The notes under the pieces were generated by a model, which did not search any database, was not told the origin of the DNA, and worked only from the letters and a program-made list of their open reading frames with translations. 64,000 nt of DNA. It comes from Minisyncoccia bacterium. GTDB taxonomy: Bacteria > Patescibacteriota > Minisyncoccia > SW-4-49-11. The first letter of the stretch is position 1. Each line of letters opens with the position of its first letter. Both the position numbers and the translations under genes were made by a program. The stretch is taken from NCBI GenBank assembly GCA_044356325.1, contig JBIKWJ010000004.1, positions 402 through 64,401 of the forward strand. The letters are read 5' to 3'. This document shows, in pieces, positions 1-64,000 of this stretch.

Positions 1-201
1 GACTTTTACCGGTTGAGAATATAAGTAATATCACAATAACTAATAGGAGAAGTCCTCTTATCATATTAACTTTAGCGAGTTCGCTTTTTTGTAACCCTAA
101 TTTTAATAATCCTTTTTCCTCTAACATATCTTTTAGTGATCTCACATATATGAGCCCCACCGTTAAGGGAATAATAGGTATAAGCCAAAAATATACCATA
201 T

Positions 202-1761
202 TTACTTAATAATAATACTAATACGAGATGAAAGTACTGGTAATACGGGGATAAATCCTGGAATTAGCTTAATATCAGCTGAGTCTACATTGTCAAGACT
301 CTTAATATAATCTTGAGCCTGTGATATGGTTTTAAATCTAATATTACGAGAAATATCTCCCTCATCAAATTTTGGCTGTAAAGAATAATCTACATATACT
401 CTTGCTCTTACAGCCTGTTTATTAGGGAATTCTTGAGGTGGATCAAAATTAATTTTAATATCTGATCCTAATTCTCTTGAATCAATAACTTGTGAAGCTA
501 ATAAGGATTGTATTAATTTATTTAAATTCTCTTCTTTATAAAATAATCCTTGAATATTACCTGATGCTTTTACGGTAAAACTTCTTGATCTATCCCCTAT
601 ATTTGGAAGCCCCGTAAATTGAATATCATTTAATTTAGTTTGTATTGCTAAAGCCTTAGTATCTTTTCTCTCACCTATTTGTTGATTTACAATTTCAGTA
701 AGCTTTTTTTGCAAATCAGTTCTTGCTTTTTCTATATCTTTTTCTACAACAACAATTCCATCCTCGCTAGCTCCATTACTAATAGCTGTTCCTAACTCTC
801 CATAAATTGCAGCAAATTTAGTTGAATTATCCTCAAATCCTGGAATAGTTAATTTTCCCGCTGGGATATTATAATCTTCTCCTGAATTATCAGCTATGAT
901 TTTTGCTAACACAGAATTCTGAGCTGGTATAGTGACGGCTTCTGTGAGGCGAAATTGCTTGCCCTTTGATGAAAGAAATCGAGTATTTGAAACAAGTGAT
1001 TGTGAAGCTTTGGTTTCATTTTTAATAGTAATAGTAGCATTTGCCTTAGAGCCTCCAACTTGTGATCCAGTTCCCTCATATGTTCCTTCTACAGAAGCAC
1101 TAATAGTGTCTGTTGTGGATGGAGTTGCTTTATTACCAACACTAATATCGGTAATACTAGGGTCAAAAGTAATATCAAAATCTTTAGATAATGATTCTAA
1201 TTTTGTGGTAATAGTAATATCAGCTCTTGGGATAAATATAGAGAACCCCGCAATCAGAATTATTGTTATAATAATCACGCCTCTCAATACAAATTTCCAA
1301 GAAAGGACATCTGATTTTTTCTTTATTAATGGTTGTGGGTTAGTAGGTTCTGACTGAAATACTTCTGCAGAATTTGATTCAGGAGTAGATCTGGTAATAT
1401 TTTGATTCAATTGATATCCAAAAAAATCAGTATAGGGATCATTTTCTATATTTATACTTGTGGTCTCAGTAACCGTATGAGGAAGGCTGTTAGAATTTGT
1501 AATGGGAATATTGCTAATTGAGAGCAAAGATACCAAATCATTATCTGAACTAGATAATTCTATATTGTTCTTTGATAATAATTGTTTAATAGTATGGATA
1601 AATAAGCCTCTATTAATAGGATTATATAATATATCCATATTATCTGGTATATAAATCAATACTTTATCTCCTTTTACGATATCACTTTTAATTTGATATA
1701 TAATATCTGAGATTCCATCTTTTGGATTTAATATAAGTGATTTTGGAGTTATATTTTTCAT
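202..1761 (-). CDS. Bitopic membrane protein with a ~150-aa cytoplasmic N-domain, one TM helix and a large extracytoplasmic domain. Function unknown; possibly a pilus-assembly partner of the adjacent PilM/FtsA-like gene.
   Basis: 519-aa ORF with one hydrophobic helix (VIIITIILIAGFSIFIP). It lies immediately downstream of the actin-fold ATPase gene on the same strand with a 7-nt gap. Confidence 0.45.
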   Translation of the reverse strand: MKNITPKSLILNPKDGISDIIYQIKSDIVKGDKVLIYIPDNMDILYNPINRGLFIHTIKQLLSKNNIELSSSDNDLVSLLSISNIPITNSNSLPHTVTETTSINIENDPYTDFFGYQLNQNITRSTPESNSAEVFQSEPTNPQPLIKKKSDVLSWKFVLRGVIIITIILIAGFSIFIPRADITITTKLESLSKDFDITFDPSITDISVGNKATPSTTDTISASVEGTYEGTGSQVGGSKANATITIKNETKASQSLVSNTRFLSSKGKQFRLTEAVTIPAQNSVLAKIIADNSGEDYNIPAGKLTIPGFEDNSTKFAAIYGELGTAISNGASEDGIVVVEKDIEKARTDLQKKLTEIVNQQIGERKDTKALAIQTKLNDIQFTGLPNIGDRSRSFTVKASGNIQGLFYKEENLNKLIQSLLASQVIDSRELGSDIKINFDPPQEFPNKQAVRARVYVDYSLQPKFDEGDISRNIRFKTISQAQDYIKSLDNVDSADIKLIPGFIPVLPVLSSRISIIIK

Positions 1762-1767
1762 AATGAT

Positions 1768-2970
1768 TTATTCGCTTAAACGATATGGTAGATGAATATC
1801 TGTAGGAATATTAGCAATATGTATAAGGCCAATAATATCAATGTAACGAGCATTATCTATTTTACTGGTCATATCAATAATGTGGGGAAATTGTTGTGGC
1901 GTAAGAATTGATATACCTGGTTTAATAAGAGAATTGACTGATTTATGCCAGTTACTGTATTCCAAAGCCTCTTTAATACCTAATAATTGTGCACCCTCTC
2001 CATATAATAGTATATGAGGAGGGAGATTTTCTAATTGAGCTTCCTGTAAACTCAAAATAATTCCTTGTAACCAAAGAGATATTTCTGGCTCAAGAGCATC
2101 AGTGATACGGCGAGACATATCTCTTGGTAATTGTAGACGACTATATTCTTGACGTACTATTTCAGCTTCATCAATAGTAATTTGAAATGCATTTGCAATA
2201 GCTTGAGTAAAACTATGACTTCCCATACTAAAGGATTGTATATAATTAATTTTTTGATTCTGAATAGTACTAATAGTGGTATGACCAAATCGGATATCTA
2301 CTAATATTACTGATATATCTTTATTACTATTATAATCTAATATAAGTTGACCTACGGCATATCCATGTTGATATACTCCTTCAATAGATAGTTCTATACT
2401 TTTTTCTATATTAATCAATGATTGTTTATAGGCAATAGGAATATAGGTGTTGAGGGTCTCTAGAGTTATCGTATGAGCTTTTTCTCCAATTGGTGATAAA
2501 GTCTCCTCCCCATCTAAACGAATATCATTGAGAGAAATCTGCGCCAAAGATAAAGGGAGTTTATGACCCAACGAAGTGACATAAGGCTCCTCATCAAATT
2601 GAACATATATATCATCAATAGTATTAATCCACTCTTTTGAATTAATACTTTTTCGTGGTTTTTCACGATTTATCTCAACAATACGATCTTTCATTTCTAC
2701 TAATGGTCCTGACACTCCCAATATCATACCTGTTTTATCTTCATCAGTATTGGCTTTAGATTCAAGGCAAGCATTTTCTATCGCTTGTATTAATAGTGTT
2801 TCTTGTTCAATAGCGTTAGTATTAACAACCCCAAAGGGTAATTGAGTTTGTCCAATACCTTGAATCAAGGTATTGCCAGTCTTAATATCAACAGTATAAT
2901 CAACCACAGTAACTCTATTCTCAGAGATATCTATAATAAGAGGTTCAGATGATACTTTTTTACCAAACAT
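1768..2970 (-). CDS. Actin-fold ATPase of the PilM/FtsA family
   Basis: 400 aa. It has the N-terminal sugar-kinase/actin-like fold pattern and the segment ILVDIRFGHTTISTI...SFSMGSHSFTQAIANAF typical of FtsA/PilM. No ftsZ follows; a bitopic membrane protein is the downstream neighbour instead. Confidence 0.5.
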   Translation of the reverse strand: MFGKKVSSEPLIIDISENRVTVVDYTVDIKTGNTLIQGIGQTQLPFGVVNTNAIEQETLLIQAIENACLESKANTDEDKTGMILGVSGPLVEMKDRIVEINREKPRKSINSKEWINTIDDIYVQFDEEPYVTSLGHKLPLSLAQISLNDIRLDGEETLSPIGEKAHTITLETLNTYIPIAYKQSLINIEKSIELSIEGVYQHGYAVGQLILDYNSNKDISVILVDIRFGHTTISTIQNQKINYIQSFSMGSHSFTQAIANAFQITIDEAEIVRQEYSRLQLPRDMSRRITDALEPEISLWLQGIILSLQEAQLENLPPHILLYGEGAQLLGIKEALEYSNWHKSVNSLIKPGISILTPQQFPHIIDMTSKIDNARYIDIIGLIHIANIPTDIHLPYRLSE

Positions 2971-2983
2971 CGTATTATATTAT

Positions 2984-3592
2984 TTATTTTGGATAGTATA
3001 ATAATATTAGCCAAATAATTTGTCCTATAAATCCTACTCCTAGGGGAATTGCCAAATTATCATCAAGTTTAGAGGCGAAGGTTTCAATAATCACTCCACT
3101 TATAGCTAATATAAGTGGAGTAATACCAAATCCCCATATACTACCTGCTATTACAAAGTTAGCAATTAAAGCTAATAATATACCCTCCCAAGTTGTTTTG
3201 TTTTCTGTATTCGGGAATACCTTCATTGTACCATAAATTCCTCCAATTGTAGAAAATGTATCCCCAATAATTGCAATTAATATTGCTGTGATTGAGACTA
3301 TTGGCTCAAAAAGGGCTGTAGTTACAATAGCTGCCAAAACTAAATTTAATCCATCAACATTAGTATGTTGCTCTTTTGGCTTTACAAGACTCGCAAATGG
3401 CACCCAAATACGCGTATCCAGACGTAAATATTCATATACCAGAAATCCTACTACAAATACAGCTAAAAATCCTCTGGCATATAGCTCTGCATTCGTAAAA
3501 GTTTGGACGGATATATACCAATACAACGCAAAAGGAAGTATAAGTGCTAAATGGAGAGATTTACGAAGTAATATATCTCTTTTTGTTTTCAT
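2984..3592 (-). CDS. Polytopic membrane protein of the polyprenol (dolichol/phytol) kinase / CTP-transferase family
   Basis: 202 aa with several TM segments. Motif IGDTFSTIGGIYGTMKV....NKTTWEG matches the GD..A..(I/V)GG..G..K....NKT.EG signature of dolichol/phytol kinases. Confidence 0.45.
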   Translation of the reverse strand: MKTKRDILLRKSLHLALILPFALYWYISVQTFTNAELYARGFLAVFVVGFLVYEYLRLDTRIWVPFASLVKPKEQHTNVDGLNLVLAAIVTTALFEPIVSITAILIAIIGDTFSTIGGIYGTMKVFPNTENKTTWEGILLALIANFVIAGSIWGFGITPLILAISGVIIETFASKLDDNLAIPLGVGFIGQIIWLILLYYPK

Positions 3593-3593
3593 A

Positions 3594-5324
3594 TTATTCT
3601 ATTATAGCACGAATACGACGCACTCCGCGAGCAACAGCCTCTTCTTTTTTAATTTTGAATATACCTATTTCTCGAGTATTGTGAATATGAGGTCCCCCAC
3701 ATAATTCTTTCGAGATATTTCCAAAACTATATACATCTACTTGCTCTGGATAATTACGATTAGCTAAATATAAAGCTCCAGAATTTTTGGCCGCCTCTAG
3801 AGACATAGGAGTAATAATGACATCTACCCCAGCTTGAATATATTCATTTACTTTATTCTCCACCATTTGGATTTCCTCGGGAGTTAATTTTCTCTCAAAA
3901 CTAAAATCAAATCGTGTACGCTCAGCAGTAATATCTGAACCTTTTTGTTCTACTTCCTCTCCCAACACATCTCGCAAAGCCTTATTTAAAAGATGCGTAG
4001 CACTATGTAGTCGGGTCACAATAGCTAATTCCTCTTCATTCGCAGCTTTTAATTCTCCATTATCAAGAATTAATCCATGTCCACCAAATTTTTTGGCAGC
4101 TCCAGCTCGGGAAATACTCTGATGTTCCATCTTATAATTCTCAAAATCTTGCTCATCAAAAGATAACCCCTGTAATCGAAGAACTTCTGGGGATAATCCA
4201 TATGTTGAGGCTAATAAAAAAGCTTCTTCTCCTGACATATGAGGAATACGCTTTTTCTTTAATATTTTAGCCATATGTCGCTTACCACGTGATACTGACT
4301 CACTGAACAATGCATATTCCTCCTCAACACTATGTTTAATACTATCTTTTGCATTTATCAGCTCAGGATATCTCTTTTGATATGCTTCAATAATATTTTC
4401 AATAGTATTAAACACTAATTCTAAAGGCTTATCATAAGATGAAATAAGACTTAATACTTTTCTCAATAATCTTCTTAATATATATCCTTGTTCCTTATTG
4501 GATGGAACTACTCCCTCAGCTAAAAGAAAGGTACTAGCTCGAATATGATCAAATACTATACGATACATATCTAGTGATTGATTTGGAAATTGACTCTGTA
4601 TATTACCAATAATTGGAGTAAATATTTTGGTGTCATATACCGACTTTACTCCTTCTATTTGAGTGATAATGCGCTCCATGCCACCACCAGTATCTACCCC
4701 TTGTTGTTCTAATTCTTTTAGACTTCCATCTATTCCAGAATAATATTGATTAAATACAATATTCCATACCTCAACTCCCTTTACAAAAATCTCGGTAGTA
4801 GGGCCACAAGGTCCTTCAGCTCCTGTAGGCCCCCAAAAATTATCCTCTCTTCCAAGTTCTTTAATATCTAAATCTATTCCTTTATCCTGAGCTAATTGTT
4901 TCCATATAGCTAAAGTTTCCGTATCTTTTGGGCTTCTCTCATCCCCTTCAAAAATAGTTACATAATCAATTGTCATTCCGAGTTCCTCGACAATAAATTC
5001 ATATCCTAATTTGATAGCCTCTTGTTTAAAATAACTCCCCTCTCCACTGGGATAATGAAAGGAGAAATTCCCTAACATTTCAAAAAAAGTGTTATGAGTA
5101 TCATCTCCCACCTCATCAATATCATCTACTCTCAGACATTTTTGCACACTAATAACCCTATTTCCATAAGGAGATATTCTCCCCAGATAATAAGGCTTGA
5201 ATTGTTGCATACCAGCTGTAGTAAATAATACAGAATTATCTCCTTCTGGTAATAATGATGATGACTGTACTCTTATATGTCCTTTGGTCTCAAAATATTC
5301 AAAAAACTGCTGAATAATTTTCAT
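3594..5324 (-). CDS. alaS: Alanyl-tRNA synthetase, short form (catalytic plus editing domains, no C-Ala domain)
   Basis: N-terminus FFEYFETKGHIRVQSSSLLPEGDNSVLFTTAGMQQFKP is the class II AlaRS signature. Editing-domain motifs HSATHLL and CGGPHIHNT are present. At 576 aa it is far shorter than canonical ~870-aa enzymes. Confidence 0.9.
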   Translation of the reverse strand: MKIIQQFFEYFETKGHIRVQSSSLLPEGDNSVLFTTAGMQQFKPYYLGRISPYGNRVISVQKCLRVDDIDEVGDDTHNTFFEMLGNFSFHYPSGEGSYFKQEAIKLGYEFIVEELGMTIDYVTIFEGDERSPKDTETLAIWKQLAQDKGIDLDIKELGREDNFWGPTGAEGPCGPTTEIFVKGVEVWNIVFNQYYSGIDGSLKELEQQGVDTGGGMERIITQIEGVKSVYDTKIFTPIIGNIQSQFPNQSLDMYRIVFDHIRASTFLLAEGVVPSNKEQGYILRRLLRKVLSLISSYDKPLELVFNTIENIIEAYQKRYPELINAKDSIKHSVEEEYALFSESVSRGKRHMAKILKKKRIPHMSGEEAFLLASTYGLSPEVLRLQGLSFDEQDFENYKMEHQSISRAGAAKKFGGHGLILDNGELKAANEEELAIVTRLHSATHLLNKALRDVLGEEVEQKGSDITAERTRFDFSFERKLTPEEIQMVENKVNEYIQAGVDVIITPMSLEAAKNSGALYLANRNYPEQVDVYSFGNISKELCGGPHIHNTREIGIFKIKKEEAVARGVRRIRAIIE

Positions 5325-5392
5325 GGTGAATACTATATTTAATCTTAGAATTAGAATATCATACTATTCCTTATCAAGCAATATACTGTATA

Positions 5393-6934
5393 TTAACGAA
5401 TCCTTTTATATAATGAATAGCCATTATGCTCAGCTATATCCTCTGGCACTAATACCCTCACACTATTGGGAGGCATATGTATATACAGAAATCCAGCATA
5501 TCCACTCAAGGGTTCAAATTCATCTGTTATTGGTAATAAATCTCTTAGCATAGAAACCTCTATTACAGAGCCATGACGCCATTGTATATGTTCAGTGATA
5601 GGTTTATCAGTTGTATTAACCACAATTAATACAGTCTCAGCCACATAATCAGTATATCGCTCAAAGGCAAGTAGTTGATGAGCCGTAGCTATACGAAAAT
5701 CTCCTATACGTAAAGCTCGATATTGTGTGCGTAAGGCAATAAGTTGTTTCATCCAAGTTAAATCAGCATTATTTTTATCAACGAGACTCCAATCCATAGG
5801 ACCACGATTGGCGGGATCCCAACCACCAGACATACCTAATTCGGAGCCATAATAAATATTAGGAGAACCTGGAAGTGTGAATTGTAATACTTGAGCAATT
5901 TTACGTTTAGATAAATCGGGAATTCTTGTTGCAAGACGTGCCAAATCATGATTATCTAATAATAACCAACTTTTGAGTAATGATTCAATTCCAATATCCA
6001 ATACCATATGAGCTAACATAGAGGCTGCGGTGGCAGACTTAAGTGAGCCTTCCACTAATAATAGTACTAAGCTTCTTAAATGATAATTCACAACCCCATC
6101 CATTGCCGGCATCCATCCTGCTGGATATGTGATAATTTCACCCACTATGAGAGATTCTGGGTTTTCTTTATGCGCAGCCTCAGTAAGTTCAGCGAGGAAA
6201 TTATGTCCCAAGTCATAGGCAGTATCAAGTCGCCAGCCATCAACTCCATCACGCAAATAACTTCTTACTATCGAATTCTCTGATTTCCACAAATAATCTC
6301 TCACCGAAGAATTTTCTAAATGTAATTCTGGTAAATTAAATTGCCCTCTCCAAACACGAGCCCCCCCGAGAATTTGAGTATCAAAAATAAACCAATTTCG
6401 CCATATACTCTCTATATCCTTTTCAGCTTCTTGAAACTTGCTTGCATTACGCCCCATATGATTAAACACTCCATCGAGTACCAATTTCATATTTCGGCTA
6501 TGAAGAGCATTTGCTAATTCCTTTACATATTCACGTGTACCAAGCTCAGGAGATATAGTCTCAAAATCTAAAGAATCATATTTGTGACTTGTAAAGCCAA
6601 GCTGAATTGGATTAAGATATAATACTTCAATACCTAAATCCTGTATATAATCAAGATGACTAATCAAACTGGCAATATCACCTCCCCAAAAATCTAATTC
6701 CTGACTCCAAACTTTACAATTATCTATAAAATTTCCAGGTTGAGGCAGCTCATTCCAGTCACGCAATTGACGGGGTGAAGCATATAGTGATTTTTTAGCG
6801 TCAATATTAGCTGAAGGAGCAAAGCGGTCTACCAATACCTGATATACAATAGCTCCATTACGCCAATCCGCCTCTCTCTTGGTATAAATATCTATAAATT
6901 CACTCGTATCAATCTCAGCTGTATTTTGTTCCAT
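5393..6934 (-). CDS. GH13 alpha-amylase family glycosidase (neopullulanase/alpha-glucosidase-like)
   Basis: Conserved GH13 regions are VYQVLVDRF, GIEVLYLNPI, GWRLDTAYDL, VGEI and LLDNHDLARL. Confidence 0.85.
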   Translation of the reverse strand: MEQNTAEIDTSEFIDIYTKREADWRNGAIVYQVLVDRFAPSANIDAKKSLYASPRQLRDWNELPQPGNFIDNCKVWSQELDFWGGDIASLISHLDYIQDLGIEVLYLNPIQLGFTSHKYDSLDFETISPELGTREYVKELANALHSRNMKLVLDGVFNHMGRNASKFQEAEKDIESIWRNWFIFDTQILGGARVWRGQFNLPELHLENSSVRDYLWKSENSIVRSYLRDGVDGWRLDTAYDLGHNFLAELTEAAHKENPESLIVGEIITYPAGWMPAMDGVVNYHLRSLVLLLVEGSLKSATAASMLAHMVLDIGIESLLKSWLLLDNHDLARLATRIPDLSKRKIAQVLQFTLPGSPNIYYGSELGMSGGWDPANRGPMDWSLVDKNNADLTWMKQLIALRTQYRALRIGDFRIATAHQLLAFERYTDYVAETVLIVVNTTDKPITEHIQWRHGSVIEVSMLRDLLPITDEFEPLSGYAGFLYIHMPPNSVRVLVPEDIAEHNGYSLYKRIR

Positions 6935-7014
6935 TGATGGAAATAAAATAATATATTGTATTTATTATACCATATGTTATGATTTAGCAAATTAATTATG
7001 CTATACTAGTATAT

Positions 7015-8481
7015 ATGAAAACATCTCTTATTGTATATTGGGCTCGGCGAGATTTAAGACTAACCGATAATCCTGCATTATATCACTCTATTAATACCGC
7101 AAAAGAACGAAATATATCTTTTGCTCCTATTTTTATATTAGAAAATTATATGCTTGAGGCTAAACCTCAAGCTCAATTTGGCTATGCCCAAAGACATATA
7201 TTAAGCCAAGCTTTACCCGAGTTTATACAGCAATTTCCTCAATTTCATTTGATTAAAGGCAAGGGTGCTCAGTCAATTATTGACCTGAGTAAATCTTATC
7301 AAATTGAACTCTATGTCAATCATGATATATATCCTGATTTCACTAAGCAATTGCAAAAAATTAAAGAAGCTGGTATCAATATACATATTTATGCAGATAG
7401 ACTGAGCGTTGATACAGATACTCGCAGTCAAAATGGAAATTTGTATTCTGTATTTACCCCTTTCAAAAAATCTATTTGGCAAGAATTCTTAAATACCGAA
7501 ACTTATCCGAAGCCCGACCTAAATTCTATATCATATCAAGATATTATCTCAGATTGGAATTATATACAGGCTAACACTGACGCCATACAACAAGAATTTT
7601 CCTCCAATAGAGATATCTTAATTGAAGATAGAGTATATGATTTAACTCAATATATTCCTCTTCCCGATTTATCTCTATGGTATTATTCTGAGGCTGAGGC
7701 TTTAGCATTATTCAAACATTTCCTTGATTCTGGCTTTCTTGATAATTATCATCTTAATAGAGATTCCCTGGAACTCGATACTATTGATAATGGTAAAACT
7801 TCAAAAATGAGTTTAGCTCTTGCTTGGGGATTTGTCTCAAGTAGAGCTCTTAGGCAAATGATACAAAAACATAGTAATAATACTCTTGAATCAGCTCTGA
7901 TAGATAACCAATATCCTGGAGCTACTATATATATATCCGAGCTTATTTGGAGAGAATTTTATGCCTATTTATTATATCATCAACCTAAATTACTCAATAC
8001 CGAATTTCAATTGCAATTCCGGGATACTATTGATTGGACTTCAGGAGAAAAGGCTCATAAAAGATTTCTTGCTTGGATTAAAGGAGATACCGGCTATCCC
8101 ATTGTCGATGCTGCCATGAGGCAATTAGCTCAAACAGGATGGATGCATAATCGATCCCGTATGATTGTAGCAAGTATATTAACCAAACATCTTGGAATTG
8201 ATTGGCGATGGGGACAAGAATATTTTCAGGCTACTCTTGTAGATTTAGATGAACCCTCTAATAATGGAGGTTGGCAATGGGGAGCTTCTGTAGGAGCTGA
8301 TCCTAAGCCGATTCGTATATTTAACCCTTATCTTCAGGCGAAAAATTATGATACAAAAGGAATATATCAGTCAAAATGGCTTGGAGAAAGCTATATTCCC
8401 CCACTTACACCTATTATTGAGCATAGTAAGGCAAGAGAACAAGCAATATTACGTTATAAGCAAGCTAAGTTCAAACTATAA
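7015..8481 (+). CDS. phr: Deoxyribodipyrimidine photolyase / cryptochrome family
   Basis: N-terminal YWARRDLRLTDNPAL and FAD-binding region TGYPIVDAAMRQLAQTGWMHNRSRMIVASIL ... NNGGWQW. Confidence 0.9.
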   Translation: MKTSLIVYWARRDLRLTDNPALYHSINTAKERNISFAPIFILENYMLEAKPQAQFGYAQRHILSQALPEFIQQFPQFHLIKGKGAQSIIDLSKSYQIELYVNHDIYPDFTKQLQKIKEAGINIHIYADRLSVDTDTRSQNGNLYSVFTPFKKSIWQEFLNTETYPKPDLNSISYQDIISDWNYIQANTDAIQQEFSSNRDILIEDRVYDLTQYIPLPDLSLWYYSEAEALALFKHFLDSGFLDNYHLNRDSLELDTIDNGKTSKMSLALAWGFVSSRALRQMIQKHSNNTLESALIDNQYPGATIYISELIWREFYAYLLYHQPKLLNTEFQLQFRDTIDWTSGEKAHKRFLAWIKGDTGYPIVDAAMRQLAQTGWMHNRSRMIVASILTKHLGIDWRWGQEYFQATLVDLDEPSNNGGWQWGASVGADPKPIRIFNPYLQAKNYDTKGIYQSKWLGESYIPPLTPIIEHSKAREQAILRYKQAKFKL

Positions 8482-8517
8482 TAGGAAAGTATTTAGTTTT
8501 CTATTATAGACTGATTT

Positions 8518-10386
8518 TTATTCCAATATTCCATCTGCATTATATTTTACAATATACATATCTGGACCAATGGAAGTAGTAAGTTCAGTTTGATTAGTAT
8601 CTCCATTCCCCAAAACAATAGTACCACCAAATTTTCCTACAGAAACAAGACTACCATCTACACTAGCAGAGATATCATTTCCATAATCATCACCAGTTCC
8701 ACCAGCTCTCTTTGCCCAAGCCAAACTTCCATCTGCATTATATTTTGCAGTAATTATATCATATCCTCCTGCACTTGTCAGAGGTACCGCGGATCCATCT
8801 ATTGTTAGAGTATTTTGGAAAAATCCAGTTAATATCACAGACCCATCTGATAAAGCAGCAGATCCCTGAAAAATATCAAAACCACTCCCTCCAATTTTTT
8901 TTACCCAAGCTAAACTTCCATTTGTATTATATTTTGCAACATAACCCTCAGCTACACCCAAATTTGATAATATTGTTTGATTTGACTCTCCTGGTGCAAA
9001 AGTAATCTGTTGACCCCAACCACCTGCCCAACCAGTAATGATACTACTTCCATCACTAAACCCAGTCATACTACTCACAGCATCATATCCATTTCCACCA
9101 GCTCTCTTTGCCCAAGCCAAACTTCCATCTGCATTATATTTTGCTATGAATATAGTATAATTTCCTGTACCTGTATTTAAAGTAGTAGCATTAGGATCCC
9201 CTACGCCAAAGGTTGTATTACTAGCAAAGAAACCTCCTACCATAAAGCTATTGTCAGCAAATGTATGTATTGCTCTTCCTCCTTGATCATGTACACCTTT
9301 TACATCCTTCGCCCAAACCAAGCTTCCATTTGCTGCATATTTTGCAATAAATATATCTGGTCTATCTAAACAGGTTGGTAAACAATCACGACTAGTAAAA
9401 GAAATTTGATTAGATTCACCCTGCCCAAATGTTGCGGTACCAGAGAACATCCCTGTAATAATACTAGTACCGTCAGTAAATGCTCCTAGCCCATAAGCAG
9501 AATCACTTCCATTAAATGTTCCCGCACCTCCGGCTCTTTTTGCCCACATTAATGTTCCATCTACATTGTATTTAGCTAGATAAATATCTTCAAGCCCAGC
9601 ACTCGTTAAATTAACAGCTCCTGTTTCTCCAGGACCAAATGTTATAGTATTTTTAAACCCCCCTGCAACTACAAAAGTACCATCCGCAAAGCTTTTAATC
9701 CGTGTTTCACCTACTATAGGTATATTACCACTAGTTCCACCAGCTCTCTTTGCCCAAACCAAGCTTCCATTTGCATTATATTTAGCAATAGCAAGTTCTG
9801 CAGATCCCGCACTTGTTAAACTAACAGCAACTGTTTCCCCAGCCCCAAATACCGCCGTCCCAGTAAAAGGTCCTGCTACGATACTGCTCCCATCTGATAA
9901 AGCAACTACTGAGTTAGTTCTACCAGTTGTTTCTGTAACAGTTGCTTTTTTTGCCCAGGTAATACTTAGAGCAAAAGAATTTATACCTATAACTTTTCCT
10001 AACTCACCAGTTAATACTTTAAGACTTATTTGTCCATTAGTTGGGTTTAATGCTATCTGATAATTGTCTCCCAAGGGATCTTTCGGTATTGCAGCTATAT
10101 AATCTGGGGCTAATGCACTTAAATTAACGCAATTAGTGGTTACTCCTACTGGACAAATATCTTTATATGATGTTGTAATACCGGTTGGATATGATCGATT
10201 TGTAACAAAATAATTCTCTAATGCTTGATTGATTTTAGTAATATCATCTAATCTAACGGTATTACGAGCTGATTGTAATTGTCTAGCAGGGTTAATTGCA
10301 ACTAATACAATGGAAGCTAATATACCTATTAAAGCTACTACTAATAGTATTTCTAATAAGGTGAAACCTTTTTTTTGTTTTTTCAT
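8518..10386 (-). CDS. Large type IV pilin-like protein: class III prepilin signal fused to about eight SBBP-type beta-propeller repeats
   Basis: N-terminus MKKQKKGFTLLEILLVVALIGILASIVLVAINP (G-F cleavage site, Glu at +5). The repeat (A)KYNADGSLAWAKRAGG(T/N)G is reiterated about eight times, with matching DNA-level internal repeats. Confidence 0.75.
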   Translation of the reverse strand: MKKQKKGFTLLEILLVVALIGILASIVLVAINPARQLQSARNTVRLDDITKINQALENYFVTNRSYPTGITTSYKDICPVGVTTNCVNLSALAPDYIAAIPKDPLGDNYQIALNPTNGQISLKVLTGELGKVIGINSFALSITWAKKATVTETTGRTNSVVALSDGSSIVAGPFTGTAVFGAGETVAVSLTSAGSAELAIAKYNANGSLVWAKRAGGTSGNIPIVGETRIKSFADGTFVVAGGFKNTITFGPGETGAVNLTSAGLEDIYLAKYNVDGTLMWAKRAGGAGTFNGSDSAYGLGAFTDGTSIITGMFSGTATFGQGESNQISFTSRDCLPTCLDRPDIFIAKYAANGSLVWAKDVKGVHDQGGRAIHTFADNSFMVGGFFASNTTFGVGDPNATTLNTGTGNYTIFIAKYNADGSLAWAKRAGGNGYDAVSSMTGFSDGSSIITGWAGGWGQQITFAPGESNQTILSNLGVAEGYVAKYNTNGSLAWVKKIGGSGFDIFQGSAALSDGSVILTGFFQNTLTIDGSAVPLTSAGGYDIITAKYNADGSLAWAKRAGGTGDDYGNDISASVDGSLVSVGKFGGTIVLGNGDTNQTELTTSIGPDMYIVKYNADGILE

Positions 10387-10479
10387 ATATTTTAAGTGTA
10401 TTTTTTAGATTTTATACTAAATTTAGTATATCATATTCTATGTTTTTGTCTACGATGTATCTCATCTTAGTCATATTTA

Positions 10480-10911
10480 TCAAAATTTACCCGTACTCCC
10501 GAAACCACCTTCGCCACGAGATGAATCAATTAATGTATCAGTAAATTCAATATCACAATATTCCACTTCCTGTACTACTAACTGAGCACATTTTGCTCCT
10601 TTTTCTATTATTTGTATTGTATGAGATAGATTAATCAAAGATATTTTTATTTCTCCTATATAACCAGCATCAAAAACTCCTCCTAGACTTTTGAGCCCCT
10701 TATTAAAAGCAAGGCTCGACTTATCCCAAACCAAAGCTGCATATCCTACAGGTAAATTCATAGCAAGACCAGTCGGAATAATTTTCTGCTCCCCTGGTTG
10801 AAATACTATTTCTTCAAGAGTATACAAATCCATACCAGCATCTGTGGAGTGACCATAGCTTGGTAATTTTGCATCAGGGTTAAGTTGTTTGAATTGTAAT
10901 TTCATATACAC
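10480..10911 (-). CDS. dut: dUTP diphosphatase
   Basis: Motifs GYSTDAGMDLY, DAGYIGEI and SSRGEGGFGSTG. Confidence 0.9.
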   Translation of the reverse strand: MYMKLQFKQLNPDAKLPSYGHSTDAGMDLYTLEEIVFQPGEQKIIPTGLAMNLPVGYAALVWDKSSLAFNKGLKSLGGVFDAGYIGEIKISLINLSHTIQIIEKGAKCAQLVVQEVEYCDIEFTDTLIDSSRGEGGFGSTGKF

Positions 10912-10956
10912 CAGTATAACAAATTATGCTATAATTAACAAAATAAATTTCCTTTT

Positions 10957-11382
10957 ATGCCTCAAATATTCCTCGCCAAAACCGAACCCTCAACTTTTTC
11001 TATTGATGATTTTGAAAAAGAGCATATTACACTTTGGGATGGAGTACATAATTATCAGGCTATTAATGTAATTAAAACTTGGCAGGTCGGAGATTATGTC
11101 TTAATTTATCATTCAGTCAAAGAACGCCGTATCGTAGGAATTGCTAAAGTAATAGAAGATCCCTATCTAAATCTAGCCGATAGCCGCTTTAGTTGGGCTG
11201 CAAAATTAGAATTTGTAACCAGATTCACCCCTGAAGAACAAATTAGCCTCGATACTATCAAACAATCCCATCTTTTTGATGATTTTCTTTTAGTAAAGCA
11301 TAGTCGCCTCTCTGTGATGCCTTGTCCAGATGATTTTGTTATTTGGCTACAAGAGCAAATACCTCGTATTATACTCACCTAA
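10957..11382 (+). CDS. EVE (PUA-like) domain protein
   Basis: 141 aa. The W-D-G-V-H-N-Y ... G-D-Y-V-L-I-Y-H-S pattern is typical of EVE domains. Confidence 0.65.
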   Translation: MPQIFLAKTEPSTFSIDDFEKEHITLWDGVHNYQAINVIKTWQVGDYVLIYHSVKERRIVGIAKVIEDPYLNLADSRFSWAAKLEFVTRFTPEEQISLDTIKQSHLFDDFLLVKHSRLSVMPCPDDFVIWLQEQIPRIILT

Positions 11383-11383
11383 T

Positions 11384-12109
11384 ATGGATAATTTAATTCA
11401 TGAAATAGTTCTCAAAAGTCAAGAATTGGACCCAAAATTACAATCTCAATTCATTGATTTAGAGAATGCCATTATATCTCTTCCTGATAAATCTAAAAGT
11501 GTATCTATCTTAGATACCATTCATCAAATTCAGGCTATTAACCCGAAACTAACTATTATCCCCTACTATTCCCTCAGATTCCATCAAGCAAAAACTCTCG
11601 ATGAGACAGCGCAAGAATTTTTATCCTTATTAGAGCAATTAATACCTTTGCATATACCTAAAATATTACTTATTAGTGGGGTACCAAAATCAAAATATAC
11701 CACTCTTGATGTATTGTCATTTATACAAACCCATTATCAGGATACATATCCTCGTATTGCTATTGCCTATAATCCATTCCTCTCGGGTGAAGAATTAGAG
11801 CAAGAAAACAATCTCCTTATGAATAAAATTAAAACTGGACTTATATCTAGCGTATATTTACAAATCGGTATAGATATACCGACTATACAAAAGGCTGTCG
11901 CATTCATACAATCCTTACAAGCAGATATTACGATATATATTAGCCTTATGAATCCTACGCCCCTTCGCTTAGCTCAATTCAAATATCGCCCTTGGAAAGG
12001 GGTGATGGTATCTCAAGAATATTTAGCCTCTTCTCAAAGAGCACAAGAAATAAATCAAAGTTTATATCAGCTAGCTAAAGAGCTCAATATTGGAGTTATT
12101 CAAGGCTAA
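11384..12109 (+). CDS. Hypothetical protein, possibly a TIM-barrel enzyme. Start trimmed to the first ATG after the EVE gene stop.
   Basis: The six-frame ORF 11330..12109 overlaps the EVE gene. The ATG at 11384 gives MDNLIHEIV with no overlap. Confidence 0.4.
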   Translation: MDNLIHEIVLKSQELDPKLQSQFIDLENAIISLPDKSKSVSILDTIHQIQAINPKLTIIPYYSLRFHQAKTLDETAQEFLSLLEQLIPLHIPKILLISGVPKSKYTTLDVLSFIQTHYQDTYPRIAIAYNPFLSGEELEQENNLLMNKIKTGLISSVYLQIGIDIPTIQKAVAFIQSLQADITIYISLMNPTPLRLAQFKYRPWKGVMVSQEYLASSQRAQEINQSLYQLAKELNIGVIQG

Positions 12110-12113
12110 TACC

Positions 12114-12539
12114 TTATACTTGATCCAAATATTGTCTATAGCCTTCACGCTCCATATCTTCTTTTGGGATAAAGCGTAGAGATGCTGAGTTGAGACAATA
12201 TCTCTTGCCTCCTTTATCTTGAGGACCATCATCGAATACATGTCCAAGATGAGAATTAGCTCCTTTGGATCTCACCTCAATTCTCGTTTGGAATAATTTA
12301 GTATCTTTTTTAGTAATAATTACATCATCTTTAATTGGTTTTGTATAAGATGGCCAGCCAGTACCTGAATTATATTTATCTCGAGAAGAGAATAAAGGCT
12401 CTCCAGAAACAATATCTACATAAATACCATCTCTTTTATTATTATAATATTCATTTTCAAATGGGGCTTCTGTACCATCCTCTTGAGTAACAGTATATTG
12501 TATTGGAGTTAGCTTGTCTTTCAAATCATCTGATGACAT
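12114..12539 (-). CDS. msrB: Peptide-methionine (R)-S-oxide reductase
   Basis: Motifs [17 protein letters not shown] and [11 protein letters not shown]. Confidence 0.9.
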
Positions 12540-12689
12540 ATATTTTCTTTATCTTTATATACAGTATATAGGAGTACCCCTTATCATACAAGTTATATAT
12601 TCATTTATACTTATCCCCAATTTAATACTTGAAAAAATACATAAAATTATTTATACTGGAGGAGTACACCCTATCCCCCTCCCTCCACA

Positions 12690-12995
12690 ATGTGTGAACA
12701 TACTCGTCTAAGACAAATGGTCAAGAGGGCTTATGGGTATAGATGTCAACTATGTTTTAAGCAATTTCATAGCAAAGAACTGAGTGCCCATCACATTTTA
12801 CAAAAACAGCACGGAGGATTAACTATTTTTGATAATATGAAGCCTCTCTGCTTTGACGAATGTCATGCGAAAGTTCATGAAGGACCTATTACCCATAATG
12901 TCAGAGGAGGACTCCTTCTCATTATCCCAATGACTATTCAAATTCCTAAACTTACACTCATCAGGCAACCATCACTTGTATTAGCCGCCGCCTAG
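12690..12995 (+). CDS. Small HNH-family endonuclease
   Basis: Cys/His pattern C..C...C..C ... HHI ... N ... C...CH..H in a 101-aa ORF. Confidence 0.55.
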   Translation: MCEHTRLRQMVKRAYGYRCQLCFKQFHSKELSAHHILQKQHGGLTIFDNMKPLCFDECHAKVHEGPITHNVRGGLLLIIPMTIQIPKLTLIRQPSLVLAAA

Positions 12996-12998
12996 ACA

Positions 12999-13547
12999 CT
13001 AAAGAGAAGTCAACCCTTCTCTTTTTTCTTTTTCCTCTTTTAATAAATTCCTTTTTATATGTACTCCCCAATGATAATTCCCAATTGCACCCTGTTTTGT
13101 AATAATACGATGACAAGGTATAAGTATAGCAATGGGATTTTTACCAATAGCGGTTCCGACAGCTCTAAAAGCTTTGGGGTTAAATATAGAGTCAGCAATA
13201 TCTGCATAATTACTTGTCTGACCTAGCGGAATAGATAATAATGCTTGCCAAACTTGCAATTGAAATTCTGTACCTTTTATATGAAGTATCAAAGGAGATT
13301 GATTTTGCCCCTTTATTCCATCAATTGCCTGTATATGAATATCTTTTGTCTCATTAATTAATTCCATACCCTTAAGTCTTTTTTGTAATTCGATATAACC
13401 TTCTTCCAGAGTAGTATGAAAACCAATATAACAAATACCTATAGGAGTAGATGCTATAATAATATTGCCATATGATATAGTATATATCTGATAATATATG
13501 GTATTTACACCTATATTTTGTAAAGAAGTAATTGTATATGTATTCAT
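12999..13547 (-). CDS. ogt: Methylated-DNA-protein-cysteine methyltransferase
   Basis: Active-site motif IPCHRI and helix-turn-helix RAVGTAIGKNP. Confidence 0.85.
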   Translation of the reverse strand: MNTYTITSLQNIGVNTIYYQIYTISYGNIIIASTPIGICYIGFHTTLEEGYIELQKRLKGMELINETKDIHIQAIDGIKGQNQSPLILHIKGTEFQLQVWQALLSIPLGQTSNYADIADSIFNPKAFRAVGTAIGKNPIAILIPCHRIITKQGAIGNYHWGVHIKRNLLKEEKEKREGLTSL

Positions 13548-13561
13548 ATATAGCTACTCTT

Positions 13562-14179
13562 TTATGACAATATGTTGATTTCTTTTAAAATAATATCTAC
13601 TCCGTCTTCAACGGTAAGAGTATCGGTATCAATTTCAATCGCATCATCAGCTTTTTTGAGAGGAGAATGCTCTCTCTCAATATCTTGACGGTCACGCTCC
13701 GCAATTGAGTATTTAATATGCTCCAAATCTGCCTCTATGCCGGCTTTTTGTAATTGTCTATAGCTTCGCTGAGCGCGTATATCGAGAGAGGCTGTAAAAT
13801 AAAATTTAAAGTCGGCTTCAGGGAATACCACTGTACCACTATCTCGTCCCTCCACTACAATATTTTTTCCCTTGGCAAATTCACGCTGAATATCTAAAAC
13901 TTTTTCTCTAATTTCTGGAATTTTTGCAATTCTTGCTACATTGTCTGAGACCTCTTGATTTTTGAGAACTGTATAATCAATACTATTATAATCCAAATCT
14001 TCAGCTAATTTTATCAAAATATCTGAGTCTCTAAGATTTAGATGTTTCTTGAGAGCATTATACGTAATCCATCGATACAAAGATCCAGAATTGAGATGAA
14101 AATATCCTAATCGTTTTGCCAGTGACTCAGCGGTACTTGTTTTTCCTGTTCCTCCTGTCCCATCGATTGTGATAATCAT
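13562..14179 (-). CDS. cmk: Cytidylate kinase
   Basis: P-loop ITIDGTGGTGKTST and YFHLNSGSLYR. Confidence 0.9.
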   Translation of the reverse strand: MIITIDGTGGTGKTSTAESLAKRLGYFHLNSGSLYRWITYNALKKHLNLRDSDILIKLAEDLDYNSIDYTVLKNQEVSDNVARIAKIPEIREKVLDIQREFAKGKNIVVEGRDSGTVVFPEADFKFYFTASLDIRAQRSYRQLQKAGIEADLEHIKYSIAERDRQDIEREHSPLKKADDAIEIDTDTLTVEDGVDIILKEINILS

Positions 14180-14326
14180 ACTATCTCTATATTAATTTCT
14201 ACACATCTTATATAGAGTATCATAGGATAGATGAATTGTCTAAAGTTTGTATGAGATGAGGAGATCGTAGATAAAACAGATTACTATATATTACTAGCCT
14301 ACAAAACATAGCTTGATACAAAAATT

Positions 14327-14434
14327 GTCCTCCTTTGCCTGTCTGCGGTAGGCAGGGCGGAGGTGGATAGAGTTTAAGTCTTTATCTTATCCACCCCCAC
14401 CTTTCAGGCTCCCCCCTCCTAAGGGGGACACCCC
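14327..14434. repeat. GC-rich palindromic repeat element copy
   Basis: gtcctcctttgcc...ggcggaggtggatagag...atccacccccacc...cctcctaagggggacacccc. It is preceded by the terminal motif gatgaggagatcgtagata at 14256. Confidence 0.7.
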
Positions 14435-14446
14435 ATGTTACATTCT

Positions 14447-15178
14447 CTACAAAGGCACTTCTATTACTATAAACTCAGCATTTTGAATTACCTTAATATG
14501 AATTTCCTCCTCAATATCCCATATACCAATTGCATCTCTTGTATCTAATTCTTGATTATTCACTCTAATTGCACCCGATATCACAAAAATATATATTCCA
14601 TTTCCCGTTTTTTTGAGACTATAGTCTAATTGCTTATTTTGCTCTACATAGGCTCTTTGAAACCAAGCATCCTGATATACTCCAATACCTTCTTCATGCG
14701 TTTCTATTGGGGATATAATCTGATGGAAAATATTAGGTGATTTGTATATATCAAAGTATCTCTGCTCATAGCGTGGTACTATATTCATTTTATTTGGGAT
14801 AACCCAAATTTGAAGAAGAGTTACTGGCTTATCACTATAAGCATTGAATTCACTATGGAATACCCCGCTACCCGCACTCATCACCTGTATATCCCCAGGC
14901 TTTGATACTGCAATATTACCCATATTATCTTTATGCTCTAATCCCCCTGACAAAGGTATCGTAATAATCTCCATATTATTATGAGGATGAGCTCCAAATC
15001 CCCTCCCTCCCGCTATACTGTCATCATTGAGTACTCGCAAAGCTCCAAATCCCATACGATTTTCGTCGTAATATTCTGCAAAGCTAAAACTATAATTGGT
15101 TTTAAGCCAATCATAATCAGCCTTGCCACGAGAATCGGATGTATATATTAGTGATTGCATATATATTAAGTATATCAT
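14447..15178 (-). CDS. Pirin-family cupin protein
   Basis: GFGAHPHNNMEIITIPLSGG ... VMSAGSGVFHSE, the pirin N-terminal cupin signature. Confidence 0.85.
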   Translation of the reverse strand: MIYLIYMQSLIYTSDSRGKADYDWLKTNYSFSFAEYYDENRMGFGALRVLNDDSIAGGRGFGAHPHNNMEIITIPLSGGLEHKDNMGNIAVSKPGDIQVMSAGSGVFHSEFNAYSDKPVTLLQIWVIPNKMNIVPRYEQRYFDIYKSPNIFHQIISPIETHEEGIGVYQDAWFQRAYVEQNKQLDYSLKKTGNGIYIFVISGAIRVNNQELDTRDAIGIWDIEEEIHIKVIQNAEFIVIEVPL

Positions 15179-15225
15179 AAGAGAAAAAGAGAGATATCAT
15201 GGATACCCCCCTCAATAGGCTTTAG

Positions 15226-15498
15226 CTAACTCAGCCAAGATAAAATGTAGCTAGTCGTCATCAGAAGCAATGCCCTCTCATAAGACAAACTCCCCGGTAC
15301 TATACCTATACTGTTAAACCATAAAAATAAGCGCCTAAAACTTGATATATCTTCCTGCACGGGTCCTACTTGATACCCTGTGCCTGCAAGATAATTCATC
15401 AAAGAGATGAATATCACCTCCAGCTCATCACTCCAATCATCTTGCCTCCTGGCGAAATTTCTTGCTTTCTCAACAACTGCTTGTGCTGGCACTATCAT
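15226..15498 (-). CDS. Hypothetical protein with atypical (GC-richer) composition
   Basis: 90-aa ORF with no recognisable motifs. Confidence 0.3.
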   Translation of the reverse strand: MIVPAQAVVEKARNFARRQDDWSDELEVIFISLMNYLAGTGYQVGPVQEDISSFRRLFLWFNSIGIVPGSLSYERALLLMTTSYILSWLS

Positions 15499-15580
15499 GA
15501 TAGAATTGGGAAGAACACCCTATAAAAATACTCTATCATAGCTGCTTTGTCAATATGCATCAGCAAAGAAAAAGAGAGGC

Positions 15581-15976
15581 CTATGCAGCCCCTCTGTCGA
15601 TAATTTTTTGAGATAAAGGAATTGGTTGTGGATTGGCCAATAACTTTTCAGCCTCTGTGACATCTTGGCAATAATCACCCTCACATCTACATTGCTTATA
15701 CACATCTGTATGCTCTCGAGTAATTGTGCCATAACAATCTGTTTCCAATAAAGTGACAGCTTCATCAAAAGAAAGACATCCAGGCTGGGCAATAGCAAGA
15801 ATCTTATTGAGACCTACATAAGTGCGCATTGTATCAATGACTTTATATCGTCGTGTTGGTTTTTCAACTGCAAATACAACTAAGCTAGCAAATGCTTGAT
15901 GATGTGCTTCTGGACTATCAGGATAATTAGATTTCCCCCAAGCCAAAGCTTTTTCATGGGGTCCTGTTTCAGTCAT
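15581..15976 (-). CDS. Hypothetical protein with atypical composition
   Basis: 131-aa ORF. An alternative overlapping frame (15550..15798) was rejected. Confidence 0.4.
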   Translation of the reverse strand: MTETGPHEKALAWGKSNYPDSPEAHHQAFASLVVFAVEKPTRRYKVIDTMRTYVGLNKILAIAQPGCLSFDEAVTLLETDCYGTITREHTDVYKQCRCEGDYCQDVTEAEKLLANPQPIPLSQKIIDRGAA

Positions 15977-16088
15977 TGATTTGAATGCAACAACTTTTTA
16001 AGAATATCCTAATACCAAATTGATGTCAATTCTATATTGATCAATCGCTCAATATTATATATACTAATACTATATTTATATCTCATTT

Positions 16089-16376
16089 ATGAACGCAAAA
16101 ACAATAGCCCCAGGAGTAGTACATGATATCCCTGATGATTTGAGAGAATTATTATTGAGTAATAATACCTTGCTTGAAAAATGGAATAATCTCACTGACC
16201 TTGCCCGCAATGAATGGATTTGTTATGTTACCATAGTCAAAAAACCCGAGACCAGAGCCAATCATATCACTCGTCTATCTGAAGAATTACTTATGGGAGA
16301 AAAAAGACCCTGCTGCTGGCCAGGTTGCCCACATCGCAGAGAAAGTGCTAAAAAGTGGTTTAAGAATTTGGAGTAA
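16089..16376 (+). CDS. Small hypothetical protein, possibly YdeI/OmpD-associated-like
   Basis: 95-aa ORF with C-terminal RPCCWPGCPHRRESAKKWF. Confidence 0.35.
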   Translation: MNAKTIAPGVVHDIPDDLRELLLSNNTLLEKWNNLTDLARNEWICYVTIVKKPETRANHITRLSEELLMGEKRPCCWPGCPHRRESAKKWFKNLE

Positions 16377-16378
16377 GA

Positions 16379-16747
16379 TTACTCCCTACTCCTCAATACA
16401 AAGCTAACAGTGACCGTATCCCCCACCTCAATAGATTCAGATTTTCTCAATTTAGCGGGTAATGGGATAAATTGTATTCCATCTCCCATAGGCATCAGAG
16501 ATGTATTCCAAGAGTATTTGCCCACTGTTGCAGTAATCGCTACCAGCCCTCTATCCGCAAAATATTTTGTCTCATCTGTAATCTCATGAGGCACTCGTAC
16601 ATATACCCAGGGATTTGCTAAATCAAAAATCTCAACTAACCCGGTAACAATAGTATTCTTTCCTGATTTTGTATAAGAAAGTTTGGACATATATCTATCT
16701 ATTAATTGTCTATATATTAGTATATTCAAAAGATATACTTTATGCAA
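16379..16747 (-). CDS. Hypothetical protein
   Basis: 122-aa ORF. Confidence 0.4.
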   Translation of the reverse strand: MHKVYLLNILIYRQLIDRYMSKLSYTKSGKNTIVTGLVEIFDLANPWVYVRVPHEITDETKYFADRGLVAITATVGKYSWNTSLMPMGDGIQFIPLPAKLRKSESIEVGDTVTVSFVLRSRE

Positions 16748-16761
16748 ATGCAGTATTTGTT

Positions 16762-16856
16762 GTCCCTACCTATCGGCAGGCAGGCCCCTTTGGAGGGGGA
16801 AGCCTGGAAAGCGGGGGTGGATAAATTATAAACTTGAACCCTATCCTCCTCCACCG
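16762..16856. repeat. GC-rich repeat element copy, opposite orientation to 14327-14434
   Basis: gcgggggtggataaa...ctatcctcctccaccg is the reverse complement of the ggaggtggatag / atccacccc modules. Confidence 0.65.
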
Positions 16857-16882
16857 TCGCAAAGCGAGATATTTCATAATTC

Positions 16883-17278
16883 TTATCTATTCAAATAGGT
16901 TATACTCAATTGCAATATAGTCGCAAAGGAAACCCAGAGTAAATAAGGTATACTTGCATAAGTCACCCAGCGTAAATACGGCCAAATAGCAATCATCGCC
17001 CAGATGAGAGTAATCAATAATAGGATAATATCCAGAGAAGCTAATACATTATTCCTGAGCCCAAATTGCAATGGTGCAAAGGCAGCATTGAATACTAAAT
17101 TGAGTATAAAAGGTAAAGCTACTATCCATGGAATTTTCCCTATAGCCGCTTGATAGAATACCGTACCGAAACTGGCAAATATGATCAAATATAATATTGA
17201 CCATACCGATCCAAATAAATAGGATGGAGGAGCCCAGAAGGGTTTGATCAAATTCTCATACCAATTATAGGTGTTCAT
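16883..17278 (-). CDS. TspO/MBR-family tryptophan-rich membrane protein, short
   Basis: N-terminus WYENLIKPFWAPPSYLFGSVWSILY matches the TspO consensus (L.KP.W.PP..F..VW..LY). It has 4-5 TM helices. Confidence 0.6.
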   Translation of the reverse strand: MNTYNWYENLIKPFWAPPSYLFGSVWSILYLIIFASFGTVFYQAAIGKIPWIVALPFILNLVFNAAFAPLQFGLRNNVLASLDIILLLITLIWAMIAIWPYLRWVTYASIPYLLWVSFATILQLSITYLNR

Positions 17279-17424
17279 ATTTTTTATATTATATAGCTTA
17301 TTATAGCATAGAAAACTACTAAAGAGATATTGACATTATACTACTATATAGTACTATATAGTAGTATATTCTTACACTAAACCTAGTTAGGAATTGCACA
17401 TTCCCAACCCTACACGGAGGAACC

Positions 17425-18411
17425 ATGTCTATTCCAACCCCAATTTCTATCGCAAAAAATATATTCAGGTATGTTAAGGATAACCCAAATTTAGCTCTCA
17501 ATAACCAAGAAGAAGATATTCCTGATATCTGGACCTTTGATACAAAACACACGCCTATATCGACCTTAATGGACACTGGAGGTTATGGAATATTCACAGA
17601 AGTCTTTGACCGAACCAATATTATTCCCACAAGGTGGGTCAATTTTTCTCGACAATTCTACACTCCAGAAGCAAAACTATTAATAGCATTAGAACATGCC
17701 TGTGAAAACTCATCATGGCTAACATGGACCCCTGAGTTAATGCGTGATGACTTTGTGCTAAATGGCCACTGGTTTACCAAAAAACAACAACATGCAACCT
17801 ATGCTCATATTATCAAGCTCTTACGTCAAGGTCAATGTAATAATATTCAAATAGTACCTCCAACCAAGAGTTATAGAGATGCTCCTAATGCGTTTGGTGT
17901 GCAATTAAATGATGATGTGGTAGTTGATTTCCCTAGCGACTATGGGACACTGGTTCTGATGCGAAAAGAGCTGTATTACAGGATTACGTATACTGACAGA
18001 GATATTCCCCGGAACATACATGAATATCCATCTGATATCAAACCAAGATGTCAGATGATTGGTCGTACAAAGCAATTTGAAGGTAGAGAATTCAGAGGTA
18101 GAGAAGGGTCTTTGCTTAAAACATTATACCAATTACTGCCAGCCTTAAAAGCGCAAGATATAATCTATGTCCTATCAGAAGTGAATAGGGGTAAGACAAG
18201 ACCAAGATTTATTGGGCACATGAATGTCACAGCTCTGAATAAATCCCACGGGACATTAACAGGAGCGGTCCACTTAGATCAGATGTATATGACCTCCCGC
18301 AACTGCAGAGGCCTATCCGAGGAGGAGACTGATTCGTTGAGGAGAAGTAGTGGATCTTGGGAATCTTATTACTCACAAACTAAGGATGTTTGGGAAATAA
18401 TACAAACCTAG
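17425..18411 (+). CDS. Hypothetical protein with atypical composition
   Basis: 328-aa ORF followed by a rho-independent terminator. Confidence 0.5.
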   Translation: MSIPTPISIAKNIFRYVKDNPNLALNNQEEDIPDIWTFDTKHTPISTLMDTGGYGIFTEVFDRTNIIPTRWVNFSRQFYTPEAKLLIALEHACENSSWLTWTPELMRDDFVLNGHWFTKKQQHATYAHIIKLLRQGQCNNIQIVPPTKSYRDAPNAFGVQLNDDVVVDFPSDYGTLVLMRKELYYRITYTDRDIPRNIHEYPSDIKPRCQMIGRTKQFEGREFRGREGSLLKTLYQLLPALKAQDIIYVLSEVNRGKTRPRFIGHMNVTALNKSHGTLTGAVHLDQMYMTSRNCRGLSEEETDSLRRSSGSWESYYSQTKDVWEIIQT

Positions 18412-18433
18412 TCTCATCAGTTTTAATACCTCC

Positions 18434-18470
18434 GGCACCCAGAGACAAAATCAATGGGTGCTTTTTTATT
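18434..18470 (+). terminator. Rho-independent terminator
   Basis: gcaccc-(15-nt loop)-gggtgc followed by TTTTTTATTTT. Confidence 0.55.
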
Positions 18471-18574
18471 TTAAAGATAGTTTTTGAGTATATTCAAAAC
18501 TACTCCCTACTATGATTTGACGATCAATCTTTTACTATTTGATTATACATTATCTTTAAGTTCATAAAATCTAT

Positions 18575-18964
18575 TTACCCTACCCTCGTACACAATTCCA
18601 CCAAGAATCCATTGATATCGCGGACATAGCCAACTATTTGACCCCAAGGTTTTTGAGCTGGTTCTTTGACTACCATTGCTCCTGCTTCAATAGCTTGTTT
18701 GAAGGTGCTATCAATATCATCAGTTACAAAGGTAATTTCAAAAGCTGGTGGTATTATGGATAAATCAGATTTATTGATCGCAATCCCATTATATTCAGCT
18801 ACGCTATAATCTGCGAATGCTAATGTAGTTCCTCCCGTTTCTAGCTCAGCATAATCTTTTTCAGGAGTTATGAGTTTTTGGCTAAATCCAAATGCTTTGA
18901 TATAAAAATCTATTGTCTCCTCAACATTGTCAACATATAAAATGGTATAGCTATAAGTTATCAT
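18575..18964 (-). CDS. VOC / glyoxalase-bleomycin-resistance family protein
   Basis: 129 aa with the beta-alpha-beta-beta-beta module pattern ILYVDNVEETIDFYIKAFGF. Confidence 0.7.
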   Translation of the reverse strand: MITYSYTILYVDNVEETIDFYIKAFGFSQKLITPEKDYAELETGGTTLAFADYSVAEYNGIAINKSDLSIIPPAFEITFVTDDIDSTFKQAIEAGAMVVKEPAQKPWGQIVGYVRDINGFLVELCTRVG

Positions 18965-19012
18965 AGAACATTCTCTTTAGTGTATATTTCTATTATAGCA
19001 TAAACAGAGAAT

Positions 19013-19498
19013 TTATACTTTTTGCAAGAATAATTCAATATCTTCCTTGATATCCATAGGACTTGTCGTAGGAGCATATCGTTTAATCGTAAGTCCATCT
19101 GATGAGACCAAAAATTTGGTAAAATTCCACTTTATGGCATCACCCAAAAGACCAGCATGAGCATGCTCTTTGAGATAACTGAATACTGGATGAGTATTCT
19201 CTCCATTTACATCAATTTTCTCTGAAAGTAAAAAGGATACCCCATAATTGATCTGACATACATTTACTACGGTTTCATTGCTCTCAGGTTCTTGCCCAGC
19301 AAATTGATTACAAGGAAAACCAATCACTATCAAACCTTTATCTTTATACTCTTGATGTAGTTTCTCTAAATCAACAAATTGAGGAGCTAAACCACATTTA
19401 GTAGCGGTATTGACGAGTAATAAGACTTTACCCTGAAATTGTTGCATAGAAACGGTATTCCCCGCAGTATCGTTAAAGGAGAGATCATAGAATGACAT
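19013..19498 (-). CDS. gpx: Glutathione peroxidase
   Basis: Motifs LLVNTATKCGLAPQ, IGFPCNQFAGQEP and KWNFTKFLV. Confidence 0.9.
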   Translation of the reverse strand: MSFYDLSFNDTAGNTVSMQQFQGKVLLLVNTATKCGLAPQFVDLEKLHQEYKDKGLIVIGFPCNQFAGQEPESNETVVNVCQINYGVSFLLSEKIDVNGENTHPVFSYLKEHAHAGLLGDAIKWNFTKFLVSSDGLTIKRYAPTTSPMDIKEDIELFLQKV

Positions 19499-19625
19499 AG
19501 TATTGAGTTTAGATATTATGATTGTTTATCACTCCTTCTAGTATACTCTTATTTTAATTGGAATGGAAATTATTTTATGTCGCATTTTCAGGCTTGCCGC
19601 CGCTTATTACAAATGAGAAATCAAT

Positions 19626-20309
19626 CTATTCCGCTTCACCTTTAGAATCTTTGAAAGAGAGTCTATCTGCCAATTCCGAAGTTTCAGCATAAAGCTTCAT
19701 TTTCAAATTGAATGGATGTCCATGCATGGCAATCAAATTCATATTGTCAGCAACACTCACACTTTCTCGGGTTGGCTTTGGTAAACTAAAGTCAGGCTCC
19801 TTAGGCTCCTCCACAACTATTCCTAGCTTATACAACTCATTTAGCCAGAAATATCTAACATTTGTCAATAATGTATAAATATTTATTTCAGTACCATCGT
19901 TAAGAGTGGCGTAGAGCCCCTTTGTTGCAACATAATATACACCTTCTTCATCTTCATAAGCCGTAAGTACCAAATATTCTTCTATCTGACTAGCGCTGCT
20001 AATCAATGCATTTTTCCTATCCAACTTACTATGCTTAGAACAATCTGCAATATCGCGAACAAAGCTAAACTGAGAAAAAATTACAAGAATATACTTCTCA
20101 AGATACTCTTTAGGGGTTCTAAACTCCTCATTGATCTCTTTTACATTATGGTAGAGATGCTCATAAGTATGATAAAAAGCCACAGCACAGTTAATCGCTA
20201 ATCTGATATTAATACTCAACCCAAACTCCTTTTTATCAAAGACCTCCTTGAATGATCTATACTCCATTAGAGGACCCTCAACAAAGTATGTTTTTATATC
20301 ACTGTACAT
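19626..20309 (-). CDS. Hypothetical protein
   Basis: 227-aa ORF next to the tRNA-Ser locus. Confidence 0.45.
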   Translation of the reverse strand: MYSDIKTYFVEGPLMEYRSFKEVFDKKEFGLSINIRLAINCAVAFYHTYEHLYHNVKEINEEFRTPKEYLEKYILVIFSQFSFVRDIADCSKHSKLDRKNALISSASQIEEYLVLTAYEDEEGVYYVATKGLYATLNDGTEINIYTLLTNVRYFWLNELYKLGIVVEEPKEPDFSLPKPTRESVSVADNMNLIAMHGHPFNLKMKLYAETSELADRLSFKDSKGEAE

Positions 20310-20492
20310 AATTCATCCCGTTTACAGAGTATAATCTAAATTTTTCAAGCTTGAGACATAGGTATCAGCCAACTTTCAAATTATCAAAAATCCGACTAAA
20401 TATCAACAATCTATACATGTATTATATACTTTTCACTCTGTTCACGCTAGTGTGTATACCAATTAATTACGAAGTTTCAAAGACTATATAAG

Positions 20493-20516
20493 GGAGAGTA
20501 AGAGATTACGAACTCG
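20493..20516 (-). repeat. 24-nt near-identical copy of the tRNA-Ser 3' end (acceptor plus T-arm), a tRNA fragment scar
   Basis: ggagagtaagagattAcgaactc matches ggagagtaagagatt-cgaactc at the 3' end of the intact tRNA (20671-20693). No complementary 5' acceptor strand is present, so it is not a tRNA. Confidence 0.6.
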
Positions 20517-20669
20517 TCGCAAATGGGATTTGCTCTTTGAAACCCCTCGGTTTCAATACTTCCGCCACAGGAAACTTCCGTTTCCCGACCCCTTCCCTAG
20601 TTCGAATTTCTCTTTACTAACTTATGGAAATTAAAAAATAGGAGTATACCCCTATTTTTTAGATTATTG

Positions 20670-20756
20670 CGGAGAGTAAGAGATTCGAACTCTTGATACC
20701 TTTCGGTATACACGCTTTCCAAGCGTGCGCACTAGACCAACTATGCGAACTCTCCA
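20670..20756 (-). tRNA. tRNA-Ser (anticodon GGA)
   Basis: The reverse complement folds as a cloverleaf. Acceptor stem is GGAGAGT/ACTCTCC. The D-arm has conserved GG. Anticodon stem CACGC/GCGTG carries loop TTGGAAA. There is a long variable arm (ATACC-GAAA-GGTAT) and a T-arm AAGAG-TTCGAAT-CTCTT. Discriminator is G; CCA is not encoded. Confidence 0.85.
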
Positions 20757-20773
20757 TTATCTTGATTATTTTA

Positions 20774-20800
20774 TCAGATATTTACTGTATTGACTAGAGT
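20774..20800 (+). repeat. 27-bp perfect direct repeat, copy 1 (tcagatatttactgtattgactagagt)
   Basis: Identical to 23278-23304. It lies 18 bp from the tRNA-Ser 5' end and contains a TTGACT -35-like hexamer. Confidence 0.8.
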
Positions 20801-20863
20801 AGAGATTAAATAATTATACTATTGTAAAATTAAGTTAGTTAAAAAGTTATCTAGAATTAATAT

Positions 20864-21583
20864 CTAAATTTTAATAAGTTTCAACAACAAATATGAAGGG
20901 AAATTAGTCTCATCCTTCCACTTTTCTGGATATTCTGATATATCTTTTTGAGACGGTTTAGTTTCAATCACCTTATCAATCTTAAAGCCTGCTTTTATAA
21001 TCTCATTAAAATAAAAGCTAAGTGGATGGGTATAAGTTTTTGTTGAAAAATTATTATTATATATATCTTGTAGAGAGATTGTGACTTTCTTACTATTCCA
21101 ATAATGTATTTTATCATAGTGAAATTTTATCCAATCACTATTTGGTTTTTTAATAAACATCAAAGGATGTGGAATTGCTATTATAAAAATACCTTTATCT
21201 CTCAAAATTGAATATGTCATTTGTAGACTTTTAATAATATCTTTTTTACTTAAATGTTGTAAAACAATAATTGAAATAATTACATCAAACTTTTGCTTAA
21301 TCTTTTTATACTCAATTACAGAATCAATAAAAAATTCAATATTAGGAGACTTAATTTTACATAACTTAATAAGTTCATCTGAAATATCAACTCCGATAAC
21401 ATTACCTTCTTTTTTAGCAATTGATCTTGATAAATACCCCTCACCACATCCTGCATCTAAAACATCTTTTCCTTTTACATTACCAATAAGCTTTAGAACT
21501 AATGGTCTTACTAAATAATCACTATGAATAGTTTTTTTATTTCTATCCCAAAAACTAGCTTTTTTCTTATATTCATTATTCAT
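20864..21583 (-). CDS. Class I SAM-dependent methyltransferase
   Basis: Motif I VLDAGCGEGYLS and the overall Rossmann pattern. Confidence 0.7.
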   Translation of the reverse strand: MNNEYKKKASFWDRNKKTIHSDYLVRPLVLKLIGNVKGKDVLDAGCGEGYLSRSIAKKEGNVIGVDISDELIKLCKIKSPNIEFFIDSVIEYKKIKQKFDVIISIIVLQHLSKKDIIKSLQMTYSILRDKGIFIIAIPHPLMFIKKPNSDWIKFHYDKIHYWNSKKVTISLQDIYNNNFSTKTYTHPLSFYFNEIIKAGFKIDKVIETKPSQKDISEYPEKWKDETNFPSYLLLKLIKI

Positions 21584-21695
21584 AATAATAAATGATTTAT
21601 ACCATAATTATACCATATTCTGTGGAAGAGGTAAATTTATATCCTAAAAAAAAGGGTAGTCATCGTACGACTACCCTAATAATCTCCACAACAGT

Positions 21696-22094
21696 TCAAA
21701 GTTGACAGAAAAGTCTAGCTCTAGCTAGAGCGTTAGACTCTTCATTGATACCACCAAAAAATGTGGTGGAGCAAACTGTTATGGGTGTTTTTGAAAAGTT
21801 CACATATACTCCAGCATTCCCTGCTGGAGCAGAACCTCCTATATCTCCATAACCTTGCCCATATACACCATAATGTATTTTATTTTTATTATCTCCTCCA
21901 ACTGGAATGAGTGCTTCCGTAAAGAAGGAACCTCTTTCACCCTCGGTGAGGGTGACCTCACTGAGGATACTTGGCCCTGGTGGCTTGGCCTGAGCTGCTG
22001 AGGGAGCAGCTAACACAAAACACCCAAGAAAAATAGCACAAAGTTGAGAACGAAACATGTCCAAGGTTAGCTGAGTACCCCTATTTTGTAGCAT
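21696..22094 (-). CDS. Small secreted hypothetical protein with atypical composition
   Basis: N-terminal signal peptide LCAIFLGCFVLAAPSAAQA. The mature part is Gly-rich. Confidence 0.45.
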   Translation of the reverse strand: MLQNRGTQLTLDMFRSQLCAIFLGCFVLAAPSAAQAKPPGPSILSEVTLTEGERGSFFTEALIPVGGDNKNKIHYGVYGQGYGDIGGSAPAGNAGVYVNFSKTPITVCSTTFFGGINEESNALARARLFCQL

Positions 22095-22124
22095 ATATAT
22101 ATTTATTTGTCAAATGTATATATC

Positions 22125-22817
22125 TTAAATTAAATCTAACTTTCTCTTAGCAGTATTATAAAATTCTTCTACTATTTCATATCCATAAAATATTCCATTT
22201 CTCTTTAACACTTCAACTCCTAAATTAGCTGTACCCATAAAAGGATCTAGAACTTTCATTTCTTTTATAAAATATTTTCCCAAAATAAAATCTATTATTG
22301 CTTTAGGTTGAGGACAAGGATGTTCAGGTACAGATATGTAGTTAATATATAGAATATCACCAGAATATTGCTTTACTTTTGATTTACTAAAGACTAATAT
22401 TTGATGACAATTAGAATGGGAATACTCTTTAGTTATATAATTTTCATCAAATCCATGATCTGGTAATTCAAAACCATTATCTGAATTAACAAAATTAATA
22501 TGTCTAGTTTCTAAAAATAAATTACAATCTAATACAGCAAATTTCTGTACTAAACCAGCAAGTTGAATATATTTATTATCAGTAAAAATACTGTCTGATA
22601 TTTCTATTATTAATTTTCCATTTTTATTTAATTTTTTACTAATTTCTAAAATAACATTTTTTATAAAATAAATATATTTATCTAAATCTAAATCATCATC
22701 AAAATTTCCATAATAAGTTTTTATATTATAAGGTGGACTAAAAATAGCCAAGTCTATTGACTCTTCATCTATTTCTGACATAGATTCTGAGGAATGATTA
22801 AAAATTTTATATTTCAT
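22125..22817 (-). CDS. DNA methyltransferase, N6-adenine/N4-cytosine type (beta-class motif order), apparently orphan
   Basis: Motif IV IFSPPYN is near the N-terminus and motif I DPFMGTANLG near the C-terminus. No restriction endonuclease candidate is adjacent. Confidence 0.7.
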   Translation of the reverse strand: MKYKIFNHSSESMSEIDEESIDLAIFSPPYNIKTYYGNFDDDLDLDKYIYFIKNVILEISKKLNKNGKLIIEISDSIFTDNKYIQLAGLVQKFAVLDCNLFLETRHINFVNSDNGFELPDHGFDENYITKEYSHSNCHQILVFSKSKVKQYSGDILYINYISVPEHPCPQPKAIIDFILGKYFIKEMKVLDPFMGTANLGVEVLKRNGIFYGYEIVEEFYNTAKRKLDLI

Positions 22818-23277
22818 AAATTTAGTATACTCCTAAAACCATTGTTATAATATAGCAAAATTATTTTTTAACACTTTATTATTATATCATATTTTTCATT
22901 GTGAATTATGAGTTGTGAATTATTGATTACATCCACTTTTCAATTAAGAAAATTATTTATGGATATAAGCTAGCACCTACATATATTTTATGAAGCATTC
23001 AATATCAATAACAAATCTTTTTCCCAATCAAAGGATGTCGTTTCCATATTTTGTAATTTTTCTACAGCTTTTAGGCATTTTGCATCTTTTTTGATAAATT
23101 TTTTCAATAATTCCACTATATCTACCATAAAATCTCCTACTGTTCCGTCTGAATCGTCTACTCCATTCATTAATTTTTTTTTCTAATCTCAGTAGTATTT
23201 TTACTAAAATTTTAGCTGTCTGCAAACTAACTGGCAATTTAGATATAACTAGTATCATTATCTACTCCTTTTATTAG

Positions 23278-23304
23278 TCAGATATTTACTGTATTGACTA
23301 GAGT
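23278..23304 (+). repeat. 27-bp perfect direct repeat, copy 2
   Basis: Identical to 20774-20800. Here it forms the -35 region of a good sigma70-like promoter. Confidence 0.8.
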
Positions 23305-23322
23305 TGTATATCAGTTTAATAT
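23294..23322 (+). promoter_or_regulatory. Sigma70-like promoter (TTGACT-17-TAATAT) upstream of the small membrane protein and RND transporter genes
   Basis: Hexamers with 17-nt spacing, 20 nt upstream of the ORF starting at 23344. Confidence 0.5.
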
Positions 23323-23343
23323 AGATTTATACTAAATCATTTT

Positions 23344-23601
23344 ATGAATATACAAGATATTGTTATTACTATTGCAACTATTATTCTTTCTGTATCCCTG
23401 ATCCCCCAAGTTATATTAGGATTTCAGACTAAAACTCAAGATATTACGTATATTACTTCTATATCTTCTCTTATCTCTTTATTATTTATGGCAGTTGCTT
23501 TTGCTTCTCTTGAACTTTGGTTATCTGCTATTATTACTGTACTCAATGCAATACCCTGGTTTATATTTATGATTCAAAAATATATTTATACAAAAAAATA
23601 A
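23344..23601 (+). CDS. Small membrane protein
   Basis: 85 aa with two hydrophobic helices. Confidence 0.4.
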   Translation: MNIQDIVITIATIILSVSLIPQVILGFQTKTQDITYITSISSLISLLFMAVAFASLELWLSAIITVLNAIPWFIFMIQKYIYTKK

Positions 23602-23707
23602 TATATTAAAAAAAGCTCCTCTTTTCATTTAGCAATCTATTATTTTGTTTGCGAGAAACCTATATATCGTATATACTGAATACAGTACTTATTAATCAAT
23701 TATCAAT

Positions 23708-26425
23708 ATGGATACATCCAATAAACCCGATGCATTAACAAAAATTGCTCTATTCTTCTTGAATAAATGGCGAATTACTGTTCTCTTATTAGTCGGTATT
23801 CTTGCAATTGGAACTGCAGCTTATACTACATTTTTAAAGCGTGAGGGGTTTCCTACTATTGAGGTTCCAGTTGCTCTGATTCAAACTCCTTATTTTGTCA
23901 ATGATAAAGGACTTGTAGATAAAGATGTCACCGAGCCAATTGAATCGGCTATCGGAAGTATACAAGAGATTAAAGCTATAACCTCTACCAGTGCTGATAA
24001 TTTTTCTAATATTACGGTTGAATTCAAAGAAGGTACAACTTCTAAGGATGGAGCAAAATTATTAGAAGATGCAGTGAATGGTGCTACCCTACCACAGGAT
24101 ATCAAACCTTCTTTTGTCACAATTAATGCCGCTTCTTTTGATGGAGAGAATGACCTTGTATTCAGTTTAATTGGTAATGGAAAATCTACTCAGGAATTGC
24201 AAGATAAGGCTACTTTTGTTGCAAAGGAAATAGATTCTGTGAATTCAGTTACTCGAACAAATGTCATTGATTTACAAGAAGTTCAAACGAATCCTATTAC
24301 AGGAGAATCTAATTTAGAGCAAATTAAATTTGGACGCTCAGCTCATCGCAATGATGACGATAAATTAGTATTCTCTGATGCTATCCTGATTGGAGCTGTA
24401 CGAGATACTTCTAAGGGAACCATTGAATTCTCACAGGCTATTCAAGACAAAGTTCAAAAGCTAAAAGATGCTGGAGATTTAGATGGATATGATGTGATAT
24501 TTGGTGGTGGAGATGCTTCTAATGCTCTTACTGCACAATTATCTTTACTCCAGGAAAGCGCTATATCTGGGCTTATCGCAGTTATGGTTATTATGATATT
24601 AATTGTTAACTGGAGAGCTTCTATTGTGATTGCGGTGTTTATCCCTGTCTCTATTGCACTTACTTCTTTAGGATTATATCTGATTGGATATTCTCTTAAT
24701 ACCCTGACTTTATTTGGACTGATTCTGGTGATTGGATTAATCGCCGATGATGCTATTCTTGTGATTGATGCTATTGATAATGCCCGTAAACAAGGTTATA
24801 AAGGGAAAAAGGCGGTAATTCATGCCATTAATACTGTTGGGCTGGCAGATATATCTGGAACTGTTACTACCATTCTAGCCTTTATTCCTATTGCTCTTGT
24901 ATCTGGTACTTTAGGAGAATTTATTAAGCTTATTCCTATTACCGTTATCTTGACTTTGGCTTTATCTCTGATAGTAAGTCTTACTCTGATTCCTTTCTTT
25001 GCAAACTTGGTATTACCTCATTATGAAGCTGAGACAGGAGTCAAGACGAAAAGAAAAGGTATTAGCAAAGTACTCTATAATGTTCTCTATTTTGTTCCTG
25101 GTATTATTGATTGGATTAATATTAAAGTGTATCAGTATACCAATTGGTATCTTAATAATATATGGCGTAGTACTATAATATTTGTTTTGACGATAGCACT
25201 TATTGGAGCAGGAATATTTACTGCAGGTAAACTCAAATTTGCTATTTTTGCTCCGGCTAAAGACACCAATGAGATTACAGTAACTTCTATATTAAAGGAT
25301 AATCGTGATTTACAGAAATCTATTGATACCACCAAAGAGGTTGAGAGAATTATCAAGGATACTAATGCTGAGTATATTGATGATATTACCTACTTTAATG
25401 CTGATGCATCTGGTGTATTAATGTATATTACTCTTACACCTCTTGGAGAGCGAGAGAAAACTTCAGCTACTATTGTATCTGAGATAAATGATAAGATTGC
25501 CGATAATGTAAAACTGAAAGATTTGAAAGTCAAAGCAGGTATAGCTGGAGCTGGTCCTCCAACTGATGATTATCAAATTACCTTCCAAGTATTCTCAGAC
25601 AATCAAAAAACTCTTGAAAATTCAACCAAAGAAATTCGAGACTTTACCAGAGATATCAAATTAGATGGTGGTGAAATCAAAGATGTCATTATCAATAATA
25701 TTGATACTATTACCCGAAAAGATGGTAGAAGATTTGCCTCTGTGCAAGTTGCTGTGTCTGACCCAGAGAATACCAATCTTGTACTTGAAGCTCAAACTGC
25801 TATTAAAGAAAAATTTGATACTGATGCATTTCGTTCTAAGTATGATTTATCCAAAGATGGAGTTGCCTTTGATCTAGGACAACAAGGAGAAAATCTCGAT
25901 TCCTTCCAATCTGCGATATTTGCTCTTATTGCGGCTATTATCATTATGTATGTACTCTTGGTATTGCAATTCAATTCCTTGAGCCAACCATTCCTCATCT
26001 TAATGGCTGTACCATTCTCATTCCCTGGATTATTCTTTGGACTTTATTTGACCAATAACCCATTAAGCTTCTTTGCCTTAATTGGTATTACGGGTCTTGT
26101 CGGTATTGTGGTTAATAATACTATTCTCTTACTTGATTACTCAAATGCCGTCTTAGCAGAAACGGGATCTATTCGGGAATCAATTTCTGGAGCAATCAAA
26201 TATCGTTTCCGAGCTTTGATTACTACTTCTCTCTCAACTATTGTTGGTATACTTCCTCTCGCTTTTGCTGACCCATTCTGGGAAGGACTTGCCTATGCAC
26301 TAGTATTCGGACTTACATCTAGTACCCTATTGGTAATATTTGCCTATCCGGTATTCTATGTAGCCTTGGCTCATACTCGACGATTTGTCTGGAGAAAAGT
26401 ATTCCGTAAAAAAGACTTTAATTAA
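23708..26425 (+). CDS. RND-superfamily transporter permease (AcrB/MmpL-like)
   Basis: 905 aa. It has 12 predicted TM helices in two bundles, each preceded by a large extracytoplasmic domain. The TM4 motif LIADDAILVIDAIDNARKQG resembles AcrB D407/D408. Confidence 0.75.
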   Translation: MDTSNKPDALTKIALFFLNKWRITVLLLVGILAIGTAAYTTFLKREGFPTIEVPVALIQTPYFVNDKGLVDKDVTEPIESAIGSIQEIKAITSTSADNFSNITVEFKEGTTSKDGAKLLEDAVNGATLPQDIKPSFVTINAASFDGENDLVFSLIGNGKSTQELQDKATFVAKEIDSVNSVTRTNVIDLQEVQTNPITGESNLEQIKFGRSAHRNDDDKLVFSDAILIGAVRDTSKGTIEFSQAIQDKVQKLKDAGDLDGYDVIFGGGDASNALTAQLSLLQESAISGLIAVMVIMILIVNWRASIVIAVFIPVSIALTSLGLYLIGYSLNTLTLFGLILVIGLIADDAILVIDAIDNARKQGYKGKKAVIHAINTVGLADISGTVTTILAFIPIALVSGTLGEFIKLIPITVILTLALSLIVSLTLIPFFANLVLPHYEAETGVKTKRKGISKVLYNVLYFVPGIIDWINIKVYQYTNWYLNNIWRSTIIFVLTIALIGAGIFTAGKLKFAIFAPAKDTNEITVTSILKDNRDLQKSIDTTKEVERIIKDTNAEYIDDITYFNADASGVLMYITLTPLGEREKTSATIVSEINDKIADNVKLKDLKVKAGIAGAGPPTDDYQITFQVFSDNQKTLENSTKEIRDFTRDIKLDGGEIKDVIINNIDTITRKDGRRFASVQVAVSDPENTNLVLEAQTAIKEKFDTDAFRSKYDLSKDGVAFDLGQQGENLDSFQSAIFALIAAIIIMYVLLVLQFNSLSQPFLILMAVPFSFPGLFFGLYLTNNPLSFFALIGITGLVGIVVNNTILLLDYSNAVLAETGSIRESISGAIKYRFRALITTSLSTIVGILPLAFADPFWEGLAYALVFGLTSSTLLVIFAYPVFYVALAHTRRFVWRKVFRKKDFN

Positions 26426-26434
26426 GTAAAAAAG

Positions 26435-26462
26435 AGGTAGCTCATTGAGCTACCTTTGGTTG
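26435..26462. terminator. Bidirectional rho-independent terminator between convergent genes
   Basis: Hairpin aggtagctc-att-gagctacct with TTGGTT on the plus side and a T6 run on the minus side. Confidence 0.5.
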
Positions 26463-26479
26463 GATTCGTGGAATTACCT

Positions 26480-26926
26480 CTATGTAAAAAATTTAATAGT
26501 TTTTCTTAATTTTTTTATATAAAAATCCTTTACTGGAGACCATAAAGTCATTAGAATCAAGAATATACTAAAGCCATATCCCAAACTCAAATATCTTTGT
26601 TCATATAGTATATTACTAAGTGACTCACTCCCCATTTTTGATGCCCATACTGAACTTATCCTCAACAGCACCGGCAAGCACAGGTATAAAGTATAAATAC
26701 AATGAATAATAAATGATTTTTTGGAGTAAGTGTCAAATTGATTGTTAAATCTGATACTCTGATTATTAAGCGACATAATACCTGCTTCTACCATAATCCA
26801 AACCCATTGTAAAATTAGAATTGGTGATAGGAAAAATCCCCATAAAAATGCTATATCACTCCACCCTGACAATAGGCAATAAACTGCACTAAATAAACTC
26901 CCGATAGACCAGTAAACAATGAGCAT
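26480..26926 (-). CDS. Hypothetical polytopic membrane protein
   Basis: 148 aa with four hydrophobic helices. Confidence 0.4.
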   Translation of the reverse strand: MLIVYWSIGSLFSAVYCLLSGWSDIAFLWGFFLSPILILQWVWIMVEAGIMSLNNQSIRFNNQFDTYSKKSFIIHCIYTLYLCLPVLLRISSVWASKMGSESLSNILYEQRYLSLGYGFSIFLILMTLWSPVKDFYIKKLRKTIKFFT

Positions 26927-27008
26927 TGTTCATTCCACCTACTTCGGGTGGGGTGAATAGGACCAACACTTTACAACATAAAATCTATACTTTTGTCAAT
27001 AATTCCAT

Positions 27009-28142
27009 TTATTTTTTAGATTTTTTCCAAAAAGTTTTATTCTGTATGTTTTCTGGAAGATAACTCTCAATATCATAAGCCTTATAATCTTTGCCATAGC
27101 CTAAATCTTTCATCAAATTAGTGGTAGCATTGCGAATATTCAATGGTATTGAGAGATTACCCGATTGTTTGACTTCCCTCTGAGCCTCTTTAATAGCATC
27201 ATATACTCTTCTATCTTTGGGGGCTTGAGCCAAATATACCACTCCATGCGCAAGATTAATAGAAGCCTCAGGAAGCCCCACTACTTCTACTGTTCGGAAT
27301 ACTTCATTGGCAATCACAAGTGCTGTGGGCAGAGCCATACCAATATCCTCACTCGCAAATATAATCATTCTACGTGCAATAAATTTAGGATCTTCTCCCC
27401 CTTCTAGCATACGGGCAAGATAATATAAAGCCGCATCTACTTGGCTGGCTCTCATACTTTTAATAAAGGCACTAATAACATCATAATGCTCCTCCCCTGC
27501 CCTATCATATCTAAGATTGGTATCTCTCAAGATAGCTTCAATATTCTCAATACTGATAGAATCCCCATACATAGACTTGGCCCTCTCATAAATTCCTAGA
27601 GCCTTACGGGCATCCCCATTGGCATATTGTGCAATATACTCACTTATAGTAGAATCCCCTAATCCCGCCTGAGCTAATATATTTTGTATTTCCTCTACAG
27701 TAAGGGCTATAAGCGTATAGATAATACAACGAGATTGTAGGGCGGCTATAATTTCAAAACTTGGATTCTCTGTAGTAGCTCCAATCAAAATCAGAGTTCC
27801 GTCTTCCACAAAAGGAAGTAAATATTCTTGTTGAGCTTTATTAAAACGATGTATCTCATCCAGGAATAAAATCTTTTGCTGTTCAGTATTATCTTTGATA
27901 ATTACTTCTATATCTTTTTTCCCTGCTCTTACTGCTGAGACTTCATATAATTTACCATCAATTGCATTACTATATATACGAGCTAGGGTAGTTTTACCCA
28001 CTCCAGGAGGACCCCACAAAATAAAGGATTGTGGCAATTGCTGTGTAATACACAGATAAAGAGGCTTACCCTCTCCTACAAGGTGTTTTTGACCTATAAA
28101 GGTATTCAGATTGATGGGTCTCACGCTATCTGCAAGTGGCAT
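27009..28142 (-). CDS. rarA: Replication-associated recombination protein A (AAA+ ATPase)
   Basis: Walker A WGPPGVGKTTLARIY, Walker B ILFLDEIHRFNKAQQ and sensor LIGATTENPSFEI. Confidence 0.9.
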   Translation of the reverse strand: MPLADSVRPINLNTFIGQKHLVGEGKPLYLCITQQLPQSFILWGPPGVGKTTLARIYSNAIDGKLYEVSAVRAGKKDIEVIIKDNTEQQKILFLDEIHRFNKAQQEYLLPFVEDGTLILIGATTENPSFEIIAALQSRCIIYTLIALTVEEIQNILAQAGLGDSTISEYIAQYANGDARKALGIYERAKSMYGDSISIENIEAILRDTNLRYDRAGEEHYDVISAFIKSMRASQVDAALYYLARMLEGGEDPKFIARRMIIFASEDIGMALPTALVIANEVFRTVEVVGLPEASINLAHGVVYLAQAPKDRRVYDAIKEAQREVKQSGNLSIPLNIRNATTNLMKDLGYGKDYKAYDIESYLPENIQNKTFWKKSKK

Positions 28143-28190
28143 AAGGGATAATTATATTAATACGTATAGTATAACATACACTGTATTATT

Positions 28191-28314
28191 GTCCTCCTTT
28201 GGAGGAGGTACCCGCAGGGTGGAGGTGGATAATCAGAAAATTCTATTTTATATTAAACTTATATCTCTTTCCACCCCGTCAGGCAAAGCCTACCACCCCT
28301 CAAGAGGGGAATTT
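28191..28314. repeat. GC-rich repeat element copy between rarA and the fusA terminator
   Basis: gtcctcctttggaggaggtacccgcagggtggaggtggataa ... ccaccccgtcaggc...cccctcaagaggggaatttt. Confidence 0.7.
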
Positions 28315-28370
28315 TAAAACAAGACACAATTTCAAGGGAGGACATTTAAATCTGTTCCCTACCTACCAAA

Positions 28371-28400
28371 AAACCTGAGTTTTTATTCTCAGGTTTTTTA
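28371..28400. terminator. Rho-independent terminator downstream of fusA
   Basis: aaacctgag-tttttatt-ctcaggttt, flanked by an A-run and a T-run. Confidence 0.7.
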
Positions 28401-28419
28401 GGTTTATAGATTGACACTA

Positions 28420-30540
28420 TTATCTCGCTGTTCTCTTGGCAATAATATCTTGTTGCACATTGCTAGGAACTGGCTGATAATCATTGAATTCCATCACTGC
28501 ATTTCCTCGTCCTTGTGTCATAGAACGAAGTGTAGTTACATATCCAAACATTGAAGATAGCGGAACTTTTGCTGACACTACTTTGAGTCCACCAGTTCTA
28601 TCATTCATTTCTTCAATAAGTCCTCGTCGTGAATTTAAATCTCCTACTACGTCTCCCATATATTGCTCTGGAATAGTTACTTCCACTGCCATAATTGGCT
28701 CGAGAATAATTGGATTTGCTTTTTTTACAGCTGCTGAAAGAGCCATAGAACCTGCAATTTTGAAAGCTGATTCTGAAGAGTCAACATCATGATATGACCC
28801 GTCATATACTGTTGCTTTGATATTAATAAGTGGGTATCCTGCAATAACACCACGATCTATAGATTCTTTTACTCCCTTTTCAATGGCAGGCACATATTCA
28901 GATGGAATCGATCCTCCCTTTAATTCATTTCCAAAAATATAATGTTGTGGTTTCTTTGGGTCAATTTCAGTTGTTTCAGGATCAAATGACTCAACTCGAA
29001 GATATACATCTCCATATTGTCCTTTTCCTCCTGATTGTTTGATATATTTTCCTTGTGCTTCAGCAGAACTTTGAATAGTTTCTTTATAGGATACTTGTGG
29101 TTGTCCTACATTTACTTCTACGCCAAATTCTCGCTTCATACGATCCACAATAATATCAAGATGAAGCTCTCCCATGCCTGCAATAAGGGTGTCTCCTGTT
29201 ACTTCATCAGAACTTACTTTAAGAGTTGGATCTTCGTCAGATAATTTGTGTAGAGCTAAACTCATTTTTTCTTGATCAGCCTTAGTCTTTGGCTCAAGTT
29301 TAATCTGAATAACAGGTTCTGGGATAACAATTTTCTCCAAGATAATTGGATCTTTCTCATCACAAAGAGTATCTCCTGTAGTAGTATTCTTAAGTCCTAC
29401 AATAGCCCCAATTTCTCCTGCAGATAACTCCTCTACTTCTGTTCGAGAATTAGCATGCATCAAAACAAGTCGAGAAATTCGCTCTTTCTCCCCCTTGGTT
29501 GAGTTATACACATAACTTCCACTCTTAAGAGTTCCAGAATAGACTCGGAAGAATACTAATTGTCCAATATAAGGATCAGTTGCAATTTTGAAAGCAAGTC
29601 CTGCAAATGGTTCATTTTTATCTGCTTTTCGCTCTAATTCTTTTTCTTCATCATCTACATCAGTTCCTTTGGCCGCATCAATATCCAGTGGAGATGGAAG
29701 ATAATCAATAACAGCATCAAGCAATTTTCTTACAATAGCAGTTCGAGAATCTCCTCCGAGTACTGGGAAAATTTTTGATTCAAGAGTTCCTCGTCGAATA
29801 GCATATTTCATTTCTTCAGTTGAGAGCACACCATCATTCAAGAATAATTCAATTAATCTATCATCTACTTCTGAGACTTTCTCCATCAATACTTGTCGAT
29901 ATTCTTCTACTTGCTCGAGCATATCTGCAGGAATTTCAGCCTCAATAATTTCAGTCATACCAGCATCATCAGCATAGACATAGGCTTTATTCTCTACCAA
30001 ATCTACAAGACCTCGTATACCTTGCTCAAAACCAATTGGCAAAGCAATTACAACGGCATCTTTAGATAGTCGCTCCTGAATAGATGCAAATGATTTATAA
30101 AAATCTCCTCCAGTTTGATTGATTTTGTTTACAAAACAAATTCGAGGCACATTATATCTATCAGCTTGTCGCCAAACTGTCTCAGATTGTGGCTCTACCC
30201 CAGATTTTCCATCGAATACGGTAACCGCACCATCGAGCACACGAAGAGATCGCTCTACCTCCATAGTAAAATCAACATGGCCAGGAGTATCAATAATATT
30301 AATTCTATGATCTTTCCAAAAACAAGTAGTAGCAGCTGAGGTGATAGTAATCCCTCGCTCTCGCTCTTGTGCCATCCAATCCATTTCAGCCGCACCATCA
30401 TGTACTTCACCAATTTTATGCTTTAATCCAGTGAAATACAAAATTCGCTCCGTAGTAGTAGTTTTACCTGCATCAATATGCGCAATAATTCCAATATTAC
30501 GAACATCATCAAGAGGAATATCTTTGTGATCTTTGGCCAT
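28420..30540 (-). CDS. fusA: Elongation factor G
   Basis: G-domain [23 protein letters not shown] and NKMD. Full length is 706 aa. Confidence 0.95.
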
Positions 30541-30629
30541 GGTATTTGATTATTAATTACTAATTAGTATACTTACCACTCAAATCCTGACCATGATATT
30601 CATAGACAGGATTCTTAGCAGTATTTCAA

Positions 30630-31097
30630 TTATCTCAAATGAGCAAAAGCTCGGTTTGCTTCCGCCATTCTCTGAGTATCATCTTTTTTCTTGATAACAG
30701 AACCAGTTTTATTGAAAGCATCCATTAACTCTTCAGCTAATTTTTTATCAGTTGACTTACCTTTTTTCTTGCGTACAGCATCTAGAATCCATCGGAATGC
30801 AAGAGAAGTTTTTCGTTCTGGTCGAACTTCTACCGGTACCTGATAATTAGCACCCCCAACTCTTCGAGATTTTACCTCAACTGCAGGAGATACATTTTTT
30901 ACCGCAGTATTGAATACATTCAAAGGATCTTGTGAATGATCTTTTTCAATAATATCCATAGCCCCATAAAATACATTTCGAGCTACTGACTTTTTACCAT
31001 CCAACATAATATAGTTGATAAATTGAGAAACCAAAAGATTCTTGTATCGTGGATCAAGTTCGATTTCTCTGGTATAATTGCGCTTTCTTCTAGCCAT
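30630..31097 (-). CDS. rpsG: 30S ribosomal protein S7
   Basis: Universal S7 sequence pattern. It occupies the str operon position between rpsL and fusA. Confidence 0.95.
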   Translation of the reverse strand: MARRKRNYTREIELDPRYKNLLVSQFINYIMLDGKKSVARNVFYGAMDIIEKDHSQDPLNVFNTAVKNVSPAVEVKSRRVGGANYQVPVEVRPERKTSLAFRWILDAVRKKKGKSTDKKLAEELMDAFNKTGSVIKKKDDTQRMAEANRAFAHLR

Positions 31098-31121
31098 AAT
31101 ATTACAATATCTTAATTAACC

Positions 31122-31535
31122 TTATTTCTTCGGTCTTTTTACCCCATATTTACTTCGCTCTTGAGATCGTCCATCTACTCCAGCAGTATCCAATACTCCT
31201 CGAACAATATGATATCGTACTCCAGGCAAATCTTTTACTCGCCCTCCTCTTAGCATTACTACTGAATGCTCTTGAAGATTATGCCCCATTCCTGGAATAT
31301 ACGCAGTAACTTCTTGTCCATTAGATAATCGAACTCTTGCAATTTTACGTAAAGCTGAGTTAGGTTTTTTAGGAGTGGTAGTTGTAACTTTCACACATAC
31401 TCCTCTTTTGAAAGGGGAATTACTCTCCATAGGCTTATTTTTGAGAACATTAAAAGTTCTAGCCAATGCTGGAGACTTGGTTTTCTTTACTCCGGTCTTG
31501 CGACCTTTTCGTACTAATTGTTGTATAGTAGGCAT
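31122..31535 (-). CDS. rpsL: 30S ribosomal protein S12
   Basis: [12 protein letters not shown] ... [10 protein letters not shown] ... the universally conserved S12 sequence. Confidence 0.95.
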
Positions 31536-31617
31536 AAATAATAATTATAATTAGCGGGGTGAGCAGTTTATACACCTATAAACGCTCAAAAGCACACCTC
31601 TTTTGGGAACTTGTTCT

Positions 31618-31646
31618 ATTGTAGTATATATATTGTTATTTGTCAA
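31618..31646 (-). promoter_or_regulatory. Sigma70-like promoter of the str operon (TTGACA-17-TACAAT on the minus strand)
   Basis: Consensus hexamers with 17-nt spacer, about 80 nt upstream of the rpsL start. Confidence 0.6.
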
Positions 31647-31654
31647 TATAAAGT

Positions 31655-31869
31655 TGGGGTTTCGTAGCGGAGGCTTTAAGTCCCTCCCATATTTTAGTTT
31701 GGGAGGGGGTTTATCCCGGCATATTTCGTAGAGTCAGAGACCTAGCCGATATATAGTTTCGTAGGGGCGACCTTTAAAGCCACCTGTACTATTTTGTCCT
31801 CCTTCGGAGGAGCTTTTGTCCCTCCTATATTTATTTAGGAGGGGGTGCCCCTCAGGGCGGAGGTGAATT
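31655..31869. repeat. GC-rich repeat element cluster upstream of the str-operon promoter
   Basis: tcgtaggggcgacc, gtcctccttcggaggag, aggagggggtgcccctcagggcggaggtga. Confidence 0.7.
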
Positions 31870-31922
31870 AGAGCAAAATACTAAATTAAAAAGATTTTAT
31901 ACATACACCTGTTATTGTAAAT

Positions 31923-31951
31923 TGACAAAATATGAATTTTGTGTTATGAAT
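31923..31951 (+). promoter_or_regulatory. Sigma70-like promoter (TTGACA-17-TATGAA with extended TGn) upstream of the SPFH gene
   Basis: Hexamers 10 nt upstream of the ORF at 31962. Confidence 0.5.
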
Positions 31952-31961
31952 AAAGAGTTCT

Positions 31962-32948
31962 ATGCACATTCACAAACTCATGGCTAGATTCGATCCCTTT
32001 TATCTTCCACCTATTTGGACTGTACCCGATGATGAGATTCACATAATTTCATGGTTCGGCATGCGCCCAGATAACGGCAGAATGGGATTTTTTTCTAAAA
32101 TCGCTACTCCAGGGCCGCACATAATTGTCCCAGGGGCAAAATTGGTAGGTGCATATAGTACAAATCAATTCCCCGTATATCTATTTCGGCATGACACTCC
32201 AACACCTGGAGATTATGCTGAACTAGAGCTGCCAGATATCACATTAACTGCAAAAGTTAGTATAATAGCTCAACTCAAGGGAAATGGTTTACGCCAAAAA
32301 GCAAGTAGTGTTTTCAATGCACATTATAATGCCGAAGATCAAGATGTATTACAGGCAACTGAACGCATCTTGAACCCTTATATCCGTCTAGTTCTGCAGA
32401 GACATTCTTATACAGAATACACCAATCAGCGTGCAGATGGAAAAACCCTAAATGAGATTCAAGTCTCCAAAATTACACCGGACCAATTGCTACAAGCTCT
32501 TGGCCTGAAGCAATTTGGGGCTAGAATTGATAAAGATACAGGTGTTGCAGAAGAAGATATTAGAAAAATTGGTGAAACAATCCTAGACAAACTTGACAAT
32601 ATCGGAGTTGACTTAATGTCGATTAACATCGATGATTTGTCTCTTCCTGATACAGTCAATGAGGCTAGGAATAGATCTGCCGTAGAGAAAGCCGAGCAAC
32701 AAGCTGCACTCGATCGCGAAATAGCCCGAGCTCGAGTAATTGAGCAGCAGGTCGAAAACCGAGTTAAAGAGGCACAGGGATTGCTCAAAGCCGTGAAAGC
32801 ATTAAGTGAGAATAAAACTATCTCCGATGAACAAGCCTACAGAGCATTGGTAGAGATACCTGCTTTGAAGGAAATTGTGGGAGACAAAGATAAGTTCATC
32901 ACTGAAGGTGGGCTTAGTGGCCTCCTTGCCATGCTACAATCAAAGTAG
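31962..32948 (+). CDS. SPFH / band-7 (stomatin-prohibitin-flotillin-like) domain protein
   Basis: 328 aa with an N-terminal beta-rich domain. A C-terminal charged coiled coil (EARNRSAVEKAEQQAALDREIARARVIEQQVENRVKEAQ) is typical of band-7 proteins. Confidence 0.5.
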   Translation: MHIHKLMARFDPFYLPPIWTVPDDEIHIISWFGMRPDNGRMGFFSKIATPGPHIIVPGAKLVGAYSTNQFPVYLFRHDTPTPGDYAELELPDITLTAKVSIIAQLKGNGLRQKASSVFNAHYNAEDQDVLQATERILNPYIRLVLQRHSYTEYTNQRADGKTLNEIQVSKITPDQLLQALGLKQFGARIDKDTGVAEEDIRKIGETILDKLDNIGVDLMSINIDDLSLPDTVNEARNRSAVEKAEQQAALDREIARARVIEQQVENRVKEAQGLLKAVKALSENKTISDEQAYRALVEIPALKEIVGDKDKFITEGGLSGLLAMLQSK

Positions 32949-32967
32949 ACTTATAATCTACTTCCTT

Positions 32968-32997
32968 AGCCGAGATAATATCTCGGCTTTTTTATTT
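32968..32997 (+). terminator. Rho-independent terminator
   Basis: agccgaga-taata-tctcggct followed by TTTTTTATTT. Confidence 0.75.
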
Positions 32998-33017
32998 ATA
33001 GTTTATGTCTATAAATA

Positions 33018-33046
33018 TTGACATTTTGTCTAAAATATGCTATATA
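33018..33046 (+). promoter_or_regulatory. Sigma70-like promoter (TTGACA-17-TATATA)
   Basis: Consensus hexamers 28 nt upstream of the ATG at 33074. Confidence 0.5.
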
Positions 33047-33073
33047 TATTATGTTCTTTTCATCGAGGCACTA

Positions 33074-33852
33074 TGGCAAATCGTCGCTATAGCCTTAACA
33101 ATCAGTCCAAACAATCTGGCACCACCTCAGGTGCTAATTCTTCAACAAGCTCTTCACCCCCTTCATCCTCTGCTCCGGCAGGTAATAGTGGTAGTGGAAT
33201 GAAGATTCCATCTGGAGTTTCTCCTGGATTGCTTATCGCTGGTAGTGGTGCCTACCTCTTGGCACGAATGTTCTTCTTTGGGGGTGCTCTCGGGCCTATT
33301 GAGGCAATCGCTATCCTGATTGCAGATGGCTTCGCCTACAAGAACGGAGGCAAGGGACAAAAAAAACTTGCCGCCCTGATCATAGGCTTTACTGCCCTGA
33401 ATCTTGTATTCCCTGGTATTATCCCATGGATAAGAGGATTCCGGGAAGCCCAGATCAACCCTCCTGCTCCAGTTGAACAGGTAGCTCCTCCACCAGTTGA
33501 GGAGCCTCCTCCTTCAACCGAAAGAGTTGTAGTATCTGGTAAGAAAATCACCCTTACAGGTGATGGAACTTACTCGATACCCAAAGGGCGAAAGTCTCTT
33601 TGCTTCACAAACTTGGGAATGAAGGATGGGAGTTCAAATACCTCTCAGTATATGACTTTAAATGGAAAGGAATATATTTCTCTGGGGACAGAATGCCATG
33701 ATCTCCCTGAAGATCTCGAGGGAAAAGTTATCGTAGACTTTTTCCCTGGCAAAGAGTATGGTACTCCTGAAGGAGTGAGAGAACTCTATGCTTATTGGAA
33801 ATCCCAACCAGGAGGACAATCCGAATTACCTATCATTCGACTAGGTGAATAA
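33074..33852 (+). CDS. Hypothetical membrane-associated protein with a Ser/Pro-rich low-complexity N-region
   Basis: Start set at MANRRYSL. The upstream in-frame ATG at 33037 lies inside the promoter -10. The protein has two hydrophobic helices and a proline-rich PPAPVEQVAPPPVEEPPPS segment. Confidence 0.45.
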
Positions 33853-33877
33853 AATTTACTCTCAGTCACCAAATAGC

Positions 33878-33910
33878 AAACCTACCCACTGTGGTAGGTT
33901 TTTTCTTTTT
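33878..33910. terminator. Bidirectional rho-independent terminator between convergent genes
   Basis: cctacc-cact-ggtagg followed by a T-run. Confidence 0.65.
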
Positions 33911-33918
33911 GTAAAGAT

Positions 33919-34833
33919 TCAAACCAAGGCTGAGATAATATATTGTGTGATGAGGAAAGCCCCCATAATTATCATAAGTCCCACCACTGCATTCCTAATT
34001 CCATCTAAAGCCTGACCTACTTCTCCTGGATTAGAACTTGTCATATATTTAAAACCTGACATTACCAGTATTGCAACGGTAATAGCACCTAATATTCCTA
34101 ATAAAGCATTAATAATACCCGCTATAAGATCTGGAATACTATTGAACTTAATAGGATTAGTGAATCCTACACTTTGAGGCGCTGATGAGTCAGTAGTTCC
34201 TCCCCCACCAGTAGATCCAGGAGTAGCAGTACTTGCAGTACAAGTTGGTTTACCACCTTGAGTAGCACAAACTTGCCCAGAGGTACAAGTCTTTCCATCA
34301 CATTTACCATTAACACTTGCATCTTTTGTACAAGTAGGCTTACCTCCCTGAGTGGCACATACTTGCCCAGAAGTACAGGTCTTTCCATCACAAGTATCAG
34401 CCGTTGAACCTCCTGAGGTTGATCCACCAGGACTACCTGGTGGTTTTTTACTAATGTCACATGGTCCTGTTTTAGGCCCTGGAGCTCTACATACACCTAA
34501 TTCACCACCAGATTTACAAGCATCTCCAATTATAACACAATCTTCCCACCCATTCTTCTCAGAATCAAGTGTTTTACAAGTCAATGGATTATTTTTTGCT
34601 ACACTATCTGCATTTGTCCTATCACAAAAACCACTTTCAGTCTGCGTTGCAGTTCCTGCAGATTGCCCTCTTCCTCCAGTAGTTACTTCTCTTTGATAGG
34701 TACAATCATCTCCATTTTTTTTACCAGAACATGCGGTATTTTGTGGAGAACTCTGAGCAAAGCTATTCTGAGGGATAATTAATCCTATACCTAATAAAAG
34801 TGAGAATAAAATATATTTCATACTAATTTGCAT
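33919..34833 (-). CDS. Secreted Cys-rich protein with two 30-aa tandem repeats and a C-terminal VirB2/TrbC-like pilin hairpin (array member 7)
   Basis: Signal peptide present. Repeat CDGKTCTSGQVCATQGGKPTCT appears twice. C-terminus LIAGIINALLGILGAITVAILVMSGFKYMTSSNPGEVGQALDGIRNAVVGLMIIMGAFLITQYI is the shared paralogous hairpin. Confidence 0.6.
   Translation of the reverse strand: MQISMKYILFSLLLGIGLIIPQNSFAQSSPQNTACSGKKNGDDCTYQREVTTGGRGQSAGTATQTESGFCDRTNADSVAKNNPLTCKTLDSEKNGWEDCVIIGDACKSGGELGVCRAPGPKTGPCDISKKPPGSPGGSTSGGSTADTCDGKTCTSGQVCATQGGKPTCTKDASVNGKCDGKTCTSGQVCATQGGKPTCTASTATPGSTGGGGTTDSSAPQSVGFTNPIKFNSIPDLIAGIINALLGILGAITVAILVMSGFKYMTSSNPGEVGQALDGIRNAVVGLMIIMGAFLITQYIISALV
34238..34395. 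repeat. Tandem in-frame DNA repeat, 2 x ~90 bp (63-bp near-identical cores)
   Basis: acaagt(t/a)gg(t/c)ttacc(a/t)cc(t/c)tgagt(a/g)gcaca(a/t)acttgcccaga(g/a)gtaca(a/g)gtctttccatcaca appears at 34240 and 34330. Confidence 0.8.
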
Positions 34834-35239
34834 TTAATGGTATATTGATATCATCTACTGTGTCATCTGCTGGGAATACAAATCCTAATACGGTATTGGA
34901 TACGACAAAGGCAAAGAATATAATAATCAGTCCTATGATTGCATTTACCATTCTTTTTTGAGCTGATTCAGCCTGCTTCTCATCCCCTCCTGCTGTTGCA
35001 TATTCAAATCCTGCATATAGGAATATAATAAATATTATAATTCCTATAAATCCTAATATCCACCTTATAATAATCGACACTGTCTCTATCAGGCTTGGTC
35101 CCTCAGCTATTCCGGTATTAATTGGGATTGTCCCTGGATCAGGGAGAGTGGCATCAGGGGCTCTTTGAGCTAGAGATATATTAGAACTTAATACAAATCC
35201 CCCCATCAATAAAGCTATTATAATCAATAAGACTCTCAT
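34823..35239 (-). CDS. VirB2/TrbC-like pilin-family protein (array member 6)
   Basis: Signal peptide, then IIRWILGFIGIIIFIIFLYAGFEYATAGGDEKQAESAQKRMVNAIIGLIIIFFAFVVSNTVLGFVF. This is two hydrophobic helices joined by a short Gly-rich loop, as in T4SS pilins. Confidence 0.55.
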   Translation of the reverse strand: MRVLLIIIALLMGGFVLSSNISLAQRAPDATLPDPGTIPINTGIAEGPSLIETVSIIIRWILGFIGIIIFIIFLYAGFEYATAGGDEKQAESAQKRMVNAIIGLIIIFFAFVVSNTVLGFVFPADDTVDDINIPLNAN

Positions 35240-35299
35240 ATCTATTTTACTATTCTATATATTACAAGTATATCAAGTATTCTATTATCTGACAAGAAG

Positions 35300-35560
35300 A
35301 TGTATAAGATGAGGAAATTGTAGACACTGAGTTCTATTCAAAGTGTAAGCTTGTATTTTATCCACCCCGTCTCCTCCCATACAAAAGTATGAGAGGAGAC
35401 ACCCCTCAAGAGGGGAATTTTTCGTACAGTACATTTTTATATATTCCCCTCTTGAGGGGTGCCGTCGCTAGACGGTGGGGTGGAATACGGGCGACTGTAA
35501 GGTCACCCCTACACAACTCACACTTTATCTAGATATATGTCTCATCTTCTGAAGAAGATG
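35300..35560. repeat. GC-rich palindromic repeat element (MITE/REP-like) with AT-rich terminal motifs, inside the pilin array
   Basis: Near-perfect ~130-bp palindrome: ccaccccgtctcctcc...cccctcaagaggggaatttttcgtacagtac | atttt...ttcccctcttgaggggtg...gacggtggggtgg. The same modules occur at 53911-54272 in opposite orientation. Confidence 0.75.
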
Positions 35561-35643
35561 AGACAAAGGATATAGTCTATCCCCTAAATAATAAAAAGGG
35601 ATATGATAATCCCTTTTTATTATTTGTATATTAGATACATTAT

Positions 35644-36030
35644 TTAGACATTTCCTTGGAATACGAATGACAATACTGCATTTGAAGCAACAAAGGCAAA
35701 GAATATAATAATTAATCCAATTACTGCATTAATCATTCGAGATGTTGCACTTTTTGCTTTTCCTTCATCTCCTCCTGCTGTTGCATATTCAAATCCTGCA
35801 AATAAGAAGATAATAAATATAACAATTCCAATAAATCCTAATGCCCATCGAATAACGAGAGAGATGGTTCCTGTCAAACTAGTAGATTGAAAAACTCCTG
35901 TTCCAGTTGGAATAACTCCTATTCCTCTATTATCTGGGGTAGGTGATACAGCTCCAGCTAAAGCAGGTGCTAATACTAATAAAGGTAATAATACTCTTGT
36001 CACTATTGATTTTATTCTGGAGTTATTCAT
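35644..36030 (-). CDS. VirB2/TrbC-like pilin-family protein (array member 5)
   Basis: Start trimmed to MNNSRIKSIVTRVLLPLLVLAPALAGA (signal peptide). Hairpin is IRWALGFIGIVIFIIFLFAGFEYATAGGDEGKAKSATSRMINAVIGLIIIFFAFVASNAVLSFVF. Confidence 0.55.
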   Translation of the reverse strand: MNNSRIKSIVTRVLLPLLVLAPALAGAVSPTPDNRGIGVIPTGTGVFQSTSLTGTISLVIRWALGFIGIVIFIIFLFAGFEYATAGGDEGKAKSATSRMINAVIGLIIIFFAFVASNAVLSFVFQGNV

Positions 36031-36129
36031 AAGAATATCTATAATTATTAAATAATATGTCCTATAAGTATATATTATCATATAATATATACTTATGCAA
36101 GTAATAGCATTGTGGATAAGTCTATTATA

Positions 36130-36468
36130 TTATAAGCCAAAGACAAATCCTAAGACCGCATTAGACAAAACAAATGCTAACCCTACAATAAACACTCCTA
36201 TTACTGCTGCTGCAATTCTACTTATGGCTTCTTCGGTTTTTTTAGGATCTCCCCCTGCTGTTGCATATTGGAATCCAGAAAATAGTATAAGGACAAATAA
36301 TATTATCCCTATTAACCCGAGGCTCCATCTTACAATAGCAGATACAAAGGTAAATATATCTCCTTGTTCTGTTACCCCAGTACCAGTAGGAATACCCAAA
36401 ACAGGTGGTACAGATTCCTGAGCTTTGGCTGTAGCTATTATAAGATTTGCTATAAGTTTTTCTAACAT
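36130..36468 (-). CDS. VirB2/TrbC-like pilin-family protein (array member 4)
   Basis: VRWSLGLIGIILFVLILFSGFQYATAGGDPKKTEEAISRIAAAVIGVFIVGLAFVLSNAVLGFVFGL. Confidence 0.55.
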   Translation of the reverse strand: MLEKLIANLIIATAKAQESVPPVLGIPTGTGVTEQGDIFTFVSAIVRWSLGLIGIILFVLILFSGFQYATAGGDPKKTEEAISRIAAAVIGVFIVGLAFVLSNAVLGFVFGL

Positions 36469-36479
36469 ATATAAGATTA

Positions 36480-37151
36480 TTAAGCGCCAGCAGCAAGTAA
36501 ACCACTAGTTACAAAATTAGTAATGAGGAATGCCCCCATAATAATAAGCAATCCAATCACGGCATTGGTAATAGCTCCTGTAGCAGCTGCTGTTTGGCTA
36601 GCATTTCCAGAGGACGTCATATAAAGATATCCTTGTAATACAATGATTATAAAAAATACAGTTCCAAGAAGCCCTAATATCCAGCGTATAATATTAGCGA
36701 CATATCCTATGAGAGTTCCTCCTGTATTAAGTCCTGATCCAGCATTTCTGAATTGATTTAACCCCTGAGACAGTCCATTTGATTCACTATTAATATTATT
36801 ACCGCCAGTTGTAGGTGTTCCATTTGGAGAGTTTGGTGTATTTGGATTTTGCTTAGCATCTGCTGCAGGTTTTAATGTATTGGCTTTAGGTACAGGAGCA
36901 CATACAATTTCCTTTGCTTGATTTTGAATACATGCTTGTCCAGAGCTACATTTAACAGTAGAGTCTCCTCGGCAATCTCCATTACTTTCTGCCTGATTTT
37001 CCAAACATTTTGTAGCACCATCTACTGTTACACAGACAAAATCTCCCGTACAGTTAGGACCAGTGCCACAAGCAGCTAAAGCATTATCTGCCCCCCCCAT
37101 AAATCCGATTGCAAATAGAATTGCTAAACTTGTTGATAAAATAAATCTCAT
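36480..37151 (-). CDS. Secreted Cys-rich protein with a C-terminal VirB2/TrbC-like hairpin (array member 3)
   Basis: Signal peptide. Cys module CGTGPNCTGDFVCVTVDGATKC...CRGDSTVKCSSGQACIQNQAKEIVC. C-terminus IRWILGLLGTVFFIIIVLQGYLYMTSSGNASQTAAATGAITNAVIGLLIIMGAFLITNFV. Confidence 0.55.
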   Translation of the reverse strand: MRFILSTSLAILFAIGFMGGADNALAACGTGPNCTGDFVCVTVDGATKCLENQAESNGDCRGDSTVKCSSGQACIQNQAKEIVCAPVPKANTLKPAADAKQNPNTPNSPNGTPTTGGNNINSESNGLSQGLNQFRNAGSGLNTGGTLIGYVANIIRWILGLLGTVFFIIIVLQGYLYMTSSGNASQTAAATGAITNAVIGLLIIMGAFLITNFVTSGLLAAGA

Positions 37152-37181
37152 AATATCTATATTTAATTATTTTTAATTATA

Positions 37182-37904
37182 TCATCTTTTTCTTAATTTC
37201 CAAATAAATAACCCAAGCCCCCCAGCAAGAAATAGTATTCCTCCTATTAAAATAGCTATATTTCCGGATGTTTTAGATTGTTCTGGATCTGAATTTGTAT
37301 CAGTATTAGGGGTAGGAGTATTGGTAGATAATAGTATAGTTCCTGCCTCATCTCGAATAACTCCATTTTCTTTTTGAAGGGTTTTCTGAGTTTCCTCTGA
37401 TAATGTAATATCTGGACCAAGACAATCTGCTATACAGGTATTATTATTCTCCCCTTTTTCATATTCACAGACATTATTTTGATTGCAAGTACTGTCCTTG
37501 GTTACATCTATATTCAATACTTTTCCATTTTGACTCTTGATATTAATAGCCTTAACATGAGGGAAATAAGGAATATTTATCACAAAAGTACCTTCTTTAT
37601 AGGGATATATTAGAGTTTGAGGAAAAGTGTATTGATAAGCCTCTAAATTTACCTGGAAATTATTATCTACAGGAAGAGCTGCTCTATCGTAAATACTTAA
37701 AGTATCATCAGTATCCTGTACCTGTATTGGCTCTGAGACAAATTTATCTAGACGAATTTCATCAGTAGCTTTGTCATAAAATAAAGATACTTGATAACTT
37801 TTGGCAGTACTAATCAATGGGAGGAATAGTAGGGTTAAGAATATGGTGTAAAAAGAGAATTTCATAGTATTGATATTATTGTTTACAAGCCCCTGTTTGC
37901 TCAT
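37182..37904 (-). CDS. Secreted protein with a small Cys module and a C-terminal TM anchor (array member 2). Start is ambiguous; 37865 is the alternative.
   Basis: Signal peptide MKFSFYTIFLTLLFLPLISTA, module DSTCNQNNVCEYEKGENNNTCIADC, and C-terminal anchor ILIGGILFLAGGLGLFIWKLRKR. It lacks the pilin hairpin. Confidence 0.5.
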   Translation of the reverse strand: MSKQGLVNNNINTMKFSFYTIFLTLLFLPLISTAKSYQVSLFYDKATDEIRLDKFVSEPIQVQDTDDTLSIYDRAALPVDNNFQVNLEAYQYTFPQTLIYPYKEGTFVINIPYFPHVKAINIKSQNGKVLNIDVTKDSTCNQNNVCEYEKGENNNTCIADCLGPDITLSEETQKTLQKENGVIRDEAGTILLSTNTPTPNTDTNSDPEQSKTSGNIAILIGGILFLAGGLGLFIWKLRKR

Positions 37905-39375
37905 CAGCTAACATTTTAGCGCAGGTTTCTGCAAATGGATATGCTCTAGTTTTATCATTTTGTTGTTCACAACCCACAATACTTGCCCACTGACATCTAT
38001 AAGAGCTGTTCCTAAATGATTGACAGTCAGTAATTCCGTTCTTTTTCAAAGTAGCAGCAACTGCTGCATCTTGATATTGTGGAGCCATATTATAATACGC
38101 AAATGTACCCTCTTTGATAGTATAAGTACCTGGTTTAACTGTGGGGACGCCCGCTACGGCTGCCCAAGAAGCCCAAGTAGTTGACAACATCTGAAATCTA
38201 CCATAAGCATCACTGTTAAGTCCGGTAGTATTGTATAGATTAGGATTTTCTGCTCCTGGATGTATATTTTGAGATTGAGGATACATTTTTCCACCTACTA
38301 ATCTAAAATAGCCCGACCTATCAGAGGCTCCTTCATAAAAAGATATAGTTCGCATTACGGCAGATATATTATCATCTAAATTAGTTGCGTCTACACAAGC
38401 AACACTTAATGATCCAACATTACCACTACCTCCACCTGTGGTTGCCGCGCCTCCTCCATTTGAGCCATTATCATTAAAAGTGCTCGCAGTGTCACATTTT
38501 ACTTCGAATATTTTACCTGATTGAAAAGTGAATACTGCTGAGAAATTTTGTTCTTGGAAACCAAGCCCTACGAGGAGAAAACTAAATAAGAGAAAACTTG
38601 ACATTACGAGTAATAGACCAATTACCGCATTAGTAATAATGCTATATCCTGTACTTACCCCCCCAGGATTACCGGCTGAGGTAAGTATATATACTCCACC
38701 AATTACAATACTTAATACTGCCAGTGAAGCGAGTAGACCCAAAGCTAAATTAAAGATGTCTCGAATTAAGATAAATATATCACAAATAGTACAGTCTCTA
38801 CTGGTACCACATTTAACAAGTCCTGTTTCTGAATTGGTTGAGCTTCCATTAGTTGTTCCACCACCAGTATTGACTAGTCCAGGAGTATTAGAACCAGTTG
38901 AACCCCCAGAGGTACCGACTTGGTTGCCTCCTCCACCAGCATTAGATCCAGATGGTGAATTAGTGGTACCACCAATAGTTGCATTTTCTTTTATACATTT
39001 AAAGTTACTACATTTAAGACCTGCTACACATTCATTTCCATTCCCAGAACAAGACTGTCCTTCTGTTTTATTTCCTCTTGGGCTGGAACAAACTTGATTA
39101 ATACAAGCCAATCCATTTTGACAGGTATCTCCGGAGCAAGATGATCCTAAACTTCTACGACAAGTTAACCCTAATCCTAGATTATTTTTATCTTTAACTT
39201 GGCATTTTCCATTTAAACGAGAAATCCCATTTTGAAATGTACAATTTTGCTCTAATGCTGTTGCCCTAGCACTACAGGCTCCATCAGCTGTCTGAGCATA
39301 AGTAGATTTAATACTAAAAAATGAAGCTATTAAAAAGATTATACTAAAGACTATACCAAACTTTATATATTTCAT
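37876..39375 (-). CDS. Tripartite secreted protein (array member 1): Cys-rich N-domain, central VirB2/TrbC-like hairpin, and C-terminal phage-lambda-type lysozyme/lytic transglycosylase domain
   Basis: Signal peptide, then Cys modules (CSGDTCQNGLACINQVC, CSGNGNECVAGLKCSNFKC) and a Gly/Thr-rich linker. Hairpin is IRDIFNLALGLLASLAVLSIVIGGVYILTSAGNPGGVSTGYSIITNAVIGLLLVMSSFLLF. The C-terminal ISFYEGASDRSGYFRLVGGKMYP...AYGRFQMLSTTWASW aligns with lambda R lysozyme (LAWSEGTD...YDVIVGG...AGRYQLLSRWWDAY), including the catalytic Glu. Confidence 0.65.
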   Translation of the reverse strand: MKYIKFGIVFSIIFLIASFFSIKSTYAQTADGACSARATALEQNCTFQNGISRLNGKCQVKDKNNLGLGLTCRRSLGSSCSGDTCQNGLACINQVCSSPRGNKTEGQSCSGNGNECVAGLKCSNFKCIKENATIGGTTNSPSGSNAGGGGNQVGTSGGSTGSNTPGLVNTGGGTTNGSSTNSETGLVKCGTSRDCTICDIFILIRDIFNLALGLLASLAVLSIVIGGVYILTSAGNPGGVSTGYSIITNAVIGLLLVMSSFLLFSFLLVGLGFQEQNFSAVFTFQSGKIFEVKCDTASTFNDNGSNGGGAATTGGGSGNVGSLSVACVDATNLDDNISAVMRTISFYEGASDRSGYFRLVGGKMYPQSQNIHPGAENPNLYNTTGLNSDAYGRFQMLSTTWASWAAVAGVPTVKPGTYTIKEGTFAYYNMAPQYQDAAVAATLKKNGITDCQSFRNSSYRCQWASIVGCEQQNDKTRAYPFAETCAKMLADEQTGACKQ

Positions 39376-40718
39376 CTTTTTACATTATCAGCTAATGTTT
39401 GTATTTCTGATTCAGCTTGACTAATAGCTTTGGTATAATCAAGTAATCCTGAGTTTACTGAATTAATAGACTCAATAAATATTTTATCTACTGAATTATT
39501 ATCTGGTTGTCTCCAAGTTTTGGCTTGTAAAATTTGTTTTACAAATACTCCATAATCACTATCCTGAGATTGAGTATCCACCAAATCTCTTCTGGCTGTT
39601 GGTCGCTTGGTTTTCAAGAAATACTCTTGAGCATTTTCCTTTTCAGTAGCTGATTTGAGGAATGCAAAAGATTCTTTAGGATATTTGGATTGACCGCTGA
39701 CTCCATATCCCCAATAATTTGCATAGTTAGCAAGTCCAGAATCTAGTGATACTTGAGGAAGAGGTGCTACCGCAAAATTAAGTCTTGGAGCTTTTGCTTT
39801 AATTGCTTCTATTTGATAAGAATATCCAAATATCATAGCTACTTCCCTCTCATAAAAAGCATCTATTGAATTATTGAGGGTTGAATTCCAACTATACACT
39901 GATTTTCGAGGATTAGCAAAATCAGTATAATAGGTTAAAGCTAATGTTCCTGGAGAGATATTTTGTCCATTGATATTTTTTCCTTGTGAGAATGTAATTC
40001 TACTAGAATCTTTGGGATCAGTAAATTGAGCACCTGTTTGTAACATTAATGACATTAATATATCAGGGGAACGATTTATATTATCCCCTGTTCCTAATGC
40101 AACTCCTGCTTGTGTAATATTCCCAAATTGGTCTATTTTAGTTAATTCCGGGACAATTTTTTGTAATTCTTCCCAAGTTGCTGGTGGATTTGCAATTCCG
40201 GCATCATTAAATGCATCTTTATTATATAATAATGCTAAAGTATCAGTGTATAGCGGAAATCCATATATTTTACCATCATCAATAAAATCTTGACCAACAA
40301 CATCCACAAAGCGATCTTTATAATCTTTTATGGTCATAATCTCTTCTGACATTGGAGCTAATTTATTCTTATGCTTACCAAGCCAAGTATGTTCTATAGC
40401 AAATATATCTGGCCCTCTCCCTTCAGCTAAAGCATTAATAAGTTCTGTCTCATAATCTTGAGGCTTAAATTTACGATATTCTATACTAACACTAGGATAT
40501 GTTTTACGAAAATCACCTCCTAATTTTGTCATTGTATCGGTTTCATCCCAAACACCCCATACTACCAAGTTTACTTTTGCTACTTGTTTCCTACCTCCAG
40601 CTTGGAACCCAAGAGCATTTCCTAACATCAAAATAACAACTGCCAATATAGCTACTCCAGCAATAATAATTAATTTACGATTTTTGGTAAATGAATCAAG
40701 AGAGTTATTCCCTGCCAT
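39372..40718 (-). CDS. Membrane-anchored extracellular solute-binding protein (ABC-type, family 1, sugar-like) with no cognate permease or ATPase in the window
   Basis: 448 aa with an N-terminal TM anchor and MalE-like fold signatures (LVVWGVWDET ... YRKFKPQDYETELINALAEGRGPDIF). Its stop overlaps the start of the lysozyme-pilin gene (ATGA). Confidence 0.7.
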   Translation of the reverse strand: MAGNNSLDSFTKNRKLIIIAGVAILAVVILMLGNALGFQAGGRKQVAKVNLVVWGVWDETDTMTKLGGDFRKTYPSVSIEYRKFKPQDYETELINALAEGRGPDIFAIEHTWLGKHKNKLAPMSEEIMTIKDYKDRFVDVVGQDFIDDGKIYGFPLYTDTLALLYNKDAFNDAGIANPPATWEELQKIVPELTKIDQFGNITQAGVALGTGDNINRSPDILMSLMLQTGAQFTDPKDSSRITFSQGKNINGQNISPGTLALTYYTDFANPRKSVYSWNSTLNNSIDAFYEREVAMIFGYSYQIEAIKAKAPRLNFAVAPLPQVSLDSGLANYANYWGYGVSGQSKYPKESFAFLKSATEKENAQEYFLKTKRPTARRDLVDTQSQDSDYGVFVKQILQAKTWRQPDNNSVDKIFIESINSVNSGLLDYTKAISQAESEIQTLADNVKR

Positions 40719-40720
40719 AT

Positions 40721-41263
40721 TTATGATTTTTTAAATATATACCCATAATGATATTTACCTGCATCAATTTTATGATCAATTTCAAAACCATTATTTTGTA
40801 TCAGAGAAACTAATTCTCTCTCAGGAATTCTTGATGATTTGAGAGGTCCTATTGGGCTTGCTATATCCCATTCTATTATGACTAATTTTCCTTTTTCTTT
40901 TAATATTTTATGAGCTTCTTTGAGCAAATGTTTTTTATCATTTACTTGAAAAAGGATATTATGTATCATAACTCTATCTACTGATTCTTTTGGTAAAGTA
41001 GAGCCACTATCAGTCTCAAGATTGGTCAAAATAAGTTCAATATTGGTAATCCCTTGAATTTTATATTTACTCCTGAGAGATTGATGAGCTGATTCCATTA
41101 CATCAATTGCTAATACTTTCCCTGTTGGCTGAATAAATTGAGCAATAGCAATGGAAAAGTCTCCAGCCCCTGATCCAAAATCAGCAATTTTCATTCCAAT
41201 TTCTAAATCAAACTGCTTTACTATTTCACGAGGTGATAGAAATCGAGTAGTGGTTTCTAACAT
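40721..41263 (-). CDS. Class I SAM-dependent methyltransferase
   Basis: Motif I IADFGSGAGDFS and the Rossmann pattern. It lies 2 nt from the start of the next gene. Confidence 0.7.
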   Translation of the reverse strand: MLETTTRFLSPREIVKQFDLEIGMKIADFGSGAGDFSIAIAQFIQPTGKVLAIDVMESAHQSLRSKYKIQGITNIELILTNLETDSGSTLPKESVDRVMIHNILFQVNDKKHLLKEAHKILKEKGKLVIIEWDIASPIGPLKSSRIPERELVSLIQNNGFEIDHKIDAGKYHYGYIFKKS

Positions 41264-41329
41264 AATGAGATTTTATTTTATAGCTGTATCTAGTATATAG
41301 TTATTCCTTTAAATCGTCAACTAATACTA

Positions 41330-43822
41330 TTATTCTATTCCTTCTTCTGGTTCATCTTCGGTGGTAACAGCGATTGAAGCAATAGTATCATCTTTATTAA
41401 GTCTCATAATTTTTACCCCTTGAGTATCCCGGGATAATGTCGGAATATCTTTTTGAATATTAAGCTTAATAATATTCCCCCCAAGAGAAATAGCAATTAA
41501 CTCTTTGCTATCTGGGGTAACTACTTGAGCTCCCATAACAAGACCAGTTTTAGTGGTAATTTTAGAAACCTTTACTCCTCCCCCACCTCGTCTTTGTACT
41601 TTATAATGACTTAATTTACTTTTTTTACCATATCCTTGTGCTGTTGCAATCACAAGCCATCCTTGCTCATCTCCAGAACGAATTGTTTGCATAGATAATA
41701 TCGTATCATCAGGCTTTAAGGTGATTGCTTTTACTCCAGAGGCTGTTCTTCCCATTGGCCTTAATTCTTCTTGAGAAAATCGTATTGCTTTTCCTTGTGC
41801 AGTAAACAAAATAACATCATCATCGGTATGAGTAATAGTTGCTTGTATCAGAGTATCTTTATCTTTGAGATTAATGGCAATAATTCCACCTTTTCGAACA
41901 TTAGCATATACTGACATTGCACTCTTTTTGATAACACCTAATCTGGTGACAATAGAGACAAAGCTATCTGAGGCATCTTCTGTTGGTAGAATGGATTGAA
42001 TTTGCTCATCTTTAGTAAGTTCCAAGAAATTAACTATAGATTGACCTTTGGCAATACGAGATCCTTGAGGAATTTCATAAGCTTTTAATTTTAATACTCT
42101 TCCATTATTAGTAAAGAATAATAATTTCGCATGAGTAATAGTATGAAGGAAAATTGATACAGAGTCATCTTCTCGTGTCTTAACTCCAGAAATTCCCACT
42201 CCACCTCGTCTTTGGGAACGATATTCTTTAGGGTCTACTCGCTTAATATATCCATCTTTGGTCAAAATAATAATAGTATCTTCATTGGGAATAAAATCTG
42301 TCTCTCTAAAATCTCCCAATTCTTCTTGGAATACTCGAGTTTTTCGCTCATCGCCATATTGCTCGGATACTTGCTTCAAATCATCTTTGATAATCTGATA
42401 AATTCTCTCTTCTGAGCCTAAAATTGACTCCAATTCTTTAATAAGAATTAATAATTCTGCTAATTCATCAAGAATTTTTTGTCGCTCTAATCCAGCAAGA
42501 GTTTGTAATCTCATATCAAGAATAGCCTGTACTTGTAAGGTACTGAATTCAAAACGTTTAATCAAATTAACCTTGGCAAGTTCTTTGCTCTCAGATCCTC
42601 GAATAATAGTAATAACTTCATCAATAAAGTCAAGAGCTTTTTTGAGTCCTTCCAAAATATGTGCTCGGTCTTTAGCCTGTTGTAATTCGAATTCAGTTTT
42701 TCTTGTTACGACTTCTTTGCGATGAATAATATAATATTGTAAAGCTTGTTTTAATGACAAAGTTTTTGGTTCAATACCATCACAAAGAGCCAACATATTC
42801 ACATGATAGGTTTTTTGTAAATCTGTTAATTTATATAATTTGTTGAGTACTTTTTGGGGATAAGCATCAGATTTGAGCTCAATTACTACTCTTACTCCAT
42901 CTCTATCAGATTCATCTCGAATATCTTTGATTCCATCAAGTTTTTTATCTCTGACCATATTAGCCATTTTCTCAATCAAGGTAGATTTATTGGTCTGATA
43001 TGTCATTTCGGATACAATAATATCAAAAGCATTTCCTTTTTTGGTTCTCTCTACAATTTCAGCTTTAGCTCGAGTAACCAGAGGCCCTCGCCCAGTAGCA
43101 TATACTTGCCGAATATTTTCAATATTATATAATTCACCTCCAGTTGGAAAATCTGGTCCCTTAACAAAATGCAATAATTCTTCAATAGTAATTTCTGGAT
43201 TTTCTATCAAAGCAATAGTTGCTCCTACAATTTCCTTCAAATTATGGGGAGGGATATTAGTTGCCATACCTACCGCAATTCCTGTTCCTCCATTAATAAG
43301 AAGATTAGGGACTCTAGCCGGTAATACGGTTGGCTCTTCTAGACTTCCATCATAATTGGGGATAAAATTAACCGTTTTTTTATCAATATCGACAAGCATT
43401 TCCCGAGCAATTTTGTCCATTTTAGCCTCAGTATATCGCATAGCAGCAGCTGAATCACCATCCATAGAACCAAAGTTTCCCTGTCCTTTTACTAAGGTAT
43501 ATCTCAAAGAGAAATCTTGTGCCATACGCACCAAAGAGTCATATACTGCAGTATCTCCATGGGGATGGTATTTTCCAAGCACTTCTCCAACTATGGTAGC
43601 AGATTTACGGAATTTTGCTTCTGGACGCAGACCAAGTTCATGCATAGCATACAAAATTCTTCTATGAACTGGTTTTAATCCATCTCTTACATCAGGAAGA
43701 GCTCTATCCACAATTACGCTCATTGAATAATCAATATAGGCTCGCTCCATCTCAGCTACAATATCAGTAAGCTCAATAGTTCCTATATTCTCAATTGTTG
43801 AAATTTTGGTATCGTCTGCCAT
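41330..43822 (-). CDS. gyrA: DNA gyrase subunit A
   Basis: Active-site region [10 protein letters not shown], the QRRGGVG beta-pinwheel repeats and an 830-aa length. Confidence 0.95.
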
Positions 43823-43827
43823 AGTCT

Positions 43828-44418
43828 TTAAGATTTAATCTGCTGTATAAGGGGTTTGATTTCGACAGTATCGAATGGAAGCTCTGATTTTTTGATACTA
43901 AAATCATCTTGAGGCTCTTGTTTGACACCATATTCACTCACTAATCCTTGTAATTGGGAATCTTGAGTATATACTGGAATTACAATACGAGGCTCAATAG
44001 CATTAATAAGATGTAAAGATTTCTCAGACCCAAATGATTCACTTAATGATAATACGAGAATATCTGGACTTCCTATGAATTCCAAGTCTTCTGTAGTTAA
44101 TTCTTTTGTAATACCAAATACGATTGCAACTAATATATTTTCCACCGAAAGAGAAATAAGATTAATTTTATCTTCATCTTCAATTTGCCGAATTGCATTG
44201 GCTCGAACAGTAACTCCTTGATAAGAATATTCTCCAGCCCCATTAATATGAAATCCCTTCATATCTGATATTTTGATAGGTTTGGTAGAAATAAGTAAAT
44301 CATTTTCTTTTTGAGGAATAATAAATTTAGCTTCCTCAGCCTCAACAGGATTGATAATCACGCGATAATCTTTTCCTTTTATTGTAATTGTCGTATTATT
44401 TTGCCATTGAATCTGCAT
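43828..44418 (-). CDS. Hypothetical protein, possibly a degenerate metallo-beta-lactamase-fold (COG2220-like) protein
   Basis: N-terminus [24 protein letters not shown] resembles MKITWLGHS.FLIE..G.RILIDP, but the His motifs are absent. Confidence 0.3.
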
Positions 44419-44424
44419 ATCTGA

Positions 44425-45912
44425 TTATTTATTCTGAGTAATAGTATCGTGAAGAATTTGTCTTGCAATTTGTGGATTAGCACTACCCTTGGAATAGCGC
44501 ATAACCTGCCCTATTAAGAATTGTAGCACATTTTCATTCCCATTCTGATAGTCAAGTACTACTTTTGGGTTCTCTGTAATGACTTGATCTACAATTCCCT
44601 GCAAAGCATTCGTATCATTGACCTGCTTTAATCCCTGTGATTCTACAATATCACTAGGATCTGAACCTGTCTCAATCATTTGCAATAATAGAGTCTGAGC
44701 TCCTGTGGATGATACTTCTCCACTAAATACAATTTTGATAAATTCAGCATAATTCTCGGGACTAATCGGAGAATTATCAAAAGACAGTCCCTTTTCAGAA
44801 TAATGTTTAATAAGCTCAGTCAGAATATAATTAGCGGACAATTTGATTAATTTAGTAGTCTCCTCAGGGGTGAATTCTTTATTATCTGCTTTTATCCAAG
44901 CTTTTAATTCGGATATTGTTTGTTCAAAATAATCAGCTAAAGCTTTATTTCGTACCAAAATCTCAACCTGCTGTATAGCTAATTGATATTCATCAAGGAA
45001 TCGCTTTCTCTTTGCAATAGGAAGCTCCGCGGTAATAGAGGCGGCATCAGCCACAATAGCAGATGTCTCAAAAGGTGGAATATCAGGTTCTACAAAATAC
45101 CGATAATCATGAGCATTTTCTTTTTTACGCTGACTAAAAGTAATAGATTTCGCATCATCCCAACCTCTCGTTTCCTGCACTACCGATCCCCCTTGTGTTA
45201 TAACTTCAGTTTGGCGAATAATTTCATATTCAATAGCCTGTTCTACTACACGAAATGAATTCAAATTCTTAATTTCTACTTTAGTACCAAAAGCTTCTGT
45301 ACCCTTTTCTCGAAGAGAAATATTTACCTCACAACGCATTTGTCCTTTATCCATATCTCCATCGGATATATCAAGATAACGTAATATTAATTGTAATTCT
45401 TCACAAAATATTTTTGCTTCTTCGGCATTGCGAATATCAGGCTCAGTCACAAGCTCCATCAGAGGAAGTCCTGCCCTATTGTAATCTACAACAGTTTTAC
45501 CATTAATATGAGATAATTTACCCGTATCTTCCTCCATATGAATTCGAGTAATACGAATATATTTTGGTCCCTTAGAGGTTAATATTTCAATATTTCCCTC
45601 ATAACAAAGAGGCCTTTCATATTGGGTAATTTGATACCCTTTTGGCAAATCTGGGTAAAAATAACTTTTACGTTCAAACCAAGTATAATCGGAAATTTGA
45701 CAATTCAAAGCTTGTCCAAATCGAGTTATTTTGACCAAAGCCTCACGATTAGGTACTGGTAATGTCCCAGGATGCCCAGTACAAATAGGACAAATATTGA
45801 TATTAGGCTGATCTTCGAGCCCCTTCCCATTTATACAGGAACAGAACATTTTAGAATTTGTTTTTGACTCGACATGCACTTCCATCCCGATCACTGCTTC
45901 GTATTCTCTCAT
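44425..45912 (-). CDS. gatB: Asp/Glu-tRNA amidotransferase subunit B
   Basis: N-terminus YEAVIGMEVHVESKTNSKMFCSC and the C-terminal YqeY-like domain. Confidence 0.9.
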   Translation of the reverse strand: MREYEAVIGMEVHVESKTNSKMFCSCINGKGLEDQPNINICPICTGHPGTLPVPNREALVKITRFGQALNCQISDYTWFERKSYFYPDLPKGYQITQYERPLCYEGNIEILTSKGPKYIRITRIHMEEDTGKLSHINGKTVVDYNRAGLPLMELVTEPDIRNAEEAKIFCEELQLILRYLDISDGDMDKGQMRCEVNISLREKGTEAFGTKVEIKNLNSFRVVEQAIEYEIIRQTEVITQGGSVVQETRGWDDAKSITFSQRKKENAHDYRYFVEPDIPPFETSAIVADAASITAELPIAKRKRFLDEYQLAIQQVEILVRNKALADYFEQTISELKAWIKADNKEFTPEETTKLIKLSANYILTELIKHYSEKGLSFDNSPISPENYAEFIKIVFSGEVSSTGAQTLLLQMIETGSDPSDIVESQGLKQVNDTNALQGIVDQVITENPKVVLDYQNGNENVLQFLIGQVMRYSKGSANPQIARQILHDTITQNK

Positions 45913-45990
45913 ATAAACACTGTATAGGTATTATTTTATACCTTATTATACCATATATTCTATAATATTGCTAGATAGAGGAGAAGCCTT

Positions 45991-47046
45991 TTACTTTGAT
46001 TTATTCTTTAGAAAATCCCATACCTCATTTGCCATCTCTATATCAGCATTCTGATTACCGACTAATTTCAAATATAGAAAACCATATCTTTCAGCAATAC
46101 TCGGCTCTATATGCCCACCTCCAATAATCTTATATAAGGCTACCTCGGTGTTATTCCCACCATTTCGATATATATATTTTTCAGCAGTACTTTTATCTTT
46201 TTTATTAATATCAGGGAAATTAGTAATTATTGGTGTTTGAGTAGTTTGATTCCTTATCACCCAATAATTAATTGTTTCTTCTATTGAGAACCCTTCTCCT
46301 GTATTATTGCTTCCCTTTCCTCCATTATATGAAACAAAAGGATCTTCTGTCCCATTCATAAATAATGCGGATACTTTGTCTGTTGAATTTACACATTTAG
46401 AGTTTTTAGTATTACTTGCTACGATGGCTGCAAATGCTGTGATTCTATTTGGAATTTCTTGAGCCAGCCGAATGGAAAAATGACCACCATTTGAAGTTCC
46501 TACAGCATATACTTTTGAACTATTGGCTTTATACGTATTGATTACAAAATCTAATAAATTATTTGTTAATAACACATCATCAGATATAGGAGTTCTTGCT
46601 GAATCTGTCCTACAGTCATTCCAACCTCTTGTATTCTCAGGCCCCATAATTCCATTTGGAACTATTAATATAAGATTTTCTCGCTCAGCAATATCTAGCC
46701 AAAGCTGATGTGGTGATTTACCTCCATTTGCTAATCCAATCATATCATCAAAACTACCTCCATTCCCATGAAAAAGCATTACTATAGGTGCATTGATTGG
46801 ATTATTAGGGATAAATAGATGATAATTTCTATCTATTCCAGATATATTAATAACTTGATTTTTTAATAATCCCTTCTCTGTTATAGAATTACTATTTTCT
46901 TTTACATCTACTTCTTTTGGTACGACACTATCTTCAGTATCTATTTTTTCAATATTTCCTACTCTCAACAATACAATACATCCCAAAATCAAGATAATTA
47001 TTATCCCTATTTTGAATATTCCTATTTGTCTTCGAAACCAATTCAT
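45991..47046 (-). CDS. Secreted alpha/beta-hydrolase esterase (PHB-depolymerase/LpqC-like)
   Basis: N-terminal TM/signal segment, HGNGGS, and nucleophile elbow GTSNGG. Confidence 0.55.
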   Translation of the reverse strand: MNWFRRQIGIFKIGIIIILILGCIVLLRVGNIEKIDTEDSVVPKEVDVKENSNSITEKGLLKNQVINISGIDRNYHLFIPNNPINAPIVMLFHGNGGSFDDMIGLANGGKSPHQLWLDIAERENLILIVPNGIMGPENTRGWNDCRTDSARTPISDDVLLTNNLLDFVINTYKANSSKVYAVGTSNGGHFSIRLAQEIPNRITAFAAIVASNTKNSKCVNSTDKVSALFMNGTEDPFVSYNGGKGSNNTGEGFSIEETINYWVIRNQTTQTPIITNFPDINKKDKSTAEKYIYRNGGNNTEVALYKIIGGGHIEPSIAERYGFLYLKLVGNQNADIEMANEVWDFLKNKSK

Positions 47047-47104
47047 ATTATATTTATAATAGTATAGTATATATGTAACCCCTCCAAAAGTTGTGGGTAA
47101 GTTT

Positions 47105-48715
47105 TTACTTCTCTATGCGTGGGAAAATGTGAATATTCTCGCCCGCAAGAAGTCTTTTCATTAATATTGCAGTTGATGGCATTATTGGCTCAATTGCCTC
47201 TATGATTGTATCAAGAGATCTAAGCCAAATCCGTATAAGAGCATTCAATTCTTCAACCTCTCCCTCTTTATATAATTCCCAGGGTTTTTGGGATTCTATT
47301 TCTTGACCAATAGCAGTTACCATTTGAAAAATATATTCTATAGCTGCCCAAATATCATAAGCAGCCATAGAGTCGCGATAATTAGATTTAAGAATATCTA
47401 ATCTGGGATTATATCCTTCACCTTGATTCTTAGCCAATCGTTCTGAAGTTTCATCTATGTCGTCGTTCGGATCTATCCAATCAATACGATAACTTTGAGG
47501 TTGAGGAATTTCTGATTTTTTATACTCTTGATTTGAATCTGAGAGATCTATACCATATTTCTTTGCCATTCCAATTACACGGCTAAAGGTATTACCAAAT
47601 TTATTAACAAGTTCTGACTCATAAATTCCAATAATTTTCTCCTTGGTAATATCTCCATCATTACCAATTCGCATTTCTCGTAAGATAACATAGCGGAGTA
47701 TATCATTGCCAAGACCATCCGTTATCTCATCAAAATACGTAATAATATCTTGAGGTACTATAACATTACCAATACTTTTACTCATTTTACGCCCATCAGA
47801 GAGGAAAAATCCTGTGATGAGAATAGTCTTCGGCAAATTCTCTTCTGGTACTCCGAGGGCCAAAAGAAAGGCTGGCCAATATACTGCATGAAATTTCAGA
47901 ATATCCTTACCCATTACTTGCAAATCTGGTGGCCAAATATCTCCAATTTTAGCTAAAATCTCTCCTATAGATAAATCTTTAATATCTATATTTTGACTCG
48001 CCAATATTCCGGACATATAATTAAATAAAGCATCAATCCAAACATATAATGTTTGACTAGTATCAAATGGTACTGGTATACCCCAGCTTACTTTTTCTCG
48101 GGTTACCGAAAAATCTCCCACTTCTGGATTTTTCAAGAGCTCAATTGCCTCATTACGGCGAGATTCTGGTACAATATTAATCTTACCGTCCTCTATAAGC
48201 TGTAAAACTTTATCCTTATATTTATTTAATCGAAAAAAGTAATTCTTTTCTAATATAATTTGGGGTTTTTCATCATGATCAGGGCATAATCCTCCCACTC
48301 TCAATTCAGATTGAGTGACAAAAGACTCCGCTCCTACACAATATAAAGCCTCATATTCTTGTGGGTATATATCATCACTTTCTAATAATTTTTGAATAAC
48401 AACTTGACATAAAGCTTTATGAGTCGGATTAGTAGTACGAATAAAATAATCATAGCTAATATCCAAATCTTTCCAAACTCCTTCCCAAATAGCAGATAAT
48501 TTATCTGTATATTCCTGAGGTGATAAATTGTCTTTTTGGGCTGCATCAGCTACTTTTTGCCCATGCTCATCGGTACCCGTCAAAAAGAAAGCTCCCGATC
48601 CAAACTTACGATTATAGCGTGCCAATACATCAGCAATGGTCGTTGCATAATAATGCCCTAGATGAGGCTCCCCATTCAAGTAATAAATAGGAGTTGTGAC
48701 AAAGAATTTTTTCAT
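47105..48715 (-). CDS. metG: Methionyl-tRNA synthetase
   Basis: HIGH region GEPHLGHYY and KMSKS present. 536 aa. Confidence 0.9.
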   Translation of the reverse strand: MKKFFVTTPIYYLNGEPHLGHYYATTIADVLARYNRKFGSGAFFLTGTDEHGQKVADAAQKDNLSPQEYTDKLSAIWEGVWKDLDISYDYFIRTTNPTHKALCQVVIQKLLESDDIYPQEYEALYCVGAESFVTQSELRVGGLCPDHDEKPQIILEKNYFFRLNKYKDKVLQLIEDGKINIVPESRRNEAIELLKNPEVGDFSVTREKVSWGIPVPFDTSQTLYVWIDALFNYMSGILASQNIDIKDLSIGEILAKIGDIWPPDLQVMGKDILKFHAVYWPAFLLALGVPEENLPKTILITGFFLSDGRKMSKSIGNVIVPQDIITYFDEITDGLGNDILRYVILREMRIGNDGDITKEKIIGIYESELVNKFGNTFSRVIGMAKKYGIDLSDSNQEYKKSEIPQPQSYRIDWIDPNDDIDETSERLAKNQGEGYNPRLDILKSNYRDSMAAYDIWAAIEYIFQMVTAIGQEIESQKPWELYKEGEVEELNALIRIWLRSLDTIIEAIEPIMPSTAILMKRLLAGENIHIFPRIEK

Positions 48716-48766
48716 ATACTTATTTGCTATTAGATTGATATCATTTCTTCACCTAATACGTATAAA

Positions 48767-49222
48767 TTACTTAATCTCCAAAATCACATATTTCTGCACA
48801 CCAGATGGAGTCTCAACTTCCACCTCTTCTCCAACACTACGATGCATAAAAGCTTGTCCAAGAGGAGATTCATCTGAAATTTTTCTCTCAGCAGGATTAG
48901 CTTCAGTTGGACCTACAATTAAAAATTCTCTTTCCCCAACACCATTAGCAACTTTAATTTGAGACCCTAAAGATACAAATTGAGAGTTGGTAGGAGATTC
49001 AATTACTTCAGCATTACGAATTAAATCTTCTAATTCTAAAATTTTAGATTCATTAAAAGCCATATCATTTTTTGCTTCATGATATTCGGAGTTTTCTTTC
49101 AAATCTCCTTGCTCCTTTGCAAACTTAATTTTCTCAACAATATCCTTGCGTCGAATCAAAAGAGCCTCAAGTTCTACTTGCGCCTTTTCTAACCCTGACT
49201 TAGTCATATGATACTTCTTCAT
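48767..49222 (-). CDS. greA: Transcription elongation factor GreA
   Basis: N-terminal coiled coil with acidic tip (DLKENSEYHEAKND) and C-terminal FKBP-like domain. Confidence 0.9.
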   Translation of the reverse strand: MKKYHMTKSGLEKAQVELEALLIRRKDIVEKIKFAKEQGDLKENSEYHEAKNDMAFNESKILELEDLIRNAEVIESPTNSQFVSLGSQIKVANGVGEREFLIVGPTEANPAERKISDESPLGQAFMHRSVGEEVEVETPSGVQKYVILEIK

Positions 49223-49336
49223 ATATTATGTAATTATATAGTATTAACGAATTGAAGGACGTATATATTTATATATATCTTTTATATATTCACTTTTTAT
49301 TATAAATATCCTATTGTATATTCACTTTTACTGTTA

Positions 49337-51292
49337 ATGGAGTATACTATATGTATGTATATTTTGCAAGTTGTCCCTCTCATCAAACTCCCTGGTCAAA
49401 TAAGCCAAACTTTGACCTATTATGCTTCCGAGAATATTCTCCCGGGAACTCTTATCTTAGTGGGAGTTCGTAATACAGATATTACCGCAATAGTTTATTT
49501 TTGTCAAGAGTTGACAAATGCCAAACAAGATTTAAAGAAATTTGCAAGCTTTAGCCCCAAGCCAATTCGCAAGCGATTTTCTGATAATAGCTTGTTAACA
49601 AGCCAACAATTAGAATTAGCTCAATGGATGAGTAATTATTATGCCCATGCACTTGGTAATATTATCAAATTATTTATACCCAAATTATCCAACAAAATAA
49701 AACGCTATCCCAATATACTCAATGTCCCCTCTCCTGAAATAGAATTAGGCCCTGATTATATACCAAAAGTATTCCTAGGAACTCTTACTAAACGTCTCAA
49801 ACACTATCATACTATTCTTAAATCAACTATAGGTCAAATACTGATATTAGTACCCGATACTATTAGTCTCGAAAGACTTTCCCGTGAATTTGCAGATTAT
49901 AATCCCCTACTCATCAGCTCACAACTCGGCATAACTGCCCAGAGGGCCGCTTGGTCTCAAGTCAAATCAGGAGAAGCTAAGATTATTATTGGTACGAGAG
50001 GTAATATATTCCTTCCCTTTCAACATTTAACTCATATTATCATTGAGGATGAATCCTCTGAAGCCTATTATTCTTTTGATACCAAACCTCATTATCATAC
50101 AACCAGTATTGCAGTCGAGGTAGCCAAATTATATAAAGCCCATATCACCCTCGCCTCCACTATTCCGAGCATTAGTACTCTTGCTTTATTAGAATCTCAT
50201 AATCTCAGTCTCCCCACTGAGGTATACCCTCATATCCCTAAATCCAAAATCAATTTGATTGAAATGCAAACCGAATTCTATAAGGGAAACCGAGATTTAT
50301 TATCCATACCCGCCCAAAAAGCTATACAGAAGTCTCTACAAAATAATCAATCTGTTATTATATATGTCAATCGCCGAGGTGAATCTCTCTATGTATCTTG
50401 CCGCGATTGTGGATATCACCTCAGAGACCCAAAAACAGGAACTTTACTCACCGTGCATCGTGTAGACACTTTACCAAAAGCCATACCCAATTATACCGAG
50501 AATCAAGTATTATTATCCCATAGCTCACATAAATGGTTTAAGATGATACATATTTGCCCACAATGCAAATCCCTCAATTTACATCAAGGAGGAATTGGAA
50601 TTGAGAAAATTGAAGATTTTAGTAAATCCTTATTCCCCAACATTCCCCATTTTGTACTTTCTAGTGATACCGCCAGCAACTTGGAACATCAGCAAAGTAT
50701 TATAGATAATTTTACTCAGACTAAACCCGCAATTCTACTCACTACGCGTATGATACACAAATTTCTAGATACTATCCCGAAAACTCTCACCATTATCCCC
50801 TCTGCTGAATCCCTGGTTAATTTCCCCGATTATACTATTCGAGAAAAGTCAATACAGGTTTTATCCGAGCTCATAATGCATAGTGATAAAACTCTAATAC
50901 AGACATTCACCGCTTGGAATCGTGATGAGGAGAGTCCCTCACATATTCACACCATACTCAATCACCCTATTGCCGAGTTATGGGAACAAGAATATGAGAA
51001 TCGCAATCTCTATCATTATCCCCCACAATATGAGATTATCGCCATACATTCACAACATCATATCAGATCCAAATCTCTAGCCCAGGCTCTCAGAATCAAA
51101 GAGGCTTTGTCTAGTATACATATACGAGCTCTTGGACCTTTAGAAAAATATATTGCTCGAGGCAAGGGTCTGTATCGCTTTACCCTCACTATACAAACCT
51201 CACCCAAACAAGCCACCTCTATCAAACGCAAATTAGTCCCCATATTAGAATATGGCCAAGAAATAGAAATCAATCCCCCAAATTTGGTGTAA
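49337..51292 (+). CDS. priA: Primosomal protein N' (PriA) homologue with degenerate helicase motifs
   Basis: Collinear with PriA: ILILVPDTISLERL (cf. ALVLVPEIALTPQ), AKIIIGTRGNIFLPF, and the Cys4 zinc region CRDCGYH...CPQC. Walker A reads TLTKRL (not GSGKT) and Walker B reads IEDES (not DEEH). Confidence 0.7.
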   Translation: MEYTICMYILQVVPLIKLPGQISQTLTYYASENILPGTLILVGVRNTDITAIVYFCQELTNAKQDLKKFASFSPKPIRKRFSDNSLLTSQQLELAQWMSNYYAHALGNIIKLFIPKLSNKIKRYPNILNVPSPEIELGPDYIPKVFLGTLTKRLKHYHTILKSTIGQILILVPDTISLERLSREFADYNPLLISSQLGITAQRAAWSQVKSGEAKIIIGTRGNIFLPFQHLTHIIIEDESSEAYYSFDTKPHYHTTSIAVEVAKLYKAHITLASTIPSISTLALLESHNLSLPTEVYPHIPKSKINLIEMQTEFYKGNRDLLSIPAQKAIQKSLQNNQSVIIYVNRRGESLYVSCRDCGYHLRDPKTGTLLTVHRVDTLPKAIPNYTENQVLLSHSSHKWFKMIHICPQCKSLNLHQGGIGIEKIEDFSKSLFPNIPHFVLSSDTASNLEHQQSIIDNFTQTKPAILLTTRMIHKFLDTIPKTLTIIPSAESLVNFPDYTIREKSIQVLSELIMHSDKTLIQTFTAWNRDEESPSHIHTILNHPIAELWEQEYENRNLYHYPPQYEIIAIHSQHHIRSKSLAQALRIKEALSSIHIRALGPLEKYIARGKGLYRFTLTIQTSPKQATSIKRKLVPILEYGQEIEINPPNLV

Positions 51293-51314
51293 TATCTTAA
51301 TAAGGTTAAATATC

Positions 51315-51385
51315 TGAGTTCTGTAGGGGCGACCTGGTAGTCGCCTGTGCTATTATGTTCCCCCTCTGAAGACGGTGAGCTAGGT
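51315..51385. repeat. GC-rich repeat module (ctgtaggggcgacc..gtcgcctgtg type)
   Basis: Shares ctgtaggggcgacc and tcgcctgtg with 53931-53960 and 31757-31790, and (reverse-complemented) with 35488-35512. Confidence 0.7.
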
Positions 51386-51392
51386 TTCGATA

Positions 51393-51427
51393 GTAGAAAA
51401 AGAGGGACAGCATTACGCGCTGTCCCT
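51393..51427 (-). terminator. Rho-independent terminator for the clamp-like gene
   Basis: gggacagc-attacgc-gctgtccc followed on the minus strand by CTTTTTCT. Confidence 0.6.
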
Positions 51428-51444
51428 TAACACTGAATATACAC

Positions 51445-52338
51445 CTATAAACTCACGATGGGCATTAGCAAGTAATCCATATGTATATACGGCCCTATGG
51501 TGGCAGTAAATAGGAATTGCCCTGATCGTGTAGACCGATTGATATTCATTGTAACCAAACCCGATGATGAATAGCGCTTAACTAGCTCAAGGAAATCCAA
51601 TAACTGTTTTACACTAAAAGAGATATCCTCATAATGAATAGGTGTTTGCAATAAAATATCTAACTCTTTACCGTTATACGCAGTAAATATGAGCTTTAAT
51701 GAACCATTATCTTGCCTAGTTTGAACATTAACCACACCAGCCGCCAGCAACTCCAACTTCTTAACTTCTTGATCCGTTAATTCTTCTGAATCCCCCGCTA
51801 ACCTCTTAACTGCTTCACCCATTAAATTCTTAACTTTTTTAAGGAAATTGTATAAACGGTTACCATCAAAAGATACTGTATTTTGGTGGTCTAGAGTTGG
51901 CCAAGCATTGTCTAGGCTCTCATAAGGATATTGATTAATTCTATTTTTCCTTAATTCAATCCTATCCGAGGAAATGGAGCGAATTATTGGGTTACCTTTG
52001 CATAGATCATCTATAACCCCTACTTGTCCAATACCCAATTGGCTACGACCTAATTGGTCTATTCTTACAAACCGAGGGGACTTAACATATCTTGAAAATG
52101 CACTTCGATGAATGAGTATCGGCTTTGTGCAGTGCCATATGGTATTTTGAAAGGTAATACGCAATGCTCGAACGGTATCAGTGGAAATAATTCGCATTCC
52201 ACCATTTAAAGGCTGGATAAAAATGCAGTTAAGGCCCTCACGATATTTATCCCTACTAGCACATATGCTAGCCGCGTACAGTACGCCTTCAGGTAGCAAC
52301 GCTAATACTTTGTTCATGGGAAAAGCTCCAATGTACAA
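51445..52338 (-). CDS. Two-domain DNA polymerase III beta-clamp-like protein (DnaN paralogue lacking domain I)
   Basis: REGLNCIFIQPLNGGMRIISTDTVRALRI aligns with DnaN domain II (RYYLNGMLFE....LRTVATDGHRLAV). The C-terminus YLLMPIVSL resembles DnaN YVVMPMRL. The gene has visibly higher GC than its neighbours. Confidence 0.5.
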   Translation of the reverse strand: MYIGAFPMNKVLALLPEGVLYAASICASRDKYREGLNCIFIQPLNGGMRIISTDTVRALRITFQNTIWHCTKPILIHRSAFSRYVKSPRFVRIDQLGRSQLGIGQVGVIDDLCKGNPIIRSISSDRIELRKNRINQYPYESLDNAWPTLDHQNTVSFDGNRLYNFLKKVKNLMGEAVKRLAGDSEELTDQEVKKLELLAAGVVNVQTRQDNGSLKLIFTAYNGKELDILLQTPIHYEDISFSVKQLLDFLELVKRYSSSGLVTMNINRSTRSGQFLFTATIGPYIHMDYLLMPIVSL

Positions 52339-52432
52339 AAAGAATATATCATATCTCTTCCAATTTGTCTACGATATATCTCATCACCCTCCTTGCTTTT
52401 TTGCCTCATTTATGCTATAATATAGTAACAAA

Positions 52433-52966
52433 TTGTTATACTATTATATGATTCTTGATATTGAAACAGGACTTAAAAATCCTATTCTCCGTACCAAATC
52501 TGAACCTATTGATTCTATTACTCGAGATATTCATAAATTAGCTCGAGATATGAAATCTAGTATTAGACCTCATCATGGGATGGGGCTTGCTGCTCCACAA
52601 GTCGGACATAATGTACGATTGATTTTGATTAATGTCCCAGGAGAGCATTTTGAAGAGTCAGGATTTGAGGATTGTGCTTTGGATCAACATTATGTAATTA
52701 TTAATCCTGAATTAACTGCTTTGAGTCAGGATACTGCTACTATGGAAGAGGGGTGTTTATCTTTGCCTGAATATTTTGCTGATGTGATTAGGCCTACCAG
52801 TATTGAATTTACGGGGCTTAATCTAAAGGGTGAGAAAATTGGTGGTAAGGCTTATGGAATTTTTGCTCGAATTCTACAACATGAAATTGATCATCTTGAT
52901 GGGGTATTATTTGCTGATAAGGCGCTTCCTGTAAAGCTAAAACAAAGTGGGAAAGTGTATGTCTAA
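52433..52966 (+). CDS. def: Peptide deformylase
   Basis: Motifs GMGLAAPQVG, EGCLS and QHEIDHLDG. Confidence 0.9.
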   Translation: MLYYYMILDIETGLKNPILRTKSEPIDSITRDIHKLARDMKSSIRPHHGMGLAAPQVGHNVRLILINVPGEHFEESGFEDCALDQHYVIINPELTALSQDTATMEEGCLSLPEYFADVIRPTSIEFTGLNLKGEKIGGKAYGIFARILQHEIDHLDGVLFADKALPVKLKQSGKVYV

Positions 52967-53909
52967 ACCCCGTATTGTAGTTTGGGGTACTCCTCAGCTT
53001 ACGGTTGCTATTGCTGAGTACCTACTCGATTGGGCCGATATTGTCGCCATCATTACTACTCCCGATACTCCGCAGGGGCGTAAAAGAATTTTAACTCCTA
53101 GTCCGCTCAAAGTATTTGGGGAAAGTAATTTTATTCCCGTGTATAGTCCTATTTCTCTCAAAACTCCCGAGACTAGTGAATTATTGCGTACATTATCTGC
53201 TGATATTTGGCTTATTATTGCCTATGGTAAAATTATTCCGCAGGCTATATTAGATATTATGCCTCATAGAGTACTGAATATTCATCCTTCAAGACTTCCT
53301 CAATATCGTGGACCATCTCCTATACAGGCGAGCCTCCGTAATGGAGACAAGAGTACCGCTGTTAGTTTGATGGAGATTGATCATTTGATGGATCATGGAC
53401 CTATTATTGCTCAGGAGGAAATGAGTATATCCCCTACTGATACCTATATTGAACTTGAGGCAAAAGTTATCACTGTTGCGGCTGATATACTGAGACAAAA
53501 TCTCATTCCTTTTATAAATGGAGGAATTACTTCCCAGCCTCAAGATGATGCTAAAGCTAGTTTTGTGAAAATGGTTCAAAAAATTGATGGGATTATTGAT
53601 TGGGAGAGTCAATCAGCTGAGGATATTATGAATGCCTATAGAGCTTATACTATTTGGCCTCAAGTATATACCTATCTCAATACGGATAAAAAGATTGTAT
53701 TTGATAGATTAGATCTTGAGCATATATCTGATATTAAGCTTAAGCCAGGATATTGGCAATTAGATTCTACTAGTCATAATCTGATTATTGGAACAAAAAT
53801 AGGGAATATTGCGGTCAAAGAATTAACTGTAGAAGGGAAAAAGACTATTACTGCTGATAGCTTTGCGAATGGATATGCAGGGGTGTATTTTGTGAATAGA
53901 GAGTTATAA
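52947..53909 (+). CDS. fmt: Methionyl-tRNA formyltransferase
   Basis: HPSRLPQYRGPSPIQASL formyltransferase core. It overlaps the def stop by 20 nt. Confidence 0.9.
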   Translation: MGKCMSKPRIVVWGTPQLTVAIAEYLLDWADIVAIITTPDTPQGRKRILTPSPLKVFGESNFIPVYSPISLKTPETSELLRTLSADIWLIIAYGKIIPQAILDIMPHRVLNIHPSRLPQYRGPSPIQASLRNGDKSTAVSLMEIDHLMDHGPIIAQEEMSISPTDTYIELEAKVITVAADILRQNLIPFINGGITSQPQDDAKASFVKMVQKIDGIIDWESQSAEDIMNAYRAYTIWPQVYTYLNTDKKIVFDRLDLEHISDIKLKPGYWQLDSTSHNLIIGTKIGNIAVKELTVEGKKTITADSFANGYAGVYFVNREL

Positions 53910-53910
53910 T

Positions 53911-54272
53911 ATCGTAGATAAATTGTGAGTTCTGTAGGGGCGACCTTACAGTCGCCTGTGTTCTCCACCCCGTCTGTCTAGAGACATCCACCCCTCAAGA
54001 GGGGAATTTTTCGGACAGAGCCTTTTGTTATATACTGACTCCTATCTACTCACAACCCATGAGGGAAATTTTTAGAACAGTACATTGTATATATTCCCCT
54101 CTTGAGGGGTGGACAGCTTCGCTGGACGGGGTGGATAAAATACAAACTCAAACTCTATCCACCTCCGGCCTAGCGGCGACCTCCTCCAAAGGAGGACAAT
54201 AAAACTGTCCCTCGCTGGCGAGGGTGCCCGTAAGGGCGGGTGTGGACTGAGCTAATTCCCCTCTTGAGGGGT
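53911..54272. repeat. ~360-bp composite cluster of GC-rich palindromic repeat modules (largest copy of the family)
   Basis: Contains ctgtaggggcgaccttacagtcgcctgtg, ccaccccgtc, cccctcaagaggggaattttt ... ttcccctcttgaggggtg, gacggggtggata, tatccacctcc, gacctcctccaaaggaggac and ttcccctcttgaggggtag. All of these recur at other loci. Confidence 0.8.
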
Positions 54273-54291
54273 AGCAAAATAATATCAGAAA

Positions 54292-54320
54292 TTGACAAAA
54301 CTGCTATTTTATGCTATAGT
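54292..54320 (+). promoter_or_regulatory. Sigma70-like promoter (TTGACA-17-TATAGT) upstream of the glycosyltransferase gene
   Basis: Consensus hexamers immediately upstream of the ORF at 54323. Confidence 0.5.
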
Positions 54321-54322
54321 CT

Positions 54323-55453
54323 TTGTCTGTAGAACTAATATCCCATATGGTCATAGCATTTGTTGGTACCAGAGGAATTCCCTATCAAAATACTCGAGAT
54401 AGAAATGAGTATAATTGTGAAATTGTAGCGACTCAATTGGCAAGACGAGGGCATTCTGTATATGTGCTCTCAGACCCTAATTATACCCAATTAACGGAAT
54501 ATAAGAATATTCATATTATTCCAAGTCAACCCAAAGTTAAGTCCATTATTCGTGAGCTCCGGAAAATAGAAAATCTTGATATTGTACATATTAAATCCCT
54601 AGAATATGCTTGGGTGGCTTTTTGGGTATCATTACAAATGCCTCAAGTAAGAGTTATTTTTGATTATCATCAATATACTTTTATCAATAGTAAAAAAAAT
54701 AGACGCCGCTATATGCTACTCTCTTATATATCTGCTCAGTTTTCTGATTCTTTGATTATAGATAATCCAGAATTACAAACTCTCCTAAACCCTTCTTTTA
54801 AATCAAAAGTATATAGTATACCGACAGGAATTGATACTGCTTCTATTGTAAATTCTCAAAATAATTTCAAAAATTTGTATCCTCAAGAATATATTCTGGT
54901 TAATATTGGACAGTATAGAGATTCTGAAAGTTTAGAATTATGGCTAAAGGCATATCGCAAACATAATCTGAATCTTCCTGTTATTGTACTGGGTAAAGTA
55001 AAGCCTGCTATACGTGAGTCTTATCAAAGTGATATTATTCTTTTTGTAGGAGAATTAAGCGGGAATACCGAGCAGTCTCTGATTCAAAATGCTCATATAT
55101 TTGTAGAAATTTCTCCTAATAATGAAGATAAATATCCTATATCCTTAGCTCTGATTGCTGGGATTCCTGTTCTTGCTTCAAAAGGAGAATATAATCAAGA
55201 ATTAATAAAAGCAAATGGAATATTCTTTACTCCTTATAATTATGGCTCTATTGTAACTGGTCTCAATATTATTGAGGATATGTATCCTATTCTCAAGCGC
55301 ATAGCCTCAGAATATATGCCTATTATTCAGGATATATTATCTATTGAGGGTCAAGTACACAAATATCTGTATGCTTATCTCAATACATTTGAAGCGAAAA
55401 AAGCTCGTAAATATCTTGAAACCCCTCGATTCTCTATACCCGTAATTGGATAA
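54323..55453 (+). CDS. Glycosyltransferase (GT-B fold, GT4-like)
   Basis: C-terminal EDKYPISLALIAGIPVLASKGEYNQELIKANGIFFTP matches the GT4 E..G..LEAMA.G.PVIA pattern. Confidence 0.5.
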   Translation: MSVELISHMVIAFVGTRGIPYQNTRDRNEYNCEIVATQLARRGHSVYVLSDPNYTQLTEYKNIHIIPSQPKVKSIIRELRKIENLDIVHIKSLEYAWVAFWVSLQMPQVRVIFDYHQYTFINSKKNRRRYMLLSYISAQFSDSLIIDNPELQTLLNPSFKSKVYSIPTGIDTASIVNSQNNFKNLYPQEYILVNIGQYRDSESLELWLKAYRKHNLNLPVIVLGKVKPAIRESYQSDIILFVGELSGNTEQSLIQNAHIFVEISPNNEDKYPISLALIAGIPVLASKGEYNQELIKANGIFFTPYNYGSIVTGLNIIEDMYPILKRIASEYMPIIQDILSIEGQVHKYLYAYLNTFEAKKARKYLETPRFSIPVIG

Positions 55454-55861
55454 TTATTCTGTGGGATTTTCTTCTGCTGTTTCTGCGTGGATATGCTCTT
55501 CTCCATGATCATGGTTATGTCCATCATGATTATGCTCAAGTTCTAATTCTTGGGTCAAATTCTTGGTAATTTCCTCTTTATGTTGTACTAATTCTGCTTT
55601 TAATACTTCGATTTGACTCGCAAATATATCGCTAAGAGTAGGGACATTTTCTTGAATATAGGTAGTGACGAGTTCCGGATCATTATCATTGAGTAAAGTG
55701 TCTAAATGCTGAGCTTGCTCTTCACTAAGGGTATCATAAGCCGCACTGAGTACACGAACTTCGAGAATTTGAGTTAATTCATCTACCAATTGCGCTCTAT
55801 TCTCAATAGGTAAATCTTCTAGTCCTAATAATGTGATGATATTGTCTTGTGCATTGTCCAT
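55454..55861 (-). CDS. Small acidic protein with a His-rich C-terminus (putative metal-binding)
   Basis: HNHDGHNHDHGEEHIHAE tail. The gene abuts the giant downstream ORF. Confidence 0.4.
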   Translation of the reverse strand: MDNAQDNIITLLGLEDLPIENRAQLVDELTQILEVRVLSAAYDTLSEEQAQHLDTLLNDNDPELVTTYIQENVPTLSDIFASQIEVLKAELVQHKEEITKNLTQELELEHNHDGHNHDHGEEHIHAETAEENPTE

Positions 55862-55875
55862 ATTATTGTAATTAA

Positions 55876-58800
55876 TTATTTGTTAAGTACTTGTCGCACA
55901 GCTTCTTTAATTCCTATCATCTTACTTGGTTGCAAGAATGTGGATAGAGGTTGTATTATATTGTTAGTATTCGGAAGTTTGACTGGCTTCCAAAATCCAG
56001 AGGTTGGTATTTTACTATCAGAACTAAACTCAGCCCAATTAAATATTTGGTTAAAATCTTCTGCTGACTTTATACCTTTAAAAGATAAATATTCTCGGAA
56101 TAGTTGAACATTCTGATTGTTTGGATTAGGGTTGCTTACAATAGCATCGTATAGCCAGTTTTTACCTGCATCAGTTTGTACATAAGTATCTAATACCTGC
56201 TTACCTAAATTAGAGTCATAAGGCAAGTTCCCTAATTCATTAGCGATATATCTCTGCACTACACCTAAAGAGTTTGTTCCTTTAGTTAATTCCACCATAT
56301 CTGGAGCATCTTCAAATCTAGCTAAAATAGTCTGATTCAAAACGTTTCTTAATTCATCAGAGTTTATGTTATTAACTACTTCAGACATTTGCTCTGGACT
56401 TAAGTTAGCAAAGTCAGTAAGACTATTAACTCCAAATCCATTAGATAAAAATGTAGATCCTTCACCTATATTGATTATAGAGTTATAGATTACTTCTCTT
56501 CCATAATCATCTGTAAAATATGATTGTATAATTTCTTTAGCTTGTAAATCTGTAAGATTTTGCTTACCTAATATTTCAGATAAATCTCTAGTAAATTTAC
56601 TAGTTGCAACTGGTGGAACTTCTGGAGCTAGAGTTGATACTGGAGCTTCGGCTGCTGGTGGAACTGTAGGCTCTGATCCTAAAGATTCAGTGCCTAATGG
56701 TGATGATGCTGGTGTTTCGGGATATCCTGGCTCAATAGTAGGAGATTCTGCTGGAGATGGAGCAACATATTCTGTCGGTTGGAATGCCTCAAGATGATCT
56801 ATGTTAAAATGACTAATTCCCTCTAATTGACCCGGACCTAGATATCTTGAAACTTCATATAATTGCTCTTTTGAAAGACTGGCCATTTCATTAGCATTAT
56901 CTATTCCCCATTGTGCTAATAATCCTCTTCCCCCTTCTGTACCTTGCGCTAATTGAAACATCGTATTCTGACCTACTCCCGACTGCACATAATTTTCTAG
57001 GGCATGCTGTATTTGGTCTGGACTAGCATTTGGCCCTAATTGTTTAGCTATTTCTCCCCATAAAGTCTCACCTTTACTTAATTGAGATATATCTTGTAAT
57101 TGTACAGAAGGATTATCAGGACTATCTATAATATCTGGTTTAGGAGTATTGGTAATCTGCTCTGGATTAAAAATTCCTCCTGGCCTCATCATATCAACTG
57201 CTAATGAGGTCATAAGGCCTCCACCCACTGCTGTTCCTACTACATTTGCAATAAGTCTATTCCTTTGTTGTTTTTGTAATTCTGTAATACGTTCTTTTGA
57301 TAAAGTAGTTAATAATCTACTTGTATATTGCTGATTATATTCTGGGGAAGAGAATATAAATTTCTCAGGTTGAGCTTTTACCTCACCTTCATCACTATTA
57401 CTATTCTCTGAATTTATGGTTTCACCCTCAATTTTATTAATATTAGTAAGAAGCTCTTCTTTTTCGGGCTGTTTTGCAATACTTTCACGCTGTACTCTTG
57501 TACCTAATTCATTTAATATGGCCTCATAAGCTGTTTGCTGTGATTCATTAGTAAATTTACCACCATTAAGGCGATAATAGGCCTCGAGTGTACTAAGCTT
57601 TGTACTAAGATCAACATCCTTTGCCTCCTTAATATATCCTTCTTGTAATGACTCCCCTACTAATTTTGGTATAGCTGCTTGAAAATTAATATTCAAACCA
57701 AATTTATTGATTTTAATACTCCCATCTTCAAAACCAGCACGAGCTAATTCTCGACTTGATACTCCAGACATAAGACTTGATACAGAACGCCTCAATACTG
57801 CGAGTCCTCCCGCAACAGGTAATCCAAATCCTGTTAATGCTAAGGTAGTTCCTACTCCAAAGGCTACCAAATTGAGTCTACTAATAAATTTTTTATGTTT
57901 AATAGCAAAATTGAAAAATCTTTCTTTTAGTGGATTTATTGCCTTCTCAAATCCAGATTGTAATTCTTGTGATTGTAATATTCTTTCTTCTCTCAAATTC
58001 TTAACCTCTTGTGTAAAGACTCTATGAATTTCTGACTCTAAACCTTGAGCTGACATAATACCAATAACTTCCTCAACTGTTTGATTATATTCTCCCCTTA
58101 GTCTTTCTAATTCTAGTTTTGCACTCTCATCATTACGATTTCTATTATACAATTCTTCAGCTCGGGCATAAGCTTTTCTCAAATTATCAAGTTGTGCTTT
58201 TGAGCTAGTTTCTAATTGCTCATCTTGTTTAGAAGTATCACCTATAGTTTCTGTAACCTGAACATTTGGTAATTCTTCAGCTGGGGTTAATTTAGGAGTT
58301 TTATCTATTGGGTATAAAGGAGATTCTTCTTCTGGATTTGGTAAAATATGCTCAATTGGAGTATCCGACGGATCTACAATTATAGGTTCTAAGAATTCCT
58401 TATCATTTAATACTCCTTCTATCCAATCTGGAGTATTTGGATTTAATCCTTCTATGATATAACCTAATTTTTTGTTTTCATTATTACTTGTATATATGAT
58501 ACGAACTGGTCTTGATTTAGCAAAAATCTCCTCAAAAGTCCTTGGGCGATTTAGTTCAACTTCATTACCCTCATTATCAACAATATGTGTAATATTACCT
58601 TCAGTGTTAAGTTTAATAGTCCCTGTACTTACAAGAGAATTTTTAGCATCTGATATGTTAATTAAATCTCTATGTGCTATTAATATATCTCTTAGTTGTG
58701 GTAATTTCCGAGAGAGATGTCCATCAAGTTTATGTGATAATTTTTCCACTTTATCCCAAGCATCTGTTTCTAATTGTCTATAAACATTTTGAACAGATTC

Positions 58801-59889
58801 AGTTCTAAGATTTGGTGCATGTGTGTCACCAAATTCTTTATACTTTTGTATAGCTTCACGTGCTTCTTGTTTTAATAGTTCAATTTCTGCACTATTATCA
58901 AGGGTTTCTAATTCTCCTTCACCAGGATATATTTTACCCTCTATTCTAGCTAATGCACCTCCCGTTTCTCGTTCAACAATACTATCAACTACACCATTTA
59001 ATTCTTCCTGTAATGATTCTTCTCCAGGTAATTTATCAAGTAGTATTTCTGTCTCTACATCTAATCCGGAAGGACTTGTTTCAGATGGAGGTGTATTATC
59101 ATCTTGAAAATACGGATACCTATTTAGTATTTCATTTAATTCAGGATCAATAACTCTTTTATCTATAGATTTACCACTTGCTGAATGAGTTAACTCCTCT
59201 ACTGACCCTCCCCCCTGTTGAGAATCTGGCTCTTCTTCTATTTGAGGTTCTTCTGAATTTAAGGGTTCAAGACCAATTTTTTCTCTCCAAATATTAATAT
59301 TCTTTGGAGTTAATTCATTATTTTGCAATTCTGCTGGAATTAAACCTTCTTCTTGGACTATTCTTCTGAGGTCAAATCTTGCCTGATTACCTTTCTTTCC
59401 TTCAGGAATACCGAGTAATGTTGCAAAGGTTGGGATTATAGATCGTGAAAGTTCATACTTTATTTCGTTATCTGATAATTCAAGAATCCCATCCTTTATC
59501 CTACCCGATTGAGTCCATGTTATTTGATGTAGGGTAGATTCTTTTGATTCATTGCCTTCTTCTGGATCAGGAGATTCTACAGAAGGGACATATTCTGATA
59601 ATCCATATGCCAGCCGAATAGTATTTATCATATACAAATATACCCCTGATATATTTCCTTCTCTTTTCAAATCTAATGCTTCTTGATAATGTGGAAATTG
59701 CTCTAAAACTGGCACAACGCCCTTAGATGTAATAGCATCGATCAGTTGTAGTTTTTCTGTTTTTGTAAGCTGAAGCCAACCTGGTAATTCTCCCCCATGT
59801 TTTTTATGTGCTTTTGAAGCTTCACGAGTTACAAAAGGCATAGATGATTCTTGTTCCACGAATCTAAGTTGTTCTGGTGATCTTCCCAT
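55876..59889 (-). CDS. Giant (1337-aa) acidic hypothetical protein with central TM helices, coiled-coil and Pro/Glu-rich segments
   Basis: Uninterrupted 4-kb ORF. TM candidates are FGVGTTLALTGFGLPVAGGLAVL and LIANVVGTAVGGGLMTSLAV. No recognisable catalytic motifs. Confidence 0.6.
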   Translation of the reverse strand: MGRSPEQLRFVEQESSMPFVTREASKAHKKHGGELPGWLQLTKTEKLQLIDAITSKGVVPVLEQFPHYQEALDLKREGNISGVYLYMINTIRLAYGLSEYVPSVESPDPEEGNESKESTLHQITWTQSGRIKDGILELSDNEIKYELSRSIIPTFATLLGIPEGKKGNQARFDLRRIVQEEGLIPAELQNNELTPKNINIWREKIGLEPLNSEEPQIEEEPDSQQGGGSVEELTHSASGKSIDKRVIDPELNEILNRYPYFQDDNTPPSETSPSGLDVETEILLDKLPGEESLQEELNGVVDSIVERETGGALARIEGKIYPGEGELETLDNSAEIELLKQEAREAIQKYKEFGDTHAPNLRTESVQNVYRQLETDAWDKVEKLSHKLDGHLSRKLPQLRDILIAHRDLINISDAKNSLVSTGTIKLNTEGNITHIVDNEGNEVELNRPRTFEEIFAKSRPVRIIYTSNNENKKLGYIIEGLNPNTPDWIEGVLNDKEFLEPIIVDPSDTPIEHILPNPEEESPLYPIDKTPKLTPAEELPNVQVTETIGDTSKQDEQLETSSKAQLDNLRKAYARAEELYNRNRNDESAKLELERLRGEYNQTVEEVIGIMSAQGLESEIHRVFTQEVKNLREERILQSQELQSGFEKAINPLKERFFNFAIKHKKFISRLNLVAFGVGTTLALTGFGLPVAGGLAVLRRSVSSLMSGVSSRELARAGFEDGSIKINKFGLNINFQAAIPKLVGESLQEGYIKEAKDVDLSTKLSTLEAYYRLNGGKFTNESQQTAYEAILNELGTRVQRESIAKQPEKEELLTNINKIEGETINSENSNSDEGEVKAQPEKFIFSSPEYNQQYTSRLLTTLSKERITELQKQQRNRLIANVVGTAVGGGLMTSLAVDMMRPGGIFNPEQITNTPKPDIIDSPDNPSVQLQDISQLSKGETLWGEIAKQLGPNASPDQIQHALENYVQSGVGQNTMFQLAQGTEGGRGLLAQWGIDNANEMASLSKEQLYEVSRYLGPGQLEGISHFNIDHLEAFQPTEYVAPSPAESPTIEPGYPETPASSPLGTESLGSEPTVPPAAEAPVSTLAPEVPPVATSKFTRDLSEILGKQNLTDLQAKEIIQSYFTDDYGREVIYNSIINIGEGSTFLSNGFGVNSLTDFANLSPEQMSEVVNNINSDELRNVLNQTILARFEDAPDMVELTKGTNSLGVVQRYIANELGNLPYDSNLGKQVLDTYVQTDAGKNWLYDAIVSNPNPNNQNVQLFREYLSFKGIKSAEDFNQIFNWAEFSSDSKIPTSGFWKPVKLPNTNNIIQPLSTFLQPSKMIGIKEAVRQVLNK

Positions 59890-59951
59890 AATATCTATTT
59901 ATTTTACATTATTTTTAGTATATCATATTGATACACAATTCCCAAATTTTT

Positions 59952-61367
59952 TTAATCAGCTTTACGGGGAGCTATGATTGCCCATGGGGTTTTGAGTAAT
60001 ATGATAATATCTAGCCATATGCTCCAATTCTCTATATAAAAGGTATCATATAAGACTTCTTCTTCAAAACTCAAATCTGAGCGGCCATTGACTTGGGCCA
60101 TACCCGTTATTCCTGGTTTGATTGTGAGTACTTTTTTATGATGCTGTTTATATTTGTCTACTTCTCGAGGTTGATGAGGGCGAGGGCCTACAAGACTCAT
60201 ACTTCCTGCGAGTACATTAAAGAATTGGGGTAATTCGTCTATACTGGTTTTGCGGATAAATTTACCTAATTTGGTAACACGAGGATCATTTTTAATCTTA
60301 TTCACAGGACCTGCTTTTATACCTTTTTCAGCTAATAGTTTTTGCTCTAAAGCAATAGATGCGGCATTATCTTCATCGGTACATAATTCTTCATACATAC
60401 TGCGGAATTTGTATACATCAAATGGTTTTTTGGCAACTCCTACTCTACGACTTTTATACAAAATAGGTCCTGGTGAGTCAATTTTGATTGCAATTATGGT
60501 AATAATATATATTGGTAAAAGGATAATAATTGCTATGCTTGAGACTATAATATCGAATAATCTTTTCCAAATACTTCCCCATCCTTCTAGGGTTGTTCGC
60601 TTTACGCGGAATAATAATACTCCTGAGAGATTTTTTACCTCTACTTGGGTATACATATCGAATATATTGGGGATATATTGAAAATCAATTTTATATTCCT
60701 CACATAGATAATTTACTTTTATTAATTGTTCTTGAGGTAATTTGGTATCTGCCAATATAACTTCATCTATTTGTTTGGTAAGAGCTAAATGCCTTAAATC
60801 TTTAAGGTTTAATCCTTTTTGTACTTCTACTATGTGATATCCTATACCTGCTTTAGTATTAAGCGCATCTAATACTAATTTACCAGCTATATCACTACCT
60901 GTAATAATCACAACTCGATGTATTCCCCATTTATAATGTCTTATAATAATATCTTGTATGGTATGTACTAATAATCTTCCAATAAGTAAAAAGATAATAG
61001 CTAAAGCCCATAAGGAAATAATCAAAAATCTTGAGGAGAATAAGTCTCGAGAATAAAAGAAATAATATAAAATAATAATGAGAATTGTAGTAGATACGGA
61101 GCTCAAAATACGATAAAATTCACTCACAATTCCGCGAGTATTTCGAGTACTATACATTCCAGAAAATGCCAAGATAATTACAGTTACTATTGCAAATATA
61201 ATAACAAAACTGTTATACCAGTCACTACTAAAATCATAGGGTATGGGACGATATTCAATTGCAAGGCTTGAAATACGTAATTGATAAGATAATATTCCTG
61301 CTAAAATAATGACAAAAAAGTCTATTGGTACTCGTATAGCACTAAATAATAACTCAAATCTATTCAT
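59952..61367 (-). CDS. Polyprenyl-phosphate glycosyl-1-phosphate transferase (WbaP/bacterial sugar transferase family)
   Basis: C-terminal KRLFDIIVSSIAIIILLPIY...SPGPILYKSRRVG...PFDVYKFRSM...GPRP signature, with N-terminal TM helices. Confidence 0.8.
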   Translation of the reverse strand: MNRFELLFSAIRVPIDFFVIILAGILSYQLRISSLAIEYRPIPYDFSSDWYNSFVIIFAIVTVIILAFSGMYSTRNTRGIVSEFYRILSSVSTTILIIILYYFFYSRDLFSSRFLIISLWALAIIFLLIGRLLVHTIQDIIIRHYKWGIHRVVIITGSDIAGKLVLDALNTKAGIGYHIVEVQKGLNLKDLRHLALTKQIDEVILADTKLPQEQLIKVNYLCEEYKIDFQYIPNIFDMYTQVEVKNLSGVLLFRVKRTTLEGWGSIWKRLFDIIVSSIAIIILLPIYIITIIAIKIDSPGPILYKSRRVGVAKKPFDVYKFRSMYEELCTDEDNAASIALEQKLLAEKGIKAGPVNKIKNDPRVTKLGKFIRKTSIDELPQFFNVLAGSMSLVGPRPHQPREVDKYKQHHKKVLTIKPGITGMAQVNGRSDLSFEEEVLYDTFYIENWSIWLDIIILLKTPWAIIAPRKAD

Positions 61368-61387
61368 ATATAGTAATTGTTTATAGA

Positions 61388-61720
61388 ATTATCCAAGAAG
61401 AATATAAGCTGGATTCTGTTATATATATTTGCAAGCAATTATATATAGGTAATCATTTATCTTGATATACTGTTACCAGTATATTCTTGGCGGCACTCTT
61501 TTCAATACAGAAAAGCACGGCCTTGCACCTGATAGGGTTTATCTCTTTTCACCTTAGATGAGATACACTCAAATGTCTTGTTTCTGCGATACTATCCCGA
61601 TTGAGCAAGCTCAATGATGGGTATTACCCACTATCATTTATTACAAAGTAATAGGTGTCCAGACTTTCCTCACTCACCATATTATGGATATGCGCGATTA
61701 CCATTCTCCTTGGATACTCT
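61388..61720 (-). ncRNA. rnpB: RNase P RNA (bacterial type A-like)
   Basis: The reverse complement contains GAGGAAAGUCUGGAC (P4 5' strand with bulged U) and ACAGAAUCCAGCUUAUA (P4 3' strand, exactly complementary to AAG-CUGGA). It also has UAAGGUGAAAAG and a P1 helix GUAUCCAAGGAGAAU / AUUCUUCUUGGAUA. A TATAAT -10 sits just upstream on the minus strand. Confidence 0.75.
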
Positions 61721-61758
61721 TTATTATAAGGGTTTTTGACAAAAGAGCAACTTTATTA

Positions 61759-63588
61759 TCATTTGCTAGAAGCAATATCAATAATATGAAGTTGTAATTC
61801 TCGATTACCCCCCCATTCATTGATTTCTAGACGAAATACGAGATCAATAATATCATTGCGATGTAATTGATCCAGAACATAAGCAGAATTAAATCCAATA
61901 GCAGAAATGGTTAGAGGGCTCCCTGACTGAGCCTCTGATATTAATTGCAATTTGATATGATTTTGTTCTTTTCCAAGTGATTTAATATCAGTAATTCTTA
62001 ATTGGCGCACCAAAAATACAGGGTTTGGATTTTGCATTCCAAATGGAGCTAATTTATAAAAAGTATCATACAAATCCCAGTCTATAGCCTCAGCTGATAA
62101 TTCTATATCTATTTTTTTATAAGGAGATAAGGTATTAATATCAACTTGTGCACGAATTTGACTTCTTAATGATTCTTTTACGGCATCAGTTTGATGGGTA
62201 TCAAATGATAATCCTGCTGCCTGGCTATGTCCTCCTCCTGAAATAATAATATCTTGCATATTTTGTACCGCCTCTGCAATATTGAATTCCGGAATACTTC
62301 TGGCTGACGCCACATTATGATGAGATTGTTCTTGATACAAAATTACCGGCCTATAATATTTTTCTACTAATCTTGAAGCTACTATACCTAATACTCCAAT
62401 TGACCAATTTTTATCTCCTTCAAAAATAACTGATAATTGTGAAATATCCTCATATTGAGCTAATTTTGCTTCTACTTCTTTTAATACCGTATCAGTCAGA
62501 CTTTTTCTATGATCATTGAGCTTTTGTAATTCTTGAGCCAATTGTTCTGCCTCATTTTTTTCTTGAGTAGTAAAAAGTTTAAAGGCTTGATTGGCATGAG
62601 CAATTCTTCCAGCCGCATTAATACGAGGAGCTATTTGGAATCCTACAGAATAAACACTAATATTCGCTGACTCTACTCCATCAATTTCATCAACTTCTGC
62701 AATAATACCAGTCTCTTCAATCAAGGCCTGTAGGCCTATATTTCGGGTCTTAGCGAGCACATATAACCCATATCTCACCAGAATTCTATTCTCCCCCACA
62801 AGTGGTACCATATCTGCAATAGTTCCAATAGCGGCTAAATCTAAGAGCCACTTTTCATATCCTATGGGAATATTATCATATCCTATCTTAGTTCTAGCTT
62901 CACTTAGGAGGGCGGTAATAACCTTAAAGGCTAGTCCTGCTCCACATAAATCTTTAAAGGGATAAGGGTCTCCTTTTCGCTTAGGCACAATAATTCCAAA
63001 TGCTGGGGGCATTTCTTCTGGTACGGAGTGATGGTCTATGACGATAACATCAACTCCTGATTCTTGTATGATTTCAATTTCCTTTGCGCTTCTCACTCCA
63101 CAATCAACAGTGATTACTATATTGGGCTTTTGAGACAAAATATAAGCCACACCCTCATCTTTTAACCCATATCCTTCTTTATGCCTATCCGGAATATACA
63201 CTTGCACATAGGTATCAAATTCTGTAGTATCTGTATCTCCTAATTGAAATTTACTCTTTTGATTCAAAGCAAAGTATACAGTCTTAAGTCCTTGATACAA
63301 AATGGTACTTCCTGTTACCCCATCAGCATCATAATCTCCAAAAATAATAATTTTTTCTTTTTTTTGTAAAGCCTCAATAATTTTATTTATGCTTTTTTGC
63401 ATATCTAATATTAAAAATGGGTTCAATAAATCTTGATAATCAGCATTGATAAAATTATCTATATCCTTAGTGTTTTGAATATCTCTATTCCATAATAATT
63501 GTAGAATAATAGGATTTAACTCTGGATAACTATTGATAATATCTTTTGTAATAGTTGGCTGTATATGCCATTGATATTTTGACTTCAT
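61759..63588 (-). CDS. recJ: Single-stranded-DNA-specific exonuclease RecJ
   Basis: DHH motifs IIFGDYDADGVTGSTIL, ITVDCGVRS and VIVIDHH, plus a DHHA1 domain. Confidence 0.9.
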   Translation of the reverse strand: MKSKYQWHIQPTITKDIINSYPELNPIILQLLWNRDIQNTKDIDNFINADYQDLLNPFLILDMQKSINKIIEALQKKEKIIIFGDYDADGVTGSTILYQGLKTVYFALNQKSKFQLGDTDTTEFDTYVQVYIPDRHKEGYGLKDEGVAYILSQKPNIVITVDCGVRSAKEIEIIQESGVDVIVIDHHSVPEEMPPAFGIIVPKRKGDPYPFKDLCGAGLAFKVITALLSEARTKIGYDNIPIGYEKWLLDLAAIGTIADMVPLVGENRILVRYGLYVLAKTRNIGLQALIEETGIIAEVDEIDGVESANISVYSVGFQIAPRINAAGRIAHANQAFKLFTTQEKNEAEQLAQELQKLNDHRKSLTDTVLKEVEAKLAQYEDISQLSVIFEGDKNWSIGVLGIVASRLVEKYYRPVILYQEQSHHNVASARSIPEFNIAEAVQNMQDIIISGGGHSQAAGLSFDTHQTDAVKESLRSQIRAQVDINTLSPYKKIDIELSAEAIDWDLYDTFYKLAPFGMQNPNPVFLVRQLRITDIKSLGKEQNHIKLQLISEAQSGSPLTISAIGFNSAYVLDQLHRNDIIDLVFRLEINEWGGNRELQLHIIDIASSK

Positions 63589-63598
63589 ATAATACCTA

Positions 63599-64000
63599 TT
63601 ATTTGGAATTTTTACAATTTAATTCTATACTGAATGTATACGGCTTTACTGATTTTTGTAAGGTAACGGTAATGGGAGTTATGTCTATATCTTGATCATC
63701 TATACAATCTTTACCAAAAAATGATTCGATAAATTCTGTATAATCGGGAGAATTTTTACTAATAATTAGATTATAATTTTTATCCTTTACCCCTAAAATA
63801 TCTCGGAGTTGACTTACAATATCATTAGGCGTATTTTGTCCCCTTATAATAAAATGTTTAACCCCAAGATTTGCAGCATTTTCAATATCCTCTGACCGCC
63901 CTAAATGGCTGAATAATACGAGTGGTATACGCTTATATTTTTCCTCTTGCTGTAAAGATTGGAATAACTCAAACCCAGTCATATTTGGCATTTGAATTCC
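63599..64000 (-). CDS. Response-regulator receiver (CheY-like) domain protein, N-terminally truncated by the window edge
   Basis: MPNMTGFELF...IPLVLFS...K matches the receiver-domain core (D..MP.MDG.EL). The ORF runs off the window end. Confidence 0.55.
   Translation of the reverse strand, partial: GIQMPNMTGFELFQSLQQEEKYKRIPLVLFSHLGRSEDIENAANLGVKHFIIRGQNTPNDIVSQLRDILGVKDKNYNLIISKNSPDYTEFIESFFGKDCIDDQDIDITPITVTLQKSVKPYTFSIELNCKNSK

Follow-up and report, generated by a model that had tools for sequence, protein, structure and literature searches.

In the window (the whole stretch of 64,000 nucleotides analysed here), the spacer between priA and def on the chromosome of a Patescibacteria (CPR) host carries a cassette with one gene, referred to below as X, whose product is predicted to be a clamp-like protein (Table 1). 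The minus strand from 51445 to 52338 forms one 297-codon open reading frame (ORF), so the frame given in the preliminary description is real; its true start, however, probably lies further in. The ATG at 52317, giving 290 residues, is the most likely start codon: GGAG stands ahead of it at 52329-52326, public gene calls place the start there, and the identical 290-residue product occurs on nine public contigs.

X carries its own expression signals. A hairpin followed by a T-run begins 18 nt past the stop codon and agrees with the proposal that the ORF has its own terminator. On the other side, the −35 region of the promoter-like site contains a host-wide motif, ATCGTAGACAAA, with five occurrences in the window against 0.26 expected. 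The promoter region matches the region upstream of the gene at 8518-10386 at 21 of 22 positions, its motif is also found at a pilin-like gene, and it is 95% conserved across strains, whereas the X ORF is not. According to the ORF list, X is convergent with priA, as had been described, and also divergent from def-fmt. X and priA are therefore not co-transcribed.

Table 1. Features of the priA-def locus, in window positions (domain assignments follow the comparison with DnaN).
Feature	Coordinates	Strand	Basis or remark
priA, insertion-site flank outside the cassette	49337..51292	+	Pfam PF17764, PF18074; TIGR00595
Inserted cassette, ~1,096 bp (hairpin + terminator + X + promoter)	51299..52394	-	Alignment to empty sites L017-L019
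REP-like hairpin, priA-proximal insert end	51315..51349	+	32/35 identical to 53926-53960 downstream of fmt
X intrinsic terminator	51403..51427	-	10-bp stem, 6 GC pairs, 5-nt loop, CTTTTTC tail
X coding sequence, clamp-like protein P0001 (290 aa + stop)	51445..52317	-	ORF list, public calls, AF2, Foldseek
Motif 4, residues 230-290, C-terminal half of DnaN domain III	51448..51630	-	hhalign, PF02768, HMM
Motif 3, residues 147-229, first half of domain 2	51631..51879	-	Absent from every short-family sequence
Inter-domain linker, residues 129-146, 'QYPYESLDNAWP'	51880..51933	-	Family alignments
Domain 1, residues 1-128, DnaN domain II	51934..52317	-	hhalign, PF02767, AF2 secondary structure
X promoter-like site, TAGACA-17 nt-TGnTATATT	52343..52371	-	Promoter scan
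def-fmt, other flank outside the cassette	52448..53909	+	Pfam PF01327, PF00551, PF02911

The gene is chromosomal and lies in a conserved syntenic arrangement (recJ...fmt-def-X-priA-greA-metG-gatB-gyrA). It is the sole gene of the roughly 1.1-kb insert, which has a host-type promoter and its own terminator, and the cassette shows presence/absence at the strain level, being found in some strains and missing in others. Three genomes (L017-L019) are without X, and their PriA and Def are 96-97% and 97-99% identical to those of the window. In these X-less genomes 62 nt separate the priA stop from the def start, the empty site reads GTGTAA-TAYCTT followed directly by GCTTTTTTGCC, and the insert of the window lies between the same bases, with 'CTT' (3 nt) at both cassette junctions. 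In a further genome (L020) an unrelated ORF occupies the same priA-def slot. Empty sites in near-identical genomes support the horizontal acquisition that had been proposed. Because the cassette is missing from sisters whose flanking proteins are 96-99% identical, X is an accessory gene and not the cell's replicative clamp, in line with the clamp-derived accessory factor considered in the preliminary description. A split dnaN with domain I encoded upstream is excluded, since the upstream neighbour is def; the whole cassette is, moreover, missing from the sister genomes.

The ends of the insert carry host motifs. The REP-like hairpin at the priA-proximal end, of which a third copy lies at 35486-35512, probably now terminates priA. 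Similarities at the insert ends, considered as possible ends of a mobile element, proved to be these host-wide promoter and hairpin motifs instead. Transposase, integrase and terminal inverted repeats were looked for at the insert and none was found; a transposon or integron cassette was accordingly rejected, the junctions having the 3-nt 'CTT' only. A diversity-generating retroelement or another form of targeted hypermutation was rejected as well: neither a reverse transcriptase nor a template repeat is found in the vicinity, and divergence extends over the whole ORF, with indels and block mosaicism, there being no A-specific single variable region. Since the promoter and hairpin motifs of the cassette are of host type, a direct phage donor is not established. 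Next to the insert, the ATPase motifs of PriA are degenerate, as had been noted: the Walker A region reads 'LGTLTKRLKHY', the Walker B region reads 'IIIEDESSEAY', and the match to TIGR00595 begins only at model position 27.

The likeness of X to DnaN is visible only by profiles and structure. With the window protein alone, sequence searches of Pfam, NCBIfam and PDB gave no significant DnaN match (none at E <= 1 in Pfam/NCBIfam), and PF00712 (domain I) was sought in this protein with no match. Among relatives, PF02767 is weakly matched by 10 of 26 (best E 6e-5), and PF02768 by 10 of the 16 close relatives (best E 1.1e-4). The AF2 monomer model, built on a 32-sequence alignment, was of medium to good quality, with a pLDDT of 79.2 and a pTM of 0.79 (the 16 close homologues alone gave pLDDT 58). 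It contains four β-α-β-β-β motifs, two per domain, which is the pattern of the clamp fold. In a Foldseek search of the PDB the best 47 matches were all bacterial β clamps (E 2e-12 to 4e-10, TM 0.51-0.61), with the first PCNA match at rank 48; PCNA, viral two-domain clamps and UL44 are among the significant structural matches, and phage β clamps came out on top in a BFVD structure search. The predicted structure thus has the clamp fold (Foldseek E 2e-12). Together with the weak PF02767/PF02768 matches and hhalign, these results substantiate the earlier assignment to DnaN domains II-III without domain I, and the model shows X as a protein of two bacterial β-clamp-type domains, one II-like and one III-like.

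The domain mapping is based on profile alignments. By hhalign, residues 13-75 of X align to E. coli β 138-201 (E 1.3e-5) and residues 231-287 to β 316-364, both being low-probability alignments (80% and 5%); positions 139-200 and 236-365 of phrog_947 were also matched. In domain 1 the strand 'STDTVRAL' is aligned to E. coli 'ATDGHRLA' (residues 171-178), and motif 4 ends in 'YLLMPIVSL', to be compared with E. coli 'YVVMPMRL'. By motif and length, the linker would be the counterpart of the β connector 'FPDYRRVLP' (E. coli 241-249). The long chromosomal form of the protein is basic (pI 9.2-9.6), with six K/R in helix alpha3.

The peptide-binding pocket of β, subsites I and II, is formed by R152, L155, T172, G174, H175, R176 and L177, together with N320, Y323, V360, M362, P363 and M364 (PMC11139829). 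On the weak hhalign mapping, the window protein retains the pocket positions R26, L29, T46, R50, L283, M285 and P286, and has T48 for G174, V49 for H175, S235 for N320 and Q238 for Y323. At the G174, H175 and R152 positions the residue is substituted and differs among chromosomal alleles. On inspection, the variability of the pocket-mapped positions is not significantly above that of the rest of the protein. The dimer interface of β involves domain I and motif 3 with I272/L273 (PMC11139829). X has neither element in its canonical form, domain I and the original first half of domain III being lost or substituted; this speaks against a canonical ring.

An exhaustive hmmsearch with the close-family profile found about 30 clusters, the only detectable sequence relatives of X, and most of them are phage proteins of 190-250 aa (phrog_3007; gp14 of the Synechococcus cyanophage S-SRP02, QTP86370.1). 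With this profile the phage family is recovered over its N-terminal as well as its C-terminal stretch (E 1e-18 to 1e-4), and a match to phrog_3007 stands at E 3.6e-18; P0001 alone matches phrog_3007 at E 4.8e-4, in its N-terminal part only. Short-family genes occur in contexts with ERF, DUF3987, SNF2 helicase, terminase, HNH and portal genes, and one IMG/VR contig adds to the phage kinship. The suggestion of a phage-type clamp is in this respect well founded, as the closest relatives of X are phage proteins. The long form was not found in IMG/VR, and X was found in none of 185,579 GTDB representative genomes. By the hhalign-based mapping, the phage relatives conserve almost all pocket-lining residues of E. 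coli β, including G174/H175.

Labels for these proteins vary (hypothetical, 'DNA polymerase III beta subunit', 'RusA-like'), and literature searches yielded no description of the X family. The S-SRP02 paper does no more than enter gp14 under the name 'DNA polymerase III beta subunit', on the strength of a 29% BLAST hit. The PHROG label 'RusA-like resolvase' for phrog_3007 appears to be wrong.

The main difference between the long and short forms is motif 3. These ~83 residues are missing from the phage relatives and form an extra β-α-β-β-β motif with a helical hairpin, which is expanded in X (residues 152-192). Several lines of sequence evidence point to its origin. A hidden Markov model (HMM) of the phage half-domain matches all 11 motif-3 segments (11/11, E 3e-8 to 6e-4; controls E >= 0.08), and the same HMM scores 43-58 bits against motif 4. 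The long form has an internal repeat (z up to 11.7), one allele (L009) has a 44-nt direct repeat of 91% identity at a spacing of 252 nt, and small 24/45-nt repeats lie inside the helical part of motif 3. Motif 3 is therefore probably a duplicate of motif 4. From parsimony and the internal similarity, a duplication in the long form appears to be the case, as opposed to a deletion in the phage forms.

X diverges rapidly between strains. Its alleles are 56-90% identical in otherwise near-identical genomes and are mosaic, block-wise. Nucleotide identity to sister strains shows an island of divergence confined to the insert interval, with its edges at the start codon and the terminator. The dN/dS of X is 0.56-1.26 (peaking at 1.45 in residues 1-58), against 0.06-0.12 for def and 0.06-0.09 for priA; in the motif-3 strands omega is 0.52. 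Among close alleles the dS of X is below that of the flanks, which indicates recent spread. The reading frame is nevertheless maintained. All 11 full-length alleles are intact at up to about 28% nucleotide divergence, and in a neutral simulation a frame free of stops had a probability of 0.003 at 13% and of < 0.0002 at 33% divergence, so that neutral drift was rejected. At the protein level all indels are in frame, and the blocks NTVSF, VQTRQD, FTA, RYS-SG-TM and LLMP are invariant. A pseudogene or decaying N-domain, considered for the 177-aa P0013 and the 228-aa P0014, was rejected too: tblastn shows full-length intact frames, and these two are therefore start-site miscalls. In composition, the gene had been called visibly GC-richer than its surroundings. 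For GC itself the deviation is weak (0.385, genes averaging 0.351; z = 0.9, rank 8/54). GC3 has z = 2.0 (rank 4/54), and synonymous codon usage is clearly atypical (z = -3.0, second lowest of 54). Accessory distribution combined with fast, recombination-driven diversification fits, circumstantially, the pattern of defence genes.

Taken together, the reading considered best, with a probability of roughly 0.45, is that X is a domesticated phage clamp-pocket module engaged in genetic conflict, and not a ring processivity factor. A phage 'clamp-pocket' gene would have been captured by a CPR chromosome; its second domain might then have been completed through duplication of the remaining half-domain, the helical hairpin expanding afterwards. 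As a self-contained binding module derived from a clamp (an adaptor or decoy), the product could engage a clamp-binding-motif-like peptide of a phage or host replication protein. A phage-host arms race, in the form of superinfection exclusion, defence or target mimicry, would account for the fast recombination-driven diversification, including the positions of G174, H175, R152, N320 and Y323. Several observations count against this explanation. A dN/dS near 1 and recombination are also expected from partly relaxed constraint, and the basic long form with its K/R-rich alpha3 would also suit a DNA-encircling clamp. PADLOC gave no match for P0001, P0004, P0044 and P0055, X is not within a recognisable defence island, and the pocket positions show no significant excess of variability.

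The charge of the protein leads to the closest rival, already raised in the preliminary description: an alternative sliding clamp that closes as a head-to-tail PCNA/gp45-like trimer or another ring and serves a specialised route of polymerisation, repair or recombination, for example PriA replication restart or the processing of DNA imported by type IV pili. It would be suited by two complete clamp domains in the AF2 model, by significant structural matches that include PCNA and two-domain clamps of viruses, by basic charge and K/R-rich helices, by the conserved C-terminal 'LLMP' tail, and by the promoter motif common to X and the pilin-like gene. Such a clamp is nonetheless unlikely. X is dispensable in sister strains and evolves at a dN/dS (0.6-1.3) not seen in core factors of replication or repair (def and priA lie below 0.12); domain I is absent, a neo-duplicate from which a helical hairpin protrudes has apparently taken the place of native motif 3, and X faces priA convergently, with no co-transcription.

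The state of the pocket bears more on a moron-like modulator of host replication, which would sequester or redirect clamp-binding proteins (Pol III alpha, delta, Hda-like, MutS/L) and tune or arrest replication with no immunity role. Were the partner a conserved host protein, the pocket should be under purifying selection; yet G174, H175 and R152 have been substituted and differ from allele to allele, and the mosaic diversification is left unexplained. This role is distinctly improbable, even though the phage relatives have a near-intact pocket and lie in early/replication modules and the cassette, a self-contained unit with a promoter and a terminator of its own, is moron-like. Very improbable is a selfish or nearly neutral passenger (a mobile-element or prophage remnant under relaxed constraint, of no benefit to the cell and spread between strains by homologous recombination at the conserved flanks), as suggested by an omega near 1, presence in some strains and absence from others, a dS of X below that of the flanks, atypical codon usage and narrow distribution, but opposed by intact frames in all full-length alleles (simulated chance < 0.0002), by in-frame indels and invariant blocks, by the constraint on the motif-3 strands and the conserved promoter, and by the missing transposase, integrase and inverted repeats.

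Few replication proteins are as conserved, or evolve as slowly, as sliding clamps. The clamp-fold protein X, by contrast, can be dispensed with, varies from strain to strain, has mosaic alleles and changes at about ten times the rate of its neighbours. Should the conflict or decoy reading hold, the peptide-binding pocket of the clamp would be contested between phages and CPR bacteria, a group about whose phage biology very little is known, and X would add a new protein type to the defence and counter-defence repertoire. The 1.5-domain phage forms and the apparently rebuilt two-domain form would provide a concrete case of clamp domain loss and regeneration from half-domains. Duplication has long been proposed as the route by which sliding clamps originated, and such rebuilding, if true, would be its natural replay. 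A still wider proposal is that X and its phage relatives make up a new functional class, non-ring 'clamp-pocket modules' with which phages capture clamp-binding-motif proteins, and that a CPR bacterium domesticated one of them, its second domain rebuilt from a half-domain, to serve as a hypervariable specificity factor in immunity or as a decoy; this generalisation is doubtful. On the practical side, the inconsistent labels could mislead replisome inventories of reduced genomes.

Compared with known systems, X is nearest in fold to DnaN. The C-terminal V360-x-M362-P363 tail of the last domain III half can be aligned, as can the pocket strand T172-D173-x-x-R176 within domain 1. DnaN, however, has three tandem domains (about 366-380 aa), is acidic and closes into a head-to-tail homodimeric ring that the DnaX clamp loader loads, whereas X has two domains in 290 aa and is basic; DnaN is essential, universal and under purifying selection, whereas X is strain-variable, fast-evolving (omega 0.56-1.26) and absent in L017-L019. 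X falls below all curated DnaN profile thresholds, and the first half of its domain 2 has no sequence homology to native motif 3 but resembles a copy of motif 4. PCNA and T4 gp45 have two clamp domains per chain, as in X, and are significant structural matches; they trimerise and have no sequence relation to X, which is structurally nearer to β than to PCNA. Herpesvirus UL42/UL44 likewise have a two-domain clamp fold, and they are a precedent for clamp-fold proteins working without a closed ring (as monomer or C-shaped dimer), but these eukaryotic-virus proteins are unrelated in sequence and work as subunits of a polymerase, and the surroundings of X encode no polymerase partner. The phage family phrog_3007 shares three parts with X, namely an N-terminal domain, a YP..WP linker and a C-terminal half-domain that carries the LLMP tail. 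It consists, however, of about 1.5 clamp domains (a domain II-like part and the last β-α-β-β-β half of III, without motif 3), is acidic where the long form is basic, and is located in phage replication/early regions where X is chromosomal. Phage morons and other one-gene accessory cassettes resemble X in being single genes with their own promoter and terminator between conserved genes, with atypical codons and presence/absence variation; X, however, lies inside a bacterial housekeeping operon and not a prophage, and has regulatory motifs of host type.

The gene between priA and def, here called X, encodes a clamp-fold protein of the domain II–III type. Searched alone, X fails to match any PDB sequence or any DnaN model of Pfam and NCBIfam. 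Among its close homologues, 10 of 16 match PF02768 (DnaN C-terminal domain) weakly (best E 3.3e-4); in the wider family (n = 26), PF02767 (central domain) is matched by 10 members (6e-5) and PF02768 by 4. On phrog_947, the phage full-length clamp profile, the N-terminal part aligns to positions 139–200 and the C-terminal part to 236–365. On E. coli beta (DnaN), hhalign places residues 13–75 at 138–201 (E 1.3e-5) and residues 231–287 at 316–364 (E 0.008). AlphaFold performed poorly with a shallow alignment (pLDDT 58); with 32 sequences (pLDDT 79.2, pTM 0.79) the model has four b-a-b-b-b motifs, amounting to two complete clamp domains, and an extended helical hairpin (residues 152–192). The top 47 Foldseek matches in the PDB are bacterial beta clamps (E 2e-12 to 4e-10, TM 0.51–0.61), PCNA first appears at rank 48, and a search of a viral structure library with the X model returned phage beta clamps too. 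Profiles, hhalign and structure thus bear out the preliminary description, which saw DnaN domains II–III without domain I.

The ORF list and terminator scan also recover the 297-codon frame, its own terminator and its convergence on priA, all as first described. Translation probably begins at the ATG at 52317, for a product of 290 aa; GGAG lies 5' of it (52329-52326), a promoter-like site (TAGACA-17 nt-TATATT, 52371-52343) precedes it, and public gene calls use the same start. The window, which belongs to the Patescibacteria (CPR), also encodes recJ, gyrA, gatB, metG, greA, EF-G, S7/S12, RNase P RNA and an array of T4SS_pilin paralogues; a DnaN Pfam domain was found in none of its other called genes.

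Features of the X locus and of the repeated elements in the window
Feature	Position	Strand	Remark
X, ORF	51445-52338	-	297 codons
Intrinsic terminator of X	51427-51403	-	strong; 10-bp stem, 6 GC pairs, T-run; 18 nt past stop
priA	49337-51292	+	convergent with X
def-fmt	52448-53909	+	divergent from X
Insert	about 51299-52394		1,096 bp; filled versus empty site alignment; 'CTT' at each junction
ATCGTAGAYAAA	10445-10456	-	
ATCGTAGAYAAA	14264-14275	+	
ATCGTAGAYAAA	32580-32591	+	
ATCGTAGAYAAA	52364-52375	-	
ATCGTAGAYAAA	53911-53922	+	
REP-like hairpin, GTAGGGGYGACC-N5-GTCGCCYGT	51323-51349	+	3 copies versus 0 expected
REP-like hairpin	53934-53960	+	
REP-like hairpin	35486-35512	-	

X is a single-gene accessory insertion. 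PriA used as bait retrieved three GTDB MAGs with near-identical flanks (PriA 96–97%, Def 97–99% and Fmt 93–95% identical to the window), and X is missing from all three. There, priA, def and fmt form a co-directional array with 62 nt from the priA stop to the def start. These empty sites support the acquisition and accessory role proposed earlier. Since X is absent from MAGs whose flanks are 93–99% identical, it cannot be an essential replicative clamp. The same absence excludes the case in which X is the sole dnaN and its domain I is split off. X-carrying contigs of several metagenomes keep identical synteny. Scanning the full set of 185,579 GTDB representative genomes gave no homologue of X. 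In a more distant relative, whose PriA is 71% identical, the priA-def spacer carries an unrelated 217-aa predicted membrane/coiled-coil ORF (L020:1258-1911, +); insertions seem to recur in this spacer, as in a hotspot.

The gene had been called visibly GC-richer than its surroundings. Against the window genes its GC deviation is weak (z = 0.9) and GC3 has z = 2.0; synonymous codon usage is atypical (z = -3.0, second most atypical among 54 genes). Composition favours a foreign origin only modestly. The -35 region of the X promoter contains ATCGTAGAYAAA, present five times in the window versus 0.26 expected. Upstream of a 622-aa pilin-like gene (8518-10386), one copy agrees with the X promoter region at 21/22 positions. 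The motif might act as an extended -35 or an operator specific to this lineage, a hint of co-regulation. Just past fmt, a REP-like hairpin directly follows a ATCGTAGAYAAA copy within 413 gene-free nt (53910-54322), which might encode a small RNA. With a host-type promoter motif and hairpin at its ends, the cassette is therefore lineage-adapted rather than freshly arrived phage DNA.

X is kin to phage proteins. Among 1.84 billion representative proteins, an exhaustive search with HMMER gave only 30 clusters: four are the close long form, and the others are phage-encoded short forms of 190–250 aa, whose matches cover both the N-terminal domain and the last ~60 residues. Short-form contigs carry ERF, DUF3987 primase-helicase, SNF2/ResIII helicase, terminase, HNH, portal and Kyano_Gp96 genes. 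One short form lies on an IMG/VR contig; the cultured freshwater cyanophage S-SRP02 encodes another, gp14, which carries the annotation "DNA polymerase III beta subunit". Over their full length the short forms match phrog_3007 (E 3.6e-18); its label, "RusA-like Holliday junction resolvase", looks spurious, and this PHROG is the short clamp-like family. Past the conserved YP..WP linker, short forms keep about 70–78 residues, space for one b-a-b-b-b motif, so they comprise ~1.5 clamp domains. The missing segment corresponds to X residues 147–229.

That segment (motif 3, the first half of domain 2) and motif 4 (residues 230–290, the second half) form an internal half-domain repeat, with similarity far above that between the halves of native clamps. 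Local alignment reaches z = 11.7 ("VSFNGAYLLDFLKKVK" versus "ISFNGAYLLDFLKLVN"), and a phage half-domain HMM matches 11/11 motif-3 segments (E 3e-8 to 6e-4; domain-1 controls E >= 0.08). In the L009 allele, a 44-nt direct repeat (91% identity, spacing 252 nt) and a 13-nt repeat at the "FTA" strands (spacing 177 nt) are present. Short repeats (24/45 nt) lie within the helical hairpin; one allele carries an additional "KRLADQAV" unit, and two fragmentary alleles (P0015, P0016) lack the hairpin. We infer from these sequences that a short form was probably captured, its half-domain then duplicated and the helix expanded. This order is the most parsimonious because short forms are diverse and carried by phages and the long form occurs in one narrow lineage; the reverse, deletion in phage forms combined with gene conversion of X, would be the less parsimonious alternative.

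X alleles are hypervariable, and their reading frame is maintained. Protein identity is 56–90% versus 91–99% in neighbours; nucleotide identity is 90–100% in the flanks and drops to 47–66% from the start codon to just past the terminator, while the promoter is ~95% conserved between strains. Across six alleles with DNA (15 pairs), dN/dS is 0.56–1.26 for X, 0.06–0.12 for def and 0.06–0.09 for priA. Within X it peaks in domain-1 motif 1 (the first half of the domain; 1.45), followed by the motif-3 b1-alpha segment (1.10); the motif-3 strands have the lowest value (0.52). Each of the 11 full-length alleles keeps an open frame, also the two that gene callers had truncated (L015:4001-4534 and L016:4001-4687, called at 177/228 aa with ~290-aa frames intact). 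Neutral substitution simulation gives P(no stop) of 0.003 at 13% divergence and < 0.0002 at 33%. Intact frames with high dN/dS thus indicate that selection keeps X while many sites vary freely or adaptively. The alleles are block mosaics: L015, for instance, equals L016 at both ends, and its central part shows 100% identity to L009. Among closer alleles, X dS (0.04–0.14) is below flank dS (0.23–0.37), so X alleles spread recently over diverged backgrounds. The L015 locus lacks priA-greA-metG; its Def shares 97% identity with that of the window, yet the adjoining Fmt (66%), GT4 glycosyltransferase (61%) and DUF5663 protein (70%) diverge strongly, which marks a sharp recombination or rearrangement boundary immediately beside X.

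The degenerate ATPase motifs reported for PriA are confirmed. At residues ~150–250 the canonical Walker A is missing ("LGTLTKRLKHY"), "IIIEDESSEAY" replaces DEEH, and the TIGR00595 match begins only at model position 27. The gene is nevertheless under strong purifying selection, and its 3'BD, Cys-rich and C-terminal domains are kept. Judged by its motifs, PriA may be ATPase-inactive in this CPR lineage. Elsewhere, about seven tandem T4SS_pilin (PF18895) paralogues followed by an SBP_bac_1 gene (33919-39375, -) are typical CPR surface or pilus machinery. A very low-GC pair beside a tRNA gene (20670-20755), a methyltransferase (20864-21583, GC 0.25) and an N6_N4_Mtase (22125-22817, GC 0.23), could form a small island of foreign origin or for restriction-modification. 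Two genes at 31962-33852 (+) with the window's highest GC (0.42–0.46) and most atypical codon usage, one with a faint Band_7 match, are further candidates for horizontal acquisition. A 1,337-aa protein without a Pfam domain (55876-59889, -), followed by a DUF5663 gene, keeps its synteny across strains.

X is classified in the sliding-clamp superfamily, with unexpectedly dynamic population genetics and an unusual domain history. The literature yielded no description of its family, and a defence-model search with X matched no known model. E. coli pocket residues (PMC11139829) were mapped by hhalign alignment. The phage family conserves K/R152, L155, T172, G174, H175 (31/43), R176, N320, Y323, L360, M362, P363 and V364. 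Chromosomal long forms retain T172, R176, L360, M362 and P363, with replacements at G174 (S/T, 9/11), H175 (V, 9/11) and R152 (H, 7/11); the window allele also changes N320 to S and Y323 to Q. Tentatively, with a probability of about 0.45, X would be a stand-alone clamp-pocket binding module, an adaptor or decoy whose pocket would bind a partner in phage–host conflict, and not a processivity ring. Beside the two modelled clamp domains, a genuine alternative ring clamp must be weighed; it is somewhat disfavoured and rather unlikely. Beside the phage kinship stands a moron-like modulator of host replication, a decidedly doubtful reading, and a near-neutral selfish passenger, set against frames kept by selection, is very improbable. 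X is basic (pI 9.2–9.6), E. coli beta has a pI of 5.25 and most phage forms 5.2–5.8. The canonical beta dimer interface is formed by domain I together with native motif 3, which holds I272/L273 (PMC11139829); the phage forms lack these elements, and X has them replaced.

Follow-up and report, generated by a model that had tools for sequence, protein, structure and literature searches.

The intergenic spacer between fmt and the glycosyltransferase gene (positions 53911–54272 of the window, which is the whole 64-kb stretch of DNA analysed here) contains four units of about 45 nt that alternate in orientation, one solo hairpin and one copy of a different module, M1. This array probably represents non-autonomous mobile DNA repeats of a MITE/REPIN-like kind, the folded ends of which would be recognised or cut by a DUF559-type nuclease.

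The repeat array and related loci in the window

Direct inspection of the region 53911–54272 gave the same sequence as described in the initial annotation. That annotation had also reported the modules at six other loci in both orientations, and a blastn comparison of the seven intergenic regions with the whole window bore this out. Related units occur in six further intergenic gaps of the contig, and the modules are confined to the seven gaps 14180–14446, 16748–16882, 28143–28419, 31536–31961, 35240–35643, 51293–51444 and 53910–54322, where they lie on both strands. The sequence CCCCTCAAGAGGGG is present in 6 copies against 0.02 expected from 100 dinucleotide shuffles. The search for a hairpin accompanied by a mirror block returned 18 calls, representing about 12–13 distinct units, compared with 0.17 in 30 shuffles; all calls except one fall inside the seven repeat-bearing gaps. 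Folded as single-stranded DNA with Watson-Crick pairs only, the 362 nt of the array reach −83 kcal/mol (z = −8.9). L002, an independent assembly from another sample, is 100% identical across 6.5 kb that include two repeat loci, which shows that the repeats are not an assembly artefact. A tRNA/tmRNA scan returned nothing relevant to the repeats. The host of the array is an AT-rich CPR/Patescibacteria bacterium.

The modules had been listed as independent pieces. This view could not be upheld, as ccaccccgtc, the small hairpin that follows it and cccctcaagaggggaat form one unit of about 45 nt. Within the unit, an anchor, CCACCCC(G), precedes a hairpin whose sequence is free, after which come CCCCTC-aa-GAGGGG and AAT. 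The G-rich strand shows a C block, then a complementary G block and finally a mirror-image G block. The sequences ggaggtggata/tatccacctcc, regarded as a further module, are indeed present, but they belong to two inverted units, whose inner ends they form. The AT-rich motifs (gatgagga..cgtaga.a) are found repeatedly, at 3–4 loci; the units are, however, not bounded by them as had been suggested.

The array begins with M1 (53912–53960, plus strand), a long module with a GTAG-type REP-like hairpin that consists of TCGTAGATAAATTGTGAGTT and CTGTAGGGGCGACCttacaGTCGCCTGTG. It is followed by unit U1 (53962–54010, plus strand; TCCACCCCGTC - TGTCTagAGACA - TCCACCCCTCaaGAGGGGAAT), which matches the covariance model R1 with 62.4 bits (E = 1.2e-13) and has its mirror third block, GGGGTG, on the opposite strand. 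Unit U2 (54090–54137, minus strand; R1 68.2 bits, E = 4.1e-15) points with its outer end toward U1, and the two units form a perfect 21-bp inverted repeat. Between them lies a 62-nt block (54006–54067) with flanking AATTTTT direct repeats, which is missing in L097, a relative with 94% identity. A decayed terminal hairpin with its spacer (54051–54095) is a direct repeat of 53989–54033 (D6). The inner ends of U2 and U3 make up an inverted repeat, GGGGTGGATA - 18-nt AT loop - TATCCACCTCC, at 54128–54166 (direct-repeat family D8). The same topology is found in L038, in other cassettes and in doublet elements of about 85–95 nt of other CPR genomes, and the equivalent position is occupied by a DUF559 gene in full cassettes. 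U3 (54156–54202, plus strand) is a variant composed of TATCCACCTCC, a short hairpin, TCCTCCaaaGGAGGA and CAAT; it follows the mirror rule with GGAGGA/AGGTGG and is collinear with 28185–28231 on the minus strand. The second variant, U4 (54205–54246, minus strand), reads TCCACACCC - GCCCttacGGGC - ACCCTCGCcagCGAGGG on its own strand and follows the rule with GAGGG/GGGTG. The array ends with the solo terminal hairpin ATTCCCCTCTTGAGGGGT (54253–54272, minus strand; partial R1 match of 25.2 bits), which has neither an anchor nor a variable hairpin. Directly outside the array, a promoter-like site of the glycosyltransferase gene (TTGACA-17-TATAGT, 54292–54320, plus strand, 11 of 12 positions matching) is kept in L097.

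Among the other loci, the doublet at 28185–28315 (plus strand) combines a U3-type unit (28185–28231, minus strand) and a canonical unit (28268–28315, plus strand; R1 70.5 bits) around an AT loop, and a mirror-block unit was called there. Its layout is the same as that of a gene-less cassette, and the unit 28268–28315 is antisense to both flanking genes. At 35359–35531 two canonical units face each other with their outer ends (35359–35421, plus strand, R1 54.3 bits; 35440–35486, minus strand, 46.9 bits) and are followed by M1; this region is collinear with 53915–54007 in reverse. A diverged doublet with weak R1 matches (14321–14369, minus strand; 14388–14432, plus strand) satisfies the mirror rule with AGGGGG/GGGGGT and forms a 71-nt inverted repeat with 16785–16855, where a diverged unit with the inner hairpin GGGGTGGATA..TATCCTCCTCC is located. 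Upstream of rpsL (31760–31876), a decayed M1 is accompanied by a TCCTCCttcGGAGGA unit and more GC hairpins.

Besides 53912–53960, M1 is present at 51315–51349 (plus strand), 35483–35531 (minus strand) and, in degenerate form, 31760–31790. The copy at 51315–51349 lies at the end of a 1093-bp block (51299–52391) missing from L097; the 297-aa open reading frame of this indel has no Pfam or NCBIfam match and a weak PHROG match. The M1 family is limited to related CPR MAGs. M1, several D31 hairpins and the hairpins at 31655–31790 begin with GTAG followed by a palindrome, and the main units have no GTAG. With its GTAG plus hairpin, M1 is built by other rules than the units, and its mobilising enzyme may be another one.

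Conservation and pairing of the unit across genomes

A scan for the exact 18-mer ACCCCTCAAGAGGGGAAT placed units in many phyla and at least 68 genomes, a sample biased toward conserved copies because the loci were found by an exact match. Among the matches listed, 136 of the 144 occurrences of the 18-mer, the window's own copies included, carry the CCACCCCG anchor 10–31 nt upstream with a hairpin in between. The anchor and the terminal hairpin are constant and identical across phyla and between orthologous copies within genes, while the variable hairpin changes its sequence and keeps its pairing. Covariation in this hairpin is strong: double changes are found in 5 of 6 pairs, and none of 500 shuffles reaches the observed score. 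Not a single G·T pair occurs among 504 stem pairs of 106 distinct hairpins, and covariation of this kind without any G·T points to DNA rather than RNA. The loops are mostly of three nucleotides, TTC or TAC closed by C-G, which rules out the UUCG tetraloop considered for this hairpin.

At all loci taken together, a perfect mirror block lies downstream of 467 of the 952 pyrimidine/purine hairpins, compared with 96 upstream, and it covaries with the hairpin arm in more than 15 subfamilies. The units of the window obey the class II purine-motif rule with the pairs GAGGGG/GGGGTG, GGAGGA/AGGTGG, GAGGG/GGGTG and AGGGGG/GGGGGT. Judging from this block architecture, a putative intrastrand triplex could form from blocks of 6–7 nt with the hairpin in loop 2. 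The resemblance of GGAGGTGGAT to SD/anti-SD sequences is better explained by the mirror-block rule. A phage origin of the units was also considered and rejected, since in 8 of 9 viral contigs the 18-mer lies within a coding region without an anchor and a true unit is present in one only. A literature search by sequence string gave no matches.

Mobility of the units and their association with DUF559 genes

The initial annotation had interpreted the repeats as a nonautonomous mobile element of MITE/REP type that has spread through intergenic regions. The multiple copies in both orientations agree with this interpretation, and so does the comparison with L097, a check of the kind that had been proposed there for insertion presence or absence between related strains. 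The whole M1 block of about 47–49 nt and the 62-nt block are missing in L097, and the variable hairpin of U4 is replaced as a whole by GTCGACgaaGTCGAC, with identical flanks in each case. Furthermore, near-identical elements of about 85–95 nt lie within different genes of related genomes, rsmA in L041 and tgt in L082. The element is read through in RsmA of L020, L066, L078 and L041 and in Tgt of L082; an extra half-unit is present only in rsmA of L020. These inserts vary in length and keep the frame, and Pfam domains span them. Among the matches listed, long open frames contain 24 of the 144 copies, and 20 of these have the sense orientation. The copies within genes belong to other CPR genomes; the window has none. 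No consistent target-site duplication was seen at eight cassette boundaries or at the insertions within genes, and no clean empty site was found for the cassettes and in-gene elements examined.

A link to a mobility function comes from loci where units enclose a gene. When about 1200 open reading stretches of 118 loci with units were clustered, only housekeeping genes and DUF559 emerged as recurrent families near the units. DUF559 (PF04480) is a Vsr-like PD-(D/E)xK endonuclease, and it is the sole gene of a cassette of 450–700 bp. Units lie on both sides of the gene in all of L038, L076, L090 and L130–L136. In one metagenomic DUF559 subfamily, inverted units flank 57 of 80 genes; a reverse unit is found upstream in 63 of 74 cases and a forward unit downstream in 62 of 76. 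The acidic and His residues are invariant among the homologues, and some genomes have several DUF559 copies. The cassettes carry terminal inverted repeats with the ends ATTC(C/T)CCTCTTGAGG(G/A)GT... and ...CACCCCTCAAGAGGGGAAT, and the terminal hairpins at the two ends of one cassette match each other, loop included. When related cassettes with unrelated flanks are compared, similarity is lost at ATTCCCC.../...GGGGAAT or no more than a few bases away. Since the similarity reaches as far as the outer unit ends and no further, the gene and the units move together. Neither the 64-kb window nor the remainder of its 69.7-kb contig contains a DUF559 gene.

The association extends to Enterobacteriaceae. 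The DUF559 homologue of Enterobacter, Klebsiella and Franconibacter terminates inside a TMECO motif, and ycjD of E. coli K-12 terminates in a degenerate BoxC-like block, after which a full BoxC follows. E. coli genomes that have no ycjD, such as O157:H7, contain a different gene set at the site, so that no boundary can be read there and no clean empty site is available. In the literature searched, no work on DUF559 with palindromic, homing or mobile elements concerns repeats, no nuclease activity of DUF559 proteins on such DNA is documented, and only Holder et al. 2015 (PMC4666352) is relevant to ycjD and BoxC.

We propose that small DNA-level repeats have accumulated in the fmt–glycosyltransferase spacer, two inverted units of which would correspond to the ends of the DUF559 cassette of other genomes. 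A DUF559-type nuclease, encoded elsewhere in this genome or since lost, may recognise or cut the ends folded as a triplex or hairpin. Break repair or gene conversion, or else a cut-and-paste process, would then account for the spread and homogenisation of the units.

Competing explanations and relation to known repeats

The same architecture would be expected if DUF559 were a passenger, a homing-endonuclease gene that invaded the central loop of a pre-existing inverted doublet, while the units were spread by replication slippage or template switching, host recombination or another transposase. The gene always lies between the inner ends ..GGGGTGGAT / ATCCACCCC.., where gene-less doublets hold a short AT loop, a group I intron homing endonuclease is known in the DUF559/Vsr clade (PMC3424549), and the repeat of about 20 nt of the neighbouring upstream gene's 3′ end beyond the cassette in L038 and L130 recalls homing and co-conversion. 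We nevertheless regard this explanation as unlikely, given that the cassettes end where the units end, that their two terminal hairpins are matched to the loop bases and that the 118 loci revealed no other recurrent mobility gene. Still less likely is that the repeats form a classical REP/BIME system and owe their mobility to a RAYT (REP-associated Y1/HUH transposase) gene at another place in the genome. The GTAG-plus-palindrome hallmark starts M1 and several D31 hairpins, arrays of alternating orientation are BIME-like, and RAYT genes are reportedly flanked by inverted repeats, as DUF559 is here. The main units, however, lack GTAG, the gene recurring between inverted units is DUF559, no Y1-transposase-like family recurred among the open reading stretches clustered, and no Y1/HUH transposase gene is present in the window. 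For M1 in particular, a single-copy RAYT may exist in the genome.

It is highly improbable that the elements act mainly as RNA, either as a structured non-coding RNA, which the initial annotation had left as an alternative, or as 3′-UTR terminators and mRNA stabilisers like E. coli REPs. The strong hairpin covariation, the very stable folding of the region, the T run that often follows the terminal hairpin and the terminator-like score of CCCCTCAAGAGGGGAATTTTT at 53991–54012, directly after fmt, would suit such a function. This alternative is disfavoured by the lack of G·T wobble and the predominant three-nucleotide loops, by the inconsistent orientation of units relative to flanking genes, 28268–28315 being antisense to both, and by the translation of the rsmA and tgt copies. 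Rfam, searched with the window at the gathering threshold and with the region at E ≤ 10, yielded nothing but RNase P, a tRNA and miRNA noise. Nor does RNA offer a rationale for the mirror-repeat rule, since triplexes of the purine motif are not formed by RNA (PMC4666352). An equally improbable explanation is that the units are DNA structural elements selected by the host, namely triplex or cruciform sites for protein binding, nucleoid organisation, replication pausing or local variability. It could account for constant parts preserved next to a changing hairpin; triplex formation in vitro is documented for BoxC/TMECO oligonucleotides, as is hypervariability of TMECO loci from one E. coli strain to the next (PMC4666352). 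Yet copy number and position are not kept between close relatives, copies in coding sequence are in-frame insertions that are tolerated and disturb its continuity in no other way, the link with a nuclease cassette that has several copies and defined ends suits a selfish element better, and the earlier studies, to the extent that PMC4666352 quotes them, saw no promoter or terminator activity. Non-autonomous mobile repeats dependent on a DUF559-type nuclease remain the reading that we prefer.

REPs are imperfect palindromes of 20–40 nt that follow a conserved GTAG. The units resemble the REP/BIME/REPIN systems in that short palindromic units alternate in orientation, an inverted doublet is the likely replicative unit, one small gene lies between two inverted units and M1 has the GTAG-plus-hairpin signature. 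They differ in the bracketed gene, which encodes a PD-(D/E)xK (DUF559/Vsr-like) nuclease and not an HUH Y1 transposase, in the mirror third block and the lack of GTAG of the main units and in a constant sequence common to many phyla, whereas REPs are species-specific. By description, they share with Rickettsia palindromic elements (RPEs) the small palindromic repeats of an AT-rich reduced genome and the translated in-frame insertions in housekeeping genes; the latter are present here in the rsmA and tgt genes that other CPR genomes carry, and not in the window. We know of no gene associated with RPEs. MITEs derived from insertion sequences likewise have terminal inverted repeats, a short AT-rich interior, insertion polymorphism and many gene-less copies next to rarer gene-bearing ones. 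In contrast to such MITEs, the units have no DDE transposase and no detectable target-site duplication, and their gene-bearing form is only 450–700 bp long and encodes DUF559. A literature search on CPR palindromic repeats and MITEs returned only TIGR-Tas and unrelated work; TIGR arrays fit poorly, as the stems here are perfect hairpins and not dual spacers.

The initial annotation could not match the repeats to a named family. In fact, the units have the block architecture of BoxC/PIT/TMECO, repeats of E. coli, other Proteobacteria and cyanobacteria (Holder et al. 2015, PMC4666352, who quote the BoxC/PIT work of Bachellier in the 1990s and of Hoyne & Maher 2000). Both have on one strand a C-rich block, a G-rich complement and a mirror second G-rich block with T opposite A, and both are GC-rich, dispersed, multi-copy, intergenic, found in either orientation, often in inverted pairs, and at loci that vary between strains without a transposase nearby. 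The neighbours of the window units are housekeeping genes, and no transposase is adjacent. The strict TMECO pattern, CCCTCNCCC-N3-6-GGGNGAGGG-N3-GGGNGAGGG with 9-nt stems and a 3-nt second loop TTA or CCG (PMC4666352), did not match the window units. Their blocks measure 5–7 nt and not 9, loop 1 has 2–4 nt, and loop 2 has 9–40 nt with a hairpin of free sequence instead of 3 nt (TTA/CCG); the ITxF search behind the TMECO survey covered loops of 1–6 nt only (PMC4666352). The units also differ in their AT-rich CPR host, in relatives inserted in frame in genes and in the DUF559 link, which, enterobacterial homologues included, is absent from PMC4666352. BoxC/PIT/TMECO have been known since the 1990s without a known origin, function or mobilising activity, and no mobility gene was ever found near them in the 2015 survey (PMC4666352).

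The present analysis adds a unit of about 45 nt whose sequence is conserved among many phyla, in 68 genomes or more, its ability to sit, translated, inside essential genes of reduced genomes, and a systematic physical link between the units and a tiny DUF559 nuclease gene that reaches the YcjD homologues of Enterobacteriaceae. It is possible, though we would stop short of calling it probable, that BoxC/PIT intrastrand-triplex repeats owe their mobility or homogenisation throughout Bacteria to DUF559 nucleases (YcjD-type, Vsr-like), which would be the enzyme so far missing. If so, the gene with its two inverted triplex-motif ends would be an autonomous cassette of 450–700 bp that uses folded non-B DNA ends and no DDE/HUH transposase. 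The smallest autonomous insertion sequence is, to our knowledge, IS200 with about 700 bp, and the cassette would thus lie at or below this size. The arrays of the window, the in-frame insertions in rsmA and tgt and the BoxC elements of E. coli would then all be its non-autonomous offspring. The question of BoxC/PIT/TMECO mobility becomes experimentally tractable through E. coli YcjD. The units also deserve attention as a cause of spurious insertions when CPR proteins are aligned, and of broken contigs in MAGs.

The repeat array and the anatomy of its unit

The window represents 64 kb of the 69.7-kb JGI metagenome contig Ga0453946_0000058. It has a G+C content of about 35% and encodes T4SS-pilin paralogues typical of CPR/Patescibacteria together with the housekeeping genes def, fmt, priA, fusA, rpsL and cmk. 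Within the GTDB set, the MAG CAZPCB01, labelled 'Candidatus Saccharibacteria', is the nearest genome; its genes are about 94% identical (locus L097). Throughout the window, for example upstream of 28420–30540(−) and 16883–17278(−), genes lack a Shine-Dalgarno sequence and carry TATAAT-like boxes very near their start codons, which suggests that their leaders are short or absent. Five or six paralogous T4SS-pilin (PF18895) genes are clustered at 33919–37151, with a repeat cluster (35240–35643) between two of them. The ORF 8518–10386(−) contains about seven internal tandem repeats of about 200 nt and thus encodes a repeat-domain protein.

The GC-rich 362 nt 3′ of the fmt stop codon (53911–54272) are present as described in the initial annotation. 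Self-comparison of the window placed their modules, on both strands as had been claimed, in seven intergenic gaps only and in none of its coding sequences. The sequence CCCCTCAAGAGGGG occurs six times in the window against 0.02 expected, the region folds far more stably than shuffles (z = −8.9), and two repeat loci are identical in an assembly from a second sample. The original observation is confirmed.

The modules are not the separate building blocks they were taken for. Unit-bearing loci were ascertained by an exact scan for the 18-mer ACCCCTCAAGAGGGGAAT in one genome per species, which returned at least 118 stretches against about 17 expected by chance by our own arithmetic. Among the matches listed, window copies included, CCACCCCG or a one-mismatch variant lies 10–31 nt upstream of the 18-mer in 136 of 144 occurrences, with a small hairpin between the two; anchor, hairpin and 18-mer therefore form one unit. 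Its order is an anchor CCACCCC(G), a 3–14-bp variable hairpin that occurs in about 100 sequence versions, a constant hairpin CCCCTC-aa-GAGGGG, and AAT. A covariance model of the unit (R1; 29 seeds, rough E-values) recovers five complete units in the window, along with one partial unit and diverged copies at 14.3, 16.8 and 28.2 kb.

The array downstream of fmt consists of the separate hairpin module M1 (53912–53960), the units U1 (53962–54010, +) and U2 (54090–54137, −), the variant units U3 (54156–54202, +) and U4 (54205–54246, −), and a solo hairpin (54253–54272). Units are paired with either their inner ends facing (GGTGGATA-loop-TATCCACC) or their outer ends facing (GGGGAAT-spacer-ATTCCCC), an arrangement resembling a BIME. 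The AT-rich motif GATGAGGA-N3-(C/T)GTAGA(T/C)A, previously seen as bounding the copies, recurs beside repeat clusters (14262–14285, 35309–35332, 52355–52380(−) and 53912–53925), often with TGAGTTCT on its 3′ side, and marks no unit boundary. It is not convincing as a promoter.

The taxonomic labels of some MAGs are doubtful, but true units were also found in isolates, namely Pedobacter mendelii, Parasediminibacterium sp. and Flavobacterium sp. RHBU_24. In L017, L061, L116 (Desulfobulbaceae MAG) and L114 (Ignavibacteria MAG), which are MAGs assigned to different phyla, the unit is preceded at a distance of about 25 nt by a second conserved block, ACATAGCCCATGAATTTATTCGTGGGT. In one phage group (IMG/VR contigs L121–L125 and L127–L129), ACCCCTCAAGAGGGGAAT lies in a conserved coding region; it has no CCACCCCG anchor and looks less like a canonical unit than like a chance match or an early in-frame capture.

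Structure at the DNA level

The variable hairpin covaries strongly, with double changes in five of six pairs and a score reached by none of 500 shuffles. The 106 distinct hairpins have mostly three-nucleotide loops and not a single G·T among 504 stem pairs. The repeats have no match in Rfam and show no fixed orientation relative to the genes beside them. Units of other CPR genomes also occur within genes and are translated. Among all matches listed, 24 of 144 copies lie in long open frames, 20 of them in the sense orientation. In four Nomurabacteria/Paceibacterota MAGs, RsmA carries a doublet (two inverted units around an AT loop) of about 85–95 nt at one shared site (SPLEEYPLGGGG..ATPQEGN). 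Its length varies between MAGs with the reading frame preserved, and one of the four rsmA genes holds an extra half-unit absent from its orthologues. The tgt gene of a related MAG contains a near-identical doublet, and Pfam domains span the inserts in both RsmA and Tgt. The structured RNA proposed as an alternative in the initial annotation is not borne out by the missing G·T pairs and Rfam match, the free orientation and the translated copies. An RNA function is accordingly less likely, and the units probably act at the DNA level.

On the G-rich strand the unit reads CCCCTC-tt-GAGGGG-[loop with hairpin]-GGGGTG, where the GGGGTG block mirrors the purine arm, T standing opposite A. The intrastrand-triplex repeats BoxC, PIT and TMECO have the same class II purine-motif layout, CCCTCNCCC-N3-6-GGGNGAGGG-N3-GGGNGAGGG (PMC4666352). 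The mirror rule holds generally: of 952 pyrimidine/purine hairpins in all fetched loci, 467 are followed within 70 nt by a perfect mirror block. The control counts are 96 on the upstream side and 186 when a direct repeat takes the place of the mirror block. Arm and block covary in more than 15 subfamilies (e.g. GGAGGGG/GGGGTGG, AGAAGGGG/GGGGTAGT and GGAGGA/AGGTGG). In the window, hairpins with a mirror block were called 18 times, compared with 0.17 times in shuffles. The strict TMECO pattern does not fit the units, which have shorter blocks and a long loop 2 with a hairpin inside; they would escape the published search, which allowed loops of at most 6 nt (PMC4666352). We infer that the variable hairpin is a connector shortening loop 2, which would explain why its pairing is kept while its sequence is free.

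Variation between relatives and the DUF559 cassette

Compared with L097, the window contains an extra M1 block of about 47–49 nt and an extra 62-nt block in otherwise near-identical flanks, and one variable hairpin is wholly swapped (GCCCgtaaGGGC in the window, GTCGACgaaGTCGAC in L097). These differences, with the near-identical doublets in different genes, uphold the earlier suggestion of a mobile element. The hairpin replaced at an orthologous site, the hairpin differences between species in the orthologous rsmA insert and the recurring doublets suggest that units are converted from other copies. Neither a target-site duplication nor a clean empty site was found. A 1093-bp block (51299–52391), absent from L097, holds an M1 copy and a 297-aa ORF, 51445..52338(−), with a weak, RusA-like PHROG match and none in Pfam or NCBIfam. 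The block has the M1 hairpin at one end and GATGAGATATATCGTAGACAAATTG (reverse strand) at the other, and may be a separate mobile gene cassette.

Among the open reading stretches clustered from the 118 listed loci with units, no transposase emerged; a small DUF559 (PF04480) gene adjoins units in several phyla. In the Kapaibacterium-like L038, a reverse unit lies 25 nt before its ATG and a forward unit directly past its stop. Every DUF559-homologue context fetched is bracketed by units, and several database DUF559 protein calls contain translated units at both ends. Among 80 metagenomic loci retrieved with the DUF559 family alignment, R1 detected a reverse unit immediately 5′ of the DUF559 gene in 63 of 74 (median gap 36 nt), a forward unit immediately 3′ of it in 62 of 76 (26 nt), and both in 57. 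Between related cassettes in unrelated flanks, similarity stops at or a few bases from ATTCCCC... and ...GGGGAAT. Within one cassette, the terminal hairpins at the two ends agree, loop bases included; the variable hairpins do not. Canonical short-loop triplex motifs flank the DUF559 genes of L063 (Nomurabacteria MAG) and L056 (unclassified uncultured bacterium). In a Gracilibacteria MAG (L090, 1817–2350), an inverted unit pair precedes a DUF559 gene that reads through TGA codons in frame, in keeping with the lineage's alternative genetic code. The contig of the window (69.7 kb) carries no DUF559 gene.

The DUF559 gene of E. coli K-12, ycjD, ends in a degenerate BoxC-like block, after which come a remnant of the gene's 3′ end and a full BoxC (L217, 1351.2–1351.8 kb), the latter found at a median of 15 places per genome. 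The gene is accessory and is carried by 62% of complete E. coli genomes (3378 of 5426); at its position O157:H7 (L227) has a TetR/RND efflux gene set and no BoxC. In Enterobacter, Klebsiella and Franconibacter, the end of the homologue lies within a type-B TMECO, and a type-A TMECO comes next. Holder et al. state that they never found mobility functions near BoxC, PIT or TMECO repeats (PMC4666352), and the DUF559 link is absent from the DUF559 papers and BoxC reports found in the openly accessible literature.

Proposed origin of the array

The best reading is that the array in the window is made up of non-autonomous elements, the DUF559 cassette being their gene-bearing form. The DUF559 nuclease, whose profile matches only the uncharacterised DUF559 structure 3HRL in the PDB, would recognise or cut the folded unit ends, and copies would be spread and homogenised via break repair or excision. 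In the main rival reading, DUF559 is a homing-endonuclease gene that parasitises the loop of doublets already in place. In L038 (1–21 and 567–588) and L130 (1462–1484 and ~2040–2060), two copies from a single Kapaibacterium-like lineage, the final ~20 nt of a T9SS gene (Por_Secre_tail, encoding AKFLVVE*) recur on the far side of the DUF559 cassette; this may reflect a long duplication or a homing-type co-converted flank. A RAYT system is less likely for the units and possible for M1, and a host-selected structural role is likewise less likely. The non-autonomous-element and homing readings both predict nuclease action at the units; the dependence of gene-less copies on the DUF559 gene is where they part.
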